Of a stretch of 64,000 nt of DNA, positions 1 through 64,000 are shown piece after piece; the first letter of the stretch is position 1; each line of letters opens with the position of its first letter. Origin of the DNA: Dehalococcoidia bacterium (GTDB taxonomy: Bacteria > Chloroflexota > Dehalococcoidia > Bin125); the NCBI GenBank assembly GCA_963663895.2, contig CAXXRD010000001.1:480001-544000 (forward strand). The letters are read 5' to 3'. The position numbers and the translations under genes were made by a program. The notes beneath the pieces were generated by a model that worked only from the letters and a program-made list of their open reading frames with translations, did not search any database and had not been told where the DNA came from.

Positions 1-2
1 AC

Positions 3-2321
3 GACGCGGAGCGGCGGCGGCGCGAGGGCACGCTCACGTTCGAAGACCTCCTCATTCGCGCCCGCGATCTGCTGGTGGAGTCGCCCAGTGCACGCGAATA
101 CTTCCGGCAACGCTTCAAGTTCCTGCTGATCGACGAGTTCCAGGACACGGACCCGCTGCAGGCCGAGATCGTACTGCTGCTCGCGGGGCAGGGGAGCGCC
201 ACGCACTGGCGCGAGGCCGAGGTCACACCGGGACGGCTATTCATCGTGGGCGATCCGAAGCAGTCGATCTACCGCTTTCGCCGCGCCGACATCGATATCT
301 ACGCGGAGGTCGAAGATCTCTTCCAGCGGCATCCGCAGGGCGCCGCCGCTTCGCGCGTGGACACGCTCGATGTGAACTTCCGCTCGCGGCCCGATCTGGT
401 CGCATGGCACAATCACGTGTTCCAAGCGCTGATCCGGCCCGACCCCGACTTCATCCGTGCCCAGCCGGCGTATCGGCCTTTGCGGGCACACCGCGAAGAC
501 GCCGGGACGGCCGTCATCCGCCTGCTGCCGAGCAGCGGCGTCCAGTGGCCGCGGATCAAGGAAGCGCGCGAGGAGGAAGCGCGGACGATCGTGCGGTTTA
601 TTCAGACGGTCGTCAAGACGGACGAGTTGGAAGTTACGGTCCGGGAATCCGACGGTGTCACGCCGCGACGACCCCGCTACCGGGACATCTGCCTGCTGGT
701 CCGGAACCGCACCGGGCTGGAACTCTACTCGGCCGCGTTGGAAGGGCAGGGGGTGCCCTACCACCTCGACAGTGGCCGGGGGTTCTTTCTCCAGCAAGAG
801 ACCCGCGAGGCGGCGGCGCTGCTGACCGCTCTCGACGACCCCTCGGATGAAGTCGCGGTTGTCGCAACGCTGAAGAGCGCACCGTTCTCCGCCTCGGACG
901 TGGAGCTGTTGGAGTTCGCGCAGGCCGGCGGCCGTTTCCGGATCGACGCGGCCGCCTTGCCCGCCAGCTACAACGGCCCGCTGCGTGATCACTATGCCGT
1001 GTTGCTGCAGCTGCTCCAGCAGAAAGCGAAGATGCCGCTCCCCGTCTTCGTCGACCATGTCTTCCGCGAGACCCACCTCCTGGAGATTCAGCTTGCCCGC
1101 CGCAGCAGTCAGCGGGCGGCGAACCTGCACCTCATCGTGCAGCGGGCCGCGGATTTCGCCGCGAACGAGGTCGATTCGCTGCGCCCCTTCGTCCGCTGGC
1201 TGAGCACGCAAACCCGCACGGACTTGGCGGAAGCGGAGTGGCCGGTCACCGAAGCCGACGAGGACGTTGTGCGGATCCTCACGATCCATCAAGCCAAGGG
1301 ACTCGAGTTTCCCATCGTGGTGCTGGCCAAGCTGGCGAGCGCCCAGACCCCCGATCGCACCATCGCCGTGGTCAACCGCGAGCGTGGAACGATCGACTTT
1401 CAGATCGGCCGGCGCGACGCCCGCTTCCAAACGCCCCACTTCGCCGAGGAGCAGGTCCGCCAACGGCGCTACGAGACGGCGGAAGAGCGCCGCCTGCTCT
1501 ATGTGGCGGCGACACGCGCTCGCGATTTCCTCGTACTTCCGACCTTCTTCACCAACCGCGCAAAGGGCTACCACAACGACCTGGAGGAGACGCTACCGGG
1601 CTGGATGACGCTGGACTACGACGTGCAGGCGCCGGGGATGGACAACGTGCGCATGGAGGAGCTTGTGCCGGTGCCAAGCACGATGCCGCCAACCCCGCGG
1701 CCCGATGTCGCCGGCACGCGGGCTCGCTGGCAGGCGGCGCGTGAACAGGCGTTGAAGGTTGGGGCAGCGACGCGCGCGTTCATCACACCGTCCCGCATCG
1801 GCGAAGACCGCTTGAAAGAGCCGCGCGAAACCGCGCCCCGGCGATGGGATGAAACCGGCTCCGAGGGAGGCCGCCATCTGGGCACGCTGATCCACGAGGC
1901 CCTGCGCACTGCCGCGCTCGCCGACCTGCCGCTCTCCATCGAGCGAGGTAGGAGCCTGTGCCTAGAGCGGGGGCAGAGCGAACTCGCGGACGAAGTCGAG
2001 CGGCACCTGCGCGCCACGCTGGAGAGCCCCCTCTTCGCCCGGGTGCGCGCGGCGGATCAGGTCGAGCGGGAGCTCCCGCTTGTGCTGGTCGACGCCGAGC
2101 GCGTGATCGAAGGGTACGTCGACCTGGCGTTCCGCGATGAAGAGGGCTGGGTGATCGTCGACTACAAGAGCACGCGCAGTCCTTCCCCAGAAGCCATGAC
2201 GGCATATGAAGGGCAGATCAGGGCTTACGTCGAAGCGTTCCAGGGGACGGGCGTCCCGGTCCGCTCGGCCTTCCTCCTCTTCACGGCCACGGGCGAGAGC
2301 CGCAAGGTTTCCCTGCCATAG
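3..2321 (+). CDS. UvrD/AddA(RecB)-like helicase-nuclease, 5'-truncated by the window edge
   Basis: Frame open from nt 3. SF1 motifs LLIDEFQDT, VGDPKQSIYRFR, TIHQAKGLEF, EERRLLYVAATRA; C-terminal RecB-type nuclease motif GYVDL...IVDYKS. Confidence 0.9.
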   Translation, partial: DAERRRREGTLTFEDLLIRARDLLVESPSAREYFRQRFKFLLIDEFQDTDPLQAEIVLLLAGQGSATHWREAEVTPGRLFIVGDPKQSIYRFRRADIDIYAEVEDLFQRHPQGAAASRVDTLDVNFRSRPDLVAWHNHVFQALIRPDPDFIRAQPAYRPLRAHREDAGTAVIRLLPSSGVQWPRIKEAREEEARTIVRFIQTVVKTDELEVTVRESDGVTPRRPRYRDICLLVRNRTGLELYSAALEGQGVPYHLDSGRGFFLQQETREAAALLTALDDPSDEVAVVATLKSAPFSASDVELLEFAQAGGRFRIDAAALPASYNGPLRDHYAVLLQLLQQKAKMPLPVFVDHVFRETHLLEIQLARRSSQRAANLHLIVQRAADFAANEVDSLRPFVRWLSTQTRTDLAEAEWPVTEADEDVVRILTIHQAKGLEFPIVVLAKLASAQTPDRTIAVVNRERGTIDFQIGRRDARFQTPHFAEEQVRQRRYETAEERRLLYVAATRARDFLVLPTFFTNRAKGYHNDLEETLPGWMTLDYDVQAPGMDNVRMEELVPVPSTMPPTPRPDVAGTRARWQAAREQALKVGAATRAFITPSRIGEDRLKEPRETAPRRWDETGSEGGRHLGTLIHEALRTAALADLPLSIERGRSLCLERGQSELADEVERHLRATLESPLFARVRAADQVERELPLVLVDAERVIEGYVDLAFRDEEGWVIVDYKSTRSPSPEAMTAYEGQIRAYVEAFQGTGVPVRSAFLLFTATGESRKVSLP

Positions 2322-2451
2322 CGTCCGGCGGCGCGCGGACTCGACGAGGGCGAATGTCTTTCAGGCAACGCCTGATCGCTCCCCATCCCACCTGCCGCCG
2401 GAATCGGTTATCTTGGCTAGCGACTCCAAACGCGAACGAAGGGGCGAGAAC

Positions 2452-4149
2452 GTGACTGAGCTGAGCGGAGCGCAGGTGGTTGCGCGTGCGCTACAGGACC
2501 AAGGCATTAACGAACTCTTTGGCCTGATGGGCATCCCGGTGGTGCCGGTGGCGCAGGCGGCACAGCGCGCCGGCATCCGCTACATCGGCACCCGCCACGA
2601 GGCGGCGGCGGGATACGCAGCGCAGGCGGCCTCGTACATGAGCGGGCATATCGGCGCGGCGCTGGTCGTTTCGGGGCCCGGCGTCACCAACGCGATCACG
2701 ACGCTGGGCAACGCGCAAGAGAACGCCTGGCCCATGCTGCTGCTCGGCGGCTCATCGGCGCTGGATCTGACAACGCGCGGCGACTTTCAGGAGTCTCCCT
2801 CCCTGGAGCACGTGCGACCCTTCGTGAAGTGGTCCGGGCGGCCCACGAATGTCCGCTTGATCCCGCGCTTTATCGCCACCGCGGTGCGCGAGGCGCTGGG
2901 CGGCCGACCGGGTCCCGTGTACGTCGACCTGCCCGGGGACGTCGTCTACGACAAGGCGGACGAGAGCGAGATCGAATGGACGCCACGAGTGCCGCCGCCG
3001 CCGCGGCCGGAGGTAACGGCCGAGAGCGTGAGCGCAGCGATCGAGGCCCTGAAGAGCGCGGAGAGTCCGCTGATCATCGTGGGCAAGGGCGCCGCCTGGG
3101 CGCAGGCGGAAGCAGAGCTGCGGGAGTTCGTCGACAAAACGCAGGTGCCCTTCCTGCCCACGCCCATGGGAAAGGGCGTAATCCCGGACGACCACCCGCT
3201 CTCGACCGCGGCAGCGCGAAGCTACGCGCTCCGAAACGCCGATCTGGTGTTCTTAGTAGGAGCGCGGCTCAACTGGATCTTGCATTTCGGCCTGCCACCA
3301 CGCTTCAAGGAAGGCGTGCGCGTCATTCAACTGGACATCGCCGGCGAGGAGATCGGCAGGAACGTCCCCACCGAAGTGCCGCTGGTCGGCGACGCGAAAG
3401 CGATCATGGCGCAGCTCAACGATTACTTGGAAGCGCATCCCTGGGAATTGCCCGAAGACAACGAATGGAAAGCGGCGCTGCGCAGCGAGGCAGACCAGAA
3501 GCGCCAGACCACTGCTTCAATGCTCGCATCCGACGAGCTTCCCATGAACTACTACCGCCCGCTCAAGGAGATCGACGAGGCGCTGCCGCGCGACGCGATC
3601 GTCGTCTCCGAAGGCGCCAAGACAATGGATATCAGCCGGCAGGTGCTCAACAACTACTTCCCTCGCTCCCGGATCGACGCGGGGTCTTGGGGAACGATGG
3701 GAGTCGGAGGCGGGTTCGCCCTGGCCGCGCAGGTAAAGAACCCCGACAAGCGCGTGATCGCCCTTGAGGGCGACTCCGCGTTCGGATTCGACGGCATGGA
3801 GATCGAAGTGGCGGCACGCTATGGGCTGCCGATCACCTGGATCATCTTTAATAACAACGGCATCGGCGGCGGGCCGCCTGCCTTCATTGAAGGCCGGCCG
3901 CCGCCGGTCGGCGCTTACGTGCCGGACGCCCGCCACGACAAGCTGATCGAGGCATTCGGCGGCAAGGGGTACCGCGCCAACACCCCGGAAGAGCTGCGCG
4001 CGGCGCTGCAGGAAGCGCTTACGAGCGACGGGCCGACGCTGATCGATGTCGTGATCAATCCCAAAGCCGACCGTCGCGCGCAGGAGTTTGGCTGGTGGCC
4101 CTCGGGCGAGACGCACGCCAAGCAGGAAAGCCCCACCAAGAAAGCCTAA
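2452..4149 (+). CDS. ThDP-dependent 2-hydroxyacyl-CoA lyase / oxalyl-CoA decarboxylase family enzyme
   Basis: GTG start at 2452. GLMGIPV, RHEAAAGYAA, FLPTPMGKG, GSWGTMGVG, ThDP motif EGDSAFGF...NNNGI, C-terminal RRAQEFGW. Confidence 0.88.
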   Translation: MTELSGAQVVARALQDQGINELFGLMGIPVVPVAQAAQRAGIRYIGTRHEAAAGYAAQAASYMSGHIGAALVVSGPGVTNAITTLGNAQENAWPMLLLGGSSALDLTTRGDFQESPSLEHVRPFVKWSGRPTNVRLIPRFIATAVREALGGRPGPVYVDLPGDVVYDKADESEIEWTPRVPPPPRPEVTAESVSAAIEALKSAESPLIIVGKGAAWAQAEAELREFVDKTQVPFLPTPMGKGVIPDDHPLSTAAARSYALRNADLVFLVGARLNWILHFGLPPRFKEGVRVIQLDIAGEEIGRNVPTEVPLVGDAKAIMAQLNDYLEAHPWELPEDNEWKAALRSEADQKRQTTASMLASDELPMNYYRPLKEIDEALPRDAIVVSEGAKTMDISRQVLNNYFPRSRIDAGSWGTMGVGGGFALAAQVKNPDKRVIALEGDSAFGFDGMEIEVAARYGLPITWIIFNNNGIGGGPPAFIEGRPPPVGAYVPDARHDKLIEAFGGKGYRANTPEELRAALQEALTSDGPTLIDVVINPKADRRAQEFGWWPSGETHAKQESPTKKA

Positions 4150-4338
4150 GCCCCGGACCATTCGGGGCGCCGCCGCCCGCTGCGCACCCTCGCCGGCCTA
4201 CTCGGGTCCGCCAGCCTTCCGGTCCAGGCGGAGGACGCGCGCAGGGCTCTTGGCACGGCCAAGGGATCGCCGGCAGCCAAGAGGCCGAACGCCCCTATGC
4301 CATGCGCAAGAGCCCGGTGGGTCGCTGGGGAACTCGGA

Positions 4339-5454
4339 CTATCCCTGGCGCCACTCGACTTCGGTAGTGACTTGGATCCAAAAGGCCTGACCGCTTGTCA
4401 GGCGCGCGAGGGCGCTGACACTCGCCGGCGGGCCGCTCCAATACGAAACGTACCGTTGGCTACGCGCGTCGAAAGCGTGAATCGCGTCCACGGCGTCCTC
4501 AATATCCGCGATCGCCTCCTGAACGGACCTGCTCGGCCCCGTCCACGTCACGAGATTGAAGCCAGGCTGGAGCGTGATGGTGCGTTCCTCCAGCAGGGCC
4601 GGACGGTCCCAAACAATGCCGTGCGGATCACCCACGTAAACCAACACGGCATCTCCTCGCTCGACCGCTTCGAGATCATTGCGGGCGCCAGGGCGGCTCG
4701 GCGAATAGCTCTGATACGACTGCGTCTCTTTGGAGAAGGCAAGTACGACACCGATACCGTCTTGGATGGGCTGAAGAGCGGTTGTGAAGTCAGCATCGCT
4801 GGGCCAGGCAATGAAGTTCCAACCTGGGAAGAGAAAGTCGGGATCACGGTTATCCAGTCGTGTTTGCGCAGTGAACGTGACGCCGGCGTGCGCATTCGGC
4901 TCGGAGGTGTCGGCCAGTTCCGTACCTTCCAATGCGAAACGGCCGACGAAGGGAACGGTGCCTTCAATCAGCCCTGATCCGTGCGTGCGATGGACGGCGA
5001 TGTGCAGGTGCGCGAGCCCGTTGTTCCCGGCATAGAACGGCGGAGCGACGACGCCGAGCGGTTGCCCGCGAGCCACAGACTGCCCACGCTGCAGTCCGGG
5101 GTCGGGAAACAGGTGGCAGAGCAGCACGCTGAAATCGCCGTTGCGGATGGTGACACAGGAGTTGCTGGACCAGCTCAACACGCCGTCCCACGGCGAGAGC
5201 ACCACTGTGCCCTCGGTCGGCCCATCAGTACGAACAACGTCAATGGCATGGGGGTCGGGATAGCGGTCGGAGGGGTTGTGTGTGTACGTGTTGTAGCCCG
5301 CGATAATCTTCCAGTGCGTTCCGGCAGGAGCGGGAAAGCCCAGATCGTTCTCGGCGGCACGCGCCGAATCGTCCGCGTTGACCAGACTCGGCATCGCCAA
5401 CGCGGCAAGAATCACTCCTAGCGCGATGAACCAACGTGTCTTCGCTCGTGACAC
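4339..5454 (-). CDS. Secreted M23-like metallopeptidase with two C-terminal repeat domains
   Basis: Hydrophobic signal peptide; HAID and HLH zinc motifs, V.RGQ.LG; repeated L.PG(W/F)N...W domains. Start estimated (GTG 5454). Confidence 0.7.
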   Translation of the reverse strand: MSRAKTRWFIALGVILAALAMPSLVNADDSARAAENDLGFPAPAGTHWKIIAGYNTYTHNPSDRYPDPHAIDVVRTDGPTEGTVVLSPWDGVLSWSSNSCVTIRNGDFSVLLCHLFPDPGLQRGQSVARGQPLGVVAPPFYAGNNGLAHLHIAVHRTHGSGLIEGTVPFVGRFALEGTELADTSEPNAHAGVTFTAQTRLDNRDPDFLFPGWNFIAWPSDADFTTALQPIQDGIGVVLAFSKETQSYQSYSPSRPGARNDLEAVERGDAVLVYVGDPHGIVWDRPALLEERTITLQPGFNLVTWTGPSRSVQEAIADIEDAVDAIHAFDARSQRYVSYWSGPPASVSALARLTSGQAFWIQVTTEVEWRQG

Positions 5455-5585
5455 TGCTTCTCCGAACACGAGAGAAATGCGGTAATAGAGTGGTTCTGTC
5501 AAGTCTAGCCCGGCTTCGACTGTCCGTGCGACCCTACGGACGAGAGTTCGTTCGAGCAGTAAATCCAAGAAAGCGAGGAGGGTTG

Positions 5586-6542
5586 GTGGAATTTCGCAGA
5601 CTGGGCCGCTCGGGGCTCAAAGTGTCCATAGCCGGAATCGGCTGCAACAACTTCGGAATGCGCATCGACGAAGAAACCAGTGGAGCAGTGGTCCGAGCGG
5701 CCTTGGACGCGGGCGTCACGCTCTTCGACAGCGCCGATGTCTACGGCAACGGGCGCTCGGAAGAGTTCCTCGGGCGGGCGTTGGGGACGGAGCGCAACCG
5801 CGTGATCATCGCGAGCAAATTTTCCTGGCCCATGGGCCAGGGGCCCTACGAAGGGGGCACCTCGCGCCGATACATCATGCGCGCCGTGGAAGCGAGCCTG
5901 CGCCGGCTGGGGACGGACTATCTCGACCTCTACCAGGTACACCGGCCCGATTGGGAGACCCCGATCGAGGAGACGCTCGATGCGCTGAACGATCTCATCC
6001 GGGACGGCAAAGTGCGCTACATCGGCTCGTCGGCGTTCACGGGTTGGCAGATCGCCGACGCTGATTGGACGGCGCGCACGCGGCACCAGAGCCGGTTCAT
6101 CTCCGCTCAGAACGAGTGGAGCATGCTGGAGCGGACGATCGAGCCAGACGTGGTCCCGGCCTGCCGGCACTTTGGCCTGGGCGTCCTCCCCTACTTCCCG
6201 CTCGCGAACGGCTTCCTCAGCGGCAAGTACCGCCGGGGAGAGCCCTTCCCCAGCGGCAGCCGCTTGGAAGCGTGGAAGGACCGTTTCGGACACGTCGCGT
6301 CGGACGAAAACTTCACCCGTTTGGAGCAGCTCACCACGCTCGCGAACAACCGCGGCCACACGATGCTGGAGCTGGCGATCGGCTGGCTGGCGACGCGGCC
6401 CGTGGTTTCGTCGGTGATCTCCGGCGCGACAACGCCCGAGCAAGTCAAGGCGAACGCCGCCGCTGCCACGGCTTGGCGCCTCTCCGATGAGGAGATGGAC
6501 GAGGTCAACAGCATCCTCGCGCCCGTCGGATATCCCGCGTGA
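5586..6542 (+). CDS. Aldo/keto reductase
   Basis: RBS GAGGAG then GTG; LGRSGLKVS, FDSADVYG, SLRRLGTDYLDLYQVH, GKVRYIGSS, PYFPLANGFLSGKY. Confidence 0.93.
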   Translation: MEFRRLGRSGLKVSIAGIGCNNFGMRIDEETSGAVVRAALDAGVTLFDSADVYGNGRSEEFLGRALGTERNRVIIASKFSWPMGQGPYEGGTSRRYIMRAVEASLRRLGTDYLDLYQVHRPDWETPIEETLDALNDLIRDGKVRYIGSSAFTGWQIADADWTARTRHQSRFISAQNEWSMLERTIEPDVVPACRHFGLGVLPYFPLANGFLSGKYRRGEPFPSGSRLEAWKDRFGHVASDENFTRLEQLTTLANNRGHTMLELAIGWLATRPVVSSVISGATTPEQVKANAAAATAWRLSDEEMDEVNSILAPVGYPA

Positions 6543-7441
6543 GGCTGCGCTCGCTGATCGGCGCAAGCCTGGCCCTGGGGGCCGGGGCCGCCTACTACGC
6601 ATGGCGTGAGTCAAAGTGGGTCGACCTCACCGAGACCGTGATGGAGGTGCCCGAGCTTCCGCACGGCTTGGAGGGGCTGCGCATCCTCCACATCTCCGAC
6701 ACGCACTTCCCAGCCGATGGCGAGTCACTCCCTCGCTTCCTCAACGCGGTGCGTCAGCTCCGCTACGACGTCGTCTTCGGAACGGGCGATTACGTGGAGA
6801 GCGCGGCAGGATGGCCGGTGGCGGTCGAGGCGATGCGGCGGATCGAGCCGGGACTGGGGATCTATGCCGTGATCGGGGGCCACGAGCGCTATCGGGCGAT
6901 CGAAGGGGCAGGCGGTGCCGCCGCCTGGGCCATGGACTTAATCCTCGCCCGGCGTCCGGCCGACCGCGACCCCTCCCCCTTTGTGGAGGCACTGCGCGAG
7001 TCTGGCATACGCGTCCTCATCAACCAAAGCGCCGCCGTCGAGATCGGGGGGGAGCTCGTGCGCCTTGTGGGCATTGACGACGCCTACCACGGCCTCGACG
7101 ACCTGCCCGCCGCACTGAGCGAGCAGGGAAAGGACAGCTCACCGAGCTTCAAGATCCTCTTGAGTCACACACCGGATGGCGTGCTGCATCCCCTGGCGCG
7201 GAGGATCCCCGTCGCACTGACAGGGCACACGCACGGCGGCCAGATCCGCGTTCCGTTCTACGGCGCGCCCGTGCGGCACGCACAGAGCGTGGGCCGGAAG
7301 CGACCCGCAGGCCTGATGCGGATCGGGGAAACGCAAACCTACGTCAGCCGAGGGTTCGGCACCAGCGGGATCCCGCTGCGGTTCGGATGCCGCCCTGAAC
7401 TCGGCGTCGTGGAACTGCGCCGGCCCGCCCGGCCCCTGTAG
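6539..7441 (+). CDS. Calcineurin-like metallophosphoesterase (YkuE-like) with N-terminal membrane anchor
   Basis: HISDTH, TGDY, GGHE (variant of GNHE), LSHTPD, GHTHGGQ, VSRGFG motifs. Confidence 0.88.
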   Translation: MRLRSLIGASLALGAGAAYYAWRESKWVDLTETVMEVPELPHGLEGLRILHISDTHFPADGESLPRFLNAVRQLRYDVVFGTGDYVESAAGWPVAVEAMRRIEPGLGIYAVIGGHERYRAIEGAGGAAAWAMDLILARRPADRDPSPFVEALRESGIRVLINQSAAVEIGGELVRLVGIDDAYHGLDDLPAALSEQGKDSSPSFKILLSHTPDGVLHPLARRIPVALTGHTHGGQIRVPFYGAPVRHAQSVGRKRPAGLMRIGETQTYVSRGFGTSGIPLRFGCRPELGVVELRRPARPL

Positions 7442-7452
7442 CTCGAGCAGCG

Positions 7453-8217
7453 ATGCGGTTTATCGGCGTCGACTTGGCCTGGAGCAACCGCAATCCGAGC
7501 GGGGTCGCAGTGGTGCGCGGCGATCAGCACGGGCTGTGCTCGGAGTGGACCGAATCGATCACGGGCGTGGAGGAGATAGCAGCCCGTCTCCAGCTGCTGC
7601 AGGGCGACTGGATGCTGGCGATCGACGCGCCGCTCGTGGTGCCAAACTGGGACGGGACCCGCCCATGCGATCGGGAGCTGTCGCGACGCTACGGTCGCTA
7701 CCACGCCGGTTGCCATCCCGCCAATCGCAGGAAGCTGGGCGCCGTCGCGCCTGCGGAACGGCTCGTCCGGCGGCTCGCGGGTACCGGCGTCGAGCGTTTG
7801 CACCAGCCGTCCGGTCGCCGACGCATTGGCGGCCGCTGGGCCTTCGAGGTGTACCCGCATCCAGCCATGATCGAGCTCTTCCGTCTCGATCGAATCGTGA
7901 AGTACAAACGCGGGCGAGTCGGGGAGCGCCGAGCGGGACTCACGCGACTTTCGCAACTCCTGCGGCAATGCCTGCCGCGGCTGGACCCGCCGCTCCGATC
8001 GAACGCAGCCAGCGAGGCGCTTTTCGGCACGGACCCAGCCGATCTGCGCGGGCGCGCCCTGAAGCGTTTTGAGGATTGTCTAGACGCCGTCTTCTGCGCC
8101 TACCTGGCAGCGCATTGCTGGGCCTGGGGCAGCGAGCACAACTTTGCGATCGGGGACGGATCCCACGGCTCGATCACCCTGCCCAGTGGGCGGCGAGAAT
8201 CAACAGAGCGCTCGTAA
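7453..8217 (+). CDS. DUF429-family predicted nuclease (RNase H-like fold)
   Basis: FIGVDLAW, AIDAPL, EVYPHPA and D.LDA motifs. Confidence 0.8.
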   Translation: MRFIGVDLAWSNRNPSGVAVVRGDQHGLCSEWTESITGVEEIAARLQLLQGDWMLAIDAPLVVPNWDGTRPCDRELSRRYGRYHAGCHPANRRKLGAVAPAERLVRRLAGTGVERLHQPSGRRRIGGRWAFEVYPHPAMIELFRLDRIVKYKRGRVGERRAGLTRLSQLLRQCLPRLDPPLRSNAASEALFGTDPADLRGRALKRFEDCLDAVFCAYLAAHCWAWGSEHNFAIGDGSHGSITLPSGRRESTERS

Positions 8218-8271
8218 CCGGCGGTTTATACTTCCGTGCAGCGCCCGAGATGCTCCCGGGGAGAGTGCATT

Positions 8272-9948
8272 GTGTTTGATGCCGAAACGCTGAAGAGACT
8301 GCGCGGCTCGCGTGAGCGATGGGATGCGGCAGTCGAGACGGAAGGCCGCGAGGGACCCGGGCCTTTCATGACGACCTCTTCTCGCCCGATCCAGCGGCTC
8401 TATGATCCCACGGACCTTGCCGACGCCGACTTCGACCACGCGCGCGACCTGGGCCAGCCAGGCGAGTATCCCTTCACTCGCGGGATTCACCCGACGGGCT
8501 ACCGGGGCAGGCCCTGGACGATTCGGATGTTCAGTGGATTCGGCAGCGCCGAAGAGACGAACGCGCGTTATCACGATCTGCTTCAGCACGGACAGTCCGG
8601 CTTGAGCATCGCCTTCGACATGCCGACGCTCCTCGGCTACGACCACGACCAGCCACACGGCGAGGGCGAGTTCGGCCACTGCGGCGTGGCCGTCTCATCG
8701 CTTCCGGATATGGAAGCCTTGCTCCGCGACCTCCCACTCGATGCGATCACGACCTCCATGACGATCAATTCGCCGGCAGCCGTGCTCTGGGCGATGTACA
8801 TCGCAGCGGCAGAGCGACGCGGCATCGACCGCAAGGACTTAGGCGGCACGCTGCAGAACGACATCCTGAAGGAGTACATCGCCCAGAACGAGTTCATCTT
8901 CCCGCCGCGCCCCAGCATGCGGCTGGTGACCGACACGATCGAGTTCGCGACGAAGGAGATGCCCAAGTGGAATACCGTCAGCGTGAGCGGATACCACATC
9001 CGCGAGGCCGGCTCGACCGCGGCGCAAGAGCTGGCCTTCACGCTGAGCAACGGCTTCGAATACGTCCGTTGGGCGCTGGACCGCGGTCTGGATATCGACG
9101 CCTTCGCGCCGCGGATATCGTTCTTCTTCAACGCCCACAACGATTTCTTTGAGGAGATCGCGAAGTACCGGGCCGCGCGCCGGATCTGGGCCCGCGAGAT
9201 GCGGGAGACGTTCCACGCCAAGAGCAAGCGCTCATGGTGGATGCGGTTTCACACGCAGACGGCCGGGGTCGCCCTGACCGACACGCAGCCCGAGGTCAAC
9301 CTCATGCGCGTCACCATCCAGGCGCTGGCCGGCGTGCTGGGGGGAACACAGTCGCTGCACACGGACGCCATGGATGAAGCGCTCGCGCTGCCGAGTGAAA
9401 AGGCTGCCAGGCTCGCGGTACGCACACAGCAAGTGATCATGCACGAGTCGGGCGTGACCAACACCGTGGACCCGCTCGGTGGCTCGTACTTCGTGGAGGC
9501 GCTGACGAACGAACTCGAGCGGGACGCGTACGACTACTTCCAGAAAATCGAGGCGCTGGGCGGCGTGATCCCCGCGATCGAAAGCGGTTTCTTCCACCGG
9601 GAGATCGCGGATGCGTCCTATCGCTACAACCGCGAGATCGATGACGGGGAGCGGGTGATCGTCGGCCTCAACAAGTTCCAAGTCGATGAGCCGATCGACA
9701 TCCCGATCCTGCGAATCGACCGCGAGGGCGCGCATCGCCACCGCGAGCGCCTGCAGCAACTCCGCAACGAGCGCGACGCTGCAGCCGCGCAGCAGAGCCT
9801 GCAACGCCTGGCGAACGTTTGCCGCGATGAGCGCGAGAACACGATGCCGTACATCATCGACGCGGTGAACGCGCACTGCACCCTCGGCGAGATTATGGAC
9901 ACGATGCGCGAGGTGTTCGGCGAGTATCGCGAGGTGCTCGTCGTTTAA
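8272..9948 (+). CDS. B12-dependent acyl-CoA mutase large subunit (methylmalonyl-CoA mutase family, isobutyryl-CoA-mutase-like)
   Basis: [47 protein letters not shown]; no B12-binding DxHxxG domain in this ORF. Confidence 0.92.
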
Positions 9949-10020
9949 GCCCGGCGCGAGTCGGCCGAGACGCGCCGCGAGGACGGCAGCGACTGCGCAC
10001 ACCCACGATCTCGCCGTCGG

Positions 10021-10443
10021 TTACAGGTCGAGCCGGCCCCAGCTATTAACGCGGTCCGGCACTAAGCGGATCACCGGCCGATCGTCGAGCGCCATCTCCC
10101 GGTATTGGGGGTACTTCTCACGGAGGGCGGCGATGGCCGCGCGATGCTCATCGCCGGACGCAAGCGTGTCCGCACGGCCCCGCAGCATCACCCAGGCCAG
10201 CCGCGACCAGTCTTCGCTGTAATGGTCGAGGACCAAGGCAGCCTGGGGATTGCGCTCGATGTTGCGGAGGCGGCGGAGGCGGGTGGTCGCCTTGGGCTTC
10301 TCGTCGATCACGATGTAGATCGCGCCCTCACGCTCCGCGAAACAGACCGGCACGACGTGGGGCATGGCCTCCGTGTCGCTGGTCGCCAGATGTCCAACAC
10401 GCCGCCGCGTCACGAAGGCCCGCACTAAAGGATCCAACGGCAT
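10021..10443 (-). CDS. PPOX-class probable F420-dependent oxidoreductase (Rv0121-like)
   Basis: HLAT...PHVVPVCF, IDEKPK, LRRLRNI..NP, DHYSEDWSRLAWV, LREKYPQY. Confidence 0.85.
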   Translation of the reverse strand: MPLDPLVRAFVTRRRVGHLATSDTEAMPHVVPVCFAEREGAIYIVIDEKPKATTRLRRLRNIERNPQAALVLDHYSEDWSRLAWVMLRGRADTLASGDEHRAAIAALREKYPQYREMALDDRPVIRLVPDRVNSWGRLDL

Positions 10444-10524
10444 GGCCCTCATATCGCCGGGCATGGAGAGCGCCCGCTAGACTGCCTGAACCATCTCAAG
10501 AGGCAGGATAGCGGGAGTTCAGGC

Positions 10525-10998
10525 ATGGCAACGTTGGCGTCGATCGAGCGGCAGTTTGCCTACGACGAGTGGGCCAACGACCGCACCCTGCGCACCCTCA
10601 AGGACTTGGAAGCGAGCCGCCCGACCCTGATCGGCACCTTCGGGCATATCTTGAACGCCAAGCGCATCTGGCTCGACCGCATTGAAGAGATCAAGTCCGG
10701 GTGGCCCGACGGCTGGCCCAATTTCACGCTGGAAGAATGCGAGTCGCGCAACGCGGAGGTCAACGCAGCGTTCCACAATTTCTTCGATCGCGTGCAGGCG
10801 GAAGATCTCGACCGGACGGTTTTGCTCCCATGGAGCAAGGGAGACCTGAAGACGCCGTTGCGTGAGGTCCTCACGCATCTGATTACCCACAGTATGTACC
10901 ATCGCGGCGAGATCATGGCGGGTGCCGGGCAGACCGGCGCTAAAGTACCCAGCACGGACTACGTGATCTGGTGGAACAAAACCTACCCGCAGGAATGA
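10525..10998 (+). CDS. DinB/DUF664 family protein
   Basis: [24 protein letters not shown] histidine-triad pattern. Confidence 0.85.
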
Positions 10999-11011
10999 CT
11001 GGGAGGCCATC

Positions 11012-11302
11012 ATGGCGGACCGCCGCAAGCTGACAGATGCCGAGATCGAGCAATACTTAGCGCAGGCGCCCGGCTGGTCAGTCGCGGATGGGAAGCTGCG
11101 CCGCGCCTTCCAGTTCGACAGCTTCGTGGAAGCCTTCGGGTTCATGTCCTCCGTCGCGCTGGCTGCGGAGAAGATGGACCATCACCCTGAATGGTTCAAC
11201 GTGTACAACCGCGTCGTCATTGACCTGAACACGCACGATGTGGGCGGCATCAGCCCACTCGACTTCGAACTCGCAGCGCGAATCAACGGCCTGGCGCCTT
11301 AG
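11012..11302 (+). CDS. phhB: Pterin-4-alpha-carbinolamine dehydratase
   Basis: [10 protein letters not shown] signature and THDVGGIS..D; RBS GGAGG. Confidence 0.93.
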
Positions 11303-12282
11303 CGAGCGAGGAACCGCTCCAGCTGCGGCCGGGTGATGTTCGACCCCGAGATCACCAGCACGACCTTGCGCCCGCGCAAGCGGTCGGCCTCTTGCAAGGC
11401 CGCCGCCGTGCTACAGGCACCGGCCGTCTCCGCCAGCGTGTGCGCCGACTCGAGCAGCGTGACCACGGCTTCCTCGATCCGGCGATCGTCCACAAGGACA
11501 AAATCGTTGAGGCCGTCCCGCAGGATCGCTTGGGTGAAGACAAACCCCACGCCCGTCGCTACGCCATCCGCCATCGTCTCGTTGGGCCGCGTCACGGGCT
11601 GGCCGCCACGCCAGGAATCGTGCGCGGCCGGCGCCTGTGCAGACTGCACGCCCCAGATCTCCAGCGACGACCCCAATCCATCGCGGACCGTGATCCAGCC
11701 GCAGGCGCCCGACCCACCCCCGACGGGCACGATCACGACCTCGGTATCGGGCTGCTGGCTGGTCAGCACCTCGAGCGCAGCGGTACCGACTCCCGCGGTC
11801 AGATCCGGCTCGTTGGCCGCATCAACATAAAACATCTCATGCTCGGCGGCATACGCCGCCGCCCATTCGTGTGCCTCGTCGTAGTGCGCGCCTTCGTGGA
11901 TCACGCGCGCGCCCAGCCGCTCGATATTGGCCACCTTGTCTCGGTTGGCCGCTCTCGGCACGACAACCACGGCCGGCACCCCGAGGACGCCCGCAGCGTA
12001 GGCGATCGACTGCCCGTGGTTGCCCGTTGAGGCGGTGACGACGCCGGACGCCCGCGCTCGCGCATTGAGCTGACTGACCAAGTAGAGCCCGCCGCGAATC
12101 TTGAACGCCGAGATCGGCGTGACCGATTCCAGCTTGAGCGAGACGTGTGCGTCAATGCGCTCCGATAAAGCAGGCTGGTAGACCAGCGGCGTCGGAAGCG
12201 CGAGATGCGGCGCGATGATTCCCGCCGCGCGGCGGACATCCTCGATCGTCGGACGCTCTCGTGTTTCCAGCATCACCGCCAC
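11299..12282 (-). CDS. PLP-dependent threonine/serine dehydratase family
   Basis: LKLE...AFKIRG, STGNHG, PVGGGSG, SGSN motifs. Confidence 0.9.
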
Positions 12283-12981
12283 CTAAAGCAACATGCTCGA
12301 CGCCACCGCCAAGCATTCCGGATCGTCGTATCGAACCGAGTTAACCCGGGGGTTCACCGGCGTGCCCACGAGCGCATCATCTACTGCGGGCAGCAAGAGA
12401 GCGTGAAGCTTTGCCCGCTCCGCCGTAGGTGTGAACAGCCATTCGTCCACGGACCCTTCGTCGAGGATCACGGGCATCCGATCATGCACGCGTTCCACGA
12501 CTCGATTGGTTTTGGTCGTGATGATCGTGAAAGTGACTTGTGGAGTCTCCGGCTCGGAGTGCCCAATCTCGTACAGGCCAGCGAACAGGAGCAGTCCTCC
12601 GTCCCCACGGTGGAACCAGATCGGCCGTCGCGCCTTCTTGGGCCCCATCCATTCGAAATAGCCGTCCGCAGGCACGACGCAGCGCCGCTCTCCAAACGCT
12701 TCCCGGAAGGCGGGGCTGCGGTCGATCGTCTCTGCCCGTGCGTTGATCGGTCGCGCGGCGCGCTTTGCCGCGCGCGGTCCCCCATTCGCATGCACCAGTC
12801 CCCAGCGGGACGGGAGCAACTCTCGCTCCTCCCGCTCTCCGCGCAGGACCAAATGTTCGTCGGAGGGAGCGATGTTGTAACGCGGGCGGTATCGCTTGCG
12901 CTGGATCGCATCGAAAGCGACGCCCAACTCGAGCGCGAGCTGATCCGCAGTCCCGTAGGTCAGCGTAAAGCGACCGCACAT
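12283..12981 (-). CDS. SOS-response-associated peptidase (SRAP; YedK/HMCES abasic-site protection protein)
   Basis: N-terminal MCGRF (catalytic Cys2), RYNIAP, INARAET, RCVVPADGYFEW, HDRMPVIL. Confidence 0.93.
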   Translation of the reverse strand: MCGRFTLTYGTADQLALELGVAFDAIQRKRYRPRYNIAPSDEHLVLRGEREERELLPSRWGLVHANGGPRAAKRAARPINARAETIDRSPAFREAFGERRCVVPADGYFEWMGPKKARRPIWFHRGDGGLLLFAGLYEIGHSEPETPQVTFTIITTKTNRVVERVHDRMPVILDEGSVDEWLFTPTAERAKLHALLLPAVDDALVGTPVNPRVNSVRYDDPECLAVASSMLL

Positions 12982-13092
12982 ATGGTCAGTCTATCGGCCG
13001 GACCCGACCAACGCCCGCGACTGCATCTCGCCCTATCTGTATTTCGCAGCCGTCAACCGGCGCGGGCCGAAGGCGTACACTACAACTACTGC

Positions 13093-14316
13093 ATGGCTGA
13101 TCTCACTCTGTCGCCGTTCGAGATTCTGCGTCCGGAATTCCTCGCCGATCCGTACCCCGTCTACGCGCAGCTACGCGAGAGCGCACCCGTCTGGCGCAAC
13201 GCCGTCCTGCAAGGCTGGGTTCTCACTCGCTATCAAGACTGTGCGGCGGTGCTGCGTGACCACAAGACGTTCTCGTCCGACGCACGCCACGCGACGAGCC
13301 CGTTGGCCAAATTCCGGCTCCAGCAGGCCGCACAGGTTGGTCTGGCCGGCGACTCAGTCATCGGACGGGATCCGCCCGTGCATACACAGCTCCGTGCGCT
13401 GGTGAACAAAGCCTTCACGCCGGTGCGGGTGCAGCGACTCCGTTCGCACATTGAGGAACTGACGGACGCGCTCCTGGAGGAACGGAGTGGGGACACGTTC
13501 GACGTGATCGGGCAGTTGGCCGAGCCGCTTCCCATCATCGTAATCGCGGAGATGTTGGGGGTGCCGGCATCCGACCGCGCCACCTTCAAGCGTTGGTCAG
13601 CCGCGGTCGCGGCTGCCACGGACCCCTCCGTAACGCAGGACGCCATCGACACGATCGGCGCCAACATGGCGGAGCTCGAAGCGTACGTCGGCGGCTACCT
13701 GGACGCGTGCCGTCGGGAGCCCAGCGACGACCTGTTGAGCGCTCTCGTGCAGGCGGAAGAGGCCGGCGCAAGCATGTCGGAAGCGGAGCTGCTCGCCTTC
13801 ATCATCCTGCTGCTCGCGGCCGGCAACGTGACGACCACCGGGCTGATCGGCAACGCGGTCCTCGCGCTCGCCCGGCACCCGCAGCAAGCGGCCTGGCTGC
13901 GCGAGGATCCCTCACTGATCCCAGGCGCGATCGAGGAGCTGCTGCGCTACGACAGTCCCGTGCAAGTCGTGGTCCGCTTCGCACTACAGGACACGGAGAT
14001 CCGAGGCACGCCGATCGTCGCCGGTGATTCGATCCTCGTGGCGATCGGCGCCGCCAACCGCGACCCCGATCTGTTCCCAAACCCCGACTGCCTGAACGTG
14101 CGAAGGTCCGAGAACCATCACTACGCGTTCGGCCTCGGCATCCACTACTGTCTGGGCGCGGGTCTGGCGCGTCTTGAGGCGGAAGTGGCGTTGCAGGCGC
14201 TGCTGAATCGTTTCCAAACGTTCGATCTGGCCGCTATGGCCCCGGCTTACAGCGGAACGCTGGTCCTCCGCAGGCTGGAGGCGCTCCCGCTTCGCTGGGC
14301 GCCGCCGGTTCGGTAG
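13093..14316 (+). CDS. Cytochrome P450
   Basis: DPPVHTQLR, EELLRYDSP (ExxR), ANRDP, heme motif FGLGIHYCLG; likely start ATG 13093. Confidence 0.93.
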   Translation: MADLTLSPFEILRPEFLADPYPVYAQLRESAPVWRNAVLQGWVLTRYQDCAAVLRDHKTFSSDARHATSPLAKFRLQQAAQVGLAGDSVIGRDPPVHTQLRALVNKAFTPVRVQRLRSHIEELTDALLEERSGDTFDVIGQLAEPLPIIVIAEMLGVPASDRATFKRWSAAVAAATDPSVTQDAIDTIGANMAELEAYVGGYLDACRREPSDDLLSALVQAEEAGASMSEAELLAFIILLLAAGNVTTTGLIGNAVLALARHPQQAAWLREDPSLIPGAIEELLRYDSPVQVVVRFALQDTEIRGTPIVAGDSILVAIGAANRDPDLFPNPDCLNVRRSENHHYAFGLGIHYCLGAGLARLEAEVALQALLNRFQTFDLAAMAPAYSGTLVLRRLEALPLRWAPPVR

Positions 14317-14324
14317 CCGACGCG

Positions 14325-17300
14325 GTGGACGTACTCTCGGACTTTCATCCGGCGATCCGAGCCTGGTTCCGCCAGCGCTTCTCCGCTCCTACCGATGCGC
14401 AGGCGGAGGGTTGGCCTCACATCCGCGCAGGCAGCGACACGCTGATCGCCGCGCCCACAGGTTCGGGAAAAACGCTCGCCGCATTCCTCGCCGGCATCGA
14501 CGCCCTGATCCGCCAGGCCAAGCGTGAACCACTCGATGACGCCGTCTCGATCCTCTACATCTCTCCCCTGCGCGCGCTGGGCAACGACATCCACCGCAAT
14601 CTGGAGACGCCTTTAGCCGAGATTCGCCGCGTCGCGGCGAGCTTGGGCGAGGAACTGCCGGAGATCCGTGTCGCAGTCCGGAGCGGAGACACGCCCGCGT
14701 CCAAGCGGCAGGCGCTCACGCGCAAGCCGCCGCACATCCTCATCACGACGCCGGAGTCGCTCTACCTGCTCCTCAGCGCGGAGCGCAGCCGCAGCACGCT
14801 GCGCCACGTGCGCACGGTGATCGTGGATGAGATCCACGCCCTCGTCGGGAACCGCCGCGGCACGCACCTGGCACTGTCGCTCGCACGGCTGGACCACGTG
14901 GCCGAGAAGCGGCCGGTGCGGATCGGCCTCTCCGCGACGCAGAAACCGATCGCAGGGATGGCCCAGTTTCTGGTCGGCAGCGACCGGCGCAGGGGCGATG
15001 GCTCGCCCGACTGCGCGCTCGTCGATCTCGGTCACCAGCGCGACCTCGACATCGCGATCGAAGTGCCGCCGTCGGAGCTGGACGCGATCATCTCGCATCC
15101 GCAGTGGGACGAGATCTACGAGCGGCTAGCGGAGCTGATCGGCGCCCACCACACAACCCTGATCTTCGTCAACACACGGGCGCTCGCGGAGCGCGTGGGG
15201 CATCGGTTAGCCGAGCGCATGGGCGAAGACAAGGTCGCCGGGCATCACGGCAGCCTCTCGAAAGAGCGACGGCTCCGGCTGGAAGAGCGGCTGCGCAGCG
15301 GCGACCTCGCCGCGCTCGTCACGACCTCGGCCCTGGAGCTCGGGATCGATATCGGCGGGATCGATCTCGTCTGCCAGATCGGCTCCCCACGCCGCATCGC
15401 CACCTTCTTGCAACGGGTGGGACGCTCCGGACACGCCTTAGGCCTCCAACCAAAAGGGCGGCTGCTTCCCACCACGCGCGACGAACTGGTGGAGTGCGCG
15501 GCCCTGGTCCGGGCCGTCCGAGCGGGGCGCCTCGATCGCATCGCGCCCCTAGACGCGCCGCTGGATGTACTGGCGCAGCAGATCGTGGCGGAGTGTGCGA
15601 GCGAGCCCTGGCCGGCCGCTGATCTCTACGCCCTCTGCCGGCGCGCGACGCCGTACCAGACGCTGGATCGCGCCGCCTTCGACGAGATCGTGACGATGCT
15701 GGCCGCCGGCGTCGGGGAGGGCGGCGGGCGCGCCAAGCCACTGCTCCACTACGACCGGATCAACGACATGGTGCGCGGGCGGCGGCACGCTCGCATCACG
15801 GCCCTCACAAACGGCGGCGTCATCCCGGAGCTGGGCGACTACCGCGTCTTGGCGGACCCCGACGACACTTTCGTCGGGATGCTGAACGAGGACTTCGCGA
15901 TCGAGAGCCAAGCGGGCGACATCTTCCTGCTGGGAACGACCTCCTGGCGGATCCGCAAAGTCGAGACCGGGATCGTGCGGGTGCAGGACGCCCAAGGCGC
16001 GCCCCCCACCGTGCCCTTCTGGCTGGGCGAGGGACCGGGCCGGTCGGTCGAGCTGTCGGCAGAGGTGGGACGGCTGCGCCGCGAGATCGTGGCCGGGCTG
16101 CACGAGCCCGAGGCGCTCCGGAAGCGGCTGACGGCGGAGGCCAGGCTGGACGGCTCCGGCGCCGCACAGCTGATCGACTATGTCCGCGTGACACACGAAG
16201 CACTGGGGGTAATGCCCTCCGACTGCGACGTGGTGTTTGAGCGCTTTTTCGACGAGTCGGGGGGGATGCAGCTCGTCGTGCATGCGCCCTTCGGCTCGCG
16301 CATCAACCGCGCCTGGGGACTGGCGCTGCGCAAGCAGTTCTGCGTCCGCTTCGACTTCGAGCTGCAGGCAGCCGCCAACGACGACGCGATCTTGCTTTCG
16401 CTCGGACCCGCCCAGAGCTTCCCGCTGGAGGAAGCCTTCGCATACGTGCGGCCGTCGAGCGCGCCACCAGCCGTCGAGCAATCCCTGATCTACATCCCGC
16501 TGTTCGGCACGCGCTGGCGCTGGAATGCGACCCGCGCGCTGGCCGTCCAGCGGCAGCGAGGCGGCAAGAAGGTGCCGCCGCCCATTCAGCGGATGCGCTC
16601 GGACGACCTTCTGGCAGCCGTCTTCCCCCAGTCCGTCGGCTGCCAAGAGAATGTAAGTGGCCCCATTGCGATGCCCGATCACCCCCTGATCCGGCAAACC
16701 GTGCGCGATTGCATGGAAGAGGCGATGGACGTACCGGGCCTCGTCGAGATCCTGGAGCGGATCGAAAGCAGCGCCGTCGGCCTGCACGCGCGCGACTCCA
16801 CCACACCCTCTCCCATGGCGCACGAGATCATCGGTGCGAAACCCTACGCCTTCTTGGACGACGCGCCGTTGGAGGAACGCCGCGCCCGCGCGGTGATGCT
16901 GCGCCGCGCGCTGCCGGAGCATGCCCGCGACCTCGGCGCGCTTGACTCCAGCGCCATCGAACGCGTGCGCCAAGAGGCGCGGCCGGCGCCGCGGGACGCC
17001 GAAGAGGCGCACGAAGTGCTCAGCACGCTGGTGGCCGCGACGCAGGGGCTGGTGGAGCCTTGGCGGCACTGGGCCGAGGAGCTGCGCGACACGGGACGCG
17101 CCGCCCTCGCGCGAACCGACCGGGGCTCCGTGTGGCTCGCGGCCGAGAACGTCAATCTGATCGCCCTGCTGTTCCCGGACGCGCCGATTGAACCGCGGCG
17201 GAATCTGCCGGAGGGCGTCGCGGCCGAGGCAGACGACCGCGAGGCCGCACGGCTGCAGCTGCTCCGCGGCCACATGGAGATCGCCGGACCGGTGACCGCG

Positions 17301-18551
17301 GCGGCGCTCGCGGCGCAGACTGCCCTCGATCCCAGCGACATCCAGCGCGGCCTTCAGCAGCTGGAGGCGGGAGGCCAGGTCCTGCGCGGCACCTTCACGC
17401 GCCAAGCCGCCGCCGGATCGGAATTCTGCGACCGCGCCCTGCTGGCTCGGATCCATCGCTATACGCTCGATCGCCTGCGCCGCGAGATCGAGCCCGTCAC
17501 GGCCCAAGACTTCATGCGCTTCCTCTTGCGCTGGCAGCACTGCACCTCCGATACCCGCGTGCACGGCAAGGCGGGACTGCGGGAGGTGCTCCGGCAGCTC
17601 CAGGGCTTCGAGCTGCCGGCTTCGGCCTGGGAGCGCGAGGTGCTGCCGCTGCGGATCGGCAACTATCAGCCGGCGTGGCTGGACGAGCTCTGCCTGGCCG
17701 GGGAGTTCGTCTGGGTGCGGCTCACCCCGAAACGCGGCACGGCGACCGGCAGCGCGATCGCTCCCTCCCGCGCGACGCCGGTCACGATCGCACGGCGGGC
17801 GGACTTCGCCACCTTGCTCGCAGCCGTGCGCCTCCACGACGATCTCCCCGCCCCCGCGAGCGGCGCCGCCAAGGATCTGCTCACACTGCTGCACGAGCGC
17901 GGCGCGCTCTTCACCGAGGAGCTGATCGCGGCCACGCGGCGCTTGCCATCAGACGTCGAGGGCGGGCTACGGGAGCTCGTCGCGCGCGGCCTGGCGACGG
18001 CCGACGGTTTCCAGGGCCTGCGTCAACTGATCGGCGGGTCCAGGGCGACGCCGCGCCGCCCGGGCGGGCGCTTCCTGCGCAGCGGTCCGGCGGGGCGCTG
18101 GGCGCTGATCGCGCAACAACCCAAGGTGGAAGGCGAAGCGGTGGAAGATCTGGCCGAGCATACCGCCAAGATCTTGCTGGCTCGCTACGGCGTCGTGTGC
18201 CGGGATCTCCTGACCCGCGAAAGCATTGGTCTCCCTTGGCGCGAGATCGTGCGCGCCCTCCGGCGCCTCGAAGCCCGCGGCGACGTGCGCGGCGGGCGCT
18301 TCATCGGCAGCCTCGTGGGAGAGCAGTACGCGCTCGCCGAAGCCGTCGACGCTCTCCGCGCCGTCCGGCGCCGCGCGCGGTCCGAGGAGCAGGTGCGCCT
18401 CAGCGCGGTCGACCCGCTCAACCTAGTGGGGGTGATTCTGCCCGGCGAGAAAGTGGCGGCGCGCGCCGGATCGAAGGTCACGCTCGTCGACGGCGCCTTC
18501 AGCGCGCCGGCGCCCGCGACTCCCCCCGCGCGCCACGAGAGCCTCGTCTAG
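14325..18551 (+). CDS. lhr: Full-length Lhr DEAH helicase with C-terminal winged-helix/glycosylase-like region
   Basis: APTGSGKT, ITTPESL, DEIH, GLSAT, LELGIDIG, QRVGRSGH, C-terminal LLARYGV...RGGRF...SAVDPLNL. Confidence 0.92.
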   Translation: MDVLSDFHPAIRAWFRQRFSAPTDAQAEGWPHIRAGSDTLIAAPTGSGKTLAAFLAGIDALIRQAKREPLDDAVSILYISPLRALGNDIHRNLETPLAEIRRVAASLGEELPEIRVAVRSGDTPASKRQALTRKPPHILITTPESLYLLLSAERSRSTLRHVRTVIVDEIHALVGNRRGTHLALSLARLDHVAEKRPVRIGLSATQKPIAGMAQFLVGSDRRRGDGSPDCALVDLGHQRDLDIAIEVPPSELDAIISHPQWDEIYERLAELIGAHHTTLIFVNTRALAERVGHRLAERMGEDKVAGHHGSLSKERRLRLEERLRSGDLAALVTTSALELGIDIGGIDLVCQIGSPRRIATFLQRVGRSGHALGLQPKGRLLPTTRDELVECAALVRAVRAGRLDRIAPLDAPLDVLAQQIVAECASEPWPAADLYALCRRATPYQTLDRAAFDEIVTMLAAGVGEGGGRAKPLLHYDRINDMVRGRRHARITALTNGGVIPELGDYRVLADPDDTFVGMLNEDFAIESQAGDIFLLGTTSWRIRKVETGIVRVQDAQGAPPTVPFWLGEGPGRSVELSAEVGRLRREIVAGLHEPEALRKRLTAEARLDGSGAAQLIDYVRVTHEALGVMPSDCDVVFERFFDESGGMQLVVHAPFGSRINRAWGLALRKQFCVRFDFELQAAANDDAILLSLGPAQSFPLEEAFAYVRPSSAPPAVEQSLIYIPLFGTRWRWNATRALAVQRQRGGKKVPPPIQRMRSDDLLAAVFPQSVGCQENVSGPIAMPDHPLIRQTVRDCMEEAMDVPGLVEILERIESSAVGLHARDSTTPSPMAHEIIGAKPYAFLDDAPLEERRARAVMLRRALPEHARDLGALDSSAIERVRQEARPAPRDAEEAHEVLSTLVAATQGLVEPWRHWAEELRDTGRAALARTDRGSVWLAAENVNLIALLFPDAPIEPRRNLPEGVAAEADDREAARLQLLRGHMEIAGPVTAAALAAQTALDPSDIQRGLQQLEAGGQVLRGTFTRQAAAGSEFCDRALLARIHRYTLDRLRREIEPVTAQDFMRFLLRWQHCTSDTRVHGKAGLREVLRQLQGFELPASAWEREVLPLRIGNYQPAWLDELCLAGEFVWVRLTPKRGTATGSAIAPSRATPVTIARRADFATLLAAVRLHDDLPAPASGAAKDLLTLLHERGALFTEELIAATRRLPSDVEGGLRELVARGLATADGFQGLRQLIGGSRATPRRPGGRFLRSGPAGRWALIAQQPKVEGEAVEDLAEHTAKILLARYGVVCRDLLTRESIGLPWREIVRALRRLEARGDVRGGRFIGSLVGEQYALAEAVDALRAVRRRARSEEQVRLSAVDPLNLVGVILPGEKVAARAGSKVTLVDGAFSAPAPATPPARHESLV

Positions 18552-19357
18552 AACTTGCCGCCGTAGCTCCGCGCCAGGATGCCGCTGGGATCGCTCTGAA
18601 TCCCCAAGGTCGGGATCGGGTAGCGCAGCCCGTTCTTATGGAGACGCGCCAATCCCTCGACGGCTTTCGGCAAAAAGCGCGGGGGAATCGCCATCAACAG
18701 CTCGTCGTCCGCCACGCCGCCGAAGCTGCGCTCGGCGTAGCACGGGATCGAAACGGAGGGCTGGTCCGTCGTCAGGGCGCGGCCCCAGGAATCGCCGCAA
18801 GCGCTCTCGCCCACGCAGGTGAAGTCGTACTTGCGGTAGCCCGAGAACTGGAGGCCGTTAATCAGGATGATCATCTGGCCCGGCGTGGCGTAGATGAGGC
18901 AGATGTCGGGCGGATCGAGCCGGCCCAACGCCAGCGGCGACACCGCCACGGCCTCGTAGCGCCCGTGGGGGACGACGTCGAGGGCCGCCTGGTGGGCGGC
19001 CGCGTCGGCCTTCGTCTCGTACCACACGCCCGCCATGCGCTCACCGCTGCGCCACTGTGGATCTTGCGGGCGCAGTCCCAGAACGGCGCCGCACTGCGCG
19101 GCGGCCAGGTCGGCGTTCGTGATACCGACGGTCCAGCGCATCCAGCGCGCCTGGGCGACGATCTGGTCGAAGGTGTGCGACGCCTGCGGCCGGCGCAGCC
19201 GTTCGACCCGCTCCATCTCCGCCTCCGTCTCGAACAGCTTCATTCCGACGGGGATCGAGCGCAGACGCAGATAGCGCTCAAGGCCTTCGACGATCCCGGA
19301 CCAGTCGTAGCTGTCAGGCTCGGGAGGATCCATGCTGCTGCTCACATCGTCCGCCAT
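18548..19357 (-). CDS. DUF169 family protein
   Basis: LRLRSIPVGMK, SPL..GRLDPPD, PGQM, GESAC, PCYAER..GG...DEL; start ATG 19357 after GGAGG. Confidence 0.8.
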   Translation of the reverse strand: MADDVSSSMDPPEPDSYDWSGIVEGLERYLRLRSIPVGMKLFETEAEMERVERLRRPQASHTFDQIVAQARWMRWTVGITNADLAAAQCGAVLGLRPQDPQWRSGERMAGVWYETKADAAAHQAALDVVPHGRYEAVAVSPLALGRLDPPDICLIYATPGQMIILINGLQFSGYRKYDFTCVGESACGDSWGRALTTDQPSVSIPCYAERSFGGVADDELLMAIPPRFLPKAVEGLARLHKNGLRYPIPTLGIQSDPSGILARSYGGKF

Positions 19358-19474
19358 CGGGTCCCTCCTCACGTAACGCGGCAATCCTCTCACGCGTGGA
19401 AGAAGAAGATAAGCGACGATTGCCGGGCACGGGTATAGCATGCGCGCGACACGATCGAGCGGAAGGAGTCCTTC

Positions 19475-20671
19475 GTGGCAGCACTGGACGGAATGCGCAT
19501 CCTCGACATGACCCAGTACGAGGCGGGGACTTCCTGCACGCAAATGCTAGCCTGGCTCGGCGCGGACGTCGTCAAGGTCGAGCGCCCGGAGCACGGCGAT
19601 CCCGGCCGCCGCGTGGGCGGCTCCGGCAGAGGCGGCAGCAGCGCCTACTTCCTCAACTACAACAGCAACAAGCGCAGCGTGGCGCTTTCACTCCGCTCGG
19701 AAGAGGGGCGGAGCTTGCTGCTGCAGCTCGTCCCCAAGTTCGACGCCTTCGTGGAGAACTACGGCCCGGGCGTCATGGAAAAGCTCGGGATCGGCTACGA
19801 CGTCATGCGCACGCTGAACCCGCGCATCATCTACGCCCGGATCAAGGGCTTCGGCCTCTCGGGGCCGTACAGCAGCTTCAACTGCTACGACCAAGTCGCC
19901 CAGGCCACCGGCGGATCATTTTCGGTCACGGGGGAGCGGGGGGGCACGCCGCTCCTCTCCGGCGCGACGTTCGCGGACAGCGGCACGGGCGCCCAGCTCG
20001 CGCTCGCGATCACGGCCGCCTACGTGCAGCAGCAACGGACCGGGGAAGGCCAGCTAATCGAGCTGTCCATGCAGGAGGCCGTGACCACATTCATGCGCAC
20101 GCAGGTGGCGCTGTTCTCCGACTGGGGCCGCAAGACCGCGCCGCGCGACGCGATCCGCGCCGGCTTCTCGCCCGATCCCCTGGCCTGCAAGCCGGGAGGC
20201 AGCAACGACTACATCTACATGGTGATCGTGACGCCGGAGATGTGGGCCGGAGTCTGCGAGACGATCGAGCGGCCCGACCTCCTGCAAGACGAGCGCTTCG
20301 CGACCTTGCATGGGCGCCGTGAGAACCGGGACGCCCTCCACGCCGAGATCGCCCAATGGACCGCGACCCGGACGAAGTACGAGGCGATGGAAGCGTTCGG
20401 CGCACGCGGCGTCCCCTGCGGCGCCGTGATGGACACCCGCGATCTCTTCGAGAACCCCCACCTGCAGGCGCGCGACTTCATCCAGCACGTCGACCACCCC
20501 ACCGAAGGACGCGTCCCCTTGATGCGTCCGGCGGCACGGCTTGCCAACTCCCCGGTGACGATGGAGCCGGCGCCCCTGCTCGGCCAGCACACGGACGAGG
20601 TCCTGCGCGAAGAGCTGGGGCTGGACGACGGCGAGCTGGCGACGCTGCGGGAAGCGGGGACGGTTGGCTAA
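19475..20671 (+). CDS. Family III CoA transferase (formyl-CoA transferase-like)
   Basis: LDGMRILDMTQYEAG, LAWLGADVVKVE, NSNKRS, ENYGPG, catalytic Asp in FADSGTG, PLLGQHT. Confidence 0.9.
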   Translation: MAALDGMRILDMTQYEAGTSCTQMLAWLGADVVKVERPEHGDPGRRVGGSGRGGSSAYFLNYNSNKRSVALSLRSEEGRSLLLQLVPKFDAFVENYGPGVMEKLGIGYDVMRTLNPRIIYARIKGFGLSGPYSSFNCYDQVAQATGGSFSVTGERGGTPLLSGATFADSGTGAQLALAITAAYVQQQRTGEGQLIELSMQEAVTTFMRTQVALFSDWGRKTAPRDAIRAGFSPDPLACKPGGSNDYIYMVIVTPEMWAGVCETIERPDLLQDERFATLHGRRENRDALHAEIAQWTATRTKYEAMEAFGARGVPCGAVMDTRDLFENPHLQARDFIQHVDHPTEGRVPLMRPAARLANSPVTMEPAPLLGQHTDEVLREELGLDDGELATLREAGTVG

Positions 20672-21203
20672 GCGCGGCCTGCCGCCGATTCTGCCCCGGT
20701 CGATCCGCGTCCTCATCCTCGGCTCCCTGCCGAGCGACGCCTCCATCGCCAAGCAGCAGTACTACGGGCACCCGCAAAACCACTTCTGGCGCGTGCTGGA
20801 GGCGTGCGGGGCCGTCGAATCGGCCGCCGCGCCCTATGCGAAGCGGGTCCGCGACCTCAAGGCGCGCGGGATCGCCGTCTGGGACCTCTACGCCGCCGCG
20901 GACCGCGAGGGCAGCGGCGACGACAAGATCCGCGATCCGATCCCGAACGCGATCGAGGCGCTGTGGGAGGAGCGGGGACCCTTCCCCGTCCTGCTGAACG
21001 GCCGGCGCCGGCACGAGTGGCGCCGGCACTTCGGCGCCCTGCCGGTCGAGCCGATCGAGCTGCCCTCCACCAGCCCCCGGCCGCTGCACTGGAACACCCC
21101 CGCGGACCGCGCCGCGGCAGTCGCCGAGTGGCGCAGCGCGCTGCGCGCCGCCCTGGGGACCAGCAGGCCCCGTCCGCGCCCGGGAAACGCAGCCAGGAGC
21201 TAA
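20664..21203 (+). CDS. UDG superfamily family 6 (hypoxanthine/deoxyinosine DNA glycosylase-like)
   Basis: LILGSLPS..S...QYYGHPQNHFW, WD, LNG, LPSTSP motifs. Confidence 0.85.
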   Translation: MAKRGLPPILPRSIRVLILGSLPSDASIAKQQYYGHPQNHFWRVLEACGAVESAAAPYAKRVRDLKARGIAVWDLYAAADREGSGDDKIRDPIPNAIEALWEERGPFPVLLNGRRRHEWRRHFGALPVEPIELPSTSPRPLHWNTPADRAAAVAEWRSALRAALGTSRPRPRPGNAARS

Positions 21204-21216
21204 GCACCGTGAACCC

Positions 21217-21247
21217 TGGGCCTACACGTACTGTACTGCGAACTTTC
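21217..21247. repeat. 31-bp sequence identical to 55545-55575 (att-like site 1)
   Basis: TGGGCCTACACGTACTGTACTGCGAACTTTC is exact at both places; similarity continues to CTATAG (21268/55596). Confidence 0.9.
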
Positions 21248-21313
21248 CGCTGGGCAGTCAATCTATAGGGTAAGGGGTGGCCCCAGCCGATCAGCCCCGC
21301 GAGCAGGACAGCC

Positions 21314-21390
21314 TCGCCTGAGCACTGCGCAGGCCACCCGAATCAGTTCGCAGTACAGTCCGTCACGACCGGAAATCGTGAGCTTACACG
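21314..21390. repeat. ~75-bp direct repeat copy A (partner 24908-24978), containing an inverted copy of ACGTACTGTACTGCGAACT and att-like site 2
   Basis: TCGCCTGAGCACTGC...GTTCGCAGTACAGTCCGTCACG..CGGAAATCGTGAGC.TAC.CG is shared; 21345-21363 is the inverted repeat of 21226-21244 (18/19). Confidence 0.88.
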
Positions 21391-21449
21391 TTACCCAACT
21401 CAGCCAATCTCTCCGATCTCAGCCTCCGGCCCATCTGAGGCGCTCAGGG

Positions 21450-22019
21450 TCAACGCAGCGCCGTCGAGCTGATCCGTTTAAGAACCTCGGCCTTGACCAT
21501 CGAGATCGCTTCATCGAGCAGTTGATCAAGGTATTCGATGCTGCCCTGCTGGGCAGGTTCAGCCGTAAGAGCGACACCGAAGTGTGACCTCGGGAGCGGG
21601 TTAGCGGCTGCCTTCACATGCAAGTGAGGCAAGTTGCTGTACCCGCTCCCGTCCCCTACCGAATGCCAATGGAACGCTACTATCTCCTTCGGTTCCTCGT
21701 CTCGGCCGCGATGCTGCAGCAGATGGAAGTACACGCTCTGGAGCCTGAACTCTTGCGCATCGTGGCGTGTGGGTCTCCAACGCTCACCGTATTGACAAAC
21801 TAGAGAATCCACACTTGACGGGAAGCTCCAGCGTCGAACATCGCTTGTAAGTTGTTCGCCAGATCTGACCGCGAGAACGAACTCCTCGGACGTCGATTTG
21901 GGCTCGACATAGAGGTGTGCATCAGAGACTACTTGGAGCCGTTTCCTGATCCCACTCCGGCGCTCTTGCCTTAGGGACTGTGCGTCGCAAACTACGTTCG
22001 GCACTGCAGGGCCAGTCAA
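21450..22019 (-). CDS. Uncharacterised protein with FHWH...PHLHV histidine motif, directly downstream of the MTase
   Basis: ORF abuts the MTase stop (22020); same atypical, lower-GC composition; start uncertain. Confidence 0.65.
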   Translation of the reverse strand: MTGPAVPNVVCDAQSLRQERRSGIRKRLQVVSDAHLYVEPKSTSEEFVLAVRSGEQLTSDVRRWSFPSSVDSLVCQYGERWRPTRHDAQEFRLQSVYFHLLQHRGRDEEPKEIVAFHWHSVGDGSGYSNLPHLHVKAAANPLPRSHFGVALTAEPAQQGSIEYLDQLLDEAISMVKAEVLKRISSTALR

Positions 22020-24650
22020 CTATCCGAAGGGTGTCCCAGGCTTCAGCAGCGCGATCTCTTCGTCAGACAGATCGTACAACTTGCGCAAAACCAAATCGTC
22101 AAGGGCCGTCTCTGCGCTCAGATCAACATCCTCCGACGCGCCCAACAATTTCCGTACGGAGGCGATCACGCTTCGGACGTGAACTTGTGGAACACGCGCC
22201 AAGTCAGGAATCGGCAGGCGGCGGAGTAGCGCGACCCCGATCTTGTTGTACCCGTCGCGGTACTTTCTTGAGTTCATATCTAGGAACCAGGCCGACGCAC
22301 TCGAATTCAACACCGCCGCGAGCACCAGCAACAGCTCCTCGTCCATGGGATCGGTTCGCGCACGAACGAACGGAGAGTGGCTGACTACCCATCGCCCGTC
22401 GGTATCGAGTCCGAACCGGGGAACCAGAGAGACCTCCGGAACTACGACTTTCGGCGCAAGCATTTCATACGGTGGACGAGGCCTCGTCGGCCGCCACCAG
22501 TCCGTGCTCGCTGATGCCACTGACTTGCGTGAGGAGAGCGTAGCCCTGTTCCCGCTGAGCCGATTCCACGTCACCGGAAACTCCGCTTCGAGTTGCGACT
22601 CGGTCACCGCCTCGCCATCAATGTAGGGGTAGAACACCCGTCTGCCCGTCTCCTCCGGCAGCACGAAGCGACCGATCATCCTGTCAGGAAGAAGAGGTCT
22701 GTACAGTGCTTCCTCACCGGGGGGCACGTCGTCAGAGTCGATCACGAAGACTTCGTCGGCACCCGTGATAGCACCCTGTCGCACCACCGCAACATCGTTG
22801 AGCCGCGGCATAGCTTCTAGTCTCGCGAGGAGACTGGACTCTTCAGGCGTCGCAACCGACCACGTCGGGCGTGCGAGCATCTCCTGTGGAGCTTCAAAAA
22901 TGAAGTACGACGAAGTTCGGCGGTGGTTCCCATCCAAGAAGTCCTCGAGCGCCAGTCCAACATCGCGCTGGCACCGAATCAGCGCGACCGGCGGTTCGTT
23001 CTGATCAGGAGCCCCCTTCCGTTGAACAACGAGTAAAGCGATGTAGACATCTGCCCTGAAGACCCGGATCGCCGAGAGGTCTGCAATCACATGGACCCAG
23101 GCTTCCTCCCGAATCCAGTGGCGGAGCGACCTGAGATTGTCTGAAGTCAGCAGGGGTTGAGGCACTACGAAGAAGCCATACCCACCCGGCCGCAACGCCC
23201 GGATCGAAAACACCAAGAAGGCCAAGTACGTGTCTAGCTTGCCCTTCCCTGCAGTACCAACATGGCCTGCAATAGCCTGTCTCACATCCTCCGGCTGAGA
23301 CTCGGTTCGGACGAATGGCGGGTTCGCCATTACCACATCAAATGTGAGGTCGCGTTGCGCTGACTCCGAGGCAAATCTCCGAATAGAGTCACCAAACTGC
23401 ACAGGAACATCTGTCGGCAATTCGCCGCAAGCAGCGAGATACAAGAGCGCTAGAGAGAGCCGGGATGCCGCAACTGCGTTCTCATCCACATCTATGCCCA
23501 ACAGCGACTCCAACGCAGCTCTCGCATCTTCCGCAGGATCGCGCCGGCTAGCGAGCAATTTCTGCTCCATAACAGCCCGCAGAAACACACCTGATCCGCA
23601 CGCAGGATCTGCGACAAGGGCGTCGAGAAAATGATCTCCTGGCAGCTGACGCCGAAGGTATTTTGCAAAGAAGCTTGCAATATACTGAGGCGTATATATT
23701 CCCCCCAATTGTTTATTCCACGACTCTTCATGAGTTGACGGAAACAGAGAAAACTGAATGGACTCCTCGTGTTGCATCACCGCTACATACCGCTCATAGA
23801 TCTTGCTCAGTGCATGCCTGGACATAACTGAGAAGTCATACTGGTACGGAACTGCGTCGTGACGATAGAAGGCATCAATGAGTGCCTTGCGGCTGCCTTT
23901 AGACAGCTGATCAAATGATGCGAGGGCAGCATGGTCGAACAAATCTCGGGAGACTCGTGACTCCGGCCGGTCTCCTAGAGACTGTGAGATGGCATCTGCG
24001 ATGCTCAGGTTGTGATCTGAAATAAGATCGCTCAAGGAGCTCGCGGGAGCTTCGCTTGTTGTTCTCGAATAGAAATCTTCCACTGCCCGCGCAAGGATGA
24101 TGGCGTTGAAGAGGGCGGAAACCGACGTAGAGATGGCGGCTGGTCCGAGTTCAAGGCGGAGAATCTTCCGCCAAGTAGATATCGTGTCGAGAAGCGCACC
24201 ATCAAGGGAAAGGAGGTTCGGATTGGGCGCCTGCCCGACGGCTTCGTCGAATACCTGCCTAGTGAGAGCCGACTCGTCAGCTTCACTGAATCTGGTAGTT
24301 AGCGTCGGCCCCGGCGGATCAGTGCGGTTGTAAAAGTACTGGATCGACTCCTGATCAATCCAGACGTGCCAATCGACCAAGCTATTGTAGGAAAGCCCAA
24401 GGATGCCCAATACCTCGTCAGCACGGATGTCTTCCAACCGCCGATGCGAAGGCAGAAATGACAGCATCGCCGCGTTGTCCAAGCCTTGCTCGACAATGAG
24501 ATTGGCCGCGGGTAGAGCGTTCGGAACTTCGACGAAATCGTTCGGACGCCAGCCGAAGTAACGAGAGAAGCTCTCGGCAGCCTCACGCTTCCGGGCAGCC
24601 GACTCAACAGGATCAGTCAGAGCCTGGACCAAGTCGCTGGCAGGGCTCAT
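22020..24650 (-). CDS. Large gamma-class N6-adenine DNA methyltransferase (Eco57I/TaqI-like, type IIG-like architecture)
   Basis: GIYTPQYI, motif I DPACGSG.FL, motif IV NPPF, TaqI-C-like TRD (QGAITGAD, LAAVLNS, LRRLPIP, LYDLS.EEI). Confidence 0.88.
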   Translation of the reverse strand: MSPASDLVQALTDPVESAARKREAAESFSRYFGWRPNDFVEVPNALPAANLIVEQGLDNAAMLSFLPSHRRLEDIRADEVLGILGLSYNSLVDWHVWIDQESIQYFYNRTDPPGPTLTTRFSEADESALTRQVFDEAVGQAPNPNLLSLDGALLDTISTWRKILRLELGPAAISTSVSALFNAIILARAVEDFYSRTTSEAPASSLSDLISDHNLSIADAISQSLGDRPESRVSRDLFDHAALASFDQLSKGSRKALIDAFYRHDAVPYQYDFSVMSRHALSKIYERYVAVMQHEESIQFSLFPSTHEESWNKQLGGIYTPQYIASFFAKYLRRQLPGDHFLDALVADPACGSGVFLRAVMEQKLLASRRDPAEDARAALESLLGIDVDENAVAASRLSLALLYLAACGELPTDVPVQFGDSIRRFASESAQRDLTFDVVMANPPFVRTESQPEDVRQAIAGHVGTAGKGKLDTYLAFLVFSIRALRPGGYGFFVVPQPLLTSDNLRSLRHWIREEAWVHVIADLSAIRVFRADVYIALLVVQRKGAPDQNEPPVALIRCQRDVGLALEDFLDGNHRRTSSYFIFEAPQEMLARPTWSVATPEESSLLARLEAMPRLNDVAVVRQGAITGADEVFVIDSDDVPPGEEALYRPLLPDRMIGRFVLPEETGRRVFYPYIDGEAVTESQLEAEFPVTWNRLSGNRATLSSRKSVASASTDWWRPTRPRPPYEMLAPKVVVPEVSLVPRFGLDTDGRWVVSHSPFVRARTDPMDEELLLVLAAVLNSSASAWFLDMNSRKYRDGYNKIGVALLRRLPIPDLARVPQVHVRSVIASVRKLLGASEDVDLSAETALDDLVLRKLYDLSDEEIALLKPGTPFG

Positions 24651-24907
24651 GAGCGGTCTCCCGAATCTCTCACGCTATCAGACTACGAAAACAGCCAAAT
24701 AGCAATGCGAGTAGGTGCCTCATCAACTTTGGGGGGCCCTCATCACCCGAGCAGCCGTCCCTTGTAAACACCCTGACCCACCTGCGTCCTTTCCGCCGAC
24801 ACCGTCAGTGTTATGGGTACGACAGCTCGTCCATCGTCCTCATCTGGAACGGCTCCGCCGATACCAAGTCCTTTGCCGTCTTACGACGACCTCTTCGGGT
24901 CGAGCTG

Positions 24908-24978
24908 TCGCCTGAGCACTGCCGTGCGAATTGGTTCGCAGTACAGTCCGTCACGGACGGAAATCGTGAGCCTACGCG
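24908..24978. repeat. Direct repeat copy B (partner 21314-21390), att-like site 3
   Basis: TCGCCTGAGCACTGCCGTGCGAATTGGTTCGCAGTACAGTCCGTCACGGACGGAAATCGTGAGCCTACGCG. Confidence 0.88.
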
Positions 24979-25025
24979 GATTCAAAATCCGTGCTCTCCG
25001 ACAGCATCACAGTCACGGGATATGC

Positions 25026-25050
25026 GGAAGCGGATGTCGCATCCGCCTCC
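25026..25050 (-). terminator. Possible terminator hairpin after the minus-strand hydrolase operon
   Basis: GCGGATG-TCG-CATCCGC stem ~25 bp past the stop at 25075; no strong U-tract. Confidence 0.4.
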
Positions 25051-25074
25051 CAAATCCGCTACGCCTTGTGCTGA

Positions 25075-25929
25075 CTAAGCCGCGTGCGCCCGCAAGAACT
25101 CCCGGATCGCGTCGATCGTGCCGCGCAGCTTCGCCGGCGAGCGGCAGTCGACATCCAGGCACTCGGCCCGGGGAGCAAGCTCGCAGATGCGGCGGGAGAT
25201 GCCGGTCGGGTGGAAGGGATCGCTGCCGGGCAGGACCAGCAATGGGGCCGGGCACGTCTTGAGCCACTCTTCGGTCACGGAGAACAGCGGCTCGTCCGGC
25301 GGCCAGATCCCGGCGACGAAGTCCCCGATCAGGGCGATGTACTCCGCGTCGCTCATCGCCAGGATCTGGGCGCGGAAGGCGGGGTCGTCATGGATGCGGC
25401 GCTGGAAGGGGCCGGCGGCGTTGTTCTCGACGAACCAGACGCCGGTCATGGCGGCCTCGACGACCGCCTCCACGCCCCTGGTCCGCGCGAGGGCGAGCGT
25501 GGGGGCGAACATATCTTGGAACACTTGGAGCGAGGTCGAGGCGTCGACGCCGACGGGATCCTGACAGACCGCCGCGCTGATCCGCCCGGGCGCCGCCTGG
25601 ATGATGCGGAGGTTGTAGGCGACGCCGATGCATCCGCCCATCACATGCGCCCGCTCGATCCCCAGATCGTCCAGGACGGCGAGCTGGTCGCCGGCGGTGA
25701 GGTCGTAGCTGAAGGCGGCGGCGGGCGCCGGGCTTTGGCCGGCATGGCGCTGGTCCATGCCGATCACCATGAACTCATCGGCGAAGTCGCGGATGGGGTT
25801 GACGGCGCTGTTGGGCCAGAAGGCGATCTCGCTGTTGACGCCGCCGGGCGCGAACAGCAGCAGGGGATAGCCCCGGCCAAAGACCTCGTAGTGGATGGTG
25901 GCCCCGTCGGGCCGCTGTACCTCCGGCAT
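25075..25929 (-). CDS. Alpha/beta hydrolase with Cys in the nucleophile elbow
   Basis: IHYEV.G.GYPLLL, MDQR.AG.S, G-G-C-I-G elbow, PG.D..H. Confidence 0.85.
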   Translation of the reverse strand: MPEVQRPDGATIHYEVFGRGYPLLLFAPGGVNSEIAFWPNSAVNPIRDFADEFMVIGMDQRHAGQSPAPAAAFSYDLTAGDQLAVLDDLGIERAHVMGGCIGVAYNLRIIQAAPGRISAAVCQDPVGVDASTSLQVFQDMFAPTLALARTRGVEAVVEAAMTGVWFVENNAAGPFQRRIHDDPAFRAQILAMSDAEYIALIGDFVAGIWPPDEPLFSVTEEWLKTCPAPLLVLPGSDPFHPTGISRRICELAPRAECLDVDCRSPAKLRGTIDAIREFLRAHAA

Positions 25930-25945
25930 GCGTCTCTCCGATCCT

Positions 25946-27544
25946 CTAGTTGATCCGGCGCCCGTCCGCCCCGGATTCCTGCCAGCGTGTCTCGCGCAGC
26001 TCGAACTTCTTGAGCTTACCGGTCGCCGTGCGCGGGAGGGCGGCAGCGAACTCGACGCGGGTCGGCGCCTTGAAATGGGCCATGCGGTCGCGGCAGTGGG
26101 CGATGATCTCCTCGGCGGTGGCAGCCGCCCCCTCCCGCAACACGACCACGGCGAGCGGCGTCTCGCCCCAGCGCTCCGAGGGCACGCCGATCACGGCCGC
26201 CTCAAGAACGGCGGGGTGCCCGTACAGCACGTCCTCCACCTCGATCGAGGAGACATTCTCGCCCCCGGTGATGATCATGTCCTTGGCGCGGTCGACGAGG
26301 TTGATGTAGCCGTGCGCATCCACGGTCGCGAGATCGCCGGTGTGGAACCAGCCGTCGACGATGACCTTGGCCGTCTCCTCCGGTTGCTCCCAGTAGCCCT
26401 TGAAGACGACGTTGGATCGCGCGATCACCTCGCCGATCGCGGCATCGTCGGCCGGCACGTCGTTGCCGTCCGCATCGACGACGCGGACCTGCACCCCGAT
26501 GATGTCGTGCCCGGCGCGGACCTTGATGCGGCGGGCGCCATCGTCGTCGACGCCCAGGTAGGGCTTGACCTCGGCCAAGGTGAGCAAGGGCGAGGTCTCC
26601 GTCAGCCCGTAGCCCTGGACGAACTCCCAGCCGAGCTCCGTCTCCAGGCGCTCGATGAATCGCAGCGGTGGCGGCGCGCCCGCGACCACGAAGCGGGGCT
26701 TGGTGGTGACGTGGTATTGGCCGCGGTCGGGATAGTCGAGGATCGCCGCCAGCACGGCGGGCGCCATGCAGGCGAAAGTGATGCCTTCATCCTGCAGCAG
26801 CCGGTAGATCGCCTGCGGGTCGACCTTGCGCAGGACGACGTGCCGCGCGCCCACGGCCGTCAGGGCGAAGGGCCCGCCCCAGCCGTTGGCGTGGAACATG
26901 GGCAGCGTCCACATCTCCACGTCCTCGTTGCCGATGCGGCTGTGGACGAGGAAGTTGTAGGTGTTGAGATAGATGTTGCGATGGGTCAGCATCACTCCCT
27001 TGGGGCGGGCCGTGGTTCCCGACGTGTAGTTGATGCTGTAGAGATCGTTCTCCTCCAAACCGGGATCGGGCGGGGCAGTCGCCGGCCGGCCGGCGATCAG
27101 GTCCTCCCAGTCCCGCCAGCCGTCCGTCAGCGGCGCATCGGCGAAGCGCGCGACGATGAAATGCTCGACCGTGGGAAGCTTGGGCCGCAGATCGTCGATC
27201 ACAGCGGTGTAGTCGGAGTCGACCAGCATCACCTTGGCGCCGACGTGATTGATGATGTAGTCGAAATCATCCGCAATCAGGCGATAGTTCATCGGCACGA
27301 TCACGGCGCCGATCGACGCCACCCCGTAAAACGCCTCAAGGAAATGATGGCTGTTGGGACTGAGAATGCCGACGCGATCGCCCTTGCCCACGCCCAACGC
27401 CGCCAGTCCGTGGCCGAGCTGGTTCGCGCGCGCCCCGAACTCCGCATAGGTCCAGCGCTCGGCGCCGTCGGCGACTGCTTCACTGGGGCCGTAGAGCTTG
27501 ACCGCGCGATTGATGAAGTCGCTGACGAGCAGGGGTACTTCCAC
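25946..27544 (-). CDS. Acyl-CoA synthetase (AMP-binding, fatty-acid CoA ligase type)
   Basis: YTSGTTARPKG, GYGLTET, WFHTGD, DRAKDMIITGGEN, PRTATGK. Confidence 0.93.
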   Translation of the reverse strand: MEVPLLVSDFINRAVKLYGPSEAVADGAERWTYAEFGARANQLGHGLAALGVGKGDRVGILSPNSHHFLEAFYGVASIGAVIVPMNYRLIADDFDYIINHVGAKVMLVDSDYTAVIDDLRPKLPTVEHFIVARFADAPLTDGWRDWEDLIAGRPATAPPDPGLEENDLYSINYTSGTTARPKGVMLTHRNIYLNTYNFLVHSRIGNEDVEMWTLPMFHANGWGGPFALTAVGARHVVLRKVDPQAIYRLLQDEGITFACMAPAVLAAILDYPDRGQYHVTTKPRFVVAGAPPPLRFIERLETELGWEFVQGYGLTETSPLLTLAEVKPYLGVDDDGARRIKVRAGHDIIGVQVRVVDADGNDVPADDAAIGEVIARSNVVFKGYWEQPEETAKVIVDGWFHTGDLATVDAHGYINLVDRAKDMIITGGENVSSIEVEDVLYGHPAVLEAAVIGVPSERWGETPLAVVVLREGAAATAEEIIAHCRDRMAHFKAPTRVEFAAALPRTATGKLKKFELRETRWQESGADGRRIN

Positions 27545-27572
27545 CGTCTCACCTCCACAGGTTGCGAGAATA

Positions 27573-28058
27573 TTACCGTGATCGCGGCGATCCGTTGCTC
27601 TCGGCGGCGGCGACCGCGGCGGCGACGGCAGCGGCGGGCGCGTCGACGCGGATCAGGGGATCGTCGCCGGAACCGTCGTCGACGGTCCAGGTGCCGAGGC
27701 CGACGACCGGGCGCCCGAACTGCAGCGCGAAGGCGATCTCGCTGAGCGTGCCGTAGGATCCGTCGATCGCGATCATGGCGTCGCCGGCGCGTGCCACGAG
27801 GGCGTTCCGCGCCACGCCGAGCCCCGTGGGAATCGCGAACTCCACGTAGGGATTCGCCGCCGCCTCCTCGTCGCCGGGCAGGATGCCGATCGTGTGGCCG
27901 CGCTCGGCGCGCGCGCCGCGGCAGGCCGCCTCCATCACGCCCCCCAACCCGCCGCAGACGAGCGTGTGGCCCCCACGTGCGATCTCCCGGCCGACCGCTT
28001 CCGCCAGCGCCAGCGCGGGCGGAGCAGGCTCCCTTGCCCCCACCACCGCGATGCGCAT
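27573..28058 (-). CDS. LOG/TIGR00725-family nucleotide-binding protein
   Basis: MRIAVVG, CGGLGGVMEA, IGILPG, ARN, GSYGTLSEIA. Confidence 0.88.
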   Translation of the reverse strand: MRIAVVGAREPAPPALALAEAVGREIARGGHTLVCGGLGGVMEAACRGARAERGHTIGILPGDEEAAANPYVEFAIPTGLGVARNALVARAGDAMIAIDGSYGTLSEIAFALQFGRPVVGLGTWTVDDGSGDDPLIRVDAPAAAVAAAVAAAESNGSPRSR

Positions 28059-28074
28059 CGGACCGGTGATCCGG

Positions 28075-29307
28075 CTACGCGCGCAGGGCAGACGGCTGTT
28101 GTTGCGCGGCCGCCTCGCTGACGGGAGCGTCAACCTCGAACGGGTCCTTGAGATCGAGCTCGGCCGCGATCTCGCGCGCGGCGGGAAGCACCTCCCGGCC
28201 CAGCAACTCAATGCAGCGCATCGAGTCTTCGTGGGTCACGAAGCCGTCGTTGCCCCAAATCATGAAGATGCCGGGGCGCGTCGCCTCCATGATCACGCGG
28301 AGCTGCCCGACGACCTGGTCTGGGGTTCCCGCAATGATGCGCAGGTTCTCGACCTGCTGCTCGAAACCGACATCGCGCCTGGCGACGCGCCGCCCGTGGG
28401 CGATCTCGACTAGGACCTGACGCTGCTTGGCCGGGTTGTAGCCCGCAGGAGCGCTCCAGACCGGATGAGCCAGGCCCGTAAACTCCCCCTGCATCCAGGT
28501 GAACTGGCGGGCGTTGGCGAGCGCTTTCTCCTCGGTATCGGCGCAATGCACGCGCAGCAGGTAGCCGCGATGCTCGGGTCCGGGTTGGAAGCCCACCTCC
28601 TCGGCGATCTGGGCGTAGAGCTTCCACACCCTGAGCGTGTCCTCGACGCTGGTGTTGAGACAGACGTAGGGATAGCGGTGCCGCGCCGCCCAGACCACCG
28701 TCTCCCGGCTGGCGATTCCGGGGATCCAGATGCGGGGATGCGGCCGCTGCAACGGCAGCGCCCAGGGGTTCACCACGCGGTTTTGATAGTGCGTGCCCTC
28801 CCAGCGCCAGGGCCCGTGCTCCGTCCAGGTCTTGATGATGAGGTCGTGGGCCTCCTCGAAGCGCTCACGGTTGTAGGCGGGATTCACGCCGATCGCGAGC
28901 TGCTCCGTGCCACCGCCCCGCACGAAACCCGAGACGAGCCGCCCCTGCGAGACGAGGTCGATCATCGCCAGCTCTTCAGCCAAGCGCACCGGGTTCTCCG
29001 TAAGAGGGAGGGGATTGCCGAGGAGCACGATCTTCACGCGCTCCGTGATGGCGGCCAAGATCGACGCGAAGATATTGCACTTGGATTGCATGCAGAAGGG
29101 CGCGTTGTGGTGCTCGTTGAGCATGATCCCGTCGAAGCCGACTTCCTCGACGAGCTTGTACTCGGTGATCCGGTCTTGGTAGAGCTGGCTGGCCGCGTCG
29201 CGATCGTAAAAGCGGTTGGAGAACATCAGAGCCGTATGCCCGGCTTTGCGGCCTTCCTCCTCGGGATAGGCCGACATGGGCTGCTCAGTGAAATAGGCGA
29301 GGTGCAC
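28075..29307 (-). CDS. Luciferase-like (LLM) flavin-dependent oxidoreductase, paralogue 2
   Basis: GFDGIMLNEHH, PVRLAEELAMID, GRLVSGFVRG, PLQRPHPRIW. Confidence 0.92.
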   Translation of the reverse strand: MHLAYFTEQPMSAYPEEEGRKAGHTALMFSNRFYDRDAASQLYQDRITEYKLVEEVGFDGIMLNEHHNAPFCMQSKCNIFASILAAITERVKIVLLGNPLPLTENPVRLAEELAMIDLVSQGRLVSGFVRGGGTEQLAIGVNPAYNRERFEEAHDLIIKTWTEHGPWRWEGTHYQNRVVNPWALPLQRPHPRIWIPGIASRETVVWAARHRYPYVCLNTSVEDTLRVWKLYAQIAEEVGFQPGPEHRGYLLRVHCADTEEKALANARQFTWMQGEFTGLAHPVWSAPAGYNPAKQRQVLVEIAHGRRVARRDVGFEQQVENLRIIAGTPDQVVGQLRVIMEATRPGIFMIWGNDGFVTHEDSMRCIELLGREVLPAAREIAAELDLKDPFEVDAPVSEAAAQQQPSALRA

Positions 29308-29387
29308 TGGGGGCGTCCCTCCCGCTACGGCGGCCGCGCCAGGATGGTAGCGCGAGGAGCCGCCGAGGGCGCAACGGGGTCCAGCTG

Positions 29388-30635
29388 CTAGGCGCCGACG
29401 GGCTGGAGCTCCGCTTGGGGTGTGGTGGCGAGGCTGACCGGCGCATCGATATCGAACGGGCTATTGAGCCCCAGCTCATCCGCGTACTGGCGGATGGCGG
29501 GGAGCACTTCCTGGCCCATCAGCTCGATGCAGCGCATGCCGGTCTCATGGCTGACGCGGCCATCGTTGCACCAAATGTTGAGAATGCCGGGGCGCAGCTC
29601 GTCGAGGACGCGCTTGAGGCCTTCGATGACCTGGTCCGGCGTCCCCACGATGACGTTGCCGGCGCTCATCAGATCCTGGATCGTCACATCCTTGCCGACG
29701 TTGGCCACGTTCTGGCGCCGGCCGTTCGCCATCTCGACGAATTGGCGCCGCCAGGTTGGGGAGCCGTAGCCGGAGGGATTGTGCCAGACCGGGTGCGTCA
29801 CGCCCGTGAACTCGCCCTGCATCCACATATAGTGCTGGGCCGCCGCGATCGCCTTCTCTTCGGTGTCCTGCACATGCACGCGCAACTCGTACCCCTTGGT
29901 CTCCGGACCGGGTTCGTAGCCGGCGGCGCGGGCCGTCTGATCGTACAGGGCCCAGATCTTCTTAGTGGTCTCGAAGGTCGTGCTGAGCGCCACGAAGGGG
30001 TAGCGGTGCTCGGCGGCGAAAATGACCGTCTCCTTGCTGGCAACACCGGGCATCCAAATCCGCGGGTGGGGCTTCTGCAGGGGCTGGACCCAGGGATTGA
30101 CCACGCGGAGCTGGAAGTGATTGCCTTCCCAGCGCCAGGGGCCGGGCTCCGTCCACGTCTTCACGATGAGGTCGTGCGACTCCACGAAGCGCTCACGGTT
30201 ATAGGCAGGGTTGGCGTTAGTCGAGATCTGCTCCGTCCCGCCGCCCCGGACGAATCCCGAGATGATGCGGCCCTTTGAGATGAGGTCGAGCATCCCGATC
30301 TCTTCGGCGAGACGGACCGGGTTGTCCGAGATGGGGAGCGGGTTGCCGAGCAGCTCAATCCGCACGTGATCGGTCGCCGCCGCCAGCACCGCGGCGAAAA
30401 TATTGCACTTCGACTGCAAGCAGAAGGGCGCGTTGTGGTGCTCGTTGAGCATGATCCCGTCGAACCCCACCTCTTCGGCGCGCTGATATTCCCGTAAGCG
30501 CAGCTGGTAGAGCTCGCTCACCGCCTCGGCGTTGAAGTACTTGTTCGGGAGCAGCAGGGCGGTGTAGCCCAGCTCATCGCCGATCTCCTGCGGGAACGAT
30601 GCATCCGGCTGCTCCGTGAAGTAGGCGATGAACAT
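29388..30635 (-). CDS. Luciferase-like (LLM) flavin-dependent oxidoreductase, paralogue 1
   Basis: Same motifs as the neighbour (GFDGIMLNEHHNAPFC, PLQKPHPRIW). Confidence 0.92.
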   Translation of the reverse strand: MFIAYFTEQPDASFPQEIGDELGYTALLLPNKYFNAEAVSELYQLRLREYQRAEEVGFDGIMLNEHHNAPFCLQSKCNIFAAVLAAATDHVRIELLGNPLPISDNPVRLAEEIGMLDLISKGRIISGFVRGGGTEQISTNANPAYNRERFVESHDLIVKTWTEPGPWRWEGNHFQLRVVNPWVQPLQKPHPRIWMPGVASKETVIFAAEHRYPFVALSTTFETTKKIWALYDQTARAAGYEPGPETKGYELRVHVQDTEEKAIAAAQHYMWMQGEFTGVTHPVWHNPSGYGSPTWRRQFVEMANGRRQNVANVGKDVTIQDLMSAGNVIVGTPDQVIEGLKRVLDELRPGILNIWCNDGRVSHETGMRCIELMGQEVLPAIRQYADELGLNSPFDIDAPVSLATTPQAELQPVGA

Positions 30636-30689
30636 GGCGCTCTCCGTGGGTGGGCGTCCGGTTAGGAACCAGCGCCAGGCTGCAACGTA

Positions 30690-31484
30690 TCACGCACCGG
30701 CGAAGTCGAGCACCAAACGGCTCAGCTCGGCCGGTTTCTCCATTTCGACGAAGTGCCCAGCTCCTTCGATCACTTCGAGACGGCTGTTCGGCAAGGCGTC
30801 GCGATAGCGCTCGCCACAGCTGCGCGGGACGATGCGATCGGCCGCACCCCAGACGATCAAGGTCGGCGTGGTGAGCCCGGGAAGGAGATAGGGCAGCGTC
30901 TGGCTGAAGAGGTACGGTTTCCAGGCGATGCGGGCCGTCATCTCGCGGTGGACGTCCCAGTCCATGAGCTGCTCGGTGGCCGGCTCCTCGCCATAGACGC
31001 GGCGGAAGCTGTCGCTGTCGTGAAAGCCCATCTTGACGTAGTCCATGTGGGCGTAGAGGAACTGGTCCAAGATCTCGCCCTCGGGGGGTTGGAGCCCCGT
31101 CGCGCCGACGAGGACGAGGCGCTTGCAGCGCGACTGGTTCATCGTCGCCATCTCGGCCGCGACCCAGCCCCCGAATCCGAGCCCAACCAAGACCGACTCT
31201 TCGATACCAGCTTGATCGAACAGTAGATTAAGCTCCACGGCGAGGTCGCGGACGCTGCGCATCCATAGCGGACGTTCCGACTGCCCCCAGCCAGGGAAGT
31301 CGGGGACGGTGACGGTGAAGCGCTGCGCGAGTTGCTCGTAAAAGGGAAGCCAACCCGGATTGCCGATCTCGTGGTGCAGAACGATCAGCGAATCACCGCT
31401 GCCGCTCTGGAGCCAGTGGATCTTTTCGCCAACGACCTCCACGAACTGTTCCGACGCCTCTGGCAGTGCTTCGGTGACGGCCAT
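30690..31484 (-). CDS. Alpha/beta hydrolase-fold protein lacking the canonical Ser nucleophile
   Basis: PDFPGWGQS, G-L-G-F-G-G at the elbow, WG..D, GAGH. Confidence 0.82.
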   Translation of the reverse strand: MAVTEALPEASEQFVEVVGEKIHWLQSGSGDSLIVLHHEIGNPGWLPFYEQLAQRFTVTVPDFPGWGQSERPLWMRSVRDLAVELNLLFDQAGIEESVLVGLGFGGWVAAEMATMNQSRCKRLVLVGATGLQPPEGEILDQFLYAHMDYVKMGFHDSDSFRRVYGEEPATEQLMDWDVHREMTARIAWKPYLFSQTLPYLLPGLTTPTLIVWGAADRIVPRSCGERYRDALPNSRLEVIEGAGHFVEMEKPAELSRLVLDFAGA

Positions 31485-31572
31485 GCAAACCTCCCCGGGC
31501 CGCGATCGCTCGGCGGTCGCCCCACGACTTCCACCCGGGGCGTCGGCGCAGTGTATCAGTTCGGCCCGTCTC

Positions 31573-32484
31573 TTACGCGCGCCGTGGACCGCCACTTCCG
31601 AGCAGATCGCCACCGAAGAGCTGTCTCCCGGCGTCCGTCAGACGCGAAGGTGGCGCTGCCCGCCTGCTCGCCCGCCCACGCAGAGACGACCAGAGCAGGA
31701 CGAGCGTGAACAGCGCCGCCTGGACCAGTACGACCGTCGCCCCGGACGAGACATCGACAAACCAAGAGAGGTAGACCCCTAGGAAGCCGGTCAGGCCGCC
31801 GAGCAGCGTGGAGAAGATGACGAGGCGGTTGAAAGAATCGGTGAGCAACCGCACGGTGACGGGTGGAATGACGAGGGCGGCCGCGATCAAGGTGACGCCG
31901 AGCACCTGCAGCGAAGCGATGACCGTCGCCGCGAGCGCCAGGGAGAAGATCGCCTCGACCCAGCCCACGGGCACTCCATAGGAACGGGCCACGCCAGCGT
32001 CGAAGGTGGTGAACAGGAGCGGTTTCCACCAGATGAAGATCACAGCCGCCACCAAGGCCATGACACCGGCGATCACATAGAGATCGTCAGCCGTGATGCC
32101 CAGGATCTCCCCGAAAAGGGCCGCCTCGAAGTCACGCGTGAAGGTGGATCGCCGGCTGATAAGCGCCACTCCCACGGCGAAAGCGGCGGTCGTGATGATG
32201 CCGATCGCGGCGTCGCCGCCGATGCGGCGGTGACGGCCCGCCGCGTTAATCAGAAAGGCGGCGAAGGCTCCCCACAACGTCGCGCCGATGTAAAAGCTGA
32301 ATCCTGAGACGAAGGAGACAACCGCACCCCCGAAGATCGCATGCGCCAGACCGTGGCCGATATAAGCGAGGTGCCGGAGGACGATGTAGACGCCGATGAG
32401 GCCGGTCAGCAGCCCAACCAGCCCGGCCGCGATCATGGCGCGGACCATGAACTCGAAGCGAAAGGGGTCGGCTAACGCATCCAC
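31573..32484 (-). CDS. Zn/Mn ABC transporter permease (ZnuB/ABC-3)
   Basis: G.YIVLR, GHGLAH, DAAIGI, LFGEILG, TFD..A, multiple TM helices. Confidence 0.92.
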   Translation of the reverse strand: MDALADPFRFEFMVRAMIAAGLVGLLTGLIGVYIVLRHLAYIGHGLAHAIFGGAVVSFVSGFSFYIGATLWGAFAAFLINAAGRHRRIGGDAAIGIITTAAFAVGVALISRRSTFTRDFEAALFGEILGITADDLYVIAGVMALVAAVIFIWWKPLLFTTFDAGVARSYGVPVGWVEAIFSLALAATVIASLQVLGVTLIAAALVIPPVTVRLLTDSFNRLVIFSTLLGGLTGFLGVYLSWFVDVSSGATVVLVQAALFTLVLLWSSLRGRASRRAAPPSRLTDAGRQLFGGDLLGSGGPRRA

Positions 32485-33383
32485 GCGGATCCGGCGGCTT
32501 CGGCCGCCCTCGCATCGGCGGGTCTCGGTTGGGACTCCTGGGAATCGCTTTCCGCATGCTCAAGCACGTAGAGAGCGTCACCGCGCCGGACCACGAGCAT
32601 CTCCGCGCCGTAGGTCCGGCGCAGAATATCCGGCCGGATCACAGCGGCGGGTGTACCATCGGCGATGACGGTACGCTCGGCCACACAGACAAGCCGCGGC
32701 AAGTGCGTCGCGACGCCGTTGAGCTCGTGCGTGGTCAGGACGATGCCAACTCCGCCGCGATTGAGCTCGCCCAAGAGATGCATGATGTCGTGCCGGGTCT
32801 TGATATCGACGCCACTGGTCGGCTCATCAAGCAACAGCAAATCCGGGTCGCCTATCAGGGCGCGGGCCAGGAACGTCCGGTGCTGCTCGCCGCCGGAGAG
32901 TGCCCGAATGTGACGACCGGCCAAGTGGTCGATGCCCAGTCGTTCCAACACTTGCCGGACGAGGACGCGGTCGTTGGGACGCGGCCACGGGAACCGTCCC
33001 GACTCGCGCCAGCGGCCGAGCAACACCACCTGCTCGACCGTGATCGGAAAGTTCCAGTCGCTGGTGTGAACCTGGGGCACGTAGCCGAATCGCAGCGTGG
33101 CGCCGTCAGACCGCGGATGGTGGATGATCTCGCCGCTGAAGCGATCAGCTTGTCCCATGATCGCGCGCAGCAGCGTCGTCTTGCCGGAGCCGCTGGGGCC
33201 CACCACGCCCAAGAACTCGCCACGCTGCAGTGCAAGGGAAACCTCTTCCAGCGCCACGACCCCTTCGTACCCAACGGTCAGCCCGCGGAGCGTCACCAGC
33301 GGCCCGCCCGCCTGAGAAGCGGGTGGAGGCCCGTGCTCTACGGGCCGCATGGCCGCCGCCGCTCCACCGTCTGGGTTAACCAT
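32472..33383 (-). CDS. Zn/Mn ABC transporter ATPase (ZnuC-like)
   Basis: GPSGSGKT, GYVPQ, LSGGE, LLDEPT, TTH; start may be ~33350. Confidence 0.92.
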   Translation of the reverse strand: MVNPDGGAAAAMRPVEHGPPPASQAGGPLVTLRGLTVGYEGVVALEEVSLALQRGEFLGVVGPSGSGKTTLLRAIMGQADRFSGEIIHHPRSDGATLRFGYVPQVHTSDWNFPITVEQVVLLGRWRESGRFPWPRPNDRVLVRQVLERLGIDHLAGRHIRALSGGEQHRTFLARALIGDPDLLLLDEPTSGVDIKTRHDIMHLLGELNRGGVGIVLTTHELNGVATHLPRLVCVAERTVIADGTPAAVIRPDILRRTYGAEMLVVRRGDALYVLEHAESDSQESQPRPADARAAEAAGSAWMR

Positions 33384-34419
33384 CGAACCGCTCGAAGGGG
33401 ATCCAGGTGTTGCTCACGTCCACACCATCAAGTACGCCGCTGTCACCGCCAAGGCTTTGAGCGATGGCACGGACGTTCTCCACCATCATCGCGAAATACG
33501 TATTGGTGGGATCACCCGGCTCCCCAGGCAGATCGTCATCACGCAGCGCCGACACCTGGACGGCCCCAGCCTCTTCCGCGATACGGTCCAGCACGGAGCT
33601 GGGGAAAACTTCGGAGCCAAAGATGGCCGGGAGATTCACTTCCCGAATCTGGGCGATGAGTGCAGCGACCTCCTGCGGCGCCGGCTCTGAAAAGTCGGAG
33701 GGCTCGATCGCTCCGATGATCTCAAGGCCGTAGCGCGGTCCGAAGTAGGGAAAGGAGTCGTGGTAGGTCAGCAACTTGCGGTTGGCCGGCGGGATCGTGC
33801 CGAGCGCCTCCGCGAAGAGACGGTCCAACGCCGAGATTCGCGTGCGGAACGCATCAAGATTCATGCTGTAGTAGCCCGCAGCTTCTGGATCCTTCTTCAC
33901 GAGGGAATCACGGACGACTTCAGCATAGGCGACGGCGAGATGGGGATCGGTCCACGCATGGGGATTGGGATTACCGCCGGTTTCCGGAAACGAGAAGTCA
34001 AAAACGTACTGATCGACCGGGACCACCGTGTCGCCGAGCAGCACGATCTCCGCCTCCGTGTTCGCCCGCGCGAGCTCCAGCGTTGGGAGCTCGAGGTTGA
34101 GCCCGTTGATAACGACCAAATCGGCCTCGGCGAGCACGCGCGCCGCGGAGGGGGCCGGCTCGAACGTATGCGAATTGATGCCTTCGGGGACCAGGCCGAC
34201 CACATCAACGTGGTCGCCGCCGACGTTCTCGATGACGCTGCGAAGCGGTGAAACGGTGGTCACGACGAGCAGCCGATCGTCGCCGCCGTCACCACCGCCA
34301 CAGGCGGCAGTGGAGAGCGCGTAGAGCACCGACGCGCACACGCCAAGTTGCGCGAGCCGTCGAACCAGCCGGAGCACGACTGCTGCACCTCTCGTGACTC
34401 GATCCTGACGGTTGTCCAC
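33376..34419 (-). CDS. Zn/Mn ABC transporter substrate-binding lipoprotein (ZnuA/TroA cluster A-I)
   Basis: Lipobox TAAC, SHTFEP, NGLNLE, NPHAW, YHDSFPYF, DD ligand. Confidence 0.92.
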   Translation of the reverse strand: MDNRQDRVTRGAAVVLRLVRRLAQLGVCASVLYALSTAACGGGDGGDDRLLVVTTVSPLRSVIENVGGDHVDVVGLVPEGINSHTFEPAPSAARVLAEADLVVINGLNLELPTLELARANTEAEIVLLGDTVVPVDQYVFDFSFPETGGNPNPHAWTDPHLAVAYAEVVRDSLVKKDPEAAGYYSMNLDAFRTRISALDRLFAEALGTIPPANRKLLTYHDSFPYFGPRYGLEIIGAIEPSDFSEPAPQEVAALIAQIREVNLPAIFGSEVFPSSVLDRIAEEAGAVQVSALRDDDLPGEPGDPTNTYFAMMVENVRAIAQSLGGDSGVLDGVDVSNTWIPFERFDG

Positions 34420-34431
34420 TCTCGTTCAATA

Positions 34432-34449
34432 GTTGCAAGTGTTTGCAAC
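34432..34449. promoter_or_regulatory. Palindromic operator (Fur/Zur-like) upstream of the metal ABC operon
   Basis: GTTGCAA-GTGT-TTGCAAC, AT-rich, 13 bp upstream of the SBP start; regulator identity is inferred. Confidence 0.6.
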
Positions 34450-34562
34450 AGCAGTCAAGAACTATAGCACTCGTACGCAGTAAGTGTGGACGACCGGCTT
34501 GGTTTCCCCAGAAGCTCCTCCGCGCTCCAGCCGCTATGCTCCTGTCAAGCTGGAGTGACGCC

Positions 34563-35093
34563 GTGGAAGCCAGATCCGCCCGGGCCGTCCGCTGGGGACG
34601 CGTGAGTACCGCGCAGGGCCCCGTTGCCGTGGGGTATGACGAGGCAGGCCGCGTTCTGCGCTCCGCTCCCGGAGAGCGGAGCGGTGACTTGATCGAAGCA
34701 TTGCAGCGTGACGGCGATGTCGCGCCGGTCCCCGACGAAGAGCCTCCGCCGACCGTCGTCGCGACAGCACGGCAAGCGCTGGCAGAAGGTCCCGACAAAC
34801 TGCTCGCGGAATCCGGGCTCACGGCATTCCAACAACGGGTACTGGAAGCTACGGCAAAGATCGCGCCGGGAGAGCGGCTCACCTACGGCGAACTCGCGCG
34901 GCGAATCGGATCGCCGGGAGCGGCCCGGGCCGTGGGGACGGCTCTAGCGCGCAATCCCTTCCCCGTGCTGATTCCCTGTCACCGCGTGGTGCGCGCGGAC
35001 GGGTCGATCGGAAACTATTCCTGCGGCGGCAGCCGGGTGAAGCAACGGCTCCTGAAGGAAGAGAGGTCCACGCTGCCGCGCGACCGCGTCTAG
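34563..35093 (+). CDS. ogt: Methylated-DNA-protein-cysteine methyltransferase
   Basis: FQQRV, TYGELA, AARAVG, NP.PVLIPCHRVV active site; start estimated. Confidence 0.9.
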   Translation: MEARSARAVRWGRVSTAQGPVAVGYDEAGRVLRSAPGERSGDLIEALQRDGDVAPVPDEEPPPTVVATARQALAEGPDKLLAESGLTAFQQRVLEATAKIAPGERLTYGELARRIGSPGAARAVGTALARNPFPVLIPCHRVVRADGSIGNYSCGGSRVKQRLLKEERSTLPRDRV

Positions 35094-36025
35094 CGGAAGC
35101 GCGGCAAGACCTTCTCAGCGAAGAGTGCCGCCGGCTCCCGGGTGTCGCGGCCGAAGAACTCGATCATGAACATCGAGCAGCCTAGATCGAGGTGCTCTTG
35201 GATCCGCCTTGACACTTGGTCGGCCGTGCCGGTGAGCGCGATCGACCCCGCCGGGTCCCCCATATGGCCCCCGTAGATCTTCTGTGCCTTCTCGACCATC
35301 GGCGCCAACGCCAACTCGTCCGGAGCGATCGTCACGAGGCATTGCTGAGACACCGCGATCTCGCCAAAGTCACGGCCGACATCGGCGCAGTGCGCCTTCA
35401 GCACGCCGATCTTCCTCTCCAACAGCGATTGCCGGCGCGCGGAATTGTTCCAGATATCCGCGAGTTCGGCAGCGATCCGCAGCGTGACCTTCTCGCCCGT
35501 CCCCCCGACCAAGATCGGCGGCCGCCGGGCAGGCTTGGGCGCGCAATGCAGATCGGCGCTCTGAATGAACTCGCCCTCAAAAGTCACCGATTCCTCGCTC
35601 CACAGGCCTTGAAGAAACTCGACCGATTCGCGGAGATGGCGCAGGCGCGCAGCGATCGGTGGAAACGGCATGCCGAAATCGGTGAACTCGCGCTCCATCC
35701 ACCCGGCTCCGAGCCCTGGAATCACGCGCCCGCCGCTGATGCTATCCACGGTGGCGATCGTTTTCCCCAGGTGCGCCGGGTTGCGCATGGCGGTCGGAGT
35801 AACCAGCGTGCCCAGCTCCGCGCGCGTGGTAACGGCTGCGAGTCCGGCGAGCAGGGACCAGGCTTCGAGCACTGGCGTCTGCGGCGAGGTGGCACCATAG
35901 AGATGGTCGTTAACCCAAAGCGAGTCGTACCCCATCGCCTCGAACCCCGTCGCCGCGCGGCAGCTCTCCTCCCAAGTGCGCTTGAACTGGGGGACCATCA
36001 CGCCGAAGTGGGGCTGAGGCGGCAT
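35090..36025 (-). CDS. LLM-class (probable F420-dependent) oxidoreductase
   Basis: GYDSLWVNDH, LGTLV, RNPAHL.K, GLGAGW..EF, PPILVGG.GE. Confidence 0.88.
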   Translation of the reverse strand: MPPQPHFGVMVPQFKRTWEESCRAATGFEAMGYDSLWVNDHLYGATSPQTPVLEAWSLLAGLAAVTTRAELGTLVTPTAMRNPAHLGKTIATVDSISGGRVIPGLGAGWMEREFTDFGMPFPPIAARLRHLRESVEFLQGLWSEESVTFEGEFIQSADLHCAPKPARRPPILVGGTGEKVTLRIAAELADIWNNSARRQSLLERKIGVLKAHCADVGRDFGEIAVSQQCLVTIAPDELALAPMVEKAQKIYGGHMGDPAGSIALTGTADQVSRRIQEHLDLGCSMFMIEFFGRDTREPAALFAEKVLPRFR

Positions 36026-36292
36026 CGCGTTCCTCCAGAGCGGCCCGGCGGGCCGTCGCGGCACCATTCTAGGTGCAGCGTCTCCACCGTCGTCAGCGCA
36101 CGCGAATCGTGGTGCAGCCACCGCTGAAGCGCAGCACGTCGATCGCGGGCCCGACTCACTGCGAGCAGGTGCGCACTTCCGCTAGACCTGCGGAGATCCC
36201 GCACAACCAGGGAGCAGGCGAAAGCCCGTCCCACGAGCAGCCTGCCCTTGCCTAGAATGCGCACATCACCCGTGCGGAATGAGGAGCGACTC

Positions 36293-37576
36293 GTGTCCAC
36301 AGCGTTCGTTGGAGCTCACCTGATCATCGGAGACGGCCGCGACTTCGATCGCGGCAGCGTCAAGATCGAAAACGGGCGGATCGCCGAGGTGCGGACGGAC
36401 GGCCAGAGTATCTCGGCAGATGTGACGGTAGACCTCGCTGGGCGAGCGCTCCTCCCAGGATTCATGGATCTGCACGACCACATGGTCGGCGGGGACAACC
36501 AGATCGCCCACGGCGACGAGTGGATCAGCTTCCGCATGAGCGACCCGCTCCAGGTCGCCGCGCTGGAAACGGTCGCCGCGGCGCGCAGAACGCTGCAGGC
36601 CGGCATCACATCCGCGCGGGAGATCGGGGCACGCGACTACATTGATGTGGCGTTGAAAAAGGCACAGGCACGTGGCGAGATCGAGGCGCCGCGCATGATC
36701 GCCGCCGGCCCCGGCGTATGGATGACGGGCGGACATGGATCGTTCTGGCGGCCCGGCGTGGGAGCCGACGGCGTGGACGCGATCATCCATCGCGTGCGGG
36801 AAATGGTCGCCAACGGATGCGACGTCATCAAGACCGTCAGCTCGGACGGTCCGGAGACCTGCGGAAATTGGGACAGCCCCCAGTACACGCGCGCAGAAGT
36901 CGCCACCGCGTTCGCCGAGGCGAAGCGGCTGGGCCGCCAGCCTGCCGCGCACGCGATGGGGAACGACGGAATCAACAACGTCGTCCTCTCGGGCGTCGAG
37001 ACGGTCGAGCATGGCTGGTACCTCAGCGAGGAGAACTGCCACAACATGGTCATGAAGGGGACGTATCTGATCCCCACCCTCGGCAACGTGATCGACATCC
37101 TGCGCAAGGGTCCCGGCCTCGGGATGAGCTGGGCGGAGATGATGGCGGAGGACGAGGAGGCAATCTTCGCACGGCACCGGATGGCCGTTGAGCTCGGAGT
37201 CAACATCGCCATGGGCTCCGACTGCGGCGGCAACGAGGCCCGCCTCCACGGCGATAATCTGCTGGAGTTGGAATGTCACGTACGAGCGGGAATGACGCCG
37301 ATGCAGGCGATCGTCAGCGGTACCCTGGAGCCCGCCAAAGCGACGAACGTCGCGGAGGAGATCGGAACGATCGAGACGGGCAAGCTGGCCGATCTGGTCG
37401 TTATCGATGGCGATCCGACCAGCGACATCACCCTGACGCGGACGGCCCTGGTCGGCGTGGTGCAAGGCGGCGCGGTCAAGCGGGACGACCTAGGCCTGCT
37501 CAGCGGCCTCGCGATCGACCCCGGATCCCGCTCCAACGAAGTCATCTTGCTACGCAAGCAAGGGAAGCTCAGCTGA
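36293..37576 (+). CDS. Amidohydrolase superfamily (prolidase-like subgroup), paralogue 1
   Basis: LLPGFMDLHDH, TGGHG, IK, AAHA, VEHG, GSD, GKLADLVV. Confidence 0.9.
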   Translation: MSTAFVGAHLIIGDGRDFDRGSVKIENGRIAEVRTDGQSISADVTVDLAGRALLPGFMDLHDHMVGGDNQIAHGDEWISFRMSDPLQVAALETVAAARRTLQAGITSAREIGARDYIDVALKKAQARGEIEAPRMIAAGPGVWMTGGHGSFWRPGVGADGVDAIIHRVREMVANGCDVIKTVSSDGPETCGNWDSPQYTRAEVATAFAEAKRLGRQPAAHAMGNDGINNVVLSGVETVEHGWYLSEENCHNMVMKGTYLIPTLGNVIDILRKGPGLGMSWAEMMAEDEEAIFARHRMAVELGVNIAMGSDCGGNEARLHGDNLLELECHVRAGMTPMQAIVSGTLEPAKATNVAEEIGTIETGKLADLVVIDGDPTSDITLTRTALVGVVQGGAVKRDDLGLLSGLAIDPGSRSNEVILLRKQGKLS

Positions 37577-37595
37577 GCAGACAAGGAGAGCACCG

Positions 37596-38879
37596 ATGGC
37601 CACCAGCCTGATCAACGCCCACCTAATCACCGGTGACGGCCGGGATTTCGCGGCCGGCAGCGTCAAGATCGATCAGGGGCGAATCACGGAAGTGCGCAAC
37701 GCGGGCGAGCCCGGCGGCGCAGATAAAGTCGTGGACCTCGGCGGCCGGGCGCTCCTCCCCGGTTTCATCGACCTGCACGACCATATCGTGGGCGGGGACT
37801 GCGCGCGCGGCTACGGCGATGAAGGCAAGAGCTTCCGCATGGAGGAGCCGATCATCAACGCCGTGCTGGAAACGATCCGGGCGGCGCGGACCAACCTGCT
37901 CACGGGCGTCACCTCCGCGCGCGACACGGCCGCCCGCGACTACATTGATGTGGATCTGAAGCGCGCCCAAGCCCAAGGCATGGCGGAGGGGCCGCGCATG
38001 CTGGCCTCCGGTCCCGGCGTTTGGATGACGGGCGGCCACGGGTCGTTTCTCGAGCCGGGGCATGAGGCGGACGGCGTCAACGCGATCACGCGGCGGGTCC
38101 GCGAGTTGGTCGCGCGAAAAGTCGACGTGATCAAAACGATCAGCTCCGACGGCCCCGAGACGTGCGGCGACTGGGACAGTCCGCAGTACACCCGTGAAGA
38201 GGTGACGGCCGCGTTCACGGAGGCGCGGCGCTTGGGCCGCCGCCGCGCCGCCCACGCCATGGGACACGAGGGGGTCAACAACGTCGTGTTGGGCGGCGTC
38301 GAGACGGTCGAGCACGGCTGGTATATCTCCGAGGAGAACTGCAGCAACATGATCGAGCACGGGACGTACCTCATCCCGACGCTCGGAAACGTCCTCGACA
38401 TCATTCACAAGGGGCCCGCCCTGGGAATGCCGTGGGCGGAGATGATGGCGGAGGACGAGGAGGCGATCTTCGAGCGCCATCGCATGGCCGTCGAGATGGG
38501 AGTCAAGATCGCCATGGGCTCCGACTGCGGCGGCAACGAGGCCCGCCTCCACGGCGACAGCCTCCTGGAGCTTGAGTGCTACGTGCGCTGCGGTATGACG
38601 CCCATGCAGGCGCTCGTGAGCGCTACCGGCGAAGCAGCCAACGCGGTCCACATTGAGGATGAGGTCGGGACGATCGAGGTGGGGAAGCTGGCGGACTTCG
38701 TAATTATCGAGGGCGACCCGACGGCCGACATCTCGCTCACCCGAACGGGAATCGTGGGCGTGATCCAGGGAGGCGACGTCAAGCGCGACGACCTGGGGAT
38801 ACTGGGCGATCTGCGGCTGGACCCTGGCGCGCGCTCCAACGAGGTGGTCCTGCTGGGCAAGCTCGGGAAGCTGGGCTAG
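37596..38879 (+). CDS. Amidohydrolase superfamily, paralogue 2
   Basis: Same motifs, with long identical peptide blocks shared with paralogue 1; RBS AAGGAG. Confidence 0.9.
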   Translation: MATSLINAHLITGDGRDFAAGSVKIDQGRITEVRNAGEPGGADKVVDLGGRALLPGFIDLHDHIVGGDCARGYGDEGKSFRMEEPIINAVLETIRAARTNLLTGVTSARDTAARDYIDVDLKRAQAQGMAEGPRMLASGPGVWMTGGHGSFLEPGHEADGVNAITRRVRELVARKVDVIKTISSDGPETCGDWDSPQYTREEVTAAFTEARRLGRRRAAHAMGHEGVNNVVLGGVETVEHGWYISEENCSNMIEHGTYLIPTLGNVLDIIHKGPALGMPWAEMMAEDEEAIFERHRMAVEMGVKIAMGSDCGGNEARLHGDSLLELECYVRCGMTPMQALVSATGEAANAVHIEDEVGTIEVGKLADFVIIEGDPTADISLTRTGIVGVIQGGDVKRDDLGILGDLRLDPGARSNEVVLLGKLGKLG

Positions 38880-39880
38880 AGCTCGAGGCGAGTGCCAATC
38901 CCGCGCTCCCGCGCCCGCTGATAGGCGAGGTCAAAGACGACGACGTCGATCGCCGAGAGGCCGGTCGAGTCCATGAGCGTCACCTCATCGTCGTGCTCGC
39001 GGCCGGGCTTGTCCCCGTTGACGACCTCGCCCAACTCCGCGTGCACGTCGGCGTCCGTCATGCTGCCGTCCGCGAAGGTGTGCTGAATCTCTCCGCCGAT
39101 CTTGCACTGCTCCAGGCTGTCGACGACGACTTTGGCGCTGCGCACGACGGCGGGCGCGACCTCTTGTTTGCCGGACGCATCGGAACCGTAGGCGTTGATA
39201 TGCATCCCCGGACGAACGATCTCCGGGGTCACGCGCGGCTCCCGCGAGCGGCTGCTGGCATAGACGATGTCCGCTCCTTCGATGGCGGCGGCGGCCGTCT
39301 CAACCGCCTGGACATCCGCGCCGTGGCGCTCGCGCATCGCCAGCGCGAAGCGCTCGCGCATCGCCGCGGTCCGGCTCCAAACGCGAACGACGCCCGCACG
39401 GCCGTACTGCTCGACATGGGCGTTCAGCATGTGCCGCGCAAGGTTGCCGGTCCCGATCAAGGCCAGCCGCTCCGGGTTCGCGCGCGCCAGGTATTTCGAC
39501 GCGACGACGGACGAGGCGCCGGTGCGCATATTGGCCAAGTACTCCGCCTCCATGATCGCAACCGGCTCGCCGGTTTCCAGCTTGGTCAGCACGGCTACCG
39601 CAAACAGCCCCGAGATGCCGTGCTTCGCGGGGTTATCGCCGTAGCCGAAGCCCAGCGTGGAGCACAGCGTGGACACCGGATCCATCGTCGAGGCGCGGTA
39701 GTCGATGTCGCTGTTGGGGATCTTGGTGTGGAAGGCAACCATGGGCGAGAAGCTGGCGGGATTCTCGCCCGCCTTGCTCTTCACGAACAGCCCGTTGGCG
39801 CGCTCGGTCGCATCCAGCATCTCCCGCATGTGCAGGAGGGGCTCGATCTCGCGTCTGGAGAGGAAGAGGATCTCGGTCAT
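38876..39880 (-). CDS. Ornithine cyclodeaminase / mu-crystallin family
   Basis: TGEP.A.M, RTGA, IGTG..A, HINAYGSD..GKQE, ELGEVV.G..PGR, DSTG. Confidence 0.9.
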   Translation of the reverse strand: MTEILFLSRREIEPLLHMREMLDATERANGLFVKSKAGENPASFSPMVAFHTKIPNSDIDYRASTMDPVSTLCSTLGFGYGDNPAKHGISGLFAVAVLTKLETGEPVAIMEAEYLANMRTGASSVVASKYLARANPERLALIGTGNLARHMLNAHVEQYGRAGVVRVWSRTAAMRERFALAMRERHGADVQAVETAAAAIEGADIVYASSRSREPRVTPEIVRPGMHINAYGSDASGKQEVAPAVVRSAKVVVDSLEQCKIGGEIQHTFADGSMTDADVHAELGEVVNGDKPGREHDDEVTLMDSTGLSAIDVVVFDLAYQRARERGIGTRLEL

Positions 39881-40018
39881 GCGTCGCCCCACCTTGCGCC
39901 CTGCACCGGCGCACTGCCAGGCTAAGCCGTCAAGCCCGCCTGTCAAGCAGGCTCCCGCCGCCGTCAGGCCTGGCAAACTATGATCCGCTTGGCCGTGGCG
40001 AGCAGGAGGATGGATCGA

Positions 40019-40318
40019 ATGCCCGAGACGAGCACCCAGATTACTGTCACGAAAACCGCCAACGGCGAGTTTCAGGTCGACGTTCGCGACACCGAGGGCG
40101 AGACGCACCACGCCGTGCGGGCAGATGAAGCCACGATCGAGAAGTTCGGCCACGGGCAGCCGGCCGAAACCGTCGTCGAAACGTCGTTCCGCTTCCTCTT
40201 GGAGCGCGAGCCGAAGGTCTCGATCCTCGGGAACTTCGAACTCTCGATCATCGGCAGGTTCTTCCCCGAATACGAAGCCGAGATGGAGCGCCGCCTGGGC
40301 GGCGAGCCCACCGGCTGA
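40019..40318 (+). CDS. Small conserved hypothetical protein
   Basis: RBS GGAGG, host-like codon usage, SFRFLLEREP...IL..F.L..I..FFPEY motif; start 40010 or 40019. Confidence 0.7.
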   Translation: MPETSTQITVTKTANGEFQVDVRDTEGETHHAVRADEATIEKFGHGQPAETVVETSFRFLLEREPKVSILGNFELSIIGRFFPEYEAEMERRLGGEPTG

Positions 40319-40321
40319 TCC

Positions 40322-41962
40322 TCAGCCGAGGGGCAGACCCAACTGGGTAAGCGCGATATCGCGCAGCTTGAACTTCTGCACCTTGCCGCTCGAGGTCATC
40401 GGGTACTCGTCCAGAAAGAGGACGTGACGCGGGATCTTGAAGGTCGCGACCTTGCCCTTGCAGTGGGCAATCAGCTCGGCGGCGTCGAGCTGAGCGCCGG
40501 GCTTGAGGCGCACGCAGGCGCAGGCGACTTCAGCCAGCCGCTCGTCCGACACGCCCACAACCGCCACCTGGGCGACGGCTTCGTGAGTCAGCACGAGCGC
40601 CTCCACCTCCGCCGCATCCACGTTCTCGCCGCCCACCTTCAGCATGTCCTTGTAGCGGCCGAGGAAACGGATCGTGCCGTCCGCGCGCTCAATCCCGCGG
40701 TCGCCCGTGTGCATCCAGCCTTCGCCGTCGATCGCCTTGGCCGTTTCCTCGGGCTTCTTGTAGTACCCCTGCATCACGCCGTAGCCATGGACCAGGATCT
40801 CGCCCGGCGTCCCGTGCGGCTGCTCGGCGCCGGTGTCGGGATCGATCACGCGGAACGTGTAGCCCGGCATGGGCGCGCCGGACATCGTGCAGCGGTCGTC
40901 CTCGCTATCGAGGGGGAAGCTCTGCGCCGCGCAGTTGTGCAGCTCGGTCATGCCGTAGGCGCTGATCGTGTCGCACAAGAGCTGCTGAGCGCGGCGCGCC
41001 GTCGGCTCGGAGCTGGCGAGGCCAGCGCTGCAGATTCCGGAACGGATCGTCGATCGGTCGGTCTTCTCCAGATCGGGGTGGTTCATCAGCTCACGGAAGT
41101 GGGTATCGAAGCCATGAATCAACGCGATCCGTTCCGCTTCGATTAGGCGGAGCGCCTCCCCCGCCTCGAACCGTTCCATCAGCACCTGCCGCGCGCCGCT
41201 CACCACGGACATGTAGGGGCCCTCATACAGTCCGAAGGCGTGGAAGAGCGGCAGGTAGGTGAGGATGGCATCGGGCGGGCGAATCGCCTGACGGCTCGCC
41301 TGGTCCGTGACGTTGCGCAGAAGGTCATGGCAGTGCATGACGCCCTTGGGAAAGCCGGTCGTTCCGGAGGTGTAGAGCATGATCGTGGTCGCATCTGGAT
41401 CGACCGACTCTTGCCGGGCACGCCGGTCCGCTTCCGGCACCGCTTCCCCGCCCTCCACGACGTCCGTCCAGCGCAGCGTGCCGGGAGAGAGCGCCTCGTC
41501 CACGACGATGACGCGCCGCAACTCCGGAAAATCCTGCGACTGCAGGGCGGCGGGGGCGGCGATCGCATCCAACTCGGGGATCAGGACGCGCACCATCGAC
41601 AGGTAGTCGATCGGGCCGGACCGGCGCGCGGTGATCAACGTGGTGGCATCCGACTGCCGGACCACGTACTCCAAGTCGTTCGTGCGGAAGCGGGTGTTGA
41701 TCGGCACCAGCACCGCCCCGACCTTCGCCGCCGCGAAGAGGATGTGAATCCATTCAGGCCGGTTGTCGAGCCAGAGGGCAACCTTGTCGCCCGGCTGCAC
41801 CCCGGCTTGGATCAGTCCCCGAGCGGCGCGGTCGCAATCGTCGCGCAGCGCCGCGAAGCTCCAGCGCCGCCCTTCGAAGAAGAGCGCTTCCAGGTCGCCC
41901 CAGCGCTGCGCGGCGCGATCGACCGCATCGCCGACCGTTAGCTTGTCGATCCAGCGACTCAT
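40322..41962 (-). CDS. Acyl-CoA synthetase (AMP-binding)
   Basis: YTSGTTGFPKG, AYGMTE, WMHTGD, GRYKDMLKVGGEN, PMTSSGKVQK. Confidence 0.93.
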   Translation of the reverse strand: MSRWIDKLTVGDAVDRAAQRWGDLEALFFEGRRWSFAALRDDCDRAARGLIQAGVQPGDKVALWLDNRPEWIHILFAAAKVGAVLVPINTRFRTNDLEYVVRQSDATTLITARRSGPIDYLSMVRVLIPELDAIAAPAALQSQDFPELRRVIVVDEALSPGTLRWTDVVEGGEAVPEADRRARQESVDPDATTIMLYTSGTTGFPKGVMHCHDLLRNVTDQASRQAIRPPDAILTYLPLFHAFGLYEGPYMSVVSGARQVLMERFEAGEALRLIEAERIALIHGFDTHFRELMNHPDLEKTDRSTIRSGICSAGLASSEPTARRAQQLLCDTISAYGMTELHNCAAQSFPLDSEDDRCTMSGAPMPGYTFRVIDPDTGAEQPHGTPGEILVHGYGVMQGYYKKPEETAKAIDGEGWMHTGDRGIERADGTIRFLGRYKDMLKVGGENVDAAEVEALVLTHEAVAQVAVVGVSDERLAEVACACVRLKPGAQLDAAELIAHCKGKVATFKIPRHVLFLDEYPMTSSGKVQKFKLRDIALTQLGLPLG

Positions 41963-42035
41963 GATGCCTCCGTAGCAGCCCCCTCGCACGTGTCCGAACG
42001 TCCGAGCTGGCGGCCTATTCTATCGATCCGCTGCG

Positions 42036-42977
42036 CTAGGCGATCAGGATCACGCCCACAACGGCGAGCACCGTGCCCACCGCCACCCAGATGGTGATCC
42101 GCTCCCGCAGGAAGAACGCGCCAATGGGCAACGCCATGAGCGGCGCCAAGGAGTACAGAATGACGGTCCGGCCCGTGCCGATCTCCTCCAGTGCGACGAT
42201 GAAGAGCAGGCCCGCAACGCCATTCGCCAGCACGCCCGACACCAGCAGGATCGTCAGAGAGCGTCTGCCGATGGCGAGCCGACGCAGGTTGGACTCCGGC
42301 TGCATCATGGCCGCCACCAGCAGCACGGCCGCCGCGACCGGCAGCCGCGCGGTGCCGACCGCGGACTCGTCGAATTGATCGCCCGCGGCTTGGAGCCACA
42401 CCGCGGCGGCGCCCCAGGCAAGGCCGTTGAGCGCCGCCAGCACGATGCCGAGCTGCAGCGTAGGCCGGACTCGACCGATCAAGGGGAGGCGCACATCGGC
42501 AGCGCCGTAGGGCAAGATGTGCGGGCTGCCTTCGACGCCGGCGGCCCGCGCCCGGCCGTGCAGCACGACGAGGTACACCCCTACGAGAACGAGAATGGAT
42601 CCCACCGCGACATCCCAGTGGACGGCCTCACCGAGAAAAACCGCGGCTAAGAGGAAGGCAAAAAGGTTGTAGAGCACCACCACCGTGGTAAAGGCGCGCG
42701 TCATGCCGATCGTCGCGACGGCGGCAGCGTAGAGACTCTCCCCAATCGCCAGCGCCAGCAGACCGATCGCGGCCAATTCCGCGAACTCGGTGAGGCTCAT
42801 GCGGCCGAAATCGCCGGCCGCACCGACCGCGAAGATCACGACGAGAAAGAAGGCCAGCGCCGAGATGAGCCGCAGGGTGCTGGCGGACAGCGTATCGACG
42901 CGTTCCGCTTGCGAGGCGAGCAGCGCGCTGGAGATCGCCCAGCTCGCCGCTCCAGCCAGCGCGACCGCTACGCCCAC
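42036..42977 (-). CDS. EamA/DMT family transporter
   Basis: About 10 TM helices in two repeats ending FLGE / FLRERI. Confidence 0.85.
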   Translation of the reverse strand: MGVAVALAGAASWAISSALLASQAERVDTLSASTLRLISALAFFLVVIFAVGAAGDFGRMSLTEFAELAAIGLLALAIGESLYAAAVATIGMTRAFTTVVVLYNLFAFLLAAVFLGEAVHWDVAVGSILVLVGVYLVVLHGRARAAGVEGSPHILPYGAADVRLPLIGRVRPTLQLGIVLAALNGLAWGAAAVWLQAAGDQFDESAVGTARLPVAAAVLLVAAMMQPESNLRRLAIGRRSLTILLVSGVLANGVAGLLFIVALEEIGTGRTVILYSLAPLMALPIGAFFLRERITIWVAVGTVLAVVGVILIA

Positions 42978-43147
42978 ACCCGCTCCGTCCTCCGCGCCGC
43001 GGCCGGCTGTTCGTCACGCGTGTGACCAGCGTCGCGCCACCAGTGTAAGGGCGGGTGACCGTACGCGCGCTGCGTGATGATCGCTTGCAGCGTCGATCGG
43101 CGACTCCTAGCATTCCCGCGCCCCCCATACCTGCGAAGGAGTGCGGC

Positions 43148-44062
43148 ATGGAGACGATCCGGTTCCCCAGCGGCGGCGTGACCTGTGCCGGCGACCTCTA
43201 TCTGCCCGAGGGCGCCTCCGCCGATTCCCCCAGGCCGGGAATCGTCCTGGGCCACGGTTTCACCATCACCAAGCAGTCGCTGACCGAAGAAGCAACGTTT
43301 CTCAGCAGCAACGGCTACGTCTGTCTCGCCATCGACTACCGCACCTTTGGTGAAAGCGACGGCGAGCCGCGCGGGCAGTTATTCCCGCTCAACGAGGCCG
43401 AGGACATCCGTAACGCGGTGAGCTACCTGCAGCACCGGCCGGAGGTCGATGCGGAGAAGATCGGCTTCTGGGGCGCTAGCTTCGGCGGGGCGCTGGCGAT
43501 CTACACAGCCGGCGTCGACCGGCGCATCAAGGCGTCCGTCGCGGTCGTGCCGGTGATTAACGGCCGCCGCTGGCTGCAAGCGCTGAAGACCAGCGCGGAG
43601 TGGGAGGAGTTGCTCGATCGTCTGGAGGCCGATCGCGACCGCCGCTACCAAACGGGCGAGAGCGAGCGCATCCCATCCACCGGCCGCAGCCGCCGCGCGG
43701 CGCTCACGCTGACCGATCGCACGGTCCAAGCCTTCCAGTCGGCCGTCGAGAAGCTCGGCAAGATGCCCGTGGTGAACGACCTGGAGGTCACGGTCGAATC
43801 CCTGGAGAAGATCATCGAGTTCAGCCCCGACGACGTGATCCAGCATATCGGCCCCCGGGCGCTCATGATCATCACGACCTCCGGCTGGGACGTGGTCCAC
43901 CTCCTCGAACACATCCAAGACGCCTACGCGAAGGCGAACGAGCCCAAGAAACTCGTCTTGCTGCCCTATACGGAGCTAGACTTCTATATGGAGCCGGGCC
44001 GCAGCACGGGGCTGCGCCACGCGCTGGAGTGGTACAACCAGCACATCCCCATCGGCGGCTAG
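43148..44062 (+). CDS. Alpha/beta hydrolase (S9/S15-like)
   Basis: GDLYLP, LGHGF, DYRTFGESDG.PR, G-A-S-F-G-G elbow. Confidence 0.88.
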   Translation: METIRFPSGGVTCAGDLYLPEGASADSPRPGIVLGHGFTITKQSLTEEATFLSSNGYVCLAIDYRTFGESDGEPRGQLFPLNEAEDIRNAVSYLQHRPEVDAEKIGFWGASFGGALAIYTAGVDRRIKASVAVVPVINGRRWLQALKTSAEWEELLDRLEADRDRRYQTGESERIPSTGRSRRAALTLTDRTVQAFQSAVEKLGKMPVVNDLEVTVESLEKIIEFSPDDVIQHIGPRALMIITTSGWDVVHLLEHIQDAYAKANEPKKLVLLPYTELDFYMEPGRSTGLRHALEWYNQHIPIGG

Positions 44063-44113
44063 CAGCGCGCTCCCACCCGTCTCCCCGTCCGATCGTCACC
44101 GGAAGGATGCACC

Positions 44114-44938
44114 ATGCCCGGACAGAGCGAGCCCATTCTCTACGAACAGGAAGGCGCCATCGTCACGGTCACGCTCAACCGCCCCGAGGTCATGAACAAC
44201 TTCGGCGGCGGCTTGATCGAGGGACTCGCGGCCGCCGCCGACCGCTTCGACGCCGACCCCTCGGCGCACGTCATGATCCTGACGGGCAACGGCCGCGCCT
44301 TCTGCGCCGGCGCGGACCTGAAGGCCGCCGAGCAGCGTATCCGCGAAGGGGGATCGGTCTCGGACCCCTCGTCGGCAGGGGCGCGACAGCGCGAGGCATT
44401 CTTTGAAAACCCCAAATTCGTCCGGCGGACGAATCTCTTCAAGCCGATGATCGGCGCCATCAACGGCTACTGCGTAGCGGGGGGGCTCGAAGTGGCGCTG
44501 GCCTGCCACTTCCTGATCGGCGCCGAGAGCTCCAAGTACGGGATCCTCACGCGGCGCTGGGGCGGCCCCACGGTCGACGGCGGGACCTACCGTCTTCCAC
44601 TCTGGGTGGGCCTCGGCAACGCGCTTTACCTGCTGCAAACCGGGAAGCAGATCGACGCCCAGGAGGCGTTCCGCATCGGCTTGATCCAAGAGGTGGTCCC
44701 CGACGACGAGCTTCTGCCGCGCGCGCGTGCGATCGCCGAGAACCTGGCCACCGTGCCGCAAGGGGCATTGGTGGGAGATACCGAGGCGACGCTGCGGGGG
44801 CTCGGCCGTCGATACGACGACGGGCTCGCGCTGGAGGCCGTCATCGCCAGCACCGTGCACATGTCGGGCGAAGCCGTGGGGCGCTTTGTACGCAAGGACT
44901 ACGACCCAGAAACGGGCCAGTCGAAAGCATCCGGCTAA
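44114..44938 (+). CDS. Enoyl-CoA hydratase/isomerase family
   Basis: TLNRPEVMN, AFCAGADL, KPMIGAING...GGLE, A.EA..IGL. Confidence 0.92.
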   Translation: MPGQSEPILYEQEGAIVTVTLNRPEVMNNFGGGLIEGLAAAADRFDADPSAHVMILTGNGRAFCAGADLKAAEQRIREGGSVSDPSSAGARQREAFFENPKFVRRTNLFKPMIGAINGYCVAGGLEVALACHFLIGAESSKYGILTRRWGGPTVDGGTYRLPLWVGLGNALYLLQTGKQIDAQEAFRIGLIQEVVPDDELLPRARAIAENLATVPQGALVGDTEATLRGLGRRYDDGLALEAVIASTVHMSGEAVGRFVRKDYDPETGQSKASG

Positions 44939-44971
44939 CAGCTGGCCTCACCGAAGAAACCGAGGCGAGAG

Positions 44972-45961
44972 CTAGCCTTCCGCCGCCGCCGCGATCACGG
45001 CGGCGATGACGGCTTCGGCCGGGAAGGCCGACACCAGGGTGCCGTTCACGAAGATCGTGGGGGTGCCCCGAACGCCGTAGGCCGCCGCGATCTCCCCATC
45101 TTCCGTGATCCGTGGGAGATGCATCTCGCTCTGCAGACAGCCGCTGAACGCGCTCGTGTCCAGTCCGAGATCGGCCGCGATCTGCAGAAGGTGCTCGTCC
45201 ACCGGCACGCTGCCGCGGCGCCGTTCAAAGATCTGGTCGTGGAAGGGCCAGAACGCTCCCTGATCCGCCGCGCACTCCGTCGCCAGAGCGGCCTGCACAC
45301 TGTTCTCGCCGAAACGGATCTGATGCCGGTAGGTGAGCTTGGCGATCCCGGTTCGGACAAGCTGCTCAAAGAGGACCGGCTCAACCTGAGCCGCCCAATT
45401 CCTGCAGGCTCCTCACTGGAAGTCGCTGAAGTCGATGATCTCGACCGTGGCCTCCTCGAAACCAACCGTCTTGCGGTCGACGGGCACGCCATCGTGGAGA
45501 GCAGCCACTCGTGGCTCCACGACGGGCTCCTCAGGCGGCGCTGGCGTTTTGATCGCTTCCGCTTCCGCGATCCCGGCCTCTTCCGAAGGGGGCGCGTCGG
45601 CTTGAGGCTCCGAAGCACCCACCTCGGGGGCATCCGGCGCGCCGTACGCTGGGGTCTCCGCCACGGCCGGCGCGCTGGGCTCCGCCGTCGCCACGGCCGG
45701 CGCACCCGCCTCTTCATCCGCCGCGGCAGGGACACTCGACTCCTCAGCCGCCACGGCCGGCGCGTCCGGCTCCTCGGCCGCCACGGCCGGCGCACCCGCC
45801 TCCTCGGTCGCCGCAGGCGGCGCGCTCGGCTCCCCATCCGTCACGGCCAGCGCGCCCGACTTCTCCGCACCGCCGCCGCAGGCCGTCACGACGAGGACCG
45901 CGAGAGCAATGCAAGATCCGAGTAGGATCGTCTTGGGCGCCGCGAACAGTCGATCGCGCAT
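44972..45961 (-). CDS. DsbA/thioredoxin-fold lipoprotein, selenoprotein with a UxxC active site (Sec TGA at 45413-45415)
   Basis: ORFs 45413-45964 and 44972-45298 are in frame across a single TGA: FSDFQ-U-GAC...AADQG.FW..HD...GVRGTPTIFVNG; lipobox VTAC. Confidence 0.88.
45372..45403 (-). promoter_or_regulatory. Bacterial SECIS-like hairpin
   Basis: mRNA AGGA..CGGCUCA-GGU-UGAGCCG..UCCU; the apical loop contains G and starts 26 nt after UGA. Confidence 0.75.
45661..45860. repeat. ~7 x 30-bp tandem repeat encoding an APAVAAEE-type linker
   Basis: CCACGGCCGGCGC-like unit at 45661, 45691, 45721, 45751, 45781, 45811, 45841. Confidence 0.85.
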
Positions 45962-46258
45962 CACCGATCAACTATATCCCATCTATCCCACGCTCAACCC
46001 CGCGATTGCGTCCAACGCCCGCCCTAATATGGGACCGTTGCGTGTTGAAGATGAGCAAGGACCGCGACCAGATTGGGCAAGCCACGAGCCGGCGTTGCGC
46101 ACCCGGGGAGTACCACCAGGCAATGCGCTGGAGACGCTGAGAGGGGGACCTTTGGCAGCGAGGCAGGCGACGGCGCTCCCAAACCAGGAAGTCGGAGAGG
46201 CTTCCCTGACATGCGCATCCTTCCCCAGCGATCCGCTCAACGCCGCGGCAGGTGAGCG

Positions 46259-47494
46259 ATGAGCGGCGTGCTGCGCGGCCTCCGCGTGATCGAGGGCTCC
46301 GCCTTCGTCGCCGCGCCCAGCGCCGGCATGACGCTGGCGCAGCTCGGCGCCGAGGTGATCCGCTTCGATCCCGTCGGCGGCGGGCTGGATTATCGACGCT
46401 GGCCGCTCGGCGAGGGCGGCGCAAGTCTGTATTGGGCGGGTCTCAACAAAGGCAAGCGCTCCATCGCGATCGATTTGCGCCGCCCCGCCGGCCGGGAGCT
46501 CGCCGCCGCCCTCATCACGGCGCCCGGCGCCGGCGCCGGTCTCTTCCTCACCAACTTCCCCGCCAGCGGGTGGCTCGACTATGAGGCGCTGCGTGCAGGC
46601 AGGCCGGACCTGATCATGGTCAACATCCAGGGCAACCCGGACGGATCGTCGGAGGTCGACTACACGGTCAACCCGGCCACGGGCTTGCCGGCGCTCACGG
46701 GGCCAGCCGACGATCCAGCCCCGGTCAACCACGTGCTGCCCGCCTGGGATCTCCTGACCGGACAGGCGGCCGTGGTGGCCCTGCTCGCCGCCGAGCGACA
46801 GCGGCGGCAGACCGGCGAGGGGCAATTGGTGCAGATCGCCCTCTCCGATATCGCGCTGGGCGCGATGGGCGCCCTCGGGTTCCTGGCCGAGCACGAAGCC
46901 TCGGCCGAGATGCGACCCCGCTACGGCAACGACCTCTACGGCGCCTTCGGCCGCGACTTCGCGACCAAAGACGGCCGGCGAGTGATGATCGTCGCGATCA
47001 CGCCACGGCAGTGGGATGCGCTGGTGCGGGTCACGGGCATTGAGGAGAGCGCCGCCGCGATCGAGCGCGACCGGAGCCTCGATCTCAGCGACGCCGGTGA
47101 TCGCTTTCGCGCGACGGACGCCATCGCCGCCCTGCTCGCGCCCTGGTGCGCCGCCCGCACGCTGCCGGAGGTGCGCCGCGCGTTCAAGGAAGGAGGCGTG
47201 GCCTGGGGGCCCTATCAGACGATCCCCCAACTCCTGGCCGACGATCCCCGCTGTTCCACGGAAAACCCGCTGTTCGAGCTGGTCGACCAGCCCGGCATCG
47301 GGCCGACGCTCACGCCCGGGTCCCCCCTGGCGTGGAGCGGCATCCCTCGCGCCGCGCCCGCGCCCGCGCCCACGCTCGGCGCGGATACCGACGCGATCCT
47401 GCGCGAGGTGCTGCAACTGAGCGACGCGGCAGTGCGCCGTCTGCACGACGACGGCGTGGTCGCCGGCAGCGACCCGGTCACGGCTCATGGCTGA
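46259..47494 (+). CDS. mct: Mesaconyl-CoA C1-C4 CoA transferase (2-methylfumaryl-CoA isomerase)
   Basis: LRVIEGSAFVAAP..GMTLAQLGAEVIRFD..GGGLDY.RWP, VDYTVN, PVNHVLPAWD, RYGNDLYGAFGRDF, recalled as typical of Mct. Confidence 0.85.
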   Translation: MSGVLRGLRVIEGSAFVAAPSAGMTLAQLGAEVIRFDPVGGGLDYRRWPLGEGGASLYWAGLNKGKRSIAIDLRRPAGRELAAALITAPGAGAGLFLTNFPASGWLDYEALRAGRPDLIMVNIQGNPDGSSEVDYTVNPATGLPALTGPADDPAPVNHVLPAWDLLTGQAAVVALLAAERQRRQTGEGQLVQIALSDIALGAMGALGFLAEHEASAEMRPRYGNDLYGAFGRDFATKDGRRVMIVAITPRQWDALVRVTGIEESAAAIERDRSLDLSDAGDRFRATDAIAALLAPWCAARTLPEVRRAFKEGGVAWGPYQTIPQLLADDPRCSTENPLFELVDQPGIGPTLTPGSPLAWSGIPRAAPAPAPTLGADTDAILREVLQLSDAAVRRLHDDGVVAGSDPVTAHG

Positions 47495-48359
47495 CGACGA
47501 CCGTCAATCGAGCGGCCCCGCCGACTACCGCGATTGGATCGGCCGGGAATGCCTGGAGCACGATACCGTCGCGCTGCAGCCGGTCCGCCGTCTCCTCGCC
47601 ACGCTCGACGATACGGACACGCAGCTCAACCTCGGCGATCCGCTGCCGCCGCTGTGGCACTGGCTGTTCTTTCTTCCCGAGGCGCCGCAGCGGGAGCTGG
47701 GCGCGGACGGTCATCCGCCCCGGGGCGGCTTCCTGCCGTCCGTCCCGCTGCCGCGGCGGATGTGGGCGGGCGGGCGTCTCCGCTTCCACCGCGCCGTGCC
47801 CATCGGGACGCCCCTGCGCCGGCTGGGCCGCGTGGCGGAGATCGCCGAGAAGACGGGCCGGACGGGGCCCCTCGTCTTCGCGACGGTCGACTACCGGCTT
47901 CTCGACGGCGACGCCCTGTGCATCGAGGAGCGCCAAGAGATCGTCTATCGCGACTTCGGCCCGCCGCTGGCGCCGCCGGAGCCTGCGCCCGCGCCGCCGG
48001 AAGCGCCGGCGGGCGCCTGGAGCCGCGAGGTGACGCCCGACCCGCGCCTGCTCTTCCGCTACTCGGCGCTGACCTTCAACGCCCACCGCATCCACTACGA
48101 CCGCTCCTACACCGTGGAGCGGGAGGGCTACCCCGCTCTCGTCGTCCACGGCCCCCTGATCGCCACCTTGCTCTTGGATCTGGTGCGCCGCAACAGCGAC
48201 CGCGCCGTGGCGCAGTTCGACTACCGGGCCAAGGCGCCGATCTTCGACACGCATCCATTCCGGCTGCTGGGCGTTCCCCACGCAGGAGAGCGCGTCGCAT
48301 TGACCGCGATCCGCTGCGACGGAGCGGTCGCGATGTCGGCGGAGGCGCTCCTTCGCTGA
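47487..48359 (+). CDS. meh: Mesaconyl-C4-CoA hydratase / itaconyl-CoA hydratase (double hot-dog)
   Basis: LPPLWHW, LG.DGHP.RG.F, PRRMWAGG, LFRYSALTFNAHRIHYD, LVVHGPL; overlaps the end of mct. Confidence 0.82.
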   Translation: MADDDRQSSGPADYRDWIGRECLEHDTVALQPVRRLLATLDDTDTQLNLGDPLPPLWHWLFFLPEAPQRELGADGHPPRGGFLPSVPLPRRMWAGGRLRFHRAVPIGTPLRRLGRVAEIAEKTGRTGPLVFATVDYRLLDGDALCIEERQEIVYRDFGPPLAPPEPAPAPPEAPAGAWSREVTPDPRLLFRYSALTFNAHRIHYDRSYTVEREGYPALVVHGPLIATLLLDLVRRNSDRAVAQFDYRAKAPIFDTHPFRLLGVPHAGERVALTAIRCDGAVAMSAEALLR

Positions 48360-48499
48360 CGGGCGCGCGCAGGGCCCTGCGGCCTCCAGGGTCCTGCCCC
48401 GCCCCCAGATCCAGACGGCGTTCACCCAGGCAGGCGACCACAGGGCGCGGCTCGGCTAGCCTAGAAGAGATAGATCTCGGCCCGGAGAGAGGATGCGCT

Positions 48500-49159
48500 G
48501 TGCCGCCGGCCGGCATCCCAGAGATCGTCATCGATCGACTGCCGCTGTACGTGCGGGCATTGGCGCTGCTTGCGACCAACGGGCAGGAGATCATCAGCTC
48601 CAAGGAGCTGGGCGAAGAGCTGGGCGTGACGCCGGCCCAAATCCGCAAGGACCTCTCCTACTTCGGCCGTTTCGGCAAGCAGGGCAGCGGCTACAACGTC
48701 GCCCAGCTGCTCGACGAGCTGCGGGAGGTGTTGGGGCTCACGCAGCGCTGGTCCATGGCGCTCCTGGGCGTGGGGCGCCTGGGACGGGCCATCCTGAGCT
48801 ACGGCGGCTTCGGCTCCCAGCAGCTCCACGTCGCCAAGGCCTTCGACTCCGACCCGGCGGTCATCGGGACGGAGATCGGCGGCGTGGTGGTGGAGGACAT
48901 CAAGGATGTCGCGGCCAGCCTGGAGGCCCTGCCCGTCGAGATCGCCATCGTGGCCGTGCCGCCGCACGCGGCCCAGCCGGTGATCGACGCACTCGTCGCC
49001 GCCGGCGTGCGCGCCATCCTCAACTACGCGCCGATCGCCGTGCGCGTGCCCCCCGGCGTCCGCTGCCGCAACGTGGACCCCGTCGTCTACCTGCACGCCA
49101 TGACGTACCACTTGAAGAGCGACGCCCGCGGCGGCTCCGACGCAGCCCCGGTTTCTTAG
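48500..49159 (+). CDS. rex: Redox-sensing transcriptional repressor Rex
   Basis: RLPLY.R.L, ISS.EL, QIRKDLSYFG.FG..G.GY, G.GRLG.A, ILNYAP. Confidence 0.95.
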   Translation: MPPAGIPEIVIDRLPLYVRALALLATNGQEIISSKELGEELGVTPAQIRKDLSYFGRFGKQGSGYNVAQLLDELREVLGLTQRWSMALLGVGRLGRAILSYGGFGSQQLHVAKAFDSDPAVIGTEIGGVVVEDIKDVAASLEALPVEIAIVAVPPHAAQPVIDALVAAGVRAILNYAPIAVRVPPGVRCRNVDPVVYLHAMTYHLKSDARGGSDAAPVS

Positions 49160-49174
49160 GAAGTTTCTTAGGAA
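49151..49174. repeat. 12-bp tandem duplication GTTTCTTAGGAA x2
   Basis: Exact copies at 49151-49162 and 49163-49174, overlapping the rex stop codon. Confidence 0.8.
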
Positions 49175-49282
49175 AAAGCCGGGCAAGCTTCCGGACCCTA
49201 GCCGCAGGACGGGTCCAGCGTCGGGTAACTCAACCAGCAGCGCGGTTTACATGCGGACGAACAAGGGCTTCCAAGGCACGCG

Positions 49283-52159
49283 TCACGCTGGCTGATCGAT
49301 CTCGAAGACCTTCAGCACTTCGTCGCCGTAGTGGTTGATCACCTTGACGGCGATCTTGCCGCTCGCGGGAGGCGGGAAGGGGCGACTGCGCGTCGCGTAG
49401 AGCGACGCCCACGCTTCCTCGTCGATCTCAGCGCGGAGCGCGCGCTTGAGCCGATCGTAGGGCTCGTCCGCGCCGGTGAAGTAGGCGTGGCGCACGAAGA
49501 AGCTCTGCTCGTCGTAGTCGCTGTCGATGAACCAGCAGGCGATATCATCCGTGGAGGCGGATCGCACCGCGCCGGTGGTCGGATCGTAGACATCGACGCC
49601 GCGTATCTCGACGACGATCGCGCCATCCGGCGTTCGCTCGATCTCAACATCCGGCTCGCCGAAGACGGTGAAGAGGTTGCCGGCGCCGGTCTTCTTCAGT
49701 AGCTCGTCGCCCATCGCGAGGTCGGGGTTCATCCGCGCGAGCATCACCGGCAGCTTGCCGTACTTGCGTTCGCTCTCGGCGACGGCGAAGCTGTCATCCT
49801 CGCCGCTCCCAGCGCCCGGCGCGGAGGCGAACTCCTCTGTTTTCTCGCCGGCGCGGGCGTCGAAGGCGAAACCGCAGACCACGAGCAGGTCGTAGCCGAG
49901 GCCGCGGATCGCCGCCTTCGCCGCCCGCTCCACCTGCTCCGCGCCGACCGTCCCGTGCTCGGGGCCGATCGAGACGGCGACGCGCCGGGGCGTGCCGCCC
50001 TTGTCCTCGAACTCGCCCTCGGCGTGAATCCAGGGATCGCCCGCCAGCGGGTCGAGGCGCGAGAAGACGAGCCGCTCGTCACGCTTCGTATTCTGCACGC
50101 CGGCTTTGCCGAGATTCTCGATGATGGTGGCGGCGAAGTCCGGGCGCACTGGATCTCCCGTCGCCTCGCGCACCGCGGCGGGCACATCCTCGTCGGCGGC
50201 GATCATGCGGTGCGGCGAGAGGCTCTCGACGGTGAACGGGCCGGCGACGCGCACACGGCTGCTGTCCTCGTAGGGTTGGTCGTAGAGGATCTCGCTCTCC
50301 GAGTTGCGGGCGATCGACTCGTCGATCTCACGCTGGCGGGCGAGGCGCTGCTCCCACCACTGCTTGTGCGCCGCAGCGGCCGGGGCCGGCCACGCCTCGC
50401 CGGCCTTGCGGGGAACCTCCCACTCCTCCCAGGACTCGCCCAACGCATCGTTGAGCGCCGCGCGCAGCGGTTCGAGGCGCTCCTGGAAGCGCTCCCAGAT
50501 GTCGTCGATCTCCTCGTTGTTGGCGATGTCGCGCAGTTGGATGTGCGGCGCGCGCCTGTAGACGAAGCCCTGCCGTACGTCGCCCGAGGTCGGGCCGTCG
50601 CCGGCGGGCCGGCCGCTGACCTTCGCCTCCTGCGCGCGGCCCTCGGGCGTGTCGGCAAGGTGATAGTACGGATAGCGGGCCGCCATCAGCCGCGTGCGCG
50701 CCAGCGTCAGCGCCACCCGCGACGTGTCGACCGTGATCCAGCGCCGTCCCCACTGCTCGGCGACGTACGCCGTCGTGCCGCTGCCGCACGTCGGGTCGAG
50801 CACGAGGTCGCCGGGATCCGTCGCCATGAGAATGCAGCGCTCGATGACTTTGTTCGTGGTCTGAACGACATAGATCTTCGGGTCGTTGAAACCCCCGGAC
50901 TGCGTATCGAGCCACATGTTCGTGAGCGCCGTAGCTGCGAACGAGTCCCAGTACAGCTTGTGGTGGACCGAGCTTCCTGAACGGAGAATCTTGCCGGCGC
51001 GGACCAGCCGGTCACGGCCGACACGCTTTACTTTCCAGTGCTGGTTCGCAGGGGGCTCGAAGACACTCCCCTCAAAGACGAACTCTTGGTCACCGGAACT
51101 TCGACCCTCGGACAAGAGCGGCCCGCTCCGGAATATTCGTGCTCCATCCGGGAGTGCTCTGCGGCGCTGCCGCTCATCTCTCGTCATGCGACGTATCGTC
51201 CCGTCAGACAGCTCTAGCAGCACGTAATTCGGGTCGGTCATCGGAGGCTCTGGTTGTAGCTGGAATATCTTTCTGGTCTTCGCAAGAGAAGCGTCACGTG
51301 CATACCAAAGCACGTGGTCGGAGACGTTCCCGATCGCAGCCTGACCGAAGCCTCCGGTCTTCTGGAACGTGACACTTGACACGAAGCCGTCACTGCCGAA
51401 GACCTCATCCAGCAGTGAGCGGACGAGATGCACGTTCTCATCGCCGATCTGGACGAAGATGCTGCCCGTCTCGTTGAGCAGCTCGCGAGCAACCCTGAAG
51501 CGATCACGCAGGTAGGTAAGGTAGGAGTGGATGTGGAGTTTCCAGGTGTCGCGGAAGGCGCGCACCTGCTCGGGCTGCCGCGTCGTGTCCTCGGCGCGGC
51601 CGTCGCGCACGTCGCGCTTGCGGGTGGAGACCTGCCAGTTGGAGCCGAACTTGATGCCGTAGGGCGGGTCGATATAGATGCACTGGACCTTGCCGCGCAG
51701 CCCCTCCTTCTCCGCCAGCGAGGTCATGACCAACAGTGAGTCGCCGAGGATCATGCGGTTGGACCAGTGCTGGTCGTGCTCGTAGAACTCCAGCTTCCGC
51801 TCCAGGTCGTCCAAGCCGTTGAAGTCGGCGAAGAGGTCGAGCTGGTGCGCGCCCTGCGGATGGCCGTTGCGCCGCAGATCCTCAATGATCGCCTGCGGCT
51901 GGATCTTCTCCTGGATGTAGACGGGCACGACGGGTACAACGAGGTCGTCGCCGTCGAGATCATCCTTGCCCTGCCAGACGAGCTGGGGGTCGAGCGCGGG
52001 ATCGCGCGGCCAGCGCAAGTGGTCGCGGATGTCCTCCTCTTCGTCGGGGATGAACTCGCGCAGCTCCTCGGTGGGGATGTTCTTGCGGCTGTCCTCGTGC
52101 CGGATCGCGTCGATCCGGGTTCGCCTCTTGCTCTTCTTGCCGCGCCGCGGCGCCATCAT
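49283..52159 (-). CDS. mod: Type III restriction-modification methyltransferase (beta class)
   Basis: NRMILGDSL, YIDPPYG, central TRD, LDPTCGSGTT, C-terminal IAVKVINHYGDE. Confidence 0.92.
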   Translation of the reverse strand: MMAPRRGKKSKRRTRIDAIRHEDSRKNIPTEELREFIPDEEEDIRDHLRWPRDPALDPQLVWQGKDDLDGDDLVVPVVPVYIQEKIQPQAIIEDLRRNGHPQGAHQLDLFADFNGLDDLERKLEFYEHDQHWSNRMILGDSLLVMTSLAEKEGLRGKVQCIYIDPPYGIKFGSNWQVSTRKRDVRDGRAEDTTRQPEQVRAFRDTWKLHIHSYLTYLRDRFRVARELLNETGSIFVQIGDENVHLVRSLLDEVFGSDGFVSSVTFQKTGGFGQAAIGNVSDHVLWYARDASLAKTRKIFQLQPEPPMTDPNYVLLELSDGTIRRMTRDERQRRRALPDGARIFRSGPLLSEGRSSGDQEFVFEGSVFEPPANQHWKVKRVGRDRLVRAGKILRSGSSVHHKLYWDSFAATALTNMWLDTQSGGFNDPKIYVVQTTNKVIERCILMATDPGDLVLDPTCGSGTTAYVAEQWGRRWITVDTSRVALTLARTRLMAARYPYYHLADTPEGRAQEAKVSGRPAGDGPTSGDVRQGFVYRRAPHIQLRDIANNEEIDDIWERFQERLEPLRAALNDALGESWEEWEVPRKAGEAWPAPAAAAHKQWWEQRLARQREIDESIARNSESEILYDQPYEDSSRVRVAGPFTVESLSPHRMIAADEDVPAAVREATGDPVRPDFAATIIENLGKAGVQNTKRDERLVFSRLDPLAGDPWIHAEGEFEDKGGTPRRVAVSIGPEHGTVGAEQVERAAKAAIRGLGYDLLVVCGFAFDARAGEKTEEFASAPGAGSGEDDSFAVAESERKYGKLPVMLARMNPDLAMGDELLKKTGAGNLFTVFGEPDVEIERTPDGAIVVEIRGVDVYDPTTGAVRSASTDDIACWFIDSDYDEQSFFVRHAYFTGADEPYDRLKRALRAEIDEEAWASLYATRSRPFPPPASGKIAVKVINHYGDEVLKVFEIDQPA

Positions 52160-55100
52160 CAGCCTCCCGCCGCCTGCGCCGGCAGGTCGCGCTCCGCGAG
52201 CCAGGCGCGCAGCTCGGTTCGCAGGTTCCACGGGTCGCGCGCCTCGAAGAAGGCCCAGCGGCCCCAGCCGCCGGCGTTGTTGAGGGCGGGCGCCCAGAGC
52301 GTGCGCGCCGCTTCCGCCTTGGCCTGCTTCTCGGGCAAGTCGCGCCCGCTGACCTCCAGGACGACGTTGAGCAGGTCGCCGGGGCCATGCCCGTCCTCAA
52401 CGTGGGCGATGAAGTCCGGATAGTACCAGCGCTCAACGCCGGCGTGCGTGTAAGGAATGCGGAACTCGCAGCCGTGGTTCTTCACGTAGTGCAGGACTTC
52501 CGGCATCGTCTCCAGGGTTTCGGCGGTTTTCTGCTCCCAGCTGCCGGTGTCGGCGACGACGTGCGAGACGTGGCACTTGGCCTCGTTCGTAACCATCAGT
52601 GGGCGCGTGGTTTGCAAGTCGACGAAGCGCGAGGAGGCGCGTGGGTTGTAGTGGTTGACGATCGGCTTGAGCCGCTCGGCGCCCGGCCCGGAACGCGCGA
52701 TCGAACTGAAGATGCGCTCGGCGGCGCGGTCGCCGAGCCCGCCGACGAGCAGCAGTTGCGGATAGACGTTGTCCTTGAGAACAACGCACTCGCGCAGCCA
52801 CTGGCCTGCGATGCGCAGCAGCGACGGGAATGCCCAAAGTTGCCAGTTACCATCGCCATCGCGGAACTTCCGCTCCAGCACGCGACGCGCGAGGTGGAAG
52901 GCGATCGTCTGCTCCCGTTGCGCGCGCAGTGATTCCAACGTGTGCCTCTTGTCTTCGCCGATGATCGAGGAAACGTGCGTCTCCGTTGGCACGTCCTGTG
53001 TAGAGATGGCCATCCGCGAGTCCTCGCCGAACTGAGCCGTCAGCCGCTGCGGTGCGATGTCGTAGCGGTAGCCGGTGAGGTTCGGGAACGTGATCTCGGC
53101 GTGAGCGCGATCCGGCAGAGCGCGTACACGGGCCGGCTGCGGGCCGTCAATGACGCCCGTCGCCGCGCCGGAGGCGGGGATGAACGAGAAGGGAACGCCG
53201 TAGACCTCAGCGTACTCAGCGTCGAACATTCCCTCCGTGTTCGGCTCGTAGCTGCGTCGTCGCAGCGCCCGTCCAACGACCTGCTCGCAGAGCAATTGCG
53301 TGCCGAAAGCGCGGACGCCGAGAATGTGCGTGACGGTGTTCGCGTCCCAACCTTCGGTCAGCATCGAGACGGAGACCACGCACCGGATGCGCTCGCCGAG
53401 GCGTCCCGGCTTGCCGACGGTGTTCATGACCTCGCGCAGTAGATCTTCATCGCTCAGCGCCTCGGCATCGCGGCCGGGATAGCGGCGGCGGTACTCACGC
53501 TTGAACTCCTCGATCTCGCGCTTCGCGACACGCTTAAAGGTGCCGCTCATCTGCTCGCCGGACTCCAGCTCGGCGCTGTCGATCAGGATCGTGTTCGGCC
53601 GATCGCTCCAGCGGCCATCCATCGTATTGCTGAAAAGCGGCAGGGCGCCGTCGTGAACGTACGGCCCGGCACCGTCCCCGCGCTGCTCCTCCCAACCGCC
53701 CACGAAGTCGTAAATCAACTTCGAGACGTTGGTGTTGTTGCAAACAATGATGAAGACGGGCGGCGAGCCGTGCTCGCGGGCGGCCGCATCGGCTTCCCAG
53801 CGCTCGTGGGAACGCTTGTAGTTGTCGTAGAGCTGGCGCAATGCCGCTTCCAGAGCTTCGGGTAAGTGCGGCTCGCCGGAGACCGTATCGACCTTACGCC
53901 CGTGCTTCGGAAGACCGTCGCGGATCTGGATCCAGAGGTTGCGATAGACCGGCAGATCCGAAGTTCCCGCATCGTCGCTAACCGGTACGCGTGGAACCTT
54001 CACGATCCCGCTCTCGATCGCATCGATCAGTGAGAAGTCGGAGACCACCCACGGGAACAACGTGCCTTCGTCGTAGCCGGAGCCGCGCAGAAAGAACGGC
54101 GTCGCCGAGAGGTCATAGACAACCTTGATGCCAAGTCTCCGCTGCACCGCCTGTAAGCCGGTGAGCCAGACGCGGGCATCCTCATTGCGCTGCTTGGCCT
54201 CGCGACGTTCGTCGGCGCTCAGTCGCTGCTTCTTCGCCGCCTCGCGCCCGCGGTAGCAGTGGTGCGCCTCGTCGTTGAAGACGATGATCTGCCGCTTCGT
54301 CCCGAGGCCGAGCTCGCGACGCAGACGCATCACCACCTGCGCCTCCGTCTCGACGTGTCCGACGCCTATGGGCGCACCGCCCGCCTCAATGATCGCCTGA
54401 TGCAATTTGCCGGCGTCGCTCGTCTTGCGCGGTTGGAACTTGTGGTAGTTGGCTATATGAATCTTCGCCTGCCCGAGCCGATCGGTGAGATCGGGCGGCA
54501 CGATGTCGCGCTCCGCGTAGTAGTTCCCCGGATCGCTCGGCAGTAGTACGCGCAGCCGGTCGCGGATGGTGATGCCGGGCGTCACTACGAGGAAAGCGTC
54601 GGTGAAGCGCGCGTCGCGTGATGCGGCGTGCTTGTTCAGCGACTGCCACGCGATCAGCATCGCCATCAGCACCGTCTTGCCGGAACCGGTCGCCATCTTG
54701 AAAGCGATGCGGTAGAGACCGTCGTTCCACTCGCGCGCGTGATCCCGCAGTTGGTTCTCGATCCAACTGTCGCCATGCCGCGACGCGACCTCTGCTAGGT
54801 AGATCGCGGTCTCGGCGGCTTCGATCTGACAGAAGAAGAGCTTGCGCTCACGGTCCGGCGACTGCCAGTAGTCGAGCAGGCGACGGGTGGTGCGCGTCAC
54901 ACCGACATAGCCACCATTCCGCCAGCGCACCACGCGTTCACGCACACGGTTGACGAACTCGTTCTCCTCGATACGGTCCTGCGTCCACTCTGCGGCAAGG
55001 GCAAGTTGCCCTTGGCTTCGCTTTGAAGCCGGCACCGGCACGAAATACGAACTCGGCCGCCGACCTTCGACGATGTCGCTTGTGATCCCTTGGTCGTCGA

Positions 55101-55170
55101 AGCGGAAGTGACGGCTCGGCTCCACGAACGGTGAATTGAGGACCGGGTTCTCGATGACGACGTTCGGCAT
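52159..55170 (-). CDS. res: Type III restriction endonuclease (SF2 ATPase plus PD-(D/E)xK; BPTD_3080-like)
   Basis: MATGSGKT, DEAHH, LSATP, MLTEGWD, QVVGRALR, YYPDF...LEVSG; res precedes mod with a TGA/ATG overlap. Confidence 0.92.
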   Translation of the reverse strand: MPNVVIENPVLNSPFVEPSRHFRFDDQGITSDIVEGRRPSSYFVPVPASKRSQGQLALAAEWTQDRIEENEFVNRVRERVVRWRNGGYVGVTRTTRRLLDYWQSPDRERKLFFCQIEAAETAIYLAEVASRHGDSWIENQLRDHAREWNDGLYRIAFKMATGSGKTVLMAMLIAWQSLNKHAASRDARFTDAFLVVTPGITIRDRLRVLLPSDPGNYYAERDIVPPDLTDRLGQAKIHIANYHKFQPRKTSDAGKLHQAIIEAGGAPIGVGHVETEAQVVMRLRRELGLGTKRQIIVFNDEAHHCYRGREAAKKQRLSADERREAKQRNEDARVWLTGLQAVQRRLGIKVVYDLSATPFFLRGSGYDEGTLFPWVVSDFSLIDAIESGIVKVPRVPVSDDAGTSDLPVYRNLWIQIRDGLPKHGRKVDTVSGEPHLPEALEAALRQLYDNYKRSHERWEADAAAREHGSPPVFIIVCNNTNVSKLIYDFVGGWEEQRGDGAGPYVHDGALPLFSNTMDGRWSDRPNTILIDSAELESGEQMSGTFKRVAKREIEEFKREYRRRYPGRDAEALSDEDLLREVMNTVGKPGRLGERIRCVVSVSMLTEGWDANTVTHILGVRAFGTQLLCEQVVGRALRRRSYEPNTEGMFDAEYAEVYGVPFSFIPASGAATGVIDGPQPARVRALPDRAHAEITFPNLTGYRYDIAPQRLTAQFGEDSRMAISTQDVPTETHVSSIIGEDKRHTLESLRAQREQTIAFHLARRVLERKFRDGDGNWQLWAFPSLLRIAGQWLRECVVLKDNVYPQLLLVGGLGDRAAERIFSSIARSGPGAERLKPIVNHYNPRASSRFVDLQTTRPLMVTNEAKCHVSHVVADTGSWEQKTAETLETMPEVLHYVKNHGCEFRIPYTHAGVERWYYPDFIAHVEDGHGPGDLLNVVLEVSGRDLPEKQAKAEAARTLWAPALNNAGGWGRWAFFEARDPWNLRTELRAWLAERDLPAQAAGG

Positions 55171-55284
55171 CAGTACTCCCAGCACGTTTGCGCAGCCGTA
55201 GAGGCGAAGATTACAGCCTCATGGGAGAAGAGAGGGGTCCGAGGATCAGTACCCATCCACGAACTGGCCGAGTCAGCCGCTTGC

Positions 55285-55306
55285 GTCACCACTGCACAAA
55301 CATCGG
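55285..55306. repeat. Duplicated dnaN 3' end (att site), partner 63214-63235
   Basis: GTCACCACTGCACAAACATCGG vs GTCACCATTGAACAAACATCGG (20/22); both encode PMFVQW* on the minus strand. Confidence 0.9.
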
Positions 55307-55527
55307 GATCAATGTTCCAAAACGACCAAAAGGGCAGTGTGTCATTCGCCTTGATTGTTCGTCTCTCGGGATGAGGTGCTCGAACCGGCTCCCTTCTCGG
55401 CGATCGCGCCGTCTATGCGTCGACGCCGACTGACCATGTGCTCGGGCGAAGAGCTGGGCATTCGGCGTCTCGCGAGGCTACCGCTCTGAGCCCGGCCCGC
55501 CTGTGGATGAAGGGGAAAACGTCCACG

Positions 55528-55575
55528 GTTCGCGACCATCCCGGTGGGCCTACACGTACTGTACTGCGAACTTTC
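55528..55575. repeat. att-like site 4: 44-bp imperfect palindrome whose right arm is identical to site 1
   Basis: GTTCGC-GACCATCCCGGTGGG-CC-TACACGTACTGTACT-GCGAAC, with outer GTTCGC/GCGAAC and inner GTG/CAC symmetry around CC (55549-55550). Confidence 0.8.
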
Positions 55576-55671
55576 TCGTGGGCGGTCTCGCTATAGACCG
55601 CTCTGACCAAGCGGAGACTGGTGAAGACCATCCCTCCAAGACAGTACCCGCGCTTCGACACTTCCCAACGC

Positions 55672-56179
55672 TCAGTCTGCGAGTGCCTTCAACAGAGCCT
55701 CGCGGGCGTCGGAGTAGTAGAGGATTGTGAGCTTCGTGGCCATCTCGTCGGAGAGGTCGTTCAGCTGTTTCCTGGCCGAGATTGACACCAAGAGGGCGCT
55801 GGCGGCCTTCTCGACAGCCAGTTCCGCGACCCTCACAGGGTCGTAGACCGGGTCGATCGCGCCACCGAGATTGAGTCCACCCACGGCGACCAAGGCCTCG
55901 CGCAGGCTCTTGCCAAGCAATGCACTGCACAAGGCGAGTAGCGCCGGAAGCCCCAAGAACGCCCCGCTGCGGGATGCGTCGAAACTGCGAAGCTGCACCA
56001 AAAACTCGTGCGCGCTTGGGCTCCGGTCGCCCACAAGCTCGTTGGCGCGCGCCATCAGGTTGCCTTCCGCGTAGCGGACGCTCTCGCGGAACGGTCCCGG
56101 AGCTGGGACATTCGTGATCCGTACACCGGAACCCGGGTTCACGTTGACGTCGATACGGTAGAGCCCGGCGTGCTCATCT
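55672..56179 (-). pseudogene. brxL: C-terminal Lon-like protease domain remnant of BREX BrxL
   Basis: DEHAGLYRIDV..., GGLNLGG, AVEKAA..LL, QL.DLSD, FY.D..AL.KAL-type ending; the N-terminal and AAA+ regions are missing, and the macB-like stop is 17 bp away. Confidence 0.75.
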
Positions 56180-56195
56180 GGTAGAGGGGTAGGCG

Positions 56196-57452
56196 CTACT
56201 CGTTGCGGAGCGCGGCGATCGGGTCGACGGTGGTGGCGCGATAGGCCGGGTAGCTGCCGCTCGCGAAGCCCACGCCTGCCGCCACCAGGAACGCCATCGC
56301 GATGCTCCAGGGCTGGATCAGTGTCGTCATCTCCTGGCCGCCCAGTTCGCGCCCGTCGACGGCGAGCGAGGCGCCGATGCCGATCGCGATCCCCACGACG
56401 CCGCCGAAGAGGCTGAGCGTCAGCGCCTCGGTCACGAACTGCTTGACGATGTCGCCGGCCGTCGCGCCCACGGCGCGGCGGATGCCGATCTCGCGGGTCC
56501 GCTCGGTGACGGAGACGAGCATGATGTTCATCACCCCGATCCCGCCGACCAGCAGCGAGATGCCGGCGATGCTGCCGAGCAGGATCGAGAGGGTGTTGCT
56601 GACCTCGGTAGCGGCGCTGATCAGGTCGTCCTGGCTCTGGATCACGAAGTCCGGCTCGGGCGTCTCGTGGAGGAAGAGCAGCAACTCGCTGACCTCGTCC
56701 TTGACGCGCTGCTCGTCGGCGCCGCTGGCGGTCTGGATGTCGATCTGCGTGACGCGCAGGTCGCCGGTGGGCGTGTAGAGGAAGCGCAGGCGGCCGGCGA
56801 CGCCGCTCAGCGGAACGAAGACCTGGTCGTTCGCCTCGCTCGCGCCGCCCTGCTCCTCGAGCACGCCGACCACGATGAAGGGGAACGTGATCCGCCCGCC
56901 CGCGAAGGAGAGCCGCACCTCCTGCCCGACGGGATCGAGGCCCCGGTAGAGGGTGTCGGCGACGCGCGCGCCCAGCGCGGCGACCAGCGAGCCGTCCTCG
57001 TCGTGCAACGGGGTGATGAAGGTCCCGGAGCGAATCCCCAGGTCGCGAACCTCAGCGTACGTGCTCGAGGTGCCGACGATCTCCGCGCCGACGTTGTTCG
57101 AACCGGCGACCGCCTGCGCGTCGACCGCGATCTGCGCCGCGACCGAGACGACGCCGGGGATCGCGTTGTCGGCGATCGCGGTCGCATCGCCCTGCACCAG
57201 CGTGGACTGCGCGAGCCCGCCGAGGCCTCCCGTTTGCGAGGTCGTCGCCGCCACGCTCGACTCGATGAAGATCAGGTCGGTGCCGAGTCCCCGGATCTGA
57301 TCCGTGACGCCGCGCTGCGTGCCCTGACCGACCGCGATCAACACGATCACAGAGCTGACGCCGATCACGAGGCCGAGCGAGGTGAGCGCGCTGCGCAGCC
57401 GGTTCGCGAAGATCGCACGCAGCGCGATGCGGAACGCGTCGAACGGGCTCAC
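56196..57452 (-). CDS. MacB/FtsX-family ABC permease
   Basis: NRLRSALT.LG..IGVSSVI, SLLVGGIGVMNIMLVSVTERTREIGIR.AVGA, YPA.RA...DPI.ALR.E. Confidence 0.93.
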   Translation of the reverse strand: MSPFDAFRIALRAIFANRLRSALTSLGLVIGVSSVIVLIAVGQGTQRGVTDQIRGLGTDLIFIESSVAATTSQTGGLGGLAQSTLVQGDATAIADNAIPGVVSVAAQIAVDAQAVAGSNNVGAEIVGTSSTYAEVRDLGIRSGTFITPLHDEDGSLVAALGARVADTLYRGLDPVGQEVRLSFAGGRITFPFIVVGVLEEQGGASEANDQVFVPLSGVAGRLRFLYTPTGDLRVTQIDIQTASGADEQRVKDEVSELLLFLHETPEPDFVIQSQDDLISAATEVSNTLSILLGSIAGISLLVGGIGVMNIMLVSVTERTREIGIRRAVGATAGDIVKQFVTEALTLSLFGGVVGIAIGIGASLAVDGRELGGQEMTTLIQPWSIAMAFLVAAGVGFASGSYPAYRATTVDPIAALRNE

Positions 57453-58156
57453 GGCACGGGCCCGTCCGCTGTCGCAGCCGCCACCGGGGCGCCGCTGTCC
57501 TCGATGATCCGTCCGTCGCGCATGCGCATGGTCCGGTTGGCATAGGCGGCGACCTCCGCCTCGTGCGTCACGAGCACGACCGTCAGCCCCTGCTGATCGA
57601 CCAGCTCGCTGAGCAGCGTCATCAGCTCGTGTTCGGTCGCCGTATCGAGGGCGCCCGTCGGCTCGTCGGCGAGTAGCACCAGCGGGTTCACGACCAGCGA
57701 GCGCGCGATCGCGACGCGCTGCTGCTCGCCGCCGGACAGCTCGGTCGGCAGGTGCGTGATGCGGTCCTGCAGGCCGACGCGCACGAGCGCCTCGGCGGCG
57801 CGCCGCTTGCGGTTGGGCGCACCCTGGTAGATCAGCGGCAGATCGACCTGCTCGAGGGCGGTCATGCGTGGCAGCAGGTTGTAAGACTGGAAGACGAAGC
57901 CGAAGGCGCTGCCGCGCAGCCGTGCGCGGGCGTCCTCGGAGAGCTGCGCGACATCGCGTCCCCCGAAGCCGTACTCGCCGCTGCTGGGGCGGTCGAGCAG
58001 GCCGATGATGTTCATCAGCGTGCTCTTGCCGGAGCCGGACTGCCCCATGATCGCGACGAACTCGCCTCGCCCGATCTCGAGGCTCACGCCGGCGAGGGCA
58101 TGCACCGCCGTCTCGCCGCTGGCGTAGATACGGGTCACGTCCTGGAGGTGGATCAC
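57449..58156 (-). CDS. MacB/LolD-type ABC ATPase
   Basis: GQSGSGKST, GFVFQSYNL, LSGGEQQRVAIAR, LADEPTGALD, VTHE. Confidence 0.95.
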   Translation of the reverse strand: MIHLQDVTRIYASGETAVHALAGVSLEIGRGEFVAIMGQSGSGKSTLMNIIGLLDRPSSGEYGFGGRDVAQLSEDARARLRGSAFGFVFQSYNLLPRMTALEQVDLPLIYQGAPNRKRRAAEALVRVGLQDRITHLPTELSGGEQQRVAIARSLVVNPLVLLADEPTGALDTATEHELMTLLSELVDQQGLTVVLVTHEAEVAAYANRTMRMRDGRIIEDSGAPVAAATADGPVP

Positions 58157-60624
58157 TGGCCGCCTCCGCCACCTCCACCGCCGCCGCCGAAGAAGCGGCC
58201 GGGGCCGAAGGCTGGGAGCTGCTGCTGCGGTTGCCGCTGTGTGGCGCTGAAGGCGATGCCCGCGCTATCCGCGCCGATCAGCAGCACAGCGCCGGCCTTG
58301 AGGCCGCTCGTGATCTCGACGTTTGTGCCGTCCGACTCACCGATCTCGACAGTCACGCGCTCGAAGGCGAGGGCGGCCGGGTCGTCGCCCGCGGCGGGCG
58401 CCGGGATGGTGACGAACCACGCGCCGTCGAGCTGGCGCACGGCGGCGACCGGGACGAGCACCGAGGGCTCGCGCAGCTCGGTTAGGATCGTGACGCTGGC
58501 GCTCATGCCGGGTGCGGGGAGCGGCCGGGCGGCGAGTGCGCCCTGCCCGGTTGCGCCTGGCCGGCCGTCGGCGCCTTCTCCGCCGGCCGCCCCGAGCACA
58601 CCCGCGGCGATCCGCTCGAGGAGCTGCGGCGGGATCTCGAAGCCCTCGGGCAGGTTCACGCCCTCCGGGAGCGGCTCGCCGGCCGCCAGCGCCTGCAGTA
58701 CGTCGCGGATGGTCGTGCCCTCGGGAAGTTCGATCTGGGCGAGCAGTCCGCCGCCGGCCCCGGCGCGGCCGCCTGCACCGCCACCTGCATCGGCTCCCGC
58801 AGCGCCGAGGATCGCCGCCAGACCCCCGGTCTGGTCGCTGAGGACGGCAATCTCGCTCGCGACCTGGGCGATCTCCGCTCCGGCGAGAATCCGCGCCTCC
58901 ACGTCGTACGTCACTACCCCCTGAGCGGCGTTCGGCAGGCGGCTGATCGACGCGATGCGCACCGGGTACTCGACGTTCTCGATGGCGTCGAACGATGCGA
59001 GACCGATCTGGCCGACCTCGAGGGCGAGCAGGTCCGCCTCGGTCACGGTAAGCGCGATCAGCATGCGGTCGGTGGTGCTCAGGGAGAACGCGGCGAAGTT
59101 GGCCGCCACGCGATCGCCGGGCTGCACGTTCACGGCCTCGACGATGCCGTCGAAGGGCGCAAGCACCGTCAGCTCCGCGAGGGCGGTGCGCGCCTCCTCG
59201 AGGGAGATCTCGGAGAGCCGCACGCTCTGCTCCTGCTGGGCGATCGCGTTCGCCGTCGCGCCCCCCGCCAGCTCGTCGTAGCGCGCCTGCGCGCTGGCGA
59301 GGCTGGCGAGCGCGGTCTCGAGCGAGGCGCGCGCCTGCTCGATCTCGCCCTCGTCGGCGGGTGCGCGCAGCTCAGCGAGGCGGGCGACGGCCGCAGCGTG
59401 ATTCGCCCGCGCCGCCTCCACCGACCGCTCTGCCTGGAAGCGATCCTCCTCGCTGGGCTCCGCGGTCAACTCGGCCAGGCGGGCGACGGCCGCGGCGTGG
59501 TTCGCCCGGGCCGCTTCCACCGACTGCTGCGCCTGGTAGCGGTCCTGCTCGGAGACCGGCGCGAGCAGGTCGGCGAGCCGCTCCTCGGCGGAGCCAAGCG
59601 TCGTGACGGCCGACTGCCTGGTCGCGTCGGCGCTGATGAACGCGACATTGGCGTTGATCAGAGCGTTCGCCGTGCGCTGATAGTTGTTCGACCTGTCCTC
59701 GAAGGAGTCGCGGAGCACGGCGATCTGCGCGTCGGAGAGCGGCAACGCGGCTGCGCAGGTCGTTTCGGTCACATCGGGAAGGTGGTCGTAGCCCTCGCAG
59801 TACGCCTCGAACGCGTTCCCAAGGGCGTGCCACGCGTCGTCCGCCCCACTGATCGCGCCAGAGAGCTGCGCCTGCGCCTGCGCCACGGCGGACCGCGCGG
59901 ACGCGATCTCCGTCTCGCTCGGGTCGGCGGTCAACGCAGCCAGCGCCTCCTCGGCGCTCGAGAGCTGACCGAGGGCGTTCGCCACCGCCTGCTCCGCGCT
60001 CGCCTGCGCGCTCGCCTCCGGCGGCTCGGACAGCCGCGCCTGCGCCTCTTCCGCGCTCGAGAGTTGCCCGAGGGCGTTCGCGACGGATTGCTCCGCGCTC
60101 GCCTGCGCGCTCGCCTCCGGCGGCTCGGAGAGCCGGGCCAACGCCTGCTCCGCGTTCACGACCTGCGCCTCGGACGATTCGATCGACTGCCTCGCGGACG
60201 CGATGGCGGACGCCTCGGGGTCGGCCTCGAGGGCGTCGAGGCGCAACTGTGCGAGGCGCAGCTGCACCTCCGCGGTCTCGACCCGCCGCTGCGCGTCGGA
60301 GTCGTCGAGCGTCGCCAGCGCGTCTCCGGCGCGCACCGTATCGCCGCTCTCCACGGCGACGGAGGCGACGATCCCGGCGGCGCCGAAGCTGAGGTTGGCG
60401 CTGCGCTCGGCCTCCGCCGAGCCGGACAGGTCGACCGTGGTGCTCAGTTGGCCCTCGACGGCTTCGGCACGCTGCGGCTCGGCGACCACCTCGGTGTCGT
60501 CGGGCTGGAGCAGCACGAACACGGCCACCGCCGCTGCGGCAATCGCCAGCGCGGCCGCCAGCACCAGCCAGCGCCTGCGCGAACGGCGGCCGCGGATCAG
60601 CAGATCGATGTCAACGTCGCTCAT
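58153..60624 (-). CDS. Very long membrane-fusion (MacA/HlyD-like) adaptor protein
   Basis: N-terminal TM helix, lipoyl halves (G.V..V.V..GD.V / APFDG.V), extended coiled coil with 33-aa repeats, GM(S)A.V.I, VP..AV. Confidence 0.88.
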   Translation of the reverse strand: MSDVDIDLLIRGRRSRRRWLVLAAALAIAAAAVAVFVLLQPDDTEVVAEPQRAEAVEGQLSTTVDLSGSAEAERSANLSFGAAGIVASVAVESGDTVRAGDALATLDDSDAQRRVETAEVQLRLAQLRLDALEADPEASAIASARQSIESSEAQVVNAEQALARLSEPPEASAQASAEQSVANALGQLSSAEEAQARLSEPPEASAQASAEQAVANALGQLSSAEEALAALTADPSETEIASARSAVAQAQAQLSGAISGADDAWHALGNAFEAYCEGYDHLPDVTETTCAAALPLSDAQIAVLRDSFEDRSNNYQRTANALINANVAFISADATRQSAVTTLGSAEERLADLLAPVSEQDRYQAQQSVEAARANHAAAVARLAELTAEPSEEDRFQAERSVEAARANHAAAVARLAELRAPADEGEIEQARASLETALASLASAQARYDELAGGATANAIAQQEQSVRLSEISLEEARTALAELTVLAPFDGIVEAVNVQPGDRVAANFAAFSLSTTDRMLIALTVTEADLLALEVGQIGLASFDAIENVEYPVRIASISRLPNAAQGVVTYDVEARILAGAEIAQVASEIAVLSDQTGGLAAILGAAGADAGGGAGGRAGAGGGLLAQIELPEGTTIRDVLQALAAGEPLPEGVNLPEGFEIPPQLLERIAAGVLGAAGGEGADGRPGATGQGALAARPLPAPGMSASVTILTELREPSVLVPVAAVRQLDGAWFVTIPAPAAGDDPAALAFERVTVEIGESDGTNVEITSGLKAGAVLLIGADSAGIAFSATQRQPQQQLPAFGPGRFFGGGGGGGGGGQ

Positions 60625-60688
60625 GGTCGTCTCTCACACCCCGATCGGAGAAGCTGGAACAGGTCGGCGCAACAGTGCACCGCGTCGC

Positions 60689-60735
60689 ATAACGCCCTCG
60701 TAACCTCGCGCGCTCCGTACGTTACGTTCGCGTTA
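60689..60735. promoter_or_regulatory. Two opposed OmpR/PhoB-type direct-repeat boxes in the divergent promoter
   Basis: TAAC at 60690 and 60701 (11-bp period); GTTA at 60721 and 60732 (11-bp period). Confidence 0.55.
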
Positions 60736-60786
60736 GGGTCGAAGGGGTAGCCTGCGTGTGGCCGGTGGGCTGCAGGAGCGACGCCT

Positions 60787-61443
60787 ATGCGCGTGCTGCT
60801 GGTGGAGGACGAGCGCGACCTCGCGAACGCGATCGCGAGGGGTCTGCGCCGCGACGGGCTCGCCGTCGACATCGCCTTCGACGGCGCCACTGCCCTCGAG
60901 AAGGCAACGGTGCACCCCTACGACGTCGTCGTGCTCGACCGCGACCTGCCCCTCGTCCACGGCGACGAGGTCTGCCGCGAGCTGGTCGCTGCCGAGGGCG
61001 ACTCCCGCATCCTCATGCTCACCGCCGCCGCCGCCGTGCACGACCGCATCGAGGGCCTCGACCTCGGAGCGGACGACTACCTCTCCAAGCCGTTCGACAT
61101 CGGCGAGTTGCGCGCGCGGATCCGCGCGCTGGGGCGGCGTTCGCAGCCGGCGGCGCACCCGGTGCTCGAGCGCGGCGGCGTGGTCCTCGATGCCGCGCGG
61201 CGCAGCGCCACGCGCGACGGGCGCGAGCTCGGCCTCACGCGCAAGGAGTTCGTGGTGCTGCAGGTGCTGCTCGAGGCGGAGGGCGCCGTCGTCAGCCCCG
61301 AGGAGCTGCTGGACCGCGCCTGGGACGAGCACACCGACCCATTCACAAACGTGGTGCGCGTGACGATCATGAAGCTGCGCAAGAGCCTCGGAGAGCCGCC
61401 GCTGATCGAGACGCTGCGCGGCGTCGGCTACCGCATCCTCTGA
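60787..61443 (+). CDS. OmpR-family response regulator (CutR/VanR-like)
   Basis: VLLVED, LDRDLP, LTA, GADDYL.KPF, winged helix LT.KEF...LR.VGY. Confidence 0.95.
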   Translation: MRVLLVEDERDLANAIARGLRRDGLAVDIAFDGATALEKATVHPYDVVVLDRDLPLVHGDEVCRELVAAEGDSRILMLTAAAAVHDRIEGLDLGADDYLSKPFDIGELRARIRALGRRSQPAAHPVLERGGVVLDAARRSATRDGRELGLTRKEFVVLQVLLEAEGAVVSPEELLDRAWDEHTDPFTNVVRVTIMKLRKSLGEPPLIETLRGVGYRIL

Positions 61444-62690
61444 TGCGCTTGCCGGGCGCCGTGATTCCCCAGCCGTCGATCCGGCTGCGCCTGACGCTCT
61501 GGTACGGCGGGCTGTTCCTGCTGGCGGGCACGGTGCTGCTCGGGCTCAACTTCGCGCTCGTTGCCCGTAACTTCCCCTCCGACGGGGCCGACCTGCGCGA
61601 GAACGTCGAGCGCCGCTTCGACCTCGATCCGGGCGAACTGCGCGGGGAGGTCTTCTTCGTCGTCGAGCGGCCAGCGACGCCGGGACGGTCGGTTGGTCCG
61701 CGGCGGGGTGTCGCCGCCACGCCGCTCTTCAACAGCGTCATCTCGCACATCAAGACCGACACCCTCCAGCAGATCGTCTGGCAATCGGGTGTCGCGCTCG
61801 GGCTGATGGCCGTGCTCTCGATCGGCCTCGGCTGGTTCGTCGCCGGGCGGATGCTGCGACCCGTTGAGGAGATCGCAGCCACCGCGCGCCGCATCAGCGA
61901 GGCGAGCCTGGAGGAGCGGATCGCCCTCGGCGGGCCGTCCGACGAACTCAAGGATCTCGCCGACCAGTTCGACGCGATGCTCGATCGCCTGCAGACCGCC
62001 TTCGAGGCGCAACGCGAGTTCGTCGCCAACGCCTCGCACGAGCTGCGCACCCCACTCACGATCATCCGCACCGAGATCGACGTCACCCTCGACGACCCGG
62101 ACTCCGGCCGCGAGCAGCTCGAACGGACCGCCGAGGTCGTCCGCCGTGCGATCGACCGCACCGAGGGCCTGATCGACCGCCTGGTGGTCCTCGCCCGCGC
62201 CGAGGAGCCGCTCCAGCGCGGCGAGGAGAGTGAGCTTGCCGACGCCGTCCGGCGCGCCCTCGACGCACGCGAGACGGAGATCGCCGAGCTGGGTCTCCGC
62301 GTCACGCTCGACCCCGGCGAGGCGACCGTCGAGGGCGACCTGATGCTGCTCGACCGGCTGGCCGGCAACCTCGTCGACAACGCCGTCGAGCACAACGAGC
62401 GCGACGGATGGATCGAGATCACGAGCGGACAGGACGAGCAGACGGTGACGCTGAGCGTCGCCAACGGCGGGCCGCTCATTCCCGAGGGCGAGGCGCCGCG
62501 GCTGTTCGAGCGCTTCGCACGGGCGGAGGGCTCGCGCACTCGCCCGCGCGGCGGCTACGGCCTCGGACTCTCGATCGTGCGCGCGATCGTGCGCGCCCAC
62601 CGCGGCGAGGTGACGGCGCGTGCGCTGTCCGAGGGCGGCCTCACCGTCGAGGTTTCGCTGCCCCGCCGGCGCCAGGGTTCGTCCCAGTAG
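61443..62690 (+). CDS. Sensor histidine kinase (2 TM, HAMP)
   Basis: FVANASHELRTPL, NLVDNA, LFERF, G.GLGLSIV; TGATG coupling with the regulator. Confidence 0.93.
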   Translation: MRLPGAVIPQPSIRLRLTLWYGGLFLLAGTVLLGLNFALVARNFPSDGADLRENVERRFDLDPGELRGEVFFVVERPATPGRSVGPRRGVAATPLFNSVISHIKTDTLQQIVWQSGVALGLMAVLSIGLGWFVAGRMLRPVEEIAATARRISEASLEERIALGGPSDELKDLADQFDAMLDRLQTAFEAQREFVANASHELRTPLTIIRTEIDVTLDDPDSGREQLERTAEVVRRAIDRTEGLIDRLVVLARAEEPLQRGEESELADAVRRALDARETEIAELGLRVTLDPGEATVEGDLMLLDRLAGNLVDNAVEHNERDGWIEITSGQDEQTVTLSVANGGPLIPEGEAPRLFERFARAEGSRTRPRGGYGLGLSIVRAIVRAHRGEVTARALSEGGLTVEVSLPRRRQGSSQ

Positions 62691-62703
62691 CGCCGCCGCG
62701 CCC

Positions 62704-63048
62704 TCAGCGCTCCATCAGCACCGCGCCCGCTCCAATACGCGGTCGAGGTCGATGATCACCGCGACGCCCCCAGGCGGTCCGGGTCGCGGTCGCGCTCAAG
62801 CCTGTGCGAGCCCTCGAAGATGGCGTCGCGGGCCTCCGGGTCGTCGACGATGCGTGCGCGGCCGTGGAACTGCCACATCTGGCGTTGAGCCGGGTGCGGT
62901 AGAGGAAGGCGATGCGCGGATTGACGGCGATCCGGCGCAGGATGTCGCCGGCCGGGTTCCGCACCCAGATCGCGAGTTGATCGGCACTGTGGACCTGCGT
63001 GCTGCCGTAGAAGGAGAGGCTCGGCTGGCCCTCGCCGTCGCCACCGAT
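62704..63048 (-). pseudogene. Frameshifted, 5'-truncated PPOX/pyridoxamine-oxidase-like gene
   Basis: GQPSLSFYGSTQV...AIWVRNP..., then another frame WQFHGRARIVDD...E..RDP, then VIIDLDRV; at least two frameshifts. Confidence 0.65.
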
Positions 63049-63240
63049 ATGCCACGAATGCTGCAACGGATCCGACGATGGATCGCCGAAGCCGACGGAG
63101 ACGATCTCGATCTACTGTTAACGGCCGTGGATGCGAAGGTCATAGCCTCGCGTGAACGGGCCGAGATTCGGGGCTCGGTACCAGCCTATGAGCAAGCTTC
63201 GCAGGCCGATTTAGTCACCATTGAACAAACATCGGCATGA
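63049..63240 (+). pseudogene. C-terminal relic of a large serine recombinase ending LVTIEQTSA, antisense-overlapping dnaN
   Basis: LQRIRRWI...DLLLTAVDAKVIA...IRGSVP...LVTIEQTSA* crosses the att copy. Family assignment is from recall of Chloroflexota recombinase termini and needs HMM confirmation. Confidence 0.6.
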
Positions 63241-64000
63241 TGACGTGGACGTAGTTCTCGCGCTCGTCGGGGCGGAACACGCCCGGATTCGAGGGGCCCG
63301 TCGTCTCCAACCGGACCTTCCCCTTCTCCAAGACCTGTAGCACGTCCTGGAGATAGCGGTTGTTGAAGGCGATGCGGCCCTCCTCGCCCTCGATGGCGGC
63401 ATCCATCTGTCCCTCGTGCTCGCCTTGCTCGTCCGCCCGCGCGGAGACGGAGACGCGCCCGCCGCCGTCCTCCGGGCGCAGCAGCACGCGCACGATGCCG
63501 CTGCCGTCACGCGCGAACACGGCGGCGGTCTTCACCTCGCGCAGGAACTCGCCGCCGTCCATGATCGCCCGCGTTTGGTACTCCGAGGGGATGAGTTGCT
63601 GGTAGCTGGGGAAGGTCCCCTGAATGAGCTGCGCCGTGAGCTCGATGTCGCTGAACTTGAGCAAGACCTGGCTGCGGGCGCTGTTGAGCTGCAGCAGCAC
63701 GGGCTCGTCCTGCTCCGGCAAGAGGCGCCCCAAATCTTGCAGGGCCCGCGCCGGCACGATGATCTCGATCGGCTCCGGCAATAGCTCCGCGATGTCGAGG
63801 TGGTAGACGGCCAGGCGAAAGCCGTCCGCGCCCGCCAGGGTGAGGCGGCCTTCCTCGATCTTGAGCTGCACGCCCGTCAGGACCGGCCGACTGTCGTCCG
63901 TGGCGGCGGCGAAGCCCACGTGCTCCACCGCCTCTCGCAGGGCCTGCGGCTCCAAGCGGATCACGTCCCCTTCGGTGATGGACGGGATCGGGGGAAAGTC
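63215..64000 (-). CDS. dnaN: DNA polymerase III beta clamp (5' part outside the window)
   Basis: DFP, FAAA.DDSRPVLTG, ADGFRLA, LI.G.FP.Y, IAFN.RYL.D.L, VIMPM. Confidence 0.96.
   Translation of the reverse strand, partial: DFPPIPSITEGDVIRLEPQALREAVEHVGFAAATDDSRPVLTGVQLKIEEGRLTLAGADGFRLAVYHLDIAELLPEPIEIIVPARALQDLGRLLPEQDEPVLLQLNSARSQVLLKFSDIELTAQLIQGTFPSYQQLIPSEYQTRAIMDGGEFLREVKTAAVFARDGSGIVRVLLRPEDGGGRVSVSARADEQGEHEGQMDAAIEGEEGRIAFNNRYLQDVLQVLEKGKVRLETTGPSNPGVFRPDERENYVHVIMPMFVQW

Follow-up and report, generated by a model that had tools for sequence, protein, structure and literature searches.

The ssrA genomic islands of Dehalococcoides are the closest known kind to the locus considered here, the proteins being likened by their CcrB-like description and score. 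As described by McMurdie et al. (2011, PMC3146451), these islands carry a CcrB-like serine recombinase, DsiB, at the island edge beside a tRNA-like 3' end, target the T-loop of the single tmRNA gene, have boundaries marked by a 20-bp direct repeat, and accumulate as tandem stacks downstream of the target site, with varied cargo. Many of them are without an integration module, and the same report considers them possible cis-mobilizable elements formed by accretion (PMC3146451). The elements described below resemble these islands in their Chloroflexota hosts, CcrB-like large serine recombinase (LSR), tandem stacks, integrase-less islands and varied cargo. Unlike the islands as described there, their targets are the acceptor or CCA ends of many tRNA genes and mimics of these, with about 9 nt shared, and the exchange site is located within the ORF of the recombinase, whose tail is thereby swapped. 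The window analysed here, a stretch of 64,000 nucleotides from a Dehalococcoidia bacterium, holds no tmRNA, and the junctions lie at tRNA acceptor or CCA ends or a mimic, not in an ssrA T-loop with a 20-bp repeat.

The SSV-type integrases of archaeal fuselloviruses have attP inside the integrase gene, target a tRNA gene and alter the integrase gene upon integration; they are tyrosine recombinases, with the gene split in the middle. The present family shares with them the recombination site within the recombinase's own ORF and the tRNA target, whereas the enzyme here is a serine recombinase and only its final 14 codons or so are lost. The SCCmec Ccr recombinases and the phage serine integrases (phiC31, Bxb1) have the same Resolvase, Recombinase and Zn ribbon domains, short sites and hybrid ends, but their targets are different and scores are far under the equivalog cut-offs. 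To our knowledge, no attP overlapping the stop-proximal codons of an integrase gene has been described, and literature searches by title found none. Integrons, to which the original prediction likened the array, also consist of gene-poor tandem modules, each with a similar structured end site of about 75 bp; however, the IntI tyrosine recombinase, attI with its promoter and the attC fold logic are all absent here, and the sites are LSR half-sites. The integron was rejected, with 7 Phage_integrase matches in the genome and 0 in the window, and no recombinase ORF inside 21217-24978, a region already predicted to carry two genes and no recombinase.

Cores, arms and half-sites

Three co-oriented cores, right ends of about 75 bp in common, an inverted copy of the left arm, a hairpin, a fourth copy of 31 bp and a lower GC content had all been predicted, and each was recovered in its place. 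The cores are centered at 21221-22, 21383-84 and 24971-72. The right ends (21339-21390 and 24927-24978) align over 52 nt at 88% identity (repeat D1), with an exact 15-mer upstream of both (21314-28 and 24908-22, repeat D17). The arm at 21226-21244 has inverted copies at 21345-21363 (19 nt, 95%, inverted repeat I3) and at 24934-24951 (18 nt, 94%, inverted repeat I8), and positions 21217-21247 and 55545-55575 are identical at 31 of 31 bases. The hairpin, TCACGA..TCGTGA, is found at 21363-21381, and GC is 0.54-0.62 over 21001-25000 versus 0.69-0.70 on either side. Searching with up to 3 mismatches, the arm patterns gave 2 matches each in the window and 0 in 100 shuffles; the cores, shared right ends, inverted 18-nt arm and 31-bp fourth copy are far above chance. 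Across the genome, the 18-nt arm occurs about 9 times.

Table 1. Coordinates of half-sites, modules and neighboring genes in the window.
Feature	Position	Strand	Basis or remark
Possible short LSR 3'-end remnant, reads S-T-V-N-P-G-P, ends TGGGCC	21203..21222	+	compared with aligned LSR 3' ends; short, only suggestive
P' half-site, reading as orphaned LSR tail, TRTVLRTFRWAVNL plus stop 21266-68; holds 18-nt arm ACGTACTGTACTGCGAAC (21226-43)	21223..21268	+	
Module A, 162-bp gene-less mini element: P' half-site, spacer and P half-site only	21223..21384	+	
Right end 1, mini-type P half-site	21314..21391	+	aligned to LSR 3' ends and L097/L058 mini-type sites; D1, D17, I3
Cargo protein, 189 aa	21450..22019	-	no Pfam, PADLOC or NCBIfam match; 10 unnamed homologues
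Cargo N6-adenine DNA methyltransferase, 876 aa, Eco57I/N6_Mtase/TaqI_C, type II/IIG-like	22020..24650	-	Pfam, PADLOC, NCBIfam
Right end 2, mini-type P half-site	24908..24972	+	VRSTVRH codons 24934-54, 10-nt insertion, block GTGAGCC ending at core 3
B' side of occupied site, TACGCGGATTCAAAATCCGTGC, hairpin resembling antisense tRNA T-arm	24973..24995	+	homology with G001 and G002 resumes here
Type III restriction-modification pair, mod 982 aa and res 1008 aa	49283..55185	-	left of core 4; absent at this place in G001
Site 4: decayed P-arm remnant (V-R-D-H-P-G-G-P), block GGTGGGCC, P' tail TRTVLRTFSWAVSL plus stop	55526..55596	+	
Truncated BrxL gene, 156 aa, last ~155 residues of 680-residue profile	55672..56142	-	right of core 4

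By its sequence, the left arm is the orphaned last codons of an LSR gene, reading ...GGP|TRTVLRTFRWAVxL and a stop. In one relative (L059), an LSR ORF runs in frame through the P' sequence to its end (...VALDGPVLSTVKSGGPTRTVLRTFRWAVAL and stop), the gene being frameshifted further upstream; this is the sole in-frame case, and no intact LSR ending in exactly this P' tail was found. Of 39 copies of P', 25 have the stop at the same codon, and by manual count 7 of the 9 substitutions among copies of the 18-nt arm are at third codon positions. The right-end arm encodes VRSTVRH, an LSR motif immediately before GGP, broken by a 10-nt insertion. Both right ends of the window align with LSR 3' ends, and the insertion is common to two loci from other genomes, L097 and L058. 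In right end 1 the motif is written GTT CGC AGT ACA GTC CGT CAC (21346-66), followed by the insertion (~21368-77), the degenerate block GTGAGCT and TACACGT. That the arms are what is left of the coding 3' ends of a family of LSR genes bears out the earlier guess of a large serine recombinase. By manual reading, the mini-type P arm of a further locus, L057, is similar to those of the window, L097 and L058.

The natural P|P' sites of L097 and L058 have inverted arms of 14-18 nt, with a spacing that is unusual given the 10-nt insertion, and the recombinase-less layout of P', cargo and P is also present in L055 (3.4 kb) and L058 (2.6 kb). The P stubs of the window read GTGAGC(C/T) where the LSR family reads GGTGGGCC, and in their present form they may not be recombinable with a GGG-type left site. 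After core 2 a P' is not recognizable and TACACGT is all that remains of it; the left edge of Module B, which has the two genes as cargo, is thus incompletely explained by simple accretion. Neither a tRNA gene nor an Rfam match was called in the B' flank. Because the arms read as leftover last codons of an LSR, the stretch would be a decayed stack of islands without an enzyme of its own.

A recombinase family ending in tRNA genes

Among 80 fetched LSR loci, with the end located in 74 and tRNAs called by ARAGORN, the conserved LSR coding terminates within the 3' end of a tRNA gene on the other strand in 42. The overlap is the last 12-15 nt of conserved coding, and the tRNAs are those for Met, Ile, Ala, Arg, Lys, Glu, Val and Leu. 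The block common to the LSR end and the tRNA is TGGTGGGCC, the reverse complement of the tRNA ...GGCCCACCA end, which places the recombination site inside the enzyme's own last codons. Junctions of attP type and tRNA type have TGGTGGGCC in common and diverge right after it, and the junctions of the window are at the same block, of which TGGGCC is the local form and where the crossover falls. In G001, a relative of the same genus, an LSR of the same subtype ends ...STVKFGGP and then GWIRT..., the latter being antisense tRNA-Met; the P'-tailed and the tRNA-Met-tailed forms diverge directly after GGTGGGCC. P arms are joined to LSR genes in relatives (L059, G001) and in the LSR remnant beside tRNA-Met in this genome, and none is so joined in the window.

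All three domains, Resolvase, Recombinase and Zn ribbon, are present in the LSR of L105, and the best NCBIfam matches are CcrB and XisF, below threshold (128.6 bits against an equivalog cut-off of 900). Of 65 genomes from the same taxonomic family, 39 carry the LSR family, the richest with 18 matches, and a single search returned 314 LSR relatives among 399 candidate stretches. A scan of genome contigs placed P' at no fewer than 33 distinct places among 66 stretches, the majority from records with titles naming Dehalococcoidia, Tepidiformaceae or Chloroflexota MAGs; a near-identical P' is found in a record at chromosome level with the title Candidatus Spongiisociaceae (Actinomycetota). This genome formerly hosted the family: residues 414-571, a C-terminal piece of an LSR, survive at C5:127447-127913 directly against tRNA-Met, and another remnant of the family is at C1:568470-568655. 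The assembly (91% complete) holds no intact LSR of the family, having one distant LSR and the two decayed remnants only, which argues against the proposed mobilization in trans in this genome at present; the modules are probably immobile here.

Taken together, the region 21217-24978 is probably a relic, a decayed tandem array of LSR integrative islands at a tRNA-like pseudo-site. The LSR family integrates at tRNA gene 3' ends or look-alike sites, with the recombination site within the last codons of its gene, where the ...GGP codons, (T)GGTGGGCC, are the reverse complement of the tRNA ...GGCCCACCA end. Strand exchange would occur within that ...GGP block, and the integrated element would therefore consist of three parts: a left end starting with the orphaned LSR tail (P'), the cargo, and a right end in which the LSR gene reads out into the antisense tRNA (P|B'). 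Newcomers would land beside the regenerated target and displace older elements outward, and the old recombinase genes would then erode to short P-arm stubs. The order in the window would run from the possible stub and P' (21203-21268) to the 162-bp mini element of two half-sites, the second P stub (21346-21384), the methylase cargo, and the third P stub (24934-24972) abutting the T-arm-like pseudo-target. The anatomy is consistent with the tandem stacking of recombinase-less modules that had been proposed.

The repeat motif is thereby explained as marking where variable segments of low GC, partly laden with defence genes, begin and end in the genome and its relatives, and a large recombinase family is brought to light. 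Because the ORF of each enzyme runs into its tRNA target, natural target sites are readable straight from genomes, and many enzyme and site pairs are on offer for work on serine-integrase site choice and genome engineering. The model of ssrA-island accretion would extend past Dehalococcoides to many Chloroflexota tRNA genes, and the effect of the tail swap on the enzyme upon integration is a testable question. Tentatively, and as a possibility that we hold to be somewhat unlikely, the family may combine a self-sensing LSR, with an integration-dependent tail, and trans-mobilized mini-site cassettes. If true, the exchange site would be written into the enzyme's last codons, mimicking the CCA end of the tRNA, and therefore the excised or arrayed LSR would have the conserved tail TRTVLRTFRWAVxL and the integrated one a tail from the antisense tRNA, a difference that could be a built-in switch of activity or direction. 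The mini-sites, with their conserved insertion of one helical turn (10 nt), would be trans-mobilized cassettes stacking beside tRNA-like sites, and defence and metabolic genes would be carried between phyla, given the near-identical P' in the actinomycetotal record.

Junctions in relatives and competing readings

G001 and a second genome of the same genus, G002, hold different cargo at this place between flanks conserved at 88-96% identity across the three genomes. The break in homology is at 21247 on the left and at 24974-78 on the right, where it resumes at 24978 (G001) and 24974 (G002). Site 4 bounds on the left a segment that only this genome has; homology with G001 stops at 55548, at core 4, and neither G001 nor G002 yielded the MacB block to the right of it. 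A P'-led module of 1,656 bp occupies this site in G001 and, at 93% identity, C2:234354-235996 in this genome; the common part begins at TGGGCC, and its right edge is not at an att-like site. The breaks and the presence of this module at two loci bear out the prediction that module boundaries are recombination junctions. The predicted core centers mark real sites, but the comparative breakpoints shift the crossover slightly: it falls inside TGGG(CC), either at the CC/CT centers or as much as about 3 nt to their left.

It is unlikely that the modules are live non-autonomous cassettes, mobilized in trans by an LSR encoded elsewhere and piling up in integron fashion. Such cassettes would suit the recurrence of recombinase-less modules (window, L055, L058), the same 10-nt insertion conserved in the P arms of the window, L097 and L058, the finding of one module at a different locus in each of two genomes, and the P' repeat, which occurs in several contexts in the contigs examined; yet the genome is without an intact LSR of the family, the P stubs of the window are altered inside the exchange block, and IntI and the promoter-plus-attI logic are absent. 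No empty-site or circle junction, and so no excision product, was seen in the contigs examined, a weak test as contigs break at the repeat. It is quite unlikely that the site is a hotspot refreshed by homologous recombination, with cargo swapped via conserved flanks and the att remnants as bystanders. The flanks meant here are the glycosylase and hydrolase genes and the common 31-bp P'. Their high identity and the right edge of the 1.66-kb module would fit, and in the G001 insert the 3' end of the glycosylase gene is present once more, at 80% identity, beside a transposase fragment, suggesting that homologous or other recombination also acts at this spot; however, the breakpoints match LSR junctions within a few bases at both sites, and a locus whose flanks are unrelated carries the same module. 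It is highly improbable that the array is a MITE, an IS-like transposon bounded by terminal inverted repeats or, as the original prediction had allowed, a REP/Y1 (HUH) element: the 19-nt inverted repeat (I3), with copies 100 nt apart, and the hairpin close to one end recall such elements, but the arms are LSR coding remnants, there are only about 9 copies of the arm, the bases flanking 21226-21363 are not a direct repeat and form no target-site duplication, the 201-bp region has no match in plasmid or phage collections, and the genome has 0 Y1_Tnp matches at 91% completeness.

Cargo of the modules

The model of the 189-aa cargo protein has a pLDDT of 63.7, with no PDB match at E<=0.001, and the 876-aa methyltransferase scores far under the PglX and MAD2 cut-offs. 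Core 4 does lie between defence genes, as had been predicted, with the Type III mod/res pair on its left and the BrxL fragment on its right; this fragment matches PADLOC BrxL at 4.5e-37 (profile positions 524-677 of 680), and its match to NCBIfam TIGR02653 is under the cut-off. Delivery of defence genes is, however, not the rule that the prediction made of it, as other copies of the repeat lead modules with a DUF1697 protein, a hydrolase, a symporter, peptidases, a carbonic anhydrase and an mpaB-like oxygenase.

A probable relic array of serine recombinase islands

The original observation holds up and is for the most part accounted for: the array is best read as a relic array of islands left by a large serine recombinase (LSR). 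The cores, repeats, hairpin-bearing ends and arms were described correctly in the original prediction, as confirmed by direct reading and a repeat scan of the region. One exact 15-mer lies upstream of each right end, and the inverted complement of the arm 21226-21244 recurs at 21345-21363 (95%) and 24934-24951 (94%). The arm patterns each have two matches in the window at three or fewer mismatches and none in 100 shuffles. Additionally, 21217-21247 and 55545-55575 are identical at 31 of 31 positions, and GC content is 0.54-0.62 over the array stretch against about 0.70 outside.

Features of the array, of core 4 and of related remnants in the same genome (contigs C1 and C5; other positions are those of the window)
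Feature	Position	Description
Core 1	~21222	
Core 2	~21384	
Core 3	~24972	
Module A	21223-21384	162 bp, gene-less
Right ends	21339-21390 and 24927-24978	88% identity across 52 nt
Methyltransferase cargo (module B, 3.6 kb, between cores 2 and 3)		876 aa; family matches Eco57I/N6_Mtase/TaqI_C
Second cargo protein		189 aa; no family match
Array flanks		DNA-deoxyinosine glycosylase-type gene and alpha/beta hydrolase gene
Type III mod/res pair	49144-55275	Insertion relative to G001
Core 4	~55549	Between Type III restriction-modification pair and BrxL C-terminal fragment
BrxL (BREX Lon-like) fragment	55672-56142	Directly right of a P' copy; last ~155 residues remain, rest of any BREX system gone
LSR family remnant 1	C5:127447-127913	Residues 414-571; abuts tRNA-Met
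LSR family remnant 2	C1:568470-568655	Residues 482-543

Both right ends align to LSR 3' ends, where GTT CGC AGT ACA GTC CGT CAC reads VRSTVRH, the family motif ahead of GGP. Reverse-complemented, the left arm gives a VRSTVRH-type coding motif, which accounts for the inverted repeat of the window. Behind the VRSTVRH codons stands a 10-nt insertion, followed by GTGAGC(T/C) in the place that GGTGGGCC holds in the family. An insertion of the same type was found in the natural P/P' sites of three other stretches, L097 and L058 by alignment and L057 by eye. Here P' denotes the left half-site, an orphaned LSR tail (TRTVLRTFRWAVxL and a stop), and P the right half-site, the LSR 3' end up to GGP. The layout of P', cargo and P recurs in L055 (3.4 kb) and L058 (2.6 kb). 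Some features fit less well: a clear P' is missing from module B behind core 2, and within the exchange block the P stubs of the window depart from the consensus. The right flank looks like a T-arm hairpin, and neither ARAGORN nor Rfam called a tRNA or other known RNA there. The 189-aa cargo protein also has only unnamed homologues, and its structure model, a mediocre one, brought no fold match; a 201-bp region of the array had no match in plasmid and phage collections.

In two genomes of the same genus, G001 and G002, homology to the window runs as far as 21247 and resumes at 24978 and 24974, respectively; the other DNA in between (3.7 kb and 1.6 kb) includes a DndB/DpdB-like gene and a DUF4062 gene. 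Over its first 1,656 bp the G001 insert shares 93% identity with C2:234354-235996 of the window's own genome, and the shared part begins with TGGGCC. G001 has no Type III genes at core 4; homology ends at 55548, where G001 reads GTGGG and then other sequence, and neither G001 nor G002 yielded a match to the block on the right of this core. The combined breakpoints place the exchange point in TGGG(CC), either at the core centres first proposed or up to about 3 nt to their left. Logan contigs end at the P' repeat, and among them neither a 21222-24973 joint nor a circle junction is listed, a result that speaks neither for nor against excision.

The variable insert of G001 also holds an open reading frame (L031:4270-4623) that fuses a DUF772 (IS5-type) transposase fragment to a copy, 80% identical, of the glycosylase-gene 3' end. 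This diverged end beside a transposase fragment suggests that other recombination also shapes the array spot. About 300 bp around the res start (55071-55374) occur twice more, 84% and 78% identical, in the G001 region retrieved for comparison.

The parent family and its tRNA targets

The LSR family is more interesting than its relics in the window. Clustering of the open reading frames around motif copies brought out one recurrent recombinase, an LSR with Resolvase, Recombinase and zinc-ribbon domains. The frame of L059 ends in VALDGPVLSTVKSGGPTRTVLRTFRWAVAL and a stop (the same gene is frameshifted upstream), and because it runs in frame through the motif, the motif is an LSR tail. Together with the VRSTVRH alignment of the right ends, this identifies the arms as LSR 3'-end coding sequence and bears out the original choice of an LSR as the enzyme.

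An intact LSR of 577 aa, in L105, ends in NSVRHGGP followed by unrelated residues. As a query it found 314 relatives among 399 candidate stretches, the best 80 of which were kept for locus analysis. No alignment to it extends past GGP, at about residue 571, and the sequence beyond is mostly translated antisense tRNA genes. In 42 of the 80 loci ARAGORN calls an opposite-strand tRNA that overlaps the final 12-15 nt of conserved LSR coding; the LSR end was located in 74 loci, and the loci other than the 42 comprise 32 classed as 'other' and 6 lacking an end. Judged by eye from the tails, the LSR runs into a second, convergent LSR gene in about 14 of the 'other' loci, and about five bear a sister tail, WTVDRTVFEMWLGAL and a stop. 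The block TGGTGGGCC matches the tRNA 3' end in reverse complement. The LSR of G001, of the L059 subtype, ends in STVKFGGP and then GWIRT, which is antisense tRNA-Met. Set against the L059-type tail, this shows that one subtype exists in an attP-type and a tRNA-type form, which part right after GGTGGGCC. Of the 65 genomes of the taxonomic family, 39 carry the LSR family, with at most 18 matches per genome.

A second P-arm type (PVLSTVK), seen when L099 is set against L059, also has an insertion of about 10 nt ahead of GGTGGGCC, and the one-turn insertion thus seems to have arisen more than once. At L205:1501-4565 (genome G071), two convergent LSR genes of different subtypes overlap at their 3' ends. 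Their tails, VRNTVPSGGP then DWTKSRT and VLDFVQSGPP then LGTVLRT, are each the antisense of the partner's C-terminal motif; two coding ends thus spell out the shared site as a palindrome. The family-wide match table has at least 12 coordinate pairs of this kind.

The ssrA islands of Dehalococcoides lie in tandem beside a tRNA-like 3' end; the enzyme that makes them, a CcrB-like serine recombinase, is encoded at the edge of the island, and in many cases the integration module is missing (PMC3146451). Their mode of working is like that of the present family, whereas the target differs, being a tmRNA T-loop rather than many tRNA acceptor ends, and the present family is set apart by a site within the last codons of the enzyme. 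At the level of titles and listings, the literature searched yielded no description of an exchange site in a serine recombinase's last codons. SSV-type integrases are a precedent for a recombination site inside a recombinase gene.

Copies of the motif in this genome and beyond

The assembly (2.37 Mb, five contigs, 91% complete) has the 18-nt arm about nine times, in six cases as part of a longer shared left-arm form, and several of these six stand at edges of lower-GC segments. All left-arm copies follow a single frame, GG(P/S/T)x RTVLRTF xWxVxx, with a constant stop position, and a hand count over the genome copies puts seven of nine substitutions in the arm at third codon positions. In a larger set of 39 copies, 25 share the stop position. 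Other readings of the motif fail: as a promoter or operator, on the inconsistent orientation of adjoining genes; as a small independent peptide gene, on an inconsistent start codon; and as a host-protein C-terminus, on a six-frame search of the genome that found no long real frame with such an end. Nor are the 34 kb between cores 1 and 4 one island, as housekeeping-type genes lie within and G001 and G002 are syntenic over 24978-28000 and 47000-49140.

Rival enzymes, a Y1 transposase (the REP/Y1 alternative named at the outset) and a tyrosine recombinase, are unsupported: the Y1_Tnp profile has no match in the genome at its 91% completeness, and none of its seven tyrosine recombinase matches is in the window. 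The genome's only full LSR is a distant one with a different end, ITTVLRG and a stop (C3:2489-4048; family search E 5.5e-22). Its neighbours are a zinc-ribbon/coiled-coil gene and an RNase H-like gene, and it has the look of a resident gene, not an island-borne one. The idea that the cassettes deliver defence genes does not extend to the other P'-led segments of this genome, which hold none; their genes include a DUF1697 protein, a hydrolase, a sodium:solute symporter, peptidases, a carbonic anhydrase, an mpaB-like oxygenase and a glyoxalase. The tRNA-Ser and tRNA-Ala close to two P' copies were discounted as evidence, as no P arm abuts either, and a copy beside tRNA-Met, once read as a sense-strand P', is a P arm on the opposite strand with an LSR remnant. 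Just past the P'-led module downstream of tRNA-Ala lies a tyrosine-recombinase fragment with an internal stop (C2:236579-236779).

A scan of 185,579 species genomes (596 Gb) with a pattern of 17 fixed bases returned 66 stretches. Since about 70 chance matches are expected for the pattern alone by our own arithmetic, only matches passing an extended peptide test were counted. Thirty-four loci pass, two being the same place, which gives at least 33 distinct places, a lower bound given that the filter rejects some genuine copies, L094 and L078 among them. In the scan of the taxonomic family, RTVLRAF matches in genus g6 (10 of 37 genomes) were false positives, namely twin-arginine signal peptides of M23 peptidases. 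Nearly all extended-motif places are in records titled Dehalococcoidia, Tepidiformaceae or Chloroflexota MAGs, with single cases in records titled Gemmatimonadetes (a 4-kb contig), Caldilineaceae and Candidatus Spongiisociaceae (Actinomycetota; a 2.4-Mb record). In the last of these (L108, OZ243930.1), P' is nearly identical in nucleotides to Chloroflexota copies, which hints at transfer between phyla.

Follow-up and report, generated by a model that had tools for sequence, protein, structure and literature searches.

Why should the last codons of dnaN, an essential replication gene, be present twice and 7.9 kb apart in a genome (G000) with only a single full dnaN match, the live gene? The window, that is the whole stretch of 64,000 nucleotides analysed here, ends within dnaN, and the full open reading frame of 377 aa continues past the window edge (C1:543215-544348). 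We searched for the 21-nt dnaN end, which codes for PMFVQW and the stop codon, and found it at exactly two places on the same strand, 55286-55306 and 63215-63235. In the whole 2.37-Mb genome the same two places are the only matches, and 100 shuffled sequences gave no match. The two copies differ at two positions, both synonymous: on the dnaN strand the distal copy reads GTG CAG and the live gene GTT CAA. The initial annotation had reported this duplication from the window, and the pattern search of window and genome confirms it. In the following we refer to the interval between the two copies as island 1 and to the DNA beyond the distal copy as island 2. The features of dnaN and island 1 are, from right to left:

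63215-64000, minus strand: dnaN (beta clamp), C-terminal 261 of 377 aa within the window (Pfam DNA_pol3_beta, DNA_pol3_beta_2, DNA_pol3_beta_3).
63215-63235, minus strand: putative attL core, formed by the live 21-nt dnaN end (pattern search; dyad symmetry of the rebuilt attP).
63022-63240, plus strand: relic 1, the last 72 codons and the stop of a large serine recombinase (LSR), antisense to the dnaN end and ending TIEQTSA-stop (hmmsearch, tblastn).
62691-63021, no strand assigned: stretch of 330 bp between the kinase stop and relic 1, the expected place of the missing integrase part (no Pfam match; LSR homology ends at 63022).
60787-62690, plus strand: two-component system with an OmpR-type response regulator (60787-61443) and a HAMP/HisKA/HATPase_c histidine kinase (61440-62690; Pfam).
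56196-60624, minus strand: tripartite-type ABC exporter with an HlyD-like adaptor (58153-60624), an ABC ATPase (57449-58156) and a MacB/FtsX permease (56196-57452; Pfam).
55672-56142, minus strand: open reading frame of 156 aa with sub-threshold likeness to the Lon/ChlI proteolytic-domain fold (Pfam).
55307-55548, plus strand: conserved distal end of island 1, the putative attP P arm and about 200 bp beyond (87% identity to G001:C5, 72% to G002).
55286-55306, minus strand: distal copy of the 21-nt dnaN end, a putative hybrid att where island 1 (P arm) meets island 2 (P' arm; pattern search; relic 2 adjoins).

A plus-strand open reading frame (62620-63240) that ends LVTIEQTSA-stop overlaps the dnaN end by 26 nt, as had been noticed from the letters, and its stop codon falls within chromosomal dnaN sequence. 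We compared the end of this frame, relic 1, with a profile of 23 intact dnaN-adjacent LSR C-termini, built solely from other genomes. The match is strong (hmmsearch, E=6.6e-24) and remains so when the antisense-dnaN columns are removed from the profile (E=8.2e-19). By tblastn, relic 1 is 55% identical over 67 aa to the LSR of genome G005, which is intact, and 65% identical over 72 aa to a copy in G011. Thus the peptide does have recombinase homologues, since the C-termini of intact LSRs match it. The initial annotation had given its size as 63 aa, which is close to the 72 codons that we measure with homology starting at 63022. When three distant LSRs (G136, G306 and a G077 relic) were searched directly against the window with tblastn, nothing was found at E<=1e-2; the homology of the relics is visible only with closer relatives or a profile.

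What is left in the window are remnants of LSR genes, not a member of the LSR integrases. Of roughly 520 integrase codons relic 1 retains only 72, and neither this relic nor the second one described below has a Pfam match, so that the Resolvase, Recombinase and zinc beta-ribbon domains are all missing; no PF00239 match exists anywhere in C1:480001-544000. The intact 518-aa LSR of G005, searched in G000, matches only C1:543037-543231 (LSR residues 537-601) and an LSR on contig C3, which is a different enzyme with 27% identity to the query. Since the assembly holds no surviving integrase of the dnaN clade, island 1 is fixed, and the earlier proposal that this copy was immobilised through loss of most of its integrase stands. 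In the 330-bp stretch the minus-strand open reading frames have no Pfam match even at E<=5. We also considered a frameshifted pyridoxamine-oxidase-like pseudogene on the minus strand of 62700-63110 and rejected it: Pfam was blank for five open reading frames or pieces, two of which were searched to E<=5, and from 63022 upward relic 1, read in antisense, is the better explanation.

Is dnaN a regular target of such enzymes? We surveyed 301 genomes of the class Dehalococcoidia for LSR loci. In 22 of the 30 best, the LSR gene has the dnaN-end motif at its 3' end, with dnaN itself confirmed in 20; the other eight lack the motif. In these 22 intact relatives the LSR lies antisense to dnaN and its last codons overlap the dnaN end; full recombinases adjoining dnaN, which the initial annotation had proposed to look for, could thus be recovered. 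The intact dnaN-adjacent LSRs of G005, G136 and G306 contain Resolvase, Recombinase (PF07508) and Zn_ribbon_recom (PF13408) domains, and in five intact elements the live and displaced copies are 16-41 kb apart. Loci picked by dnaN similarity alone (48 usable named MAG loci) gave an abutting LSR in eight, a displaced copy in four and either of the two in 12. The 18-mer coding for PMFVQW is present in 255 of the 301 genomes (no match with a reversed-pattern control). By hand count, about 62 of the 301, roughly one genome in five, have at least two copies of the dnaN end, with a maximum of 13. The antisense overlap and the synonymous, island-borne gene end support a serine-integrase family that targets the beta-clamp gene and restores it.

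Where would the strands be exchanged? At the distal junction the previously described symmetry AACAT-N8-ATGTT is indeed present (55299-55316). In 11 rebuilt attP sites the dyad symmetry has its maximum between the two Cs of the CCN codon (10.55 of 24 pairs; 5-9 at the other tested centres), and the rebuilt attP has the imperfect dyad around a non-palindromic central dinucleotide that is typical of LSR sites. Because the symmetry peaks there, we place the predicted crossover at these two bases of the Pro codon, 63234-63235. At the distal end of island 1 the first 66 nt of the P arm extend the integrase reading frame (22 codons, 55306-55371, with TGA at 55372-55374). The P-arm region 55307-55548 has three further copies within G000. 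In 14 copies of the P-arm frame from four genomes the frame is open in all and the stop is at the same place in 12. Codon-position entropy over these 14 genus-level copies is flat (0.60, 0.48, 0.58), which gives no coding signal at such depth.

One could argue that the dnaN end was duplicated in the course of homologous recombination or by a tandem duplication and that no recombinase took part. Genome G032 does have a cassette of about 520 bp flanked by an 86-nt duplication, and in G139 the duplication is at least 50 nt and includes the upstream arm. In the window, however, the similarity ends at the CC centre; upstream of this centre dnaN sequence is absent from the distal copy and the conserved island arm stands in its place, and both copies adjoin LSR tails. 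We therefore regard this explanation as next to impossible here. Instead, the interval has what a site-specific genomic island is expected to have, namely direct repeats, cargo not found in five relatives and an integrase remnant at the dnaN-proximal end.

The 7.9-kb cargo was searched in five relatives (G001, G002, G005, G006 and G011) and was found in none, so that the 8-kb content is not shared in synteny among them. The ABC exporter has only paralogue-level matches there, with 65-75% identity over short stretches. The 156-aa frame scores 22.2 bits for ChlI (cut-off 27) and 17.9 bits for Lon_C (cut-off 21.1) and is probably a gene fragment. Against the island reading we counted the base composition: the GC content of the cargo is 0.70-0.73 and hence above, not below, the genome mean of 0.665, with 0.61 for 55001-56000. 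We found no tRNA or tmRNA gene in the window and no Rfam match at E<=0.1 in 48000-64000.

The genes for the exporter and the two-component system would be the original cargo of island 1. Some public contigs suggest a different history, in which this block (about 56193-63011) is a later entrant that removed most of the integrase, the islands themselves being real. In runs X19 and X20 contigs match both flanks (54652-56164 and 63011-64000) exactly at a depth of 5-14, whereas the block 56193-63011 is represented by contigs with 1-2% differences at a depth of 37-59. The contigs break at 56164-56193 and at 63011, the latter at most 11 nt from the start of relic 1, and the higher GC content of the block relative to 55001-56000 points in the same direction. 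Contigs, however, give no copy number and may derive from another strain with the same island, and the block edges show neither a repeat nor a transposase. A later entry of the block is in our opinion rather unlikely. Among the joints listed for contigs of four public runs on 54300-64000, none connects about 55306 to about 63236 as expected after excision or at an empty site; these contigs are short and their best holders perhaps stem from the source sample. For the copy in the window we have seen no intact integrase, excised form or empty site.

The DNA beyond the distal copy bears on whether one or two islands are present. Its features are:

55177-55305, plus strand: relic 2, what remains of a second LSR tail (about 43 codons), with its end in the distal copy of the dnaN end (hmmsearch, tblastn).
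49283-55185, minus strand: cargo of island 2, type III restriction-modification genes, mod (49283-52231) and res (52159-55185; Pfam N6_N4_Mtase, ResIII).
49144-49282, no strand assigned: left boundary of the array; same-genus genomes cease to be syntenic near 49143-49205 (sequence comparison).

In a one-island scheme the 7.9-kb element would have been inserted by its LSR into a dnaN with no earlier insertion; the gene end at 55286 would be the original one and the restriction-modification genes native downstream DNA. The contig does hold only two dnaN-end copies, and the codons of the distal copy are nearer to the GC-rich usage of the host. Relic 2 matches the LSR profile with E=2.7e-6 and is weak once the antisense-dnaN columns are left out (E=0.0072); it ranks second-best genome-wide. 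But the DNA past the distal copy reads as an LSR tail: it has 50% identity to relic 1 over 40 aa and also resembles the tails at the junctions in G001. Nor is this DNA the flank that follows a dnaN-end copy in G002, G006 and G001; that flank is found at C2:74832 in G000, on another contig. The restriction-modification genes are without a match in G001 or G002, and their homologue in G005 sits between the second and third dnaN-end copies, that is inside the second dnaN island of that genome. A single insertion is thus very unlikely. The initial annotation had taken the distal copy for the original chromosomal dnaN end; this part has to be revised, as we find a junction with an older island instead. 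Judged from the sequence, the distal copy is probably not the native dnaN end, and because it is an island-island junction, the GC-rich GTG CAG belong to the arm of the earlier island and not to the native gene.

The window from 35286 to 49143 is 93-95% identical to G001 and 86-89% to G002, so that core synteny resumes left of 49143. At the left edge of island 2 (49144-49282) there is no recognisable att remnant; a degenerate att at 49230-49270 was considered, and its resemblance is too weak to be claimed. The two same-genus genomes do not offer a simple empty site: G001 is wholly different downstream of dnaN, and G002 is rearranged. Since the ancestral dnaN flank is on another contig, there must have been a rearrangement of the array or else a break in the assembly at this place.

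We consider it highly probable that the locus is a tandem array of two decayed islands at dnaN, with island 1 as the dnaN-proximal member, and that each was inserted by an LSR at the last dnaN codons. We suggest that the events proceeded in the following steps. In the free circular element attP would sit within the 3' end of the element's own integrase gene, and the integrase-side arm would encode, in antisense, the final base of a Pro codon, MFVQW and the stop. Strand exchange at the two central Cs of this codon could then join the dnaN body to the island-borne end. The last five codons and the stop of the live dnaN would in this way be of island origin, and the essential gene would stay whole, with only synonymous differences, because the island arm supplies its end. 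The former dnaN end would be displaced to the far side of the island. The type III restriction-modification island may have come first and the 7.9-kb island later, into the regenerated site. Both would then have lost their integrase genes except for the tails of 72 and about 43 codons.

How does this compare with known systems? Phage large serine integrases such as those of Bxb1 (in groEL1), A118 (in comK), SPbeta (SprA, in spsM) and phiC31 have the same Resolvase/Recombinase/Zn ribbon architecture, use short dyad att sites around a 2-bp crossover and target sites within protein-coding genes. Their insertion, however, usually disrupts or alters the target and attP lies beside int, whereas here the gene is restored and the integrase frame crosses attP. 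In SCCmec of staphylococci, the CcrAB LSRs insert cargo into the 3' end of orfX (rlmH), a conserved single-copy gene, without inactivating it, and tandem and composite elements occur. SCCmec differs in having two recombinases or CcrC, in a recombinase gene that is internal to the element and does not run across att, in the phylum and in the target. The dusA-specific tyrosine integrases are said to target the 5' end of a housekeeping gene whose end is restored by the island, and in mycobacteriophage BPs, with its integration-dependent immunity, attP reportedly lies within the phage repressor gene, integration altering the repressor C-terminus. Both use tyrosine recombinases, in contrast to the serine recombinases here.

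The closest parallel that we know from the literature are the ssrA islands of Dehalococcoides with the serine recombinase DsiB (McMurdie et al. 2011, PMC3146451). These islands are stacked one after another behind an essential gene present as a single copy and are bordered by direct repeats of about 20 bp of the gene's 3' end; SCCmec is named in that paper as a parallel. Both systems occur in the same class, in tandem and with no evident transfer genes, and in both the integrase reads through attL, relic 1 over the live end and relic 2 over the distal copy. The target is different, ssrA (tmRNA) there and the protein-coding dnaN here, where the island arm keeps the codons through synonymous changes. 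The sole tmRNA gene of G000 is far from the locus (C3:137883-138240). The six-gene integration module described for the ssrA islands (DsiB, DsiA, RecF-like, ParB-like and others) has no counterpart in the window, including the Pfam-annotated open reading frames of 55307-63214, and the likeness to the DsiB islands that we draw is one of layout. The design is known from the DsiB islands; in the searched literature we found no paper that gives dnaN as the site of integration. Mentions of dnaN in PMC5812530 and PMC1933208 are unrelated to an integration target, and the main text of PMC10083194 does not contain polymerase III, sliding clamp, beta subunit or Chloroflex; its supplementary LSR target tables may bear on novelty.

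The reading frame beyond attP leads us to a further idea, which we put forward as speculative and rather doubtful. In one sub-clade of these LSRs, whose integrase frame runs on across attP into a conserved tail, the real end of the integrase might be coded beyond attP. The excised circle, or a copy abutting the arm of a neighbour, would yield 21-44 extra codons with a conserved [V/I/L]PF-x-L motif, and the dnaN-adjacent copy would be truncated in antisense-dnaN codons. Integration could then act as a switch of activity or directionality, and the many leftover att copies near the replication origin could drive the inversions that are observed among relatives.

Taken alone, the window is ordinary and holds two dead islands. 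The survey shows that the dnaN site is a main hot spot of gene gain in Dehalococcoidia, a hot spot that carries defence systems, here type III restriction-modification, and transporters. The attB/attP pairs of the relatives together with their intact enzymes are candidate site-specific integration tools, and an integrase frame that spans attP offers a testable idea on how the integrated state is sensed. Serine integrases enter and at the same time repair only a few listed protein-coding genes, to which dnaN adds an essential replication gene.

The last 21 nucleotides of dnaN, coding for PMFVQW and the stop, are present in two same-strand copies at 55286-55306 (the distal copy) and 63215-63235 (the live copy), as the initial annotation had reported. 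The copies differ in the third base of two codons, Val (GTG in the distal copy, GTT in the live one) and Gln (CAG and CAA, respectively), and the mismatches are indeed synonymous. The whole 2.37-Mb assembly of the genome under study (G000) holds no further exact copy of the pattern, and shuffled versions of the window gave 0 matches. The 377-aa dnaN which ends in the copy at 63215 has three beta-clamp Pfam domains and is the only full dnaN in this genome. The plus-strand open reading frame ending in TIEQTSA and a stop is present as described, and so is the AACAT-N8-ATGTT symmetry.

Relatives carry open reading frames of 518-602 aa which lie antisense to dnaN and overlap its end with their final codons. 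All three of the dnaN-adjacent frames tested contain the Resolvase, Recombinase and Zn_ribbon_recom domains. The closest intact large serine recombinase (LSR), from G005 of the same family as G000, is 55% identical over 67 aa to the plus strand of the window, and a copy from a further genome, G011, is 65% identical over 72 aa. When the G005 enzyme was searched against the whole of G000, its only matches were this integrase-tail remnant, relic 1 (G005 residues 537-601), and, on contig C3, an unrelated LSR with 27% identity. We then built a profile on the C-terminal 90 residues of 23 intact LSRs adjacent to dnaN, to which G000 contributed none, and ran it against the six-frame pieces of the window, 1349 in total. 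The profile matched 63022-63237 (E = 6.6e-24), while the best unrelated piece reached E = 0.27. Because the dnaN copy forces the last seven residues, nine C-terminal residues were trimmed from the profile; relic 1 still gave E = 8.2e-19. The proposed membership in a serine-integrase family is thus borne out, and the suggested search for relic homologues next to dnaN recovered full recombinases antisense against dnaN in relatives. Relic 1 is thus 72 codons of about 520 and lacks all catalytic and DNA-binding domains. The C3 frame (C3:2489-4048, 519 aa, with 27% identity to the dnaN clade) is the only other serine-recombinase-like frame in G000. The usual serine motif is not evident by eye near its N-terminus, and it is not adjacent to the tmRNA gene at C3:137883.

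Gene content between core genome and relic 1 (protein assignments from Pfam)
49283-55185: type III restriction-modification genes, adjoining a second integrase-tail remnant (relic 2)
55672-56142: 156-aa fragment with sub-threshold Lon/ChlI-like similarity
56196-60624, minus strand: MacB/FtsX permease, ABC ATPase and HlyD-like adaptor
60787-62690, plus strand: OmpR-type response regulator and HAMP histidine kinase
62691-63021: 330 bases without assignment

Across the 64-kb window there are no matches to the Resolvase or Phage_integrase families and no tRNA genes. The cargo has a GC content of 0.70-0.73, the genome one of 0.665. Elsewhere in the window, the GC content falls to 0.54-0.62 at 21000-25000 around an 876-aa frame (22020-24650, minus strand), which may be another foreign segment.

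The cargo of the 7.9-kb island nearest dnaN (island 1) is absent from all five relatives searched, two of them of the same genus, and the 8-kb content is therefore not syntenic in them. The matches of these five to the ABC and regulator genes are at the level of paralogues (65-75% identity, short stretches). Two stretches are shared by these relatives: the first 60-240 nt of the distal end of island 1, with 87% in G001, and the relic region, with 74%. A clean empty site was not found in the relatives examined: downstream of dnaN, the same-genus genome G001 has wholly different sequence, and rearrangement is seen in the other, G002. There, a degenerate att-region copy in inverted orientation follows the intact dnaN end at a distance of 490 bp (locus L032 1195-1790, G002:C1), and beyond it synteny jumps to DNA about 120 kb distant in G000. 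Some 120 kb off, G002 has a further att copy on the opposite strand (locus L049, about 10729). The G002 evidence suggests that att copies near the origin underwent inversions between one another. At C1:792260-792326 of G000 and at about 2580 of locus L056 (G001:C15) an island arm is joined to non-dnaN-like sequence at the same junction; the C1:792260 junction may be a secondary site or a rearrangement relic.

The distal copy had been taken for the native end of dnaN. This part of the initial annotation we have to abandon. The second-best match of the profile, in window and genome alike, is at 55177-55305 and runs into the distal copy (E = 2.7e-6 with the full and 0.0072 with the trimmed profile). 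This relic 2 shares 50% identity with relic 1 over 40 aa, and the DNA beyond the distal copy is therefore another integrase tail. The flank which follows the dnaN-end copy in G002, G001 and a further genome, G006, differs from this DNA, and its equivalent in G000 sits on another contig, at C2:74832. With a second relic, the locus is a tandem array which reads, starting from dnaN, relic 1, island 1, a hybrid att site, relic 2, a restriction-modification island (island 2) and core genome. Of the two islands, the one next to dnaN is presumably the younger. The type III genes have no match in G001 or G002, and their homologues in G005 (65-76% identity) are located between copies two and three of its dnaN end. 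Left of about 49143, synteny with both same-genus genomes is restored (93-95% and 86-89% identity). Outside the window, two further copies of the dnaN-end motif, each with the conserved island arm, are found at C2:74830-74918 and C2:83176-83438, 8.3 kb apart, the flank at C2:74832 resembling that of G002, G006 and G001. These extra copies and the flank imply an array split by rearrangement or broken in assembly. Thus, the observation and the dnaN-targeting serine integrase stand, and the single island gives way to an array; that decayed LSR islands in dnaN form a tandem array here is in our view very probable.

No other integrase of the dnaN clade was found elsewhere in the 91%-complete G000 assembly. 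With this and with 72 codons remaining, island 1 is without mobility of its own, in agreement with the earlier claim that integrase loss has immobilised this copy. Public contigs of two runs, which may be the source sample, are exact across both junctions. In these runs the block 56193-63011 has a higher depth and 1-2% differences, and contigs break at most 11 nt from the start of relic 1. Owing to this contrast and the breaks, the transporter and regulator block could be a later replacement of the integrase instead of having arrived together with it, which we consider rather unlikely. In four runs the summed depth of the block is above that of the exact-matching flanks, again with 1-2% differences, and sponge-metagenome runs contain parts of it at 90-99% identity; other community members seem to share the block.

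The dnaN-targeting islands are not confined to G000. The 18-mer coding for PMFVQW is present in 255 of 301 genomes sampled from the class (a tally which includes G259, flagged unpublished, on which no claim rests), and a reversed-pattern control gave 0 matches in the 301. About 62 genomes, by hand count of the table, have at least two copies; where positions are listed, most extra copies share one strand, with spacings from a few kb to tens of kb. Genome G118 has 13 motif copies on contigs C3, C5, C15, C25, C28, C29 and C30, five of them on one strand within 34 kb of C28. The G005 integrase, searched against the same number of genomes from the class, has matches at E ≤ 1e-30 in 80 of 301. In 22 of the 30 best loci the integrase frame has the dnaN-end motif at its 3′ end (dnaN confirmed by tblastn in 20 of these), which agrees with a family that targets the beta-clamp gene. 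The motif is missing from the other eight, in at least one of which the frame runs off the contig end. A feature-independent sample comprised 69 named MAG loci picked by dnaN similarity alone, 67 of them titled Dehalococcoidia, Chloroflexota, Chloroflexi or Chloroflexia. After exclusion of 11 without recognisable live end and 10 with less than 2 kb downstream, 48 were left; an LSR abuts in eight, a displaced copy lies within 10 kb in four, and either holds for 12. In five intact elements, the displaced copy is 16-41 kb from the live one. Two smaller inserts were seen as well. Behind dnaN of G032:C131 (L034 4004-4626), an insert of low GC content, about 520 bp long and with two small frames, is flanked by an 86-nt duplication which includes dnaN sequence upstream of the core, and this points to an insertion mode other than that of the LSR islands. 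In G139:C27 (L041 3867-5600), a 1.7-kb insert separates two dnaN-end copies identical over at least 51 nt up to the stop, upstream arm included, which does not fit the LSR junction pattern.

The two junctions of an island resemble each other only as far as the CC in the Pro codon; farther upstream, dnaN sequence continues at the live copy and the island's own arm at the distal one. The dyad symmetry of 11 rebuilt attP sites is maximal between these two Cs (10.55 of 24 complementary pairs; 5-9 at the other centres tested), from which we infer that the crossover would occur at CC. The island would then provide dnaN with the third base of the Pro codon and with the five codons and the stop that follow. 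In the integrated state, the integrase stop codon is located in chromosomal dnaN sequence. The att core codes on both strands, as proposed, the integrase running antisense across the dnaN end; it does so in all three frames (of 22 loci, 15 use the TIEQTSA frame, 3 each the two others, and 1 is unclear). In the rebuilt attP of seven intact elements, the integrase frame runs 21-44 codons beyond the centre. A [V/I/L/F]PF motif about 12-18 codons into the continuation of the TIEQTSA frame is found in 12 of 39 non-redundant displaced copies, its Pro codon being CCG, CCC or CCA among the copies read. It is missing from the two lowest-GC elements, and genus-level copies of the arm frame show no codon-position signal. 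To judge from these codons, the tail with the motif looks like one under coding constraint in one sub-clade. The frame of relic 2 passes the junction into the arm of island 1 for 22 codons up to a TGA at 55372-55374, with VSF as the equivalent of the motif.

The closest described system is that of the ssrA-specific islands of Dehalococcoides, which are arranged in tandem and bounded by 20-bp ssrA repeats (PMC3146451). Their 540-aa serine recombinase DsiB adjoins attL; in every case dsiB overlaps attL and has its stop beyond the island, and DsiB is suggested to be complete only on the circle or beside another island (PMC3146451). The dnaN islands match these features except for the target. This target is protein-coding, and the overlapping island arm must therefore preserve codons. 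No paper that names dnaN as a site of integration turned up in a full-text literature search, and the main text of a large LSR survey does not mention the clamp (PMC10083194). In summary, elements of a known kind are here directed to a new target, dnaN, and the copy in the window is dead.
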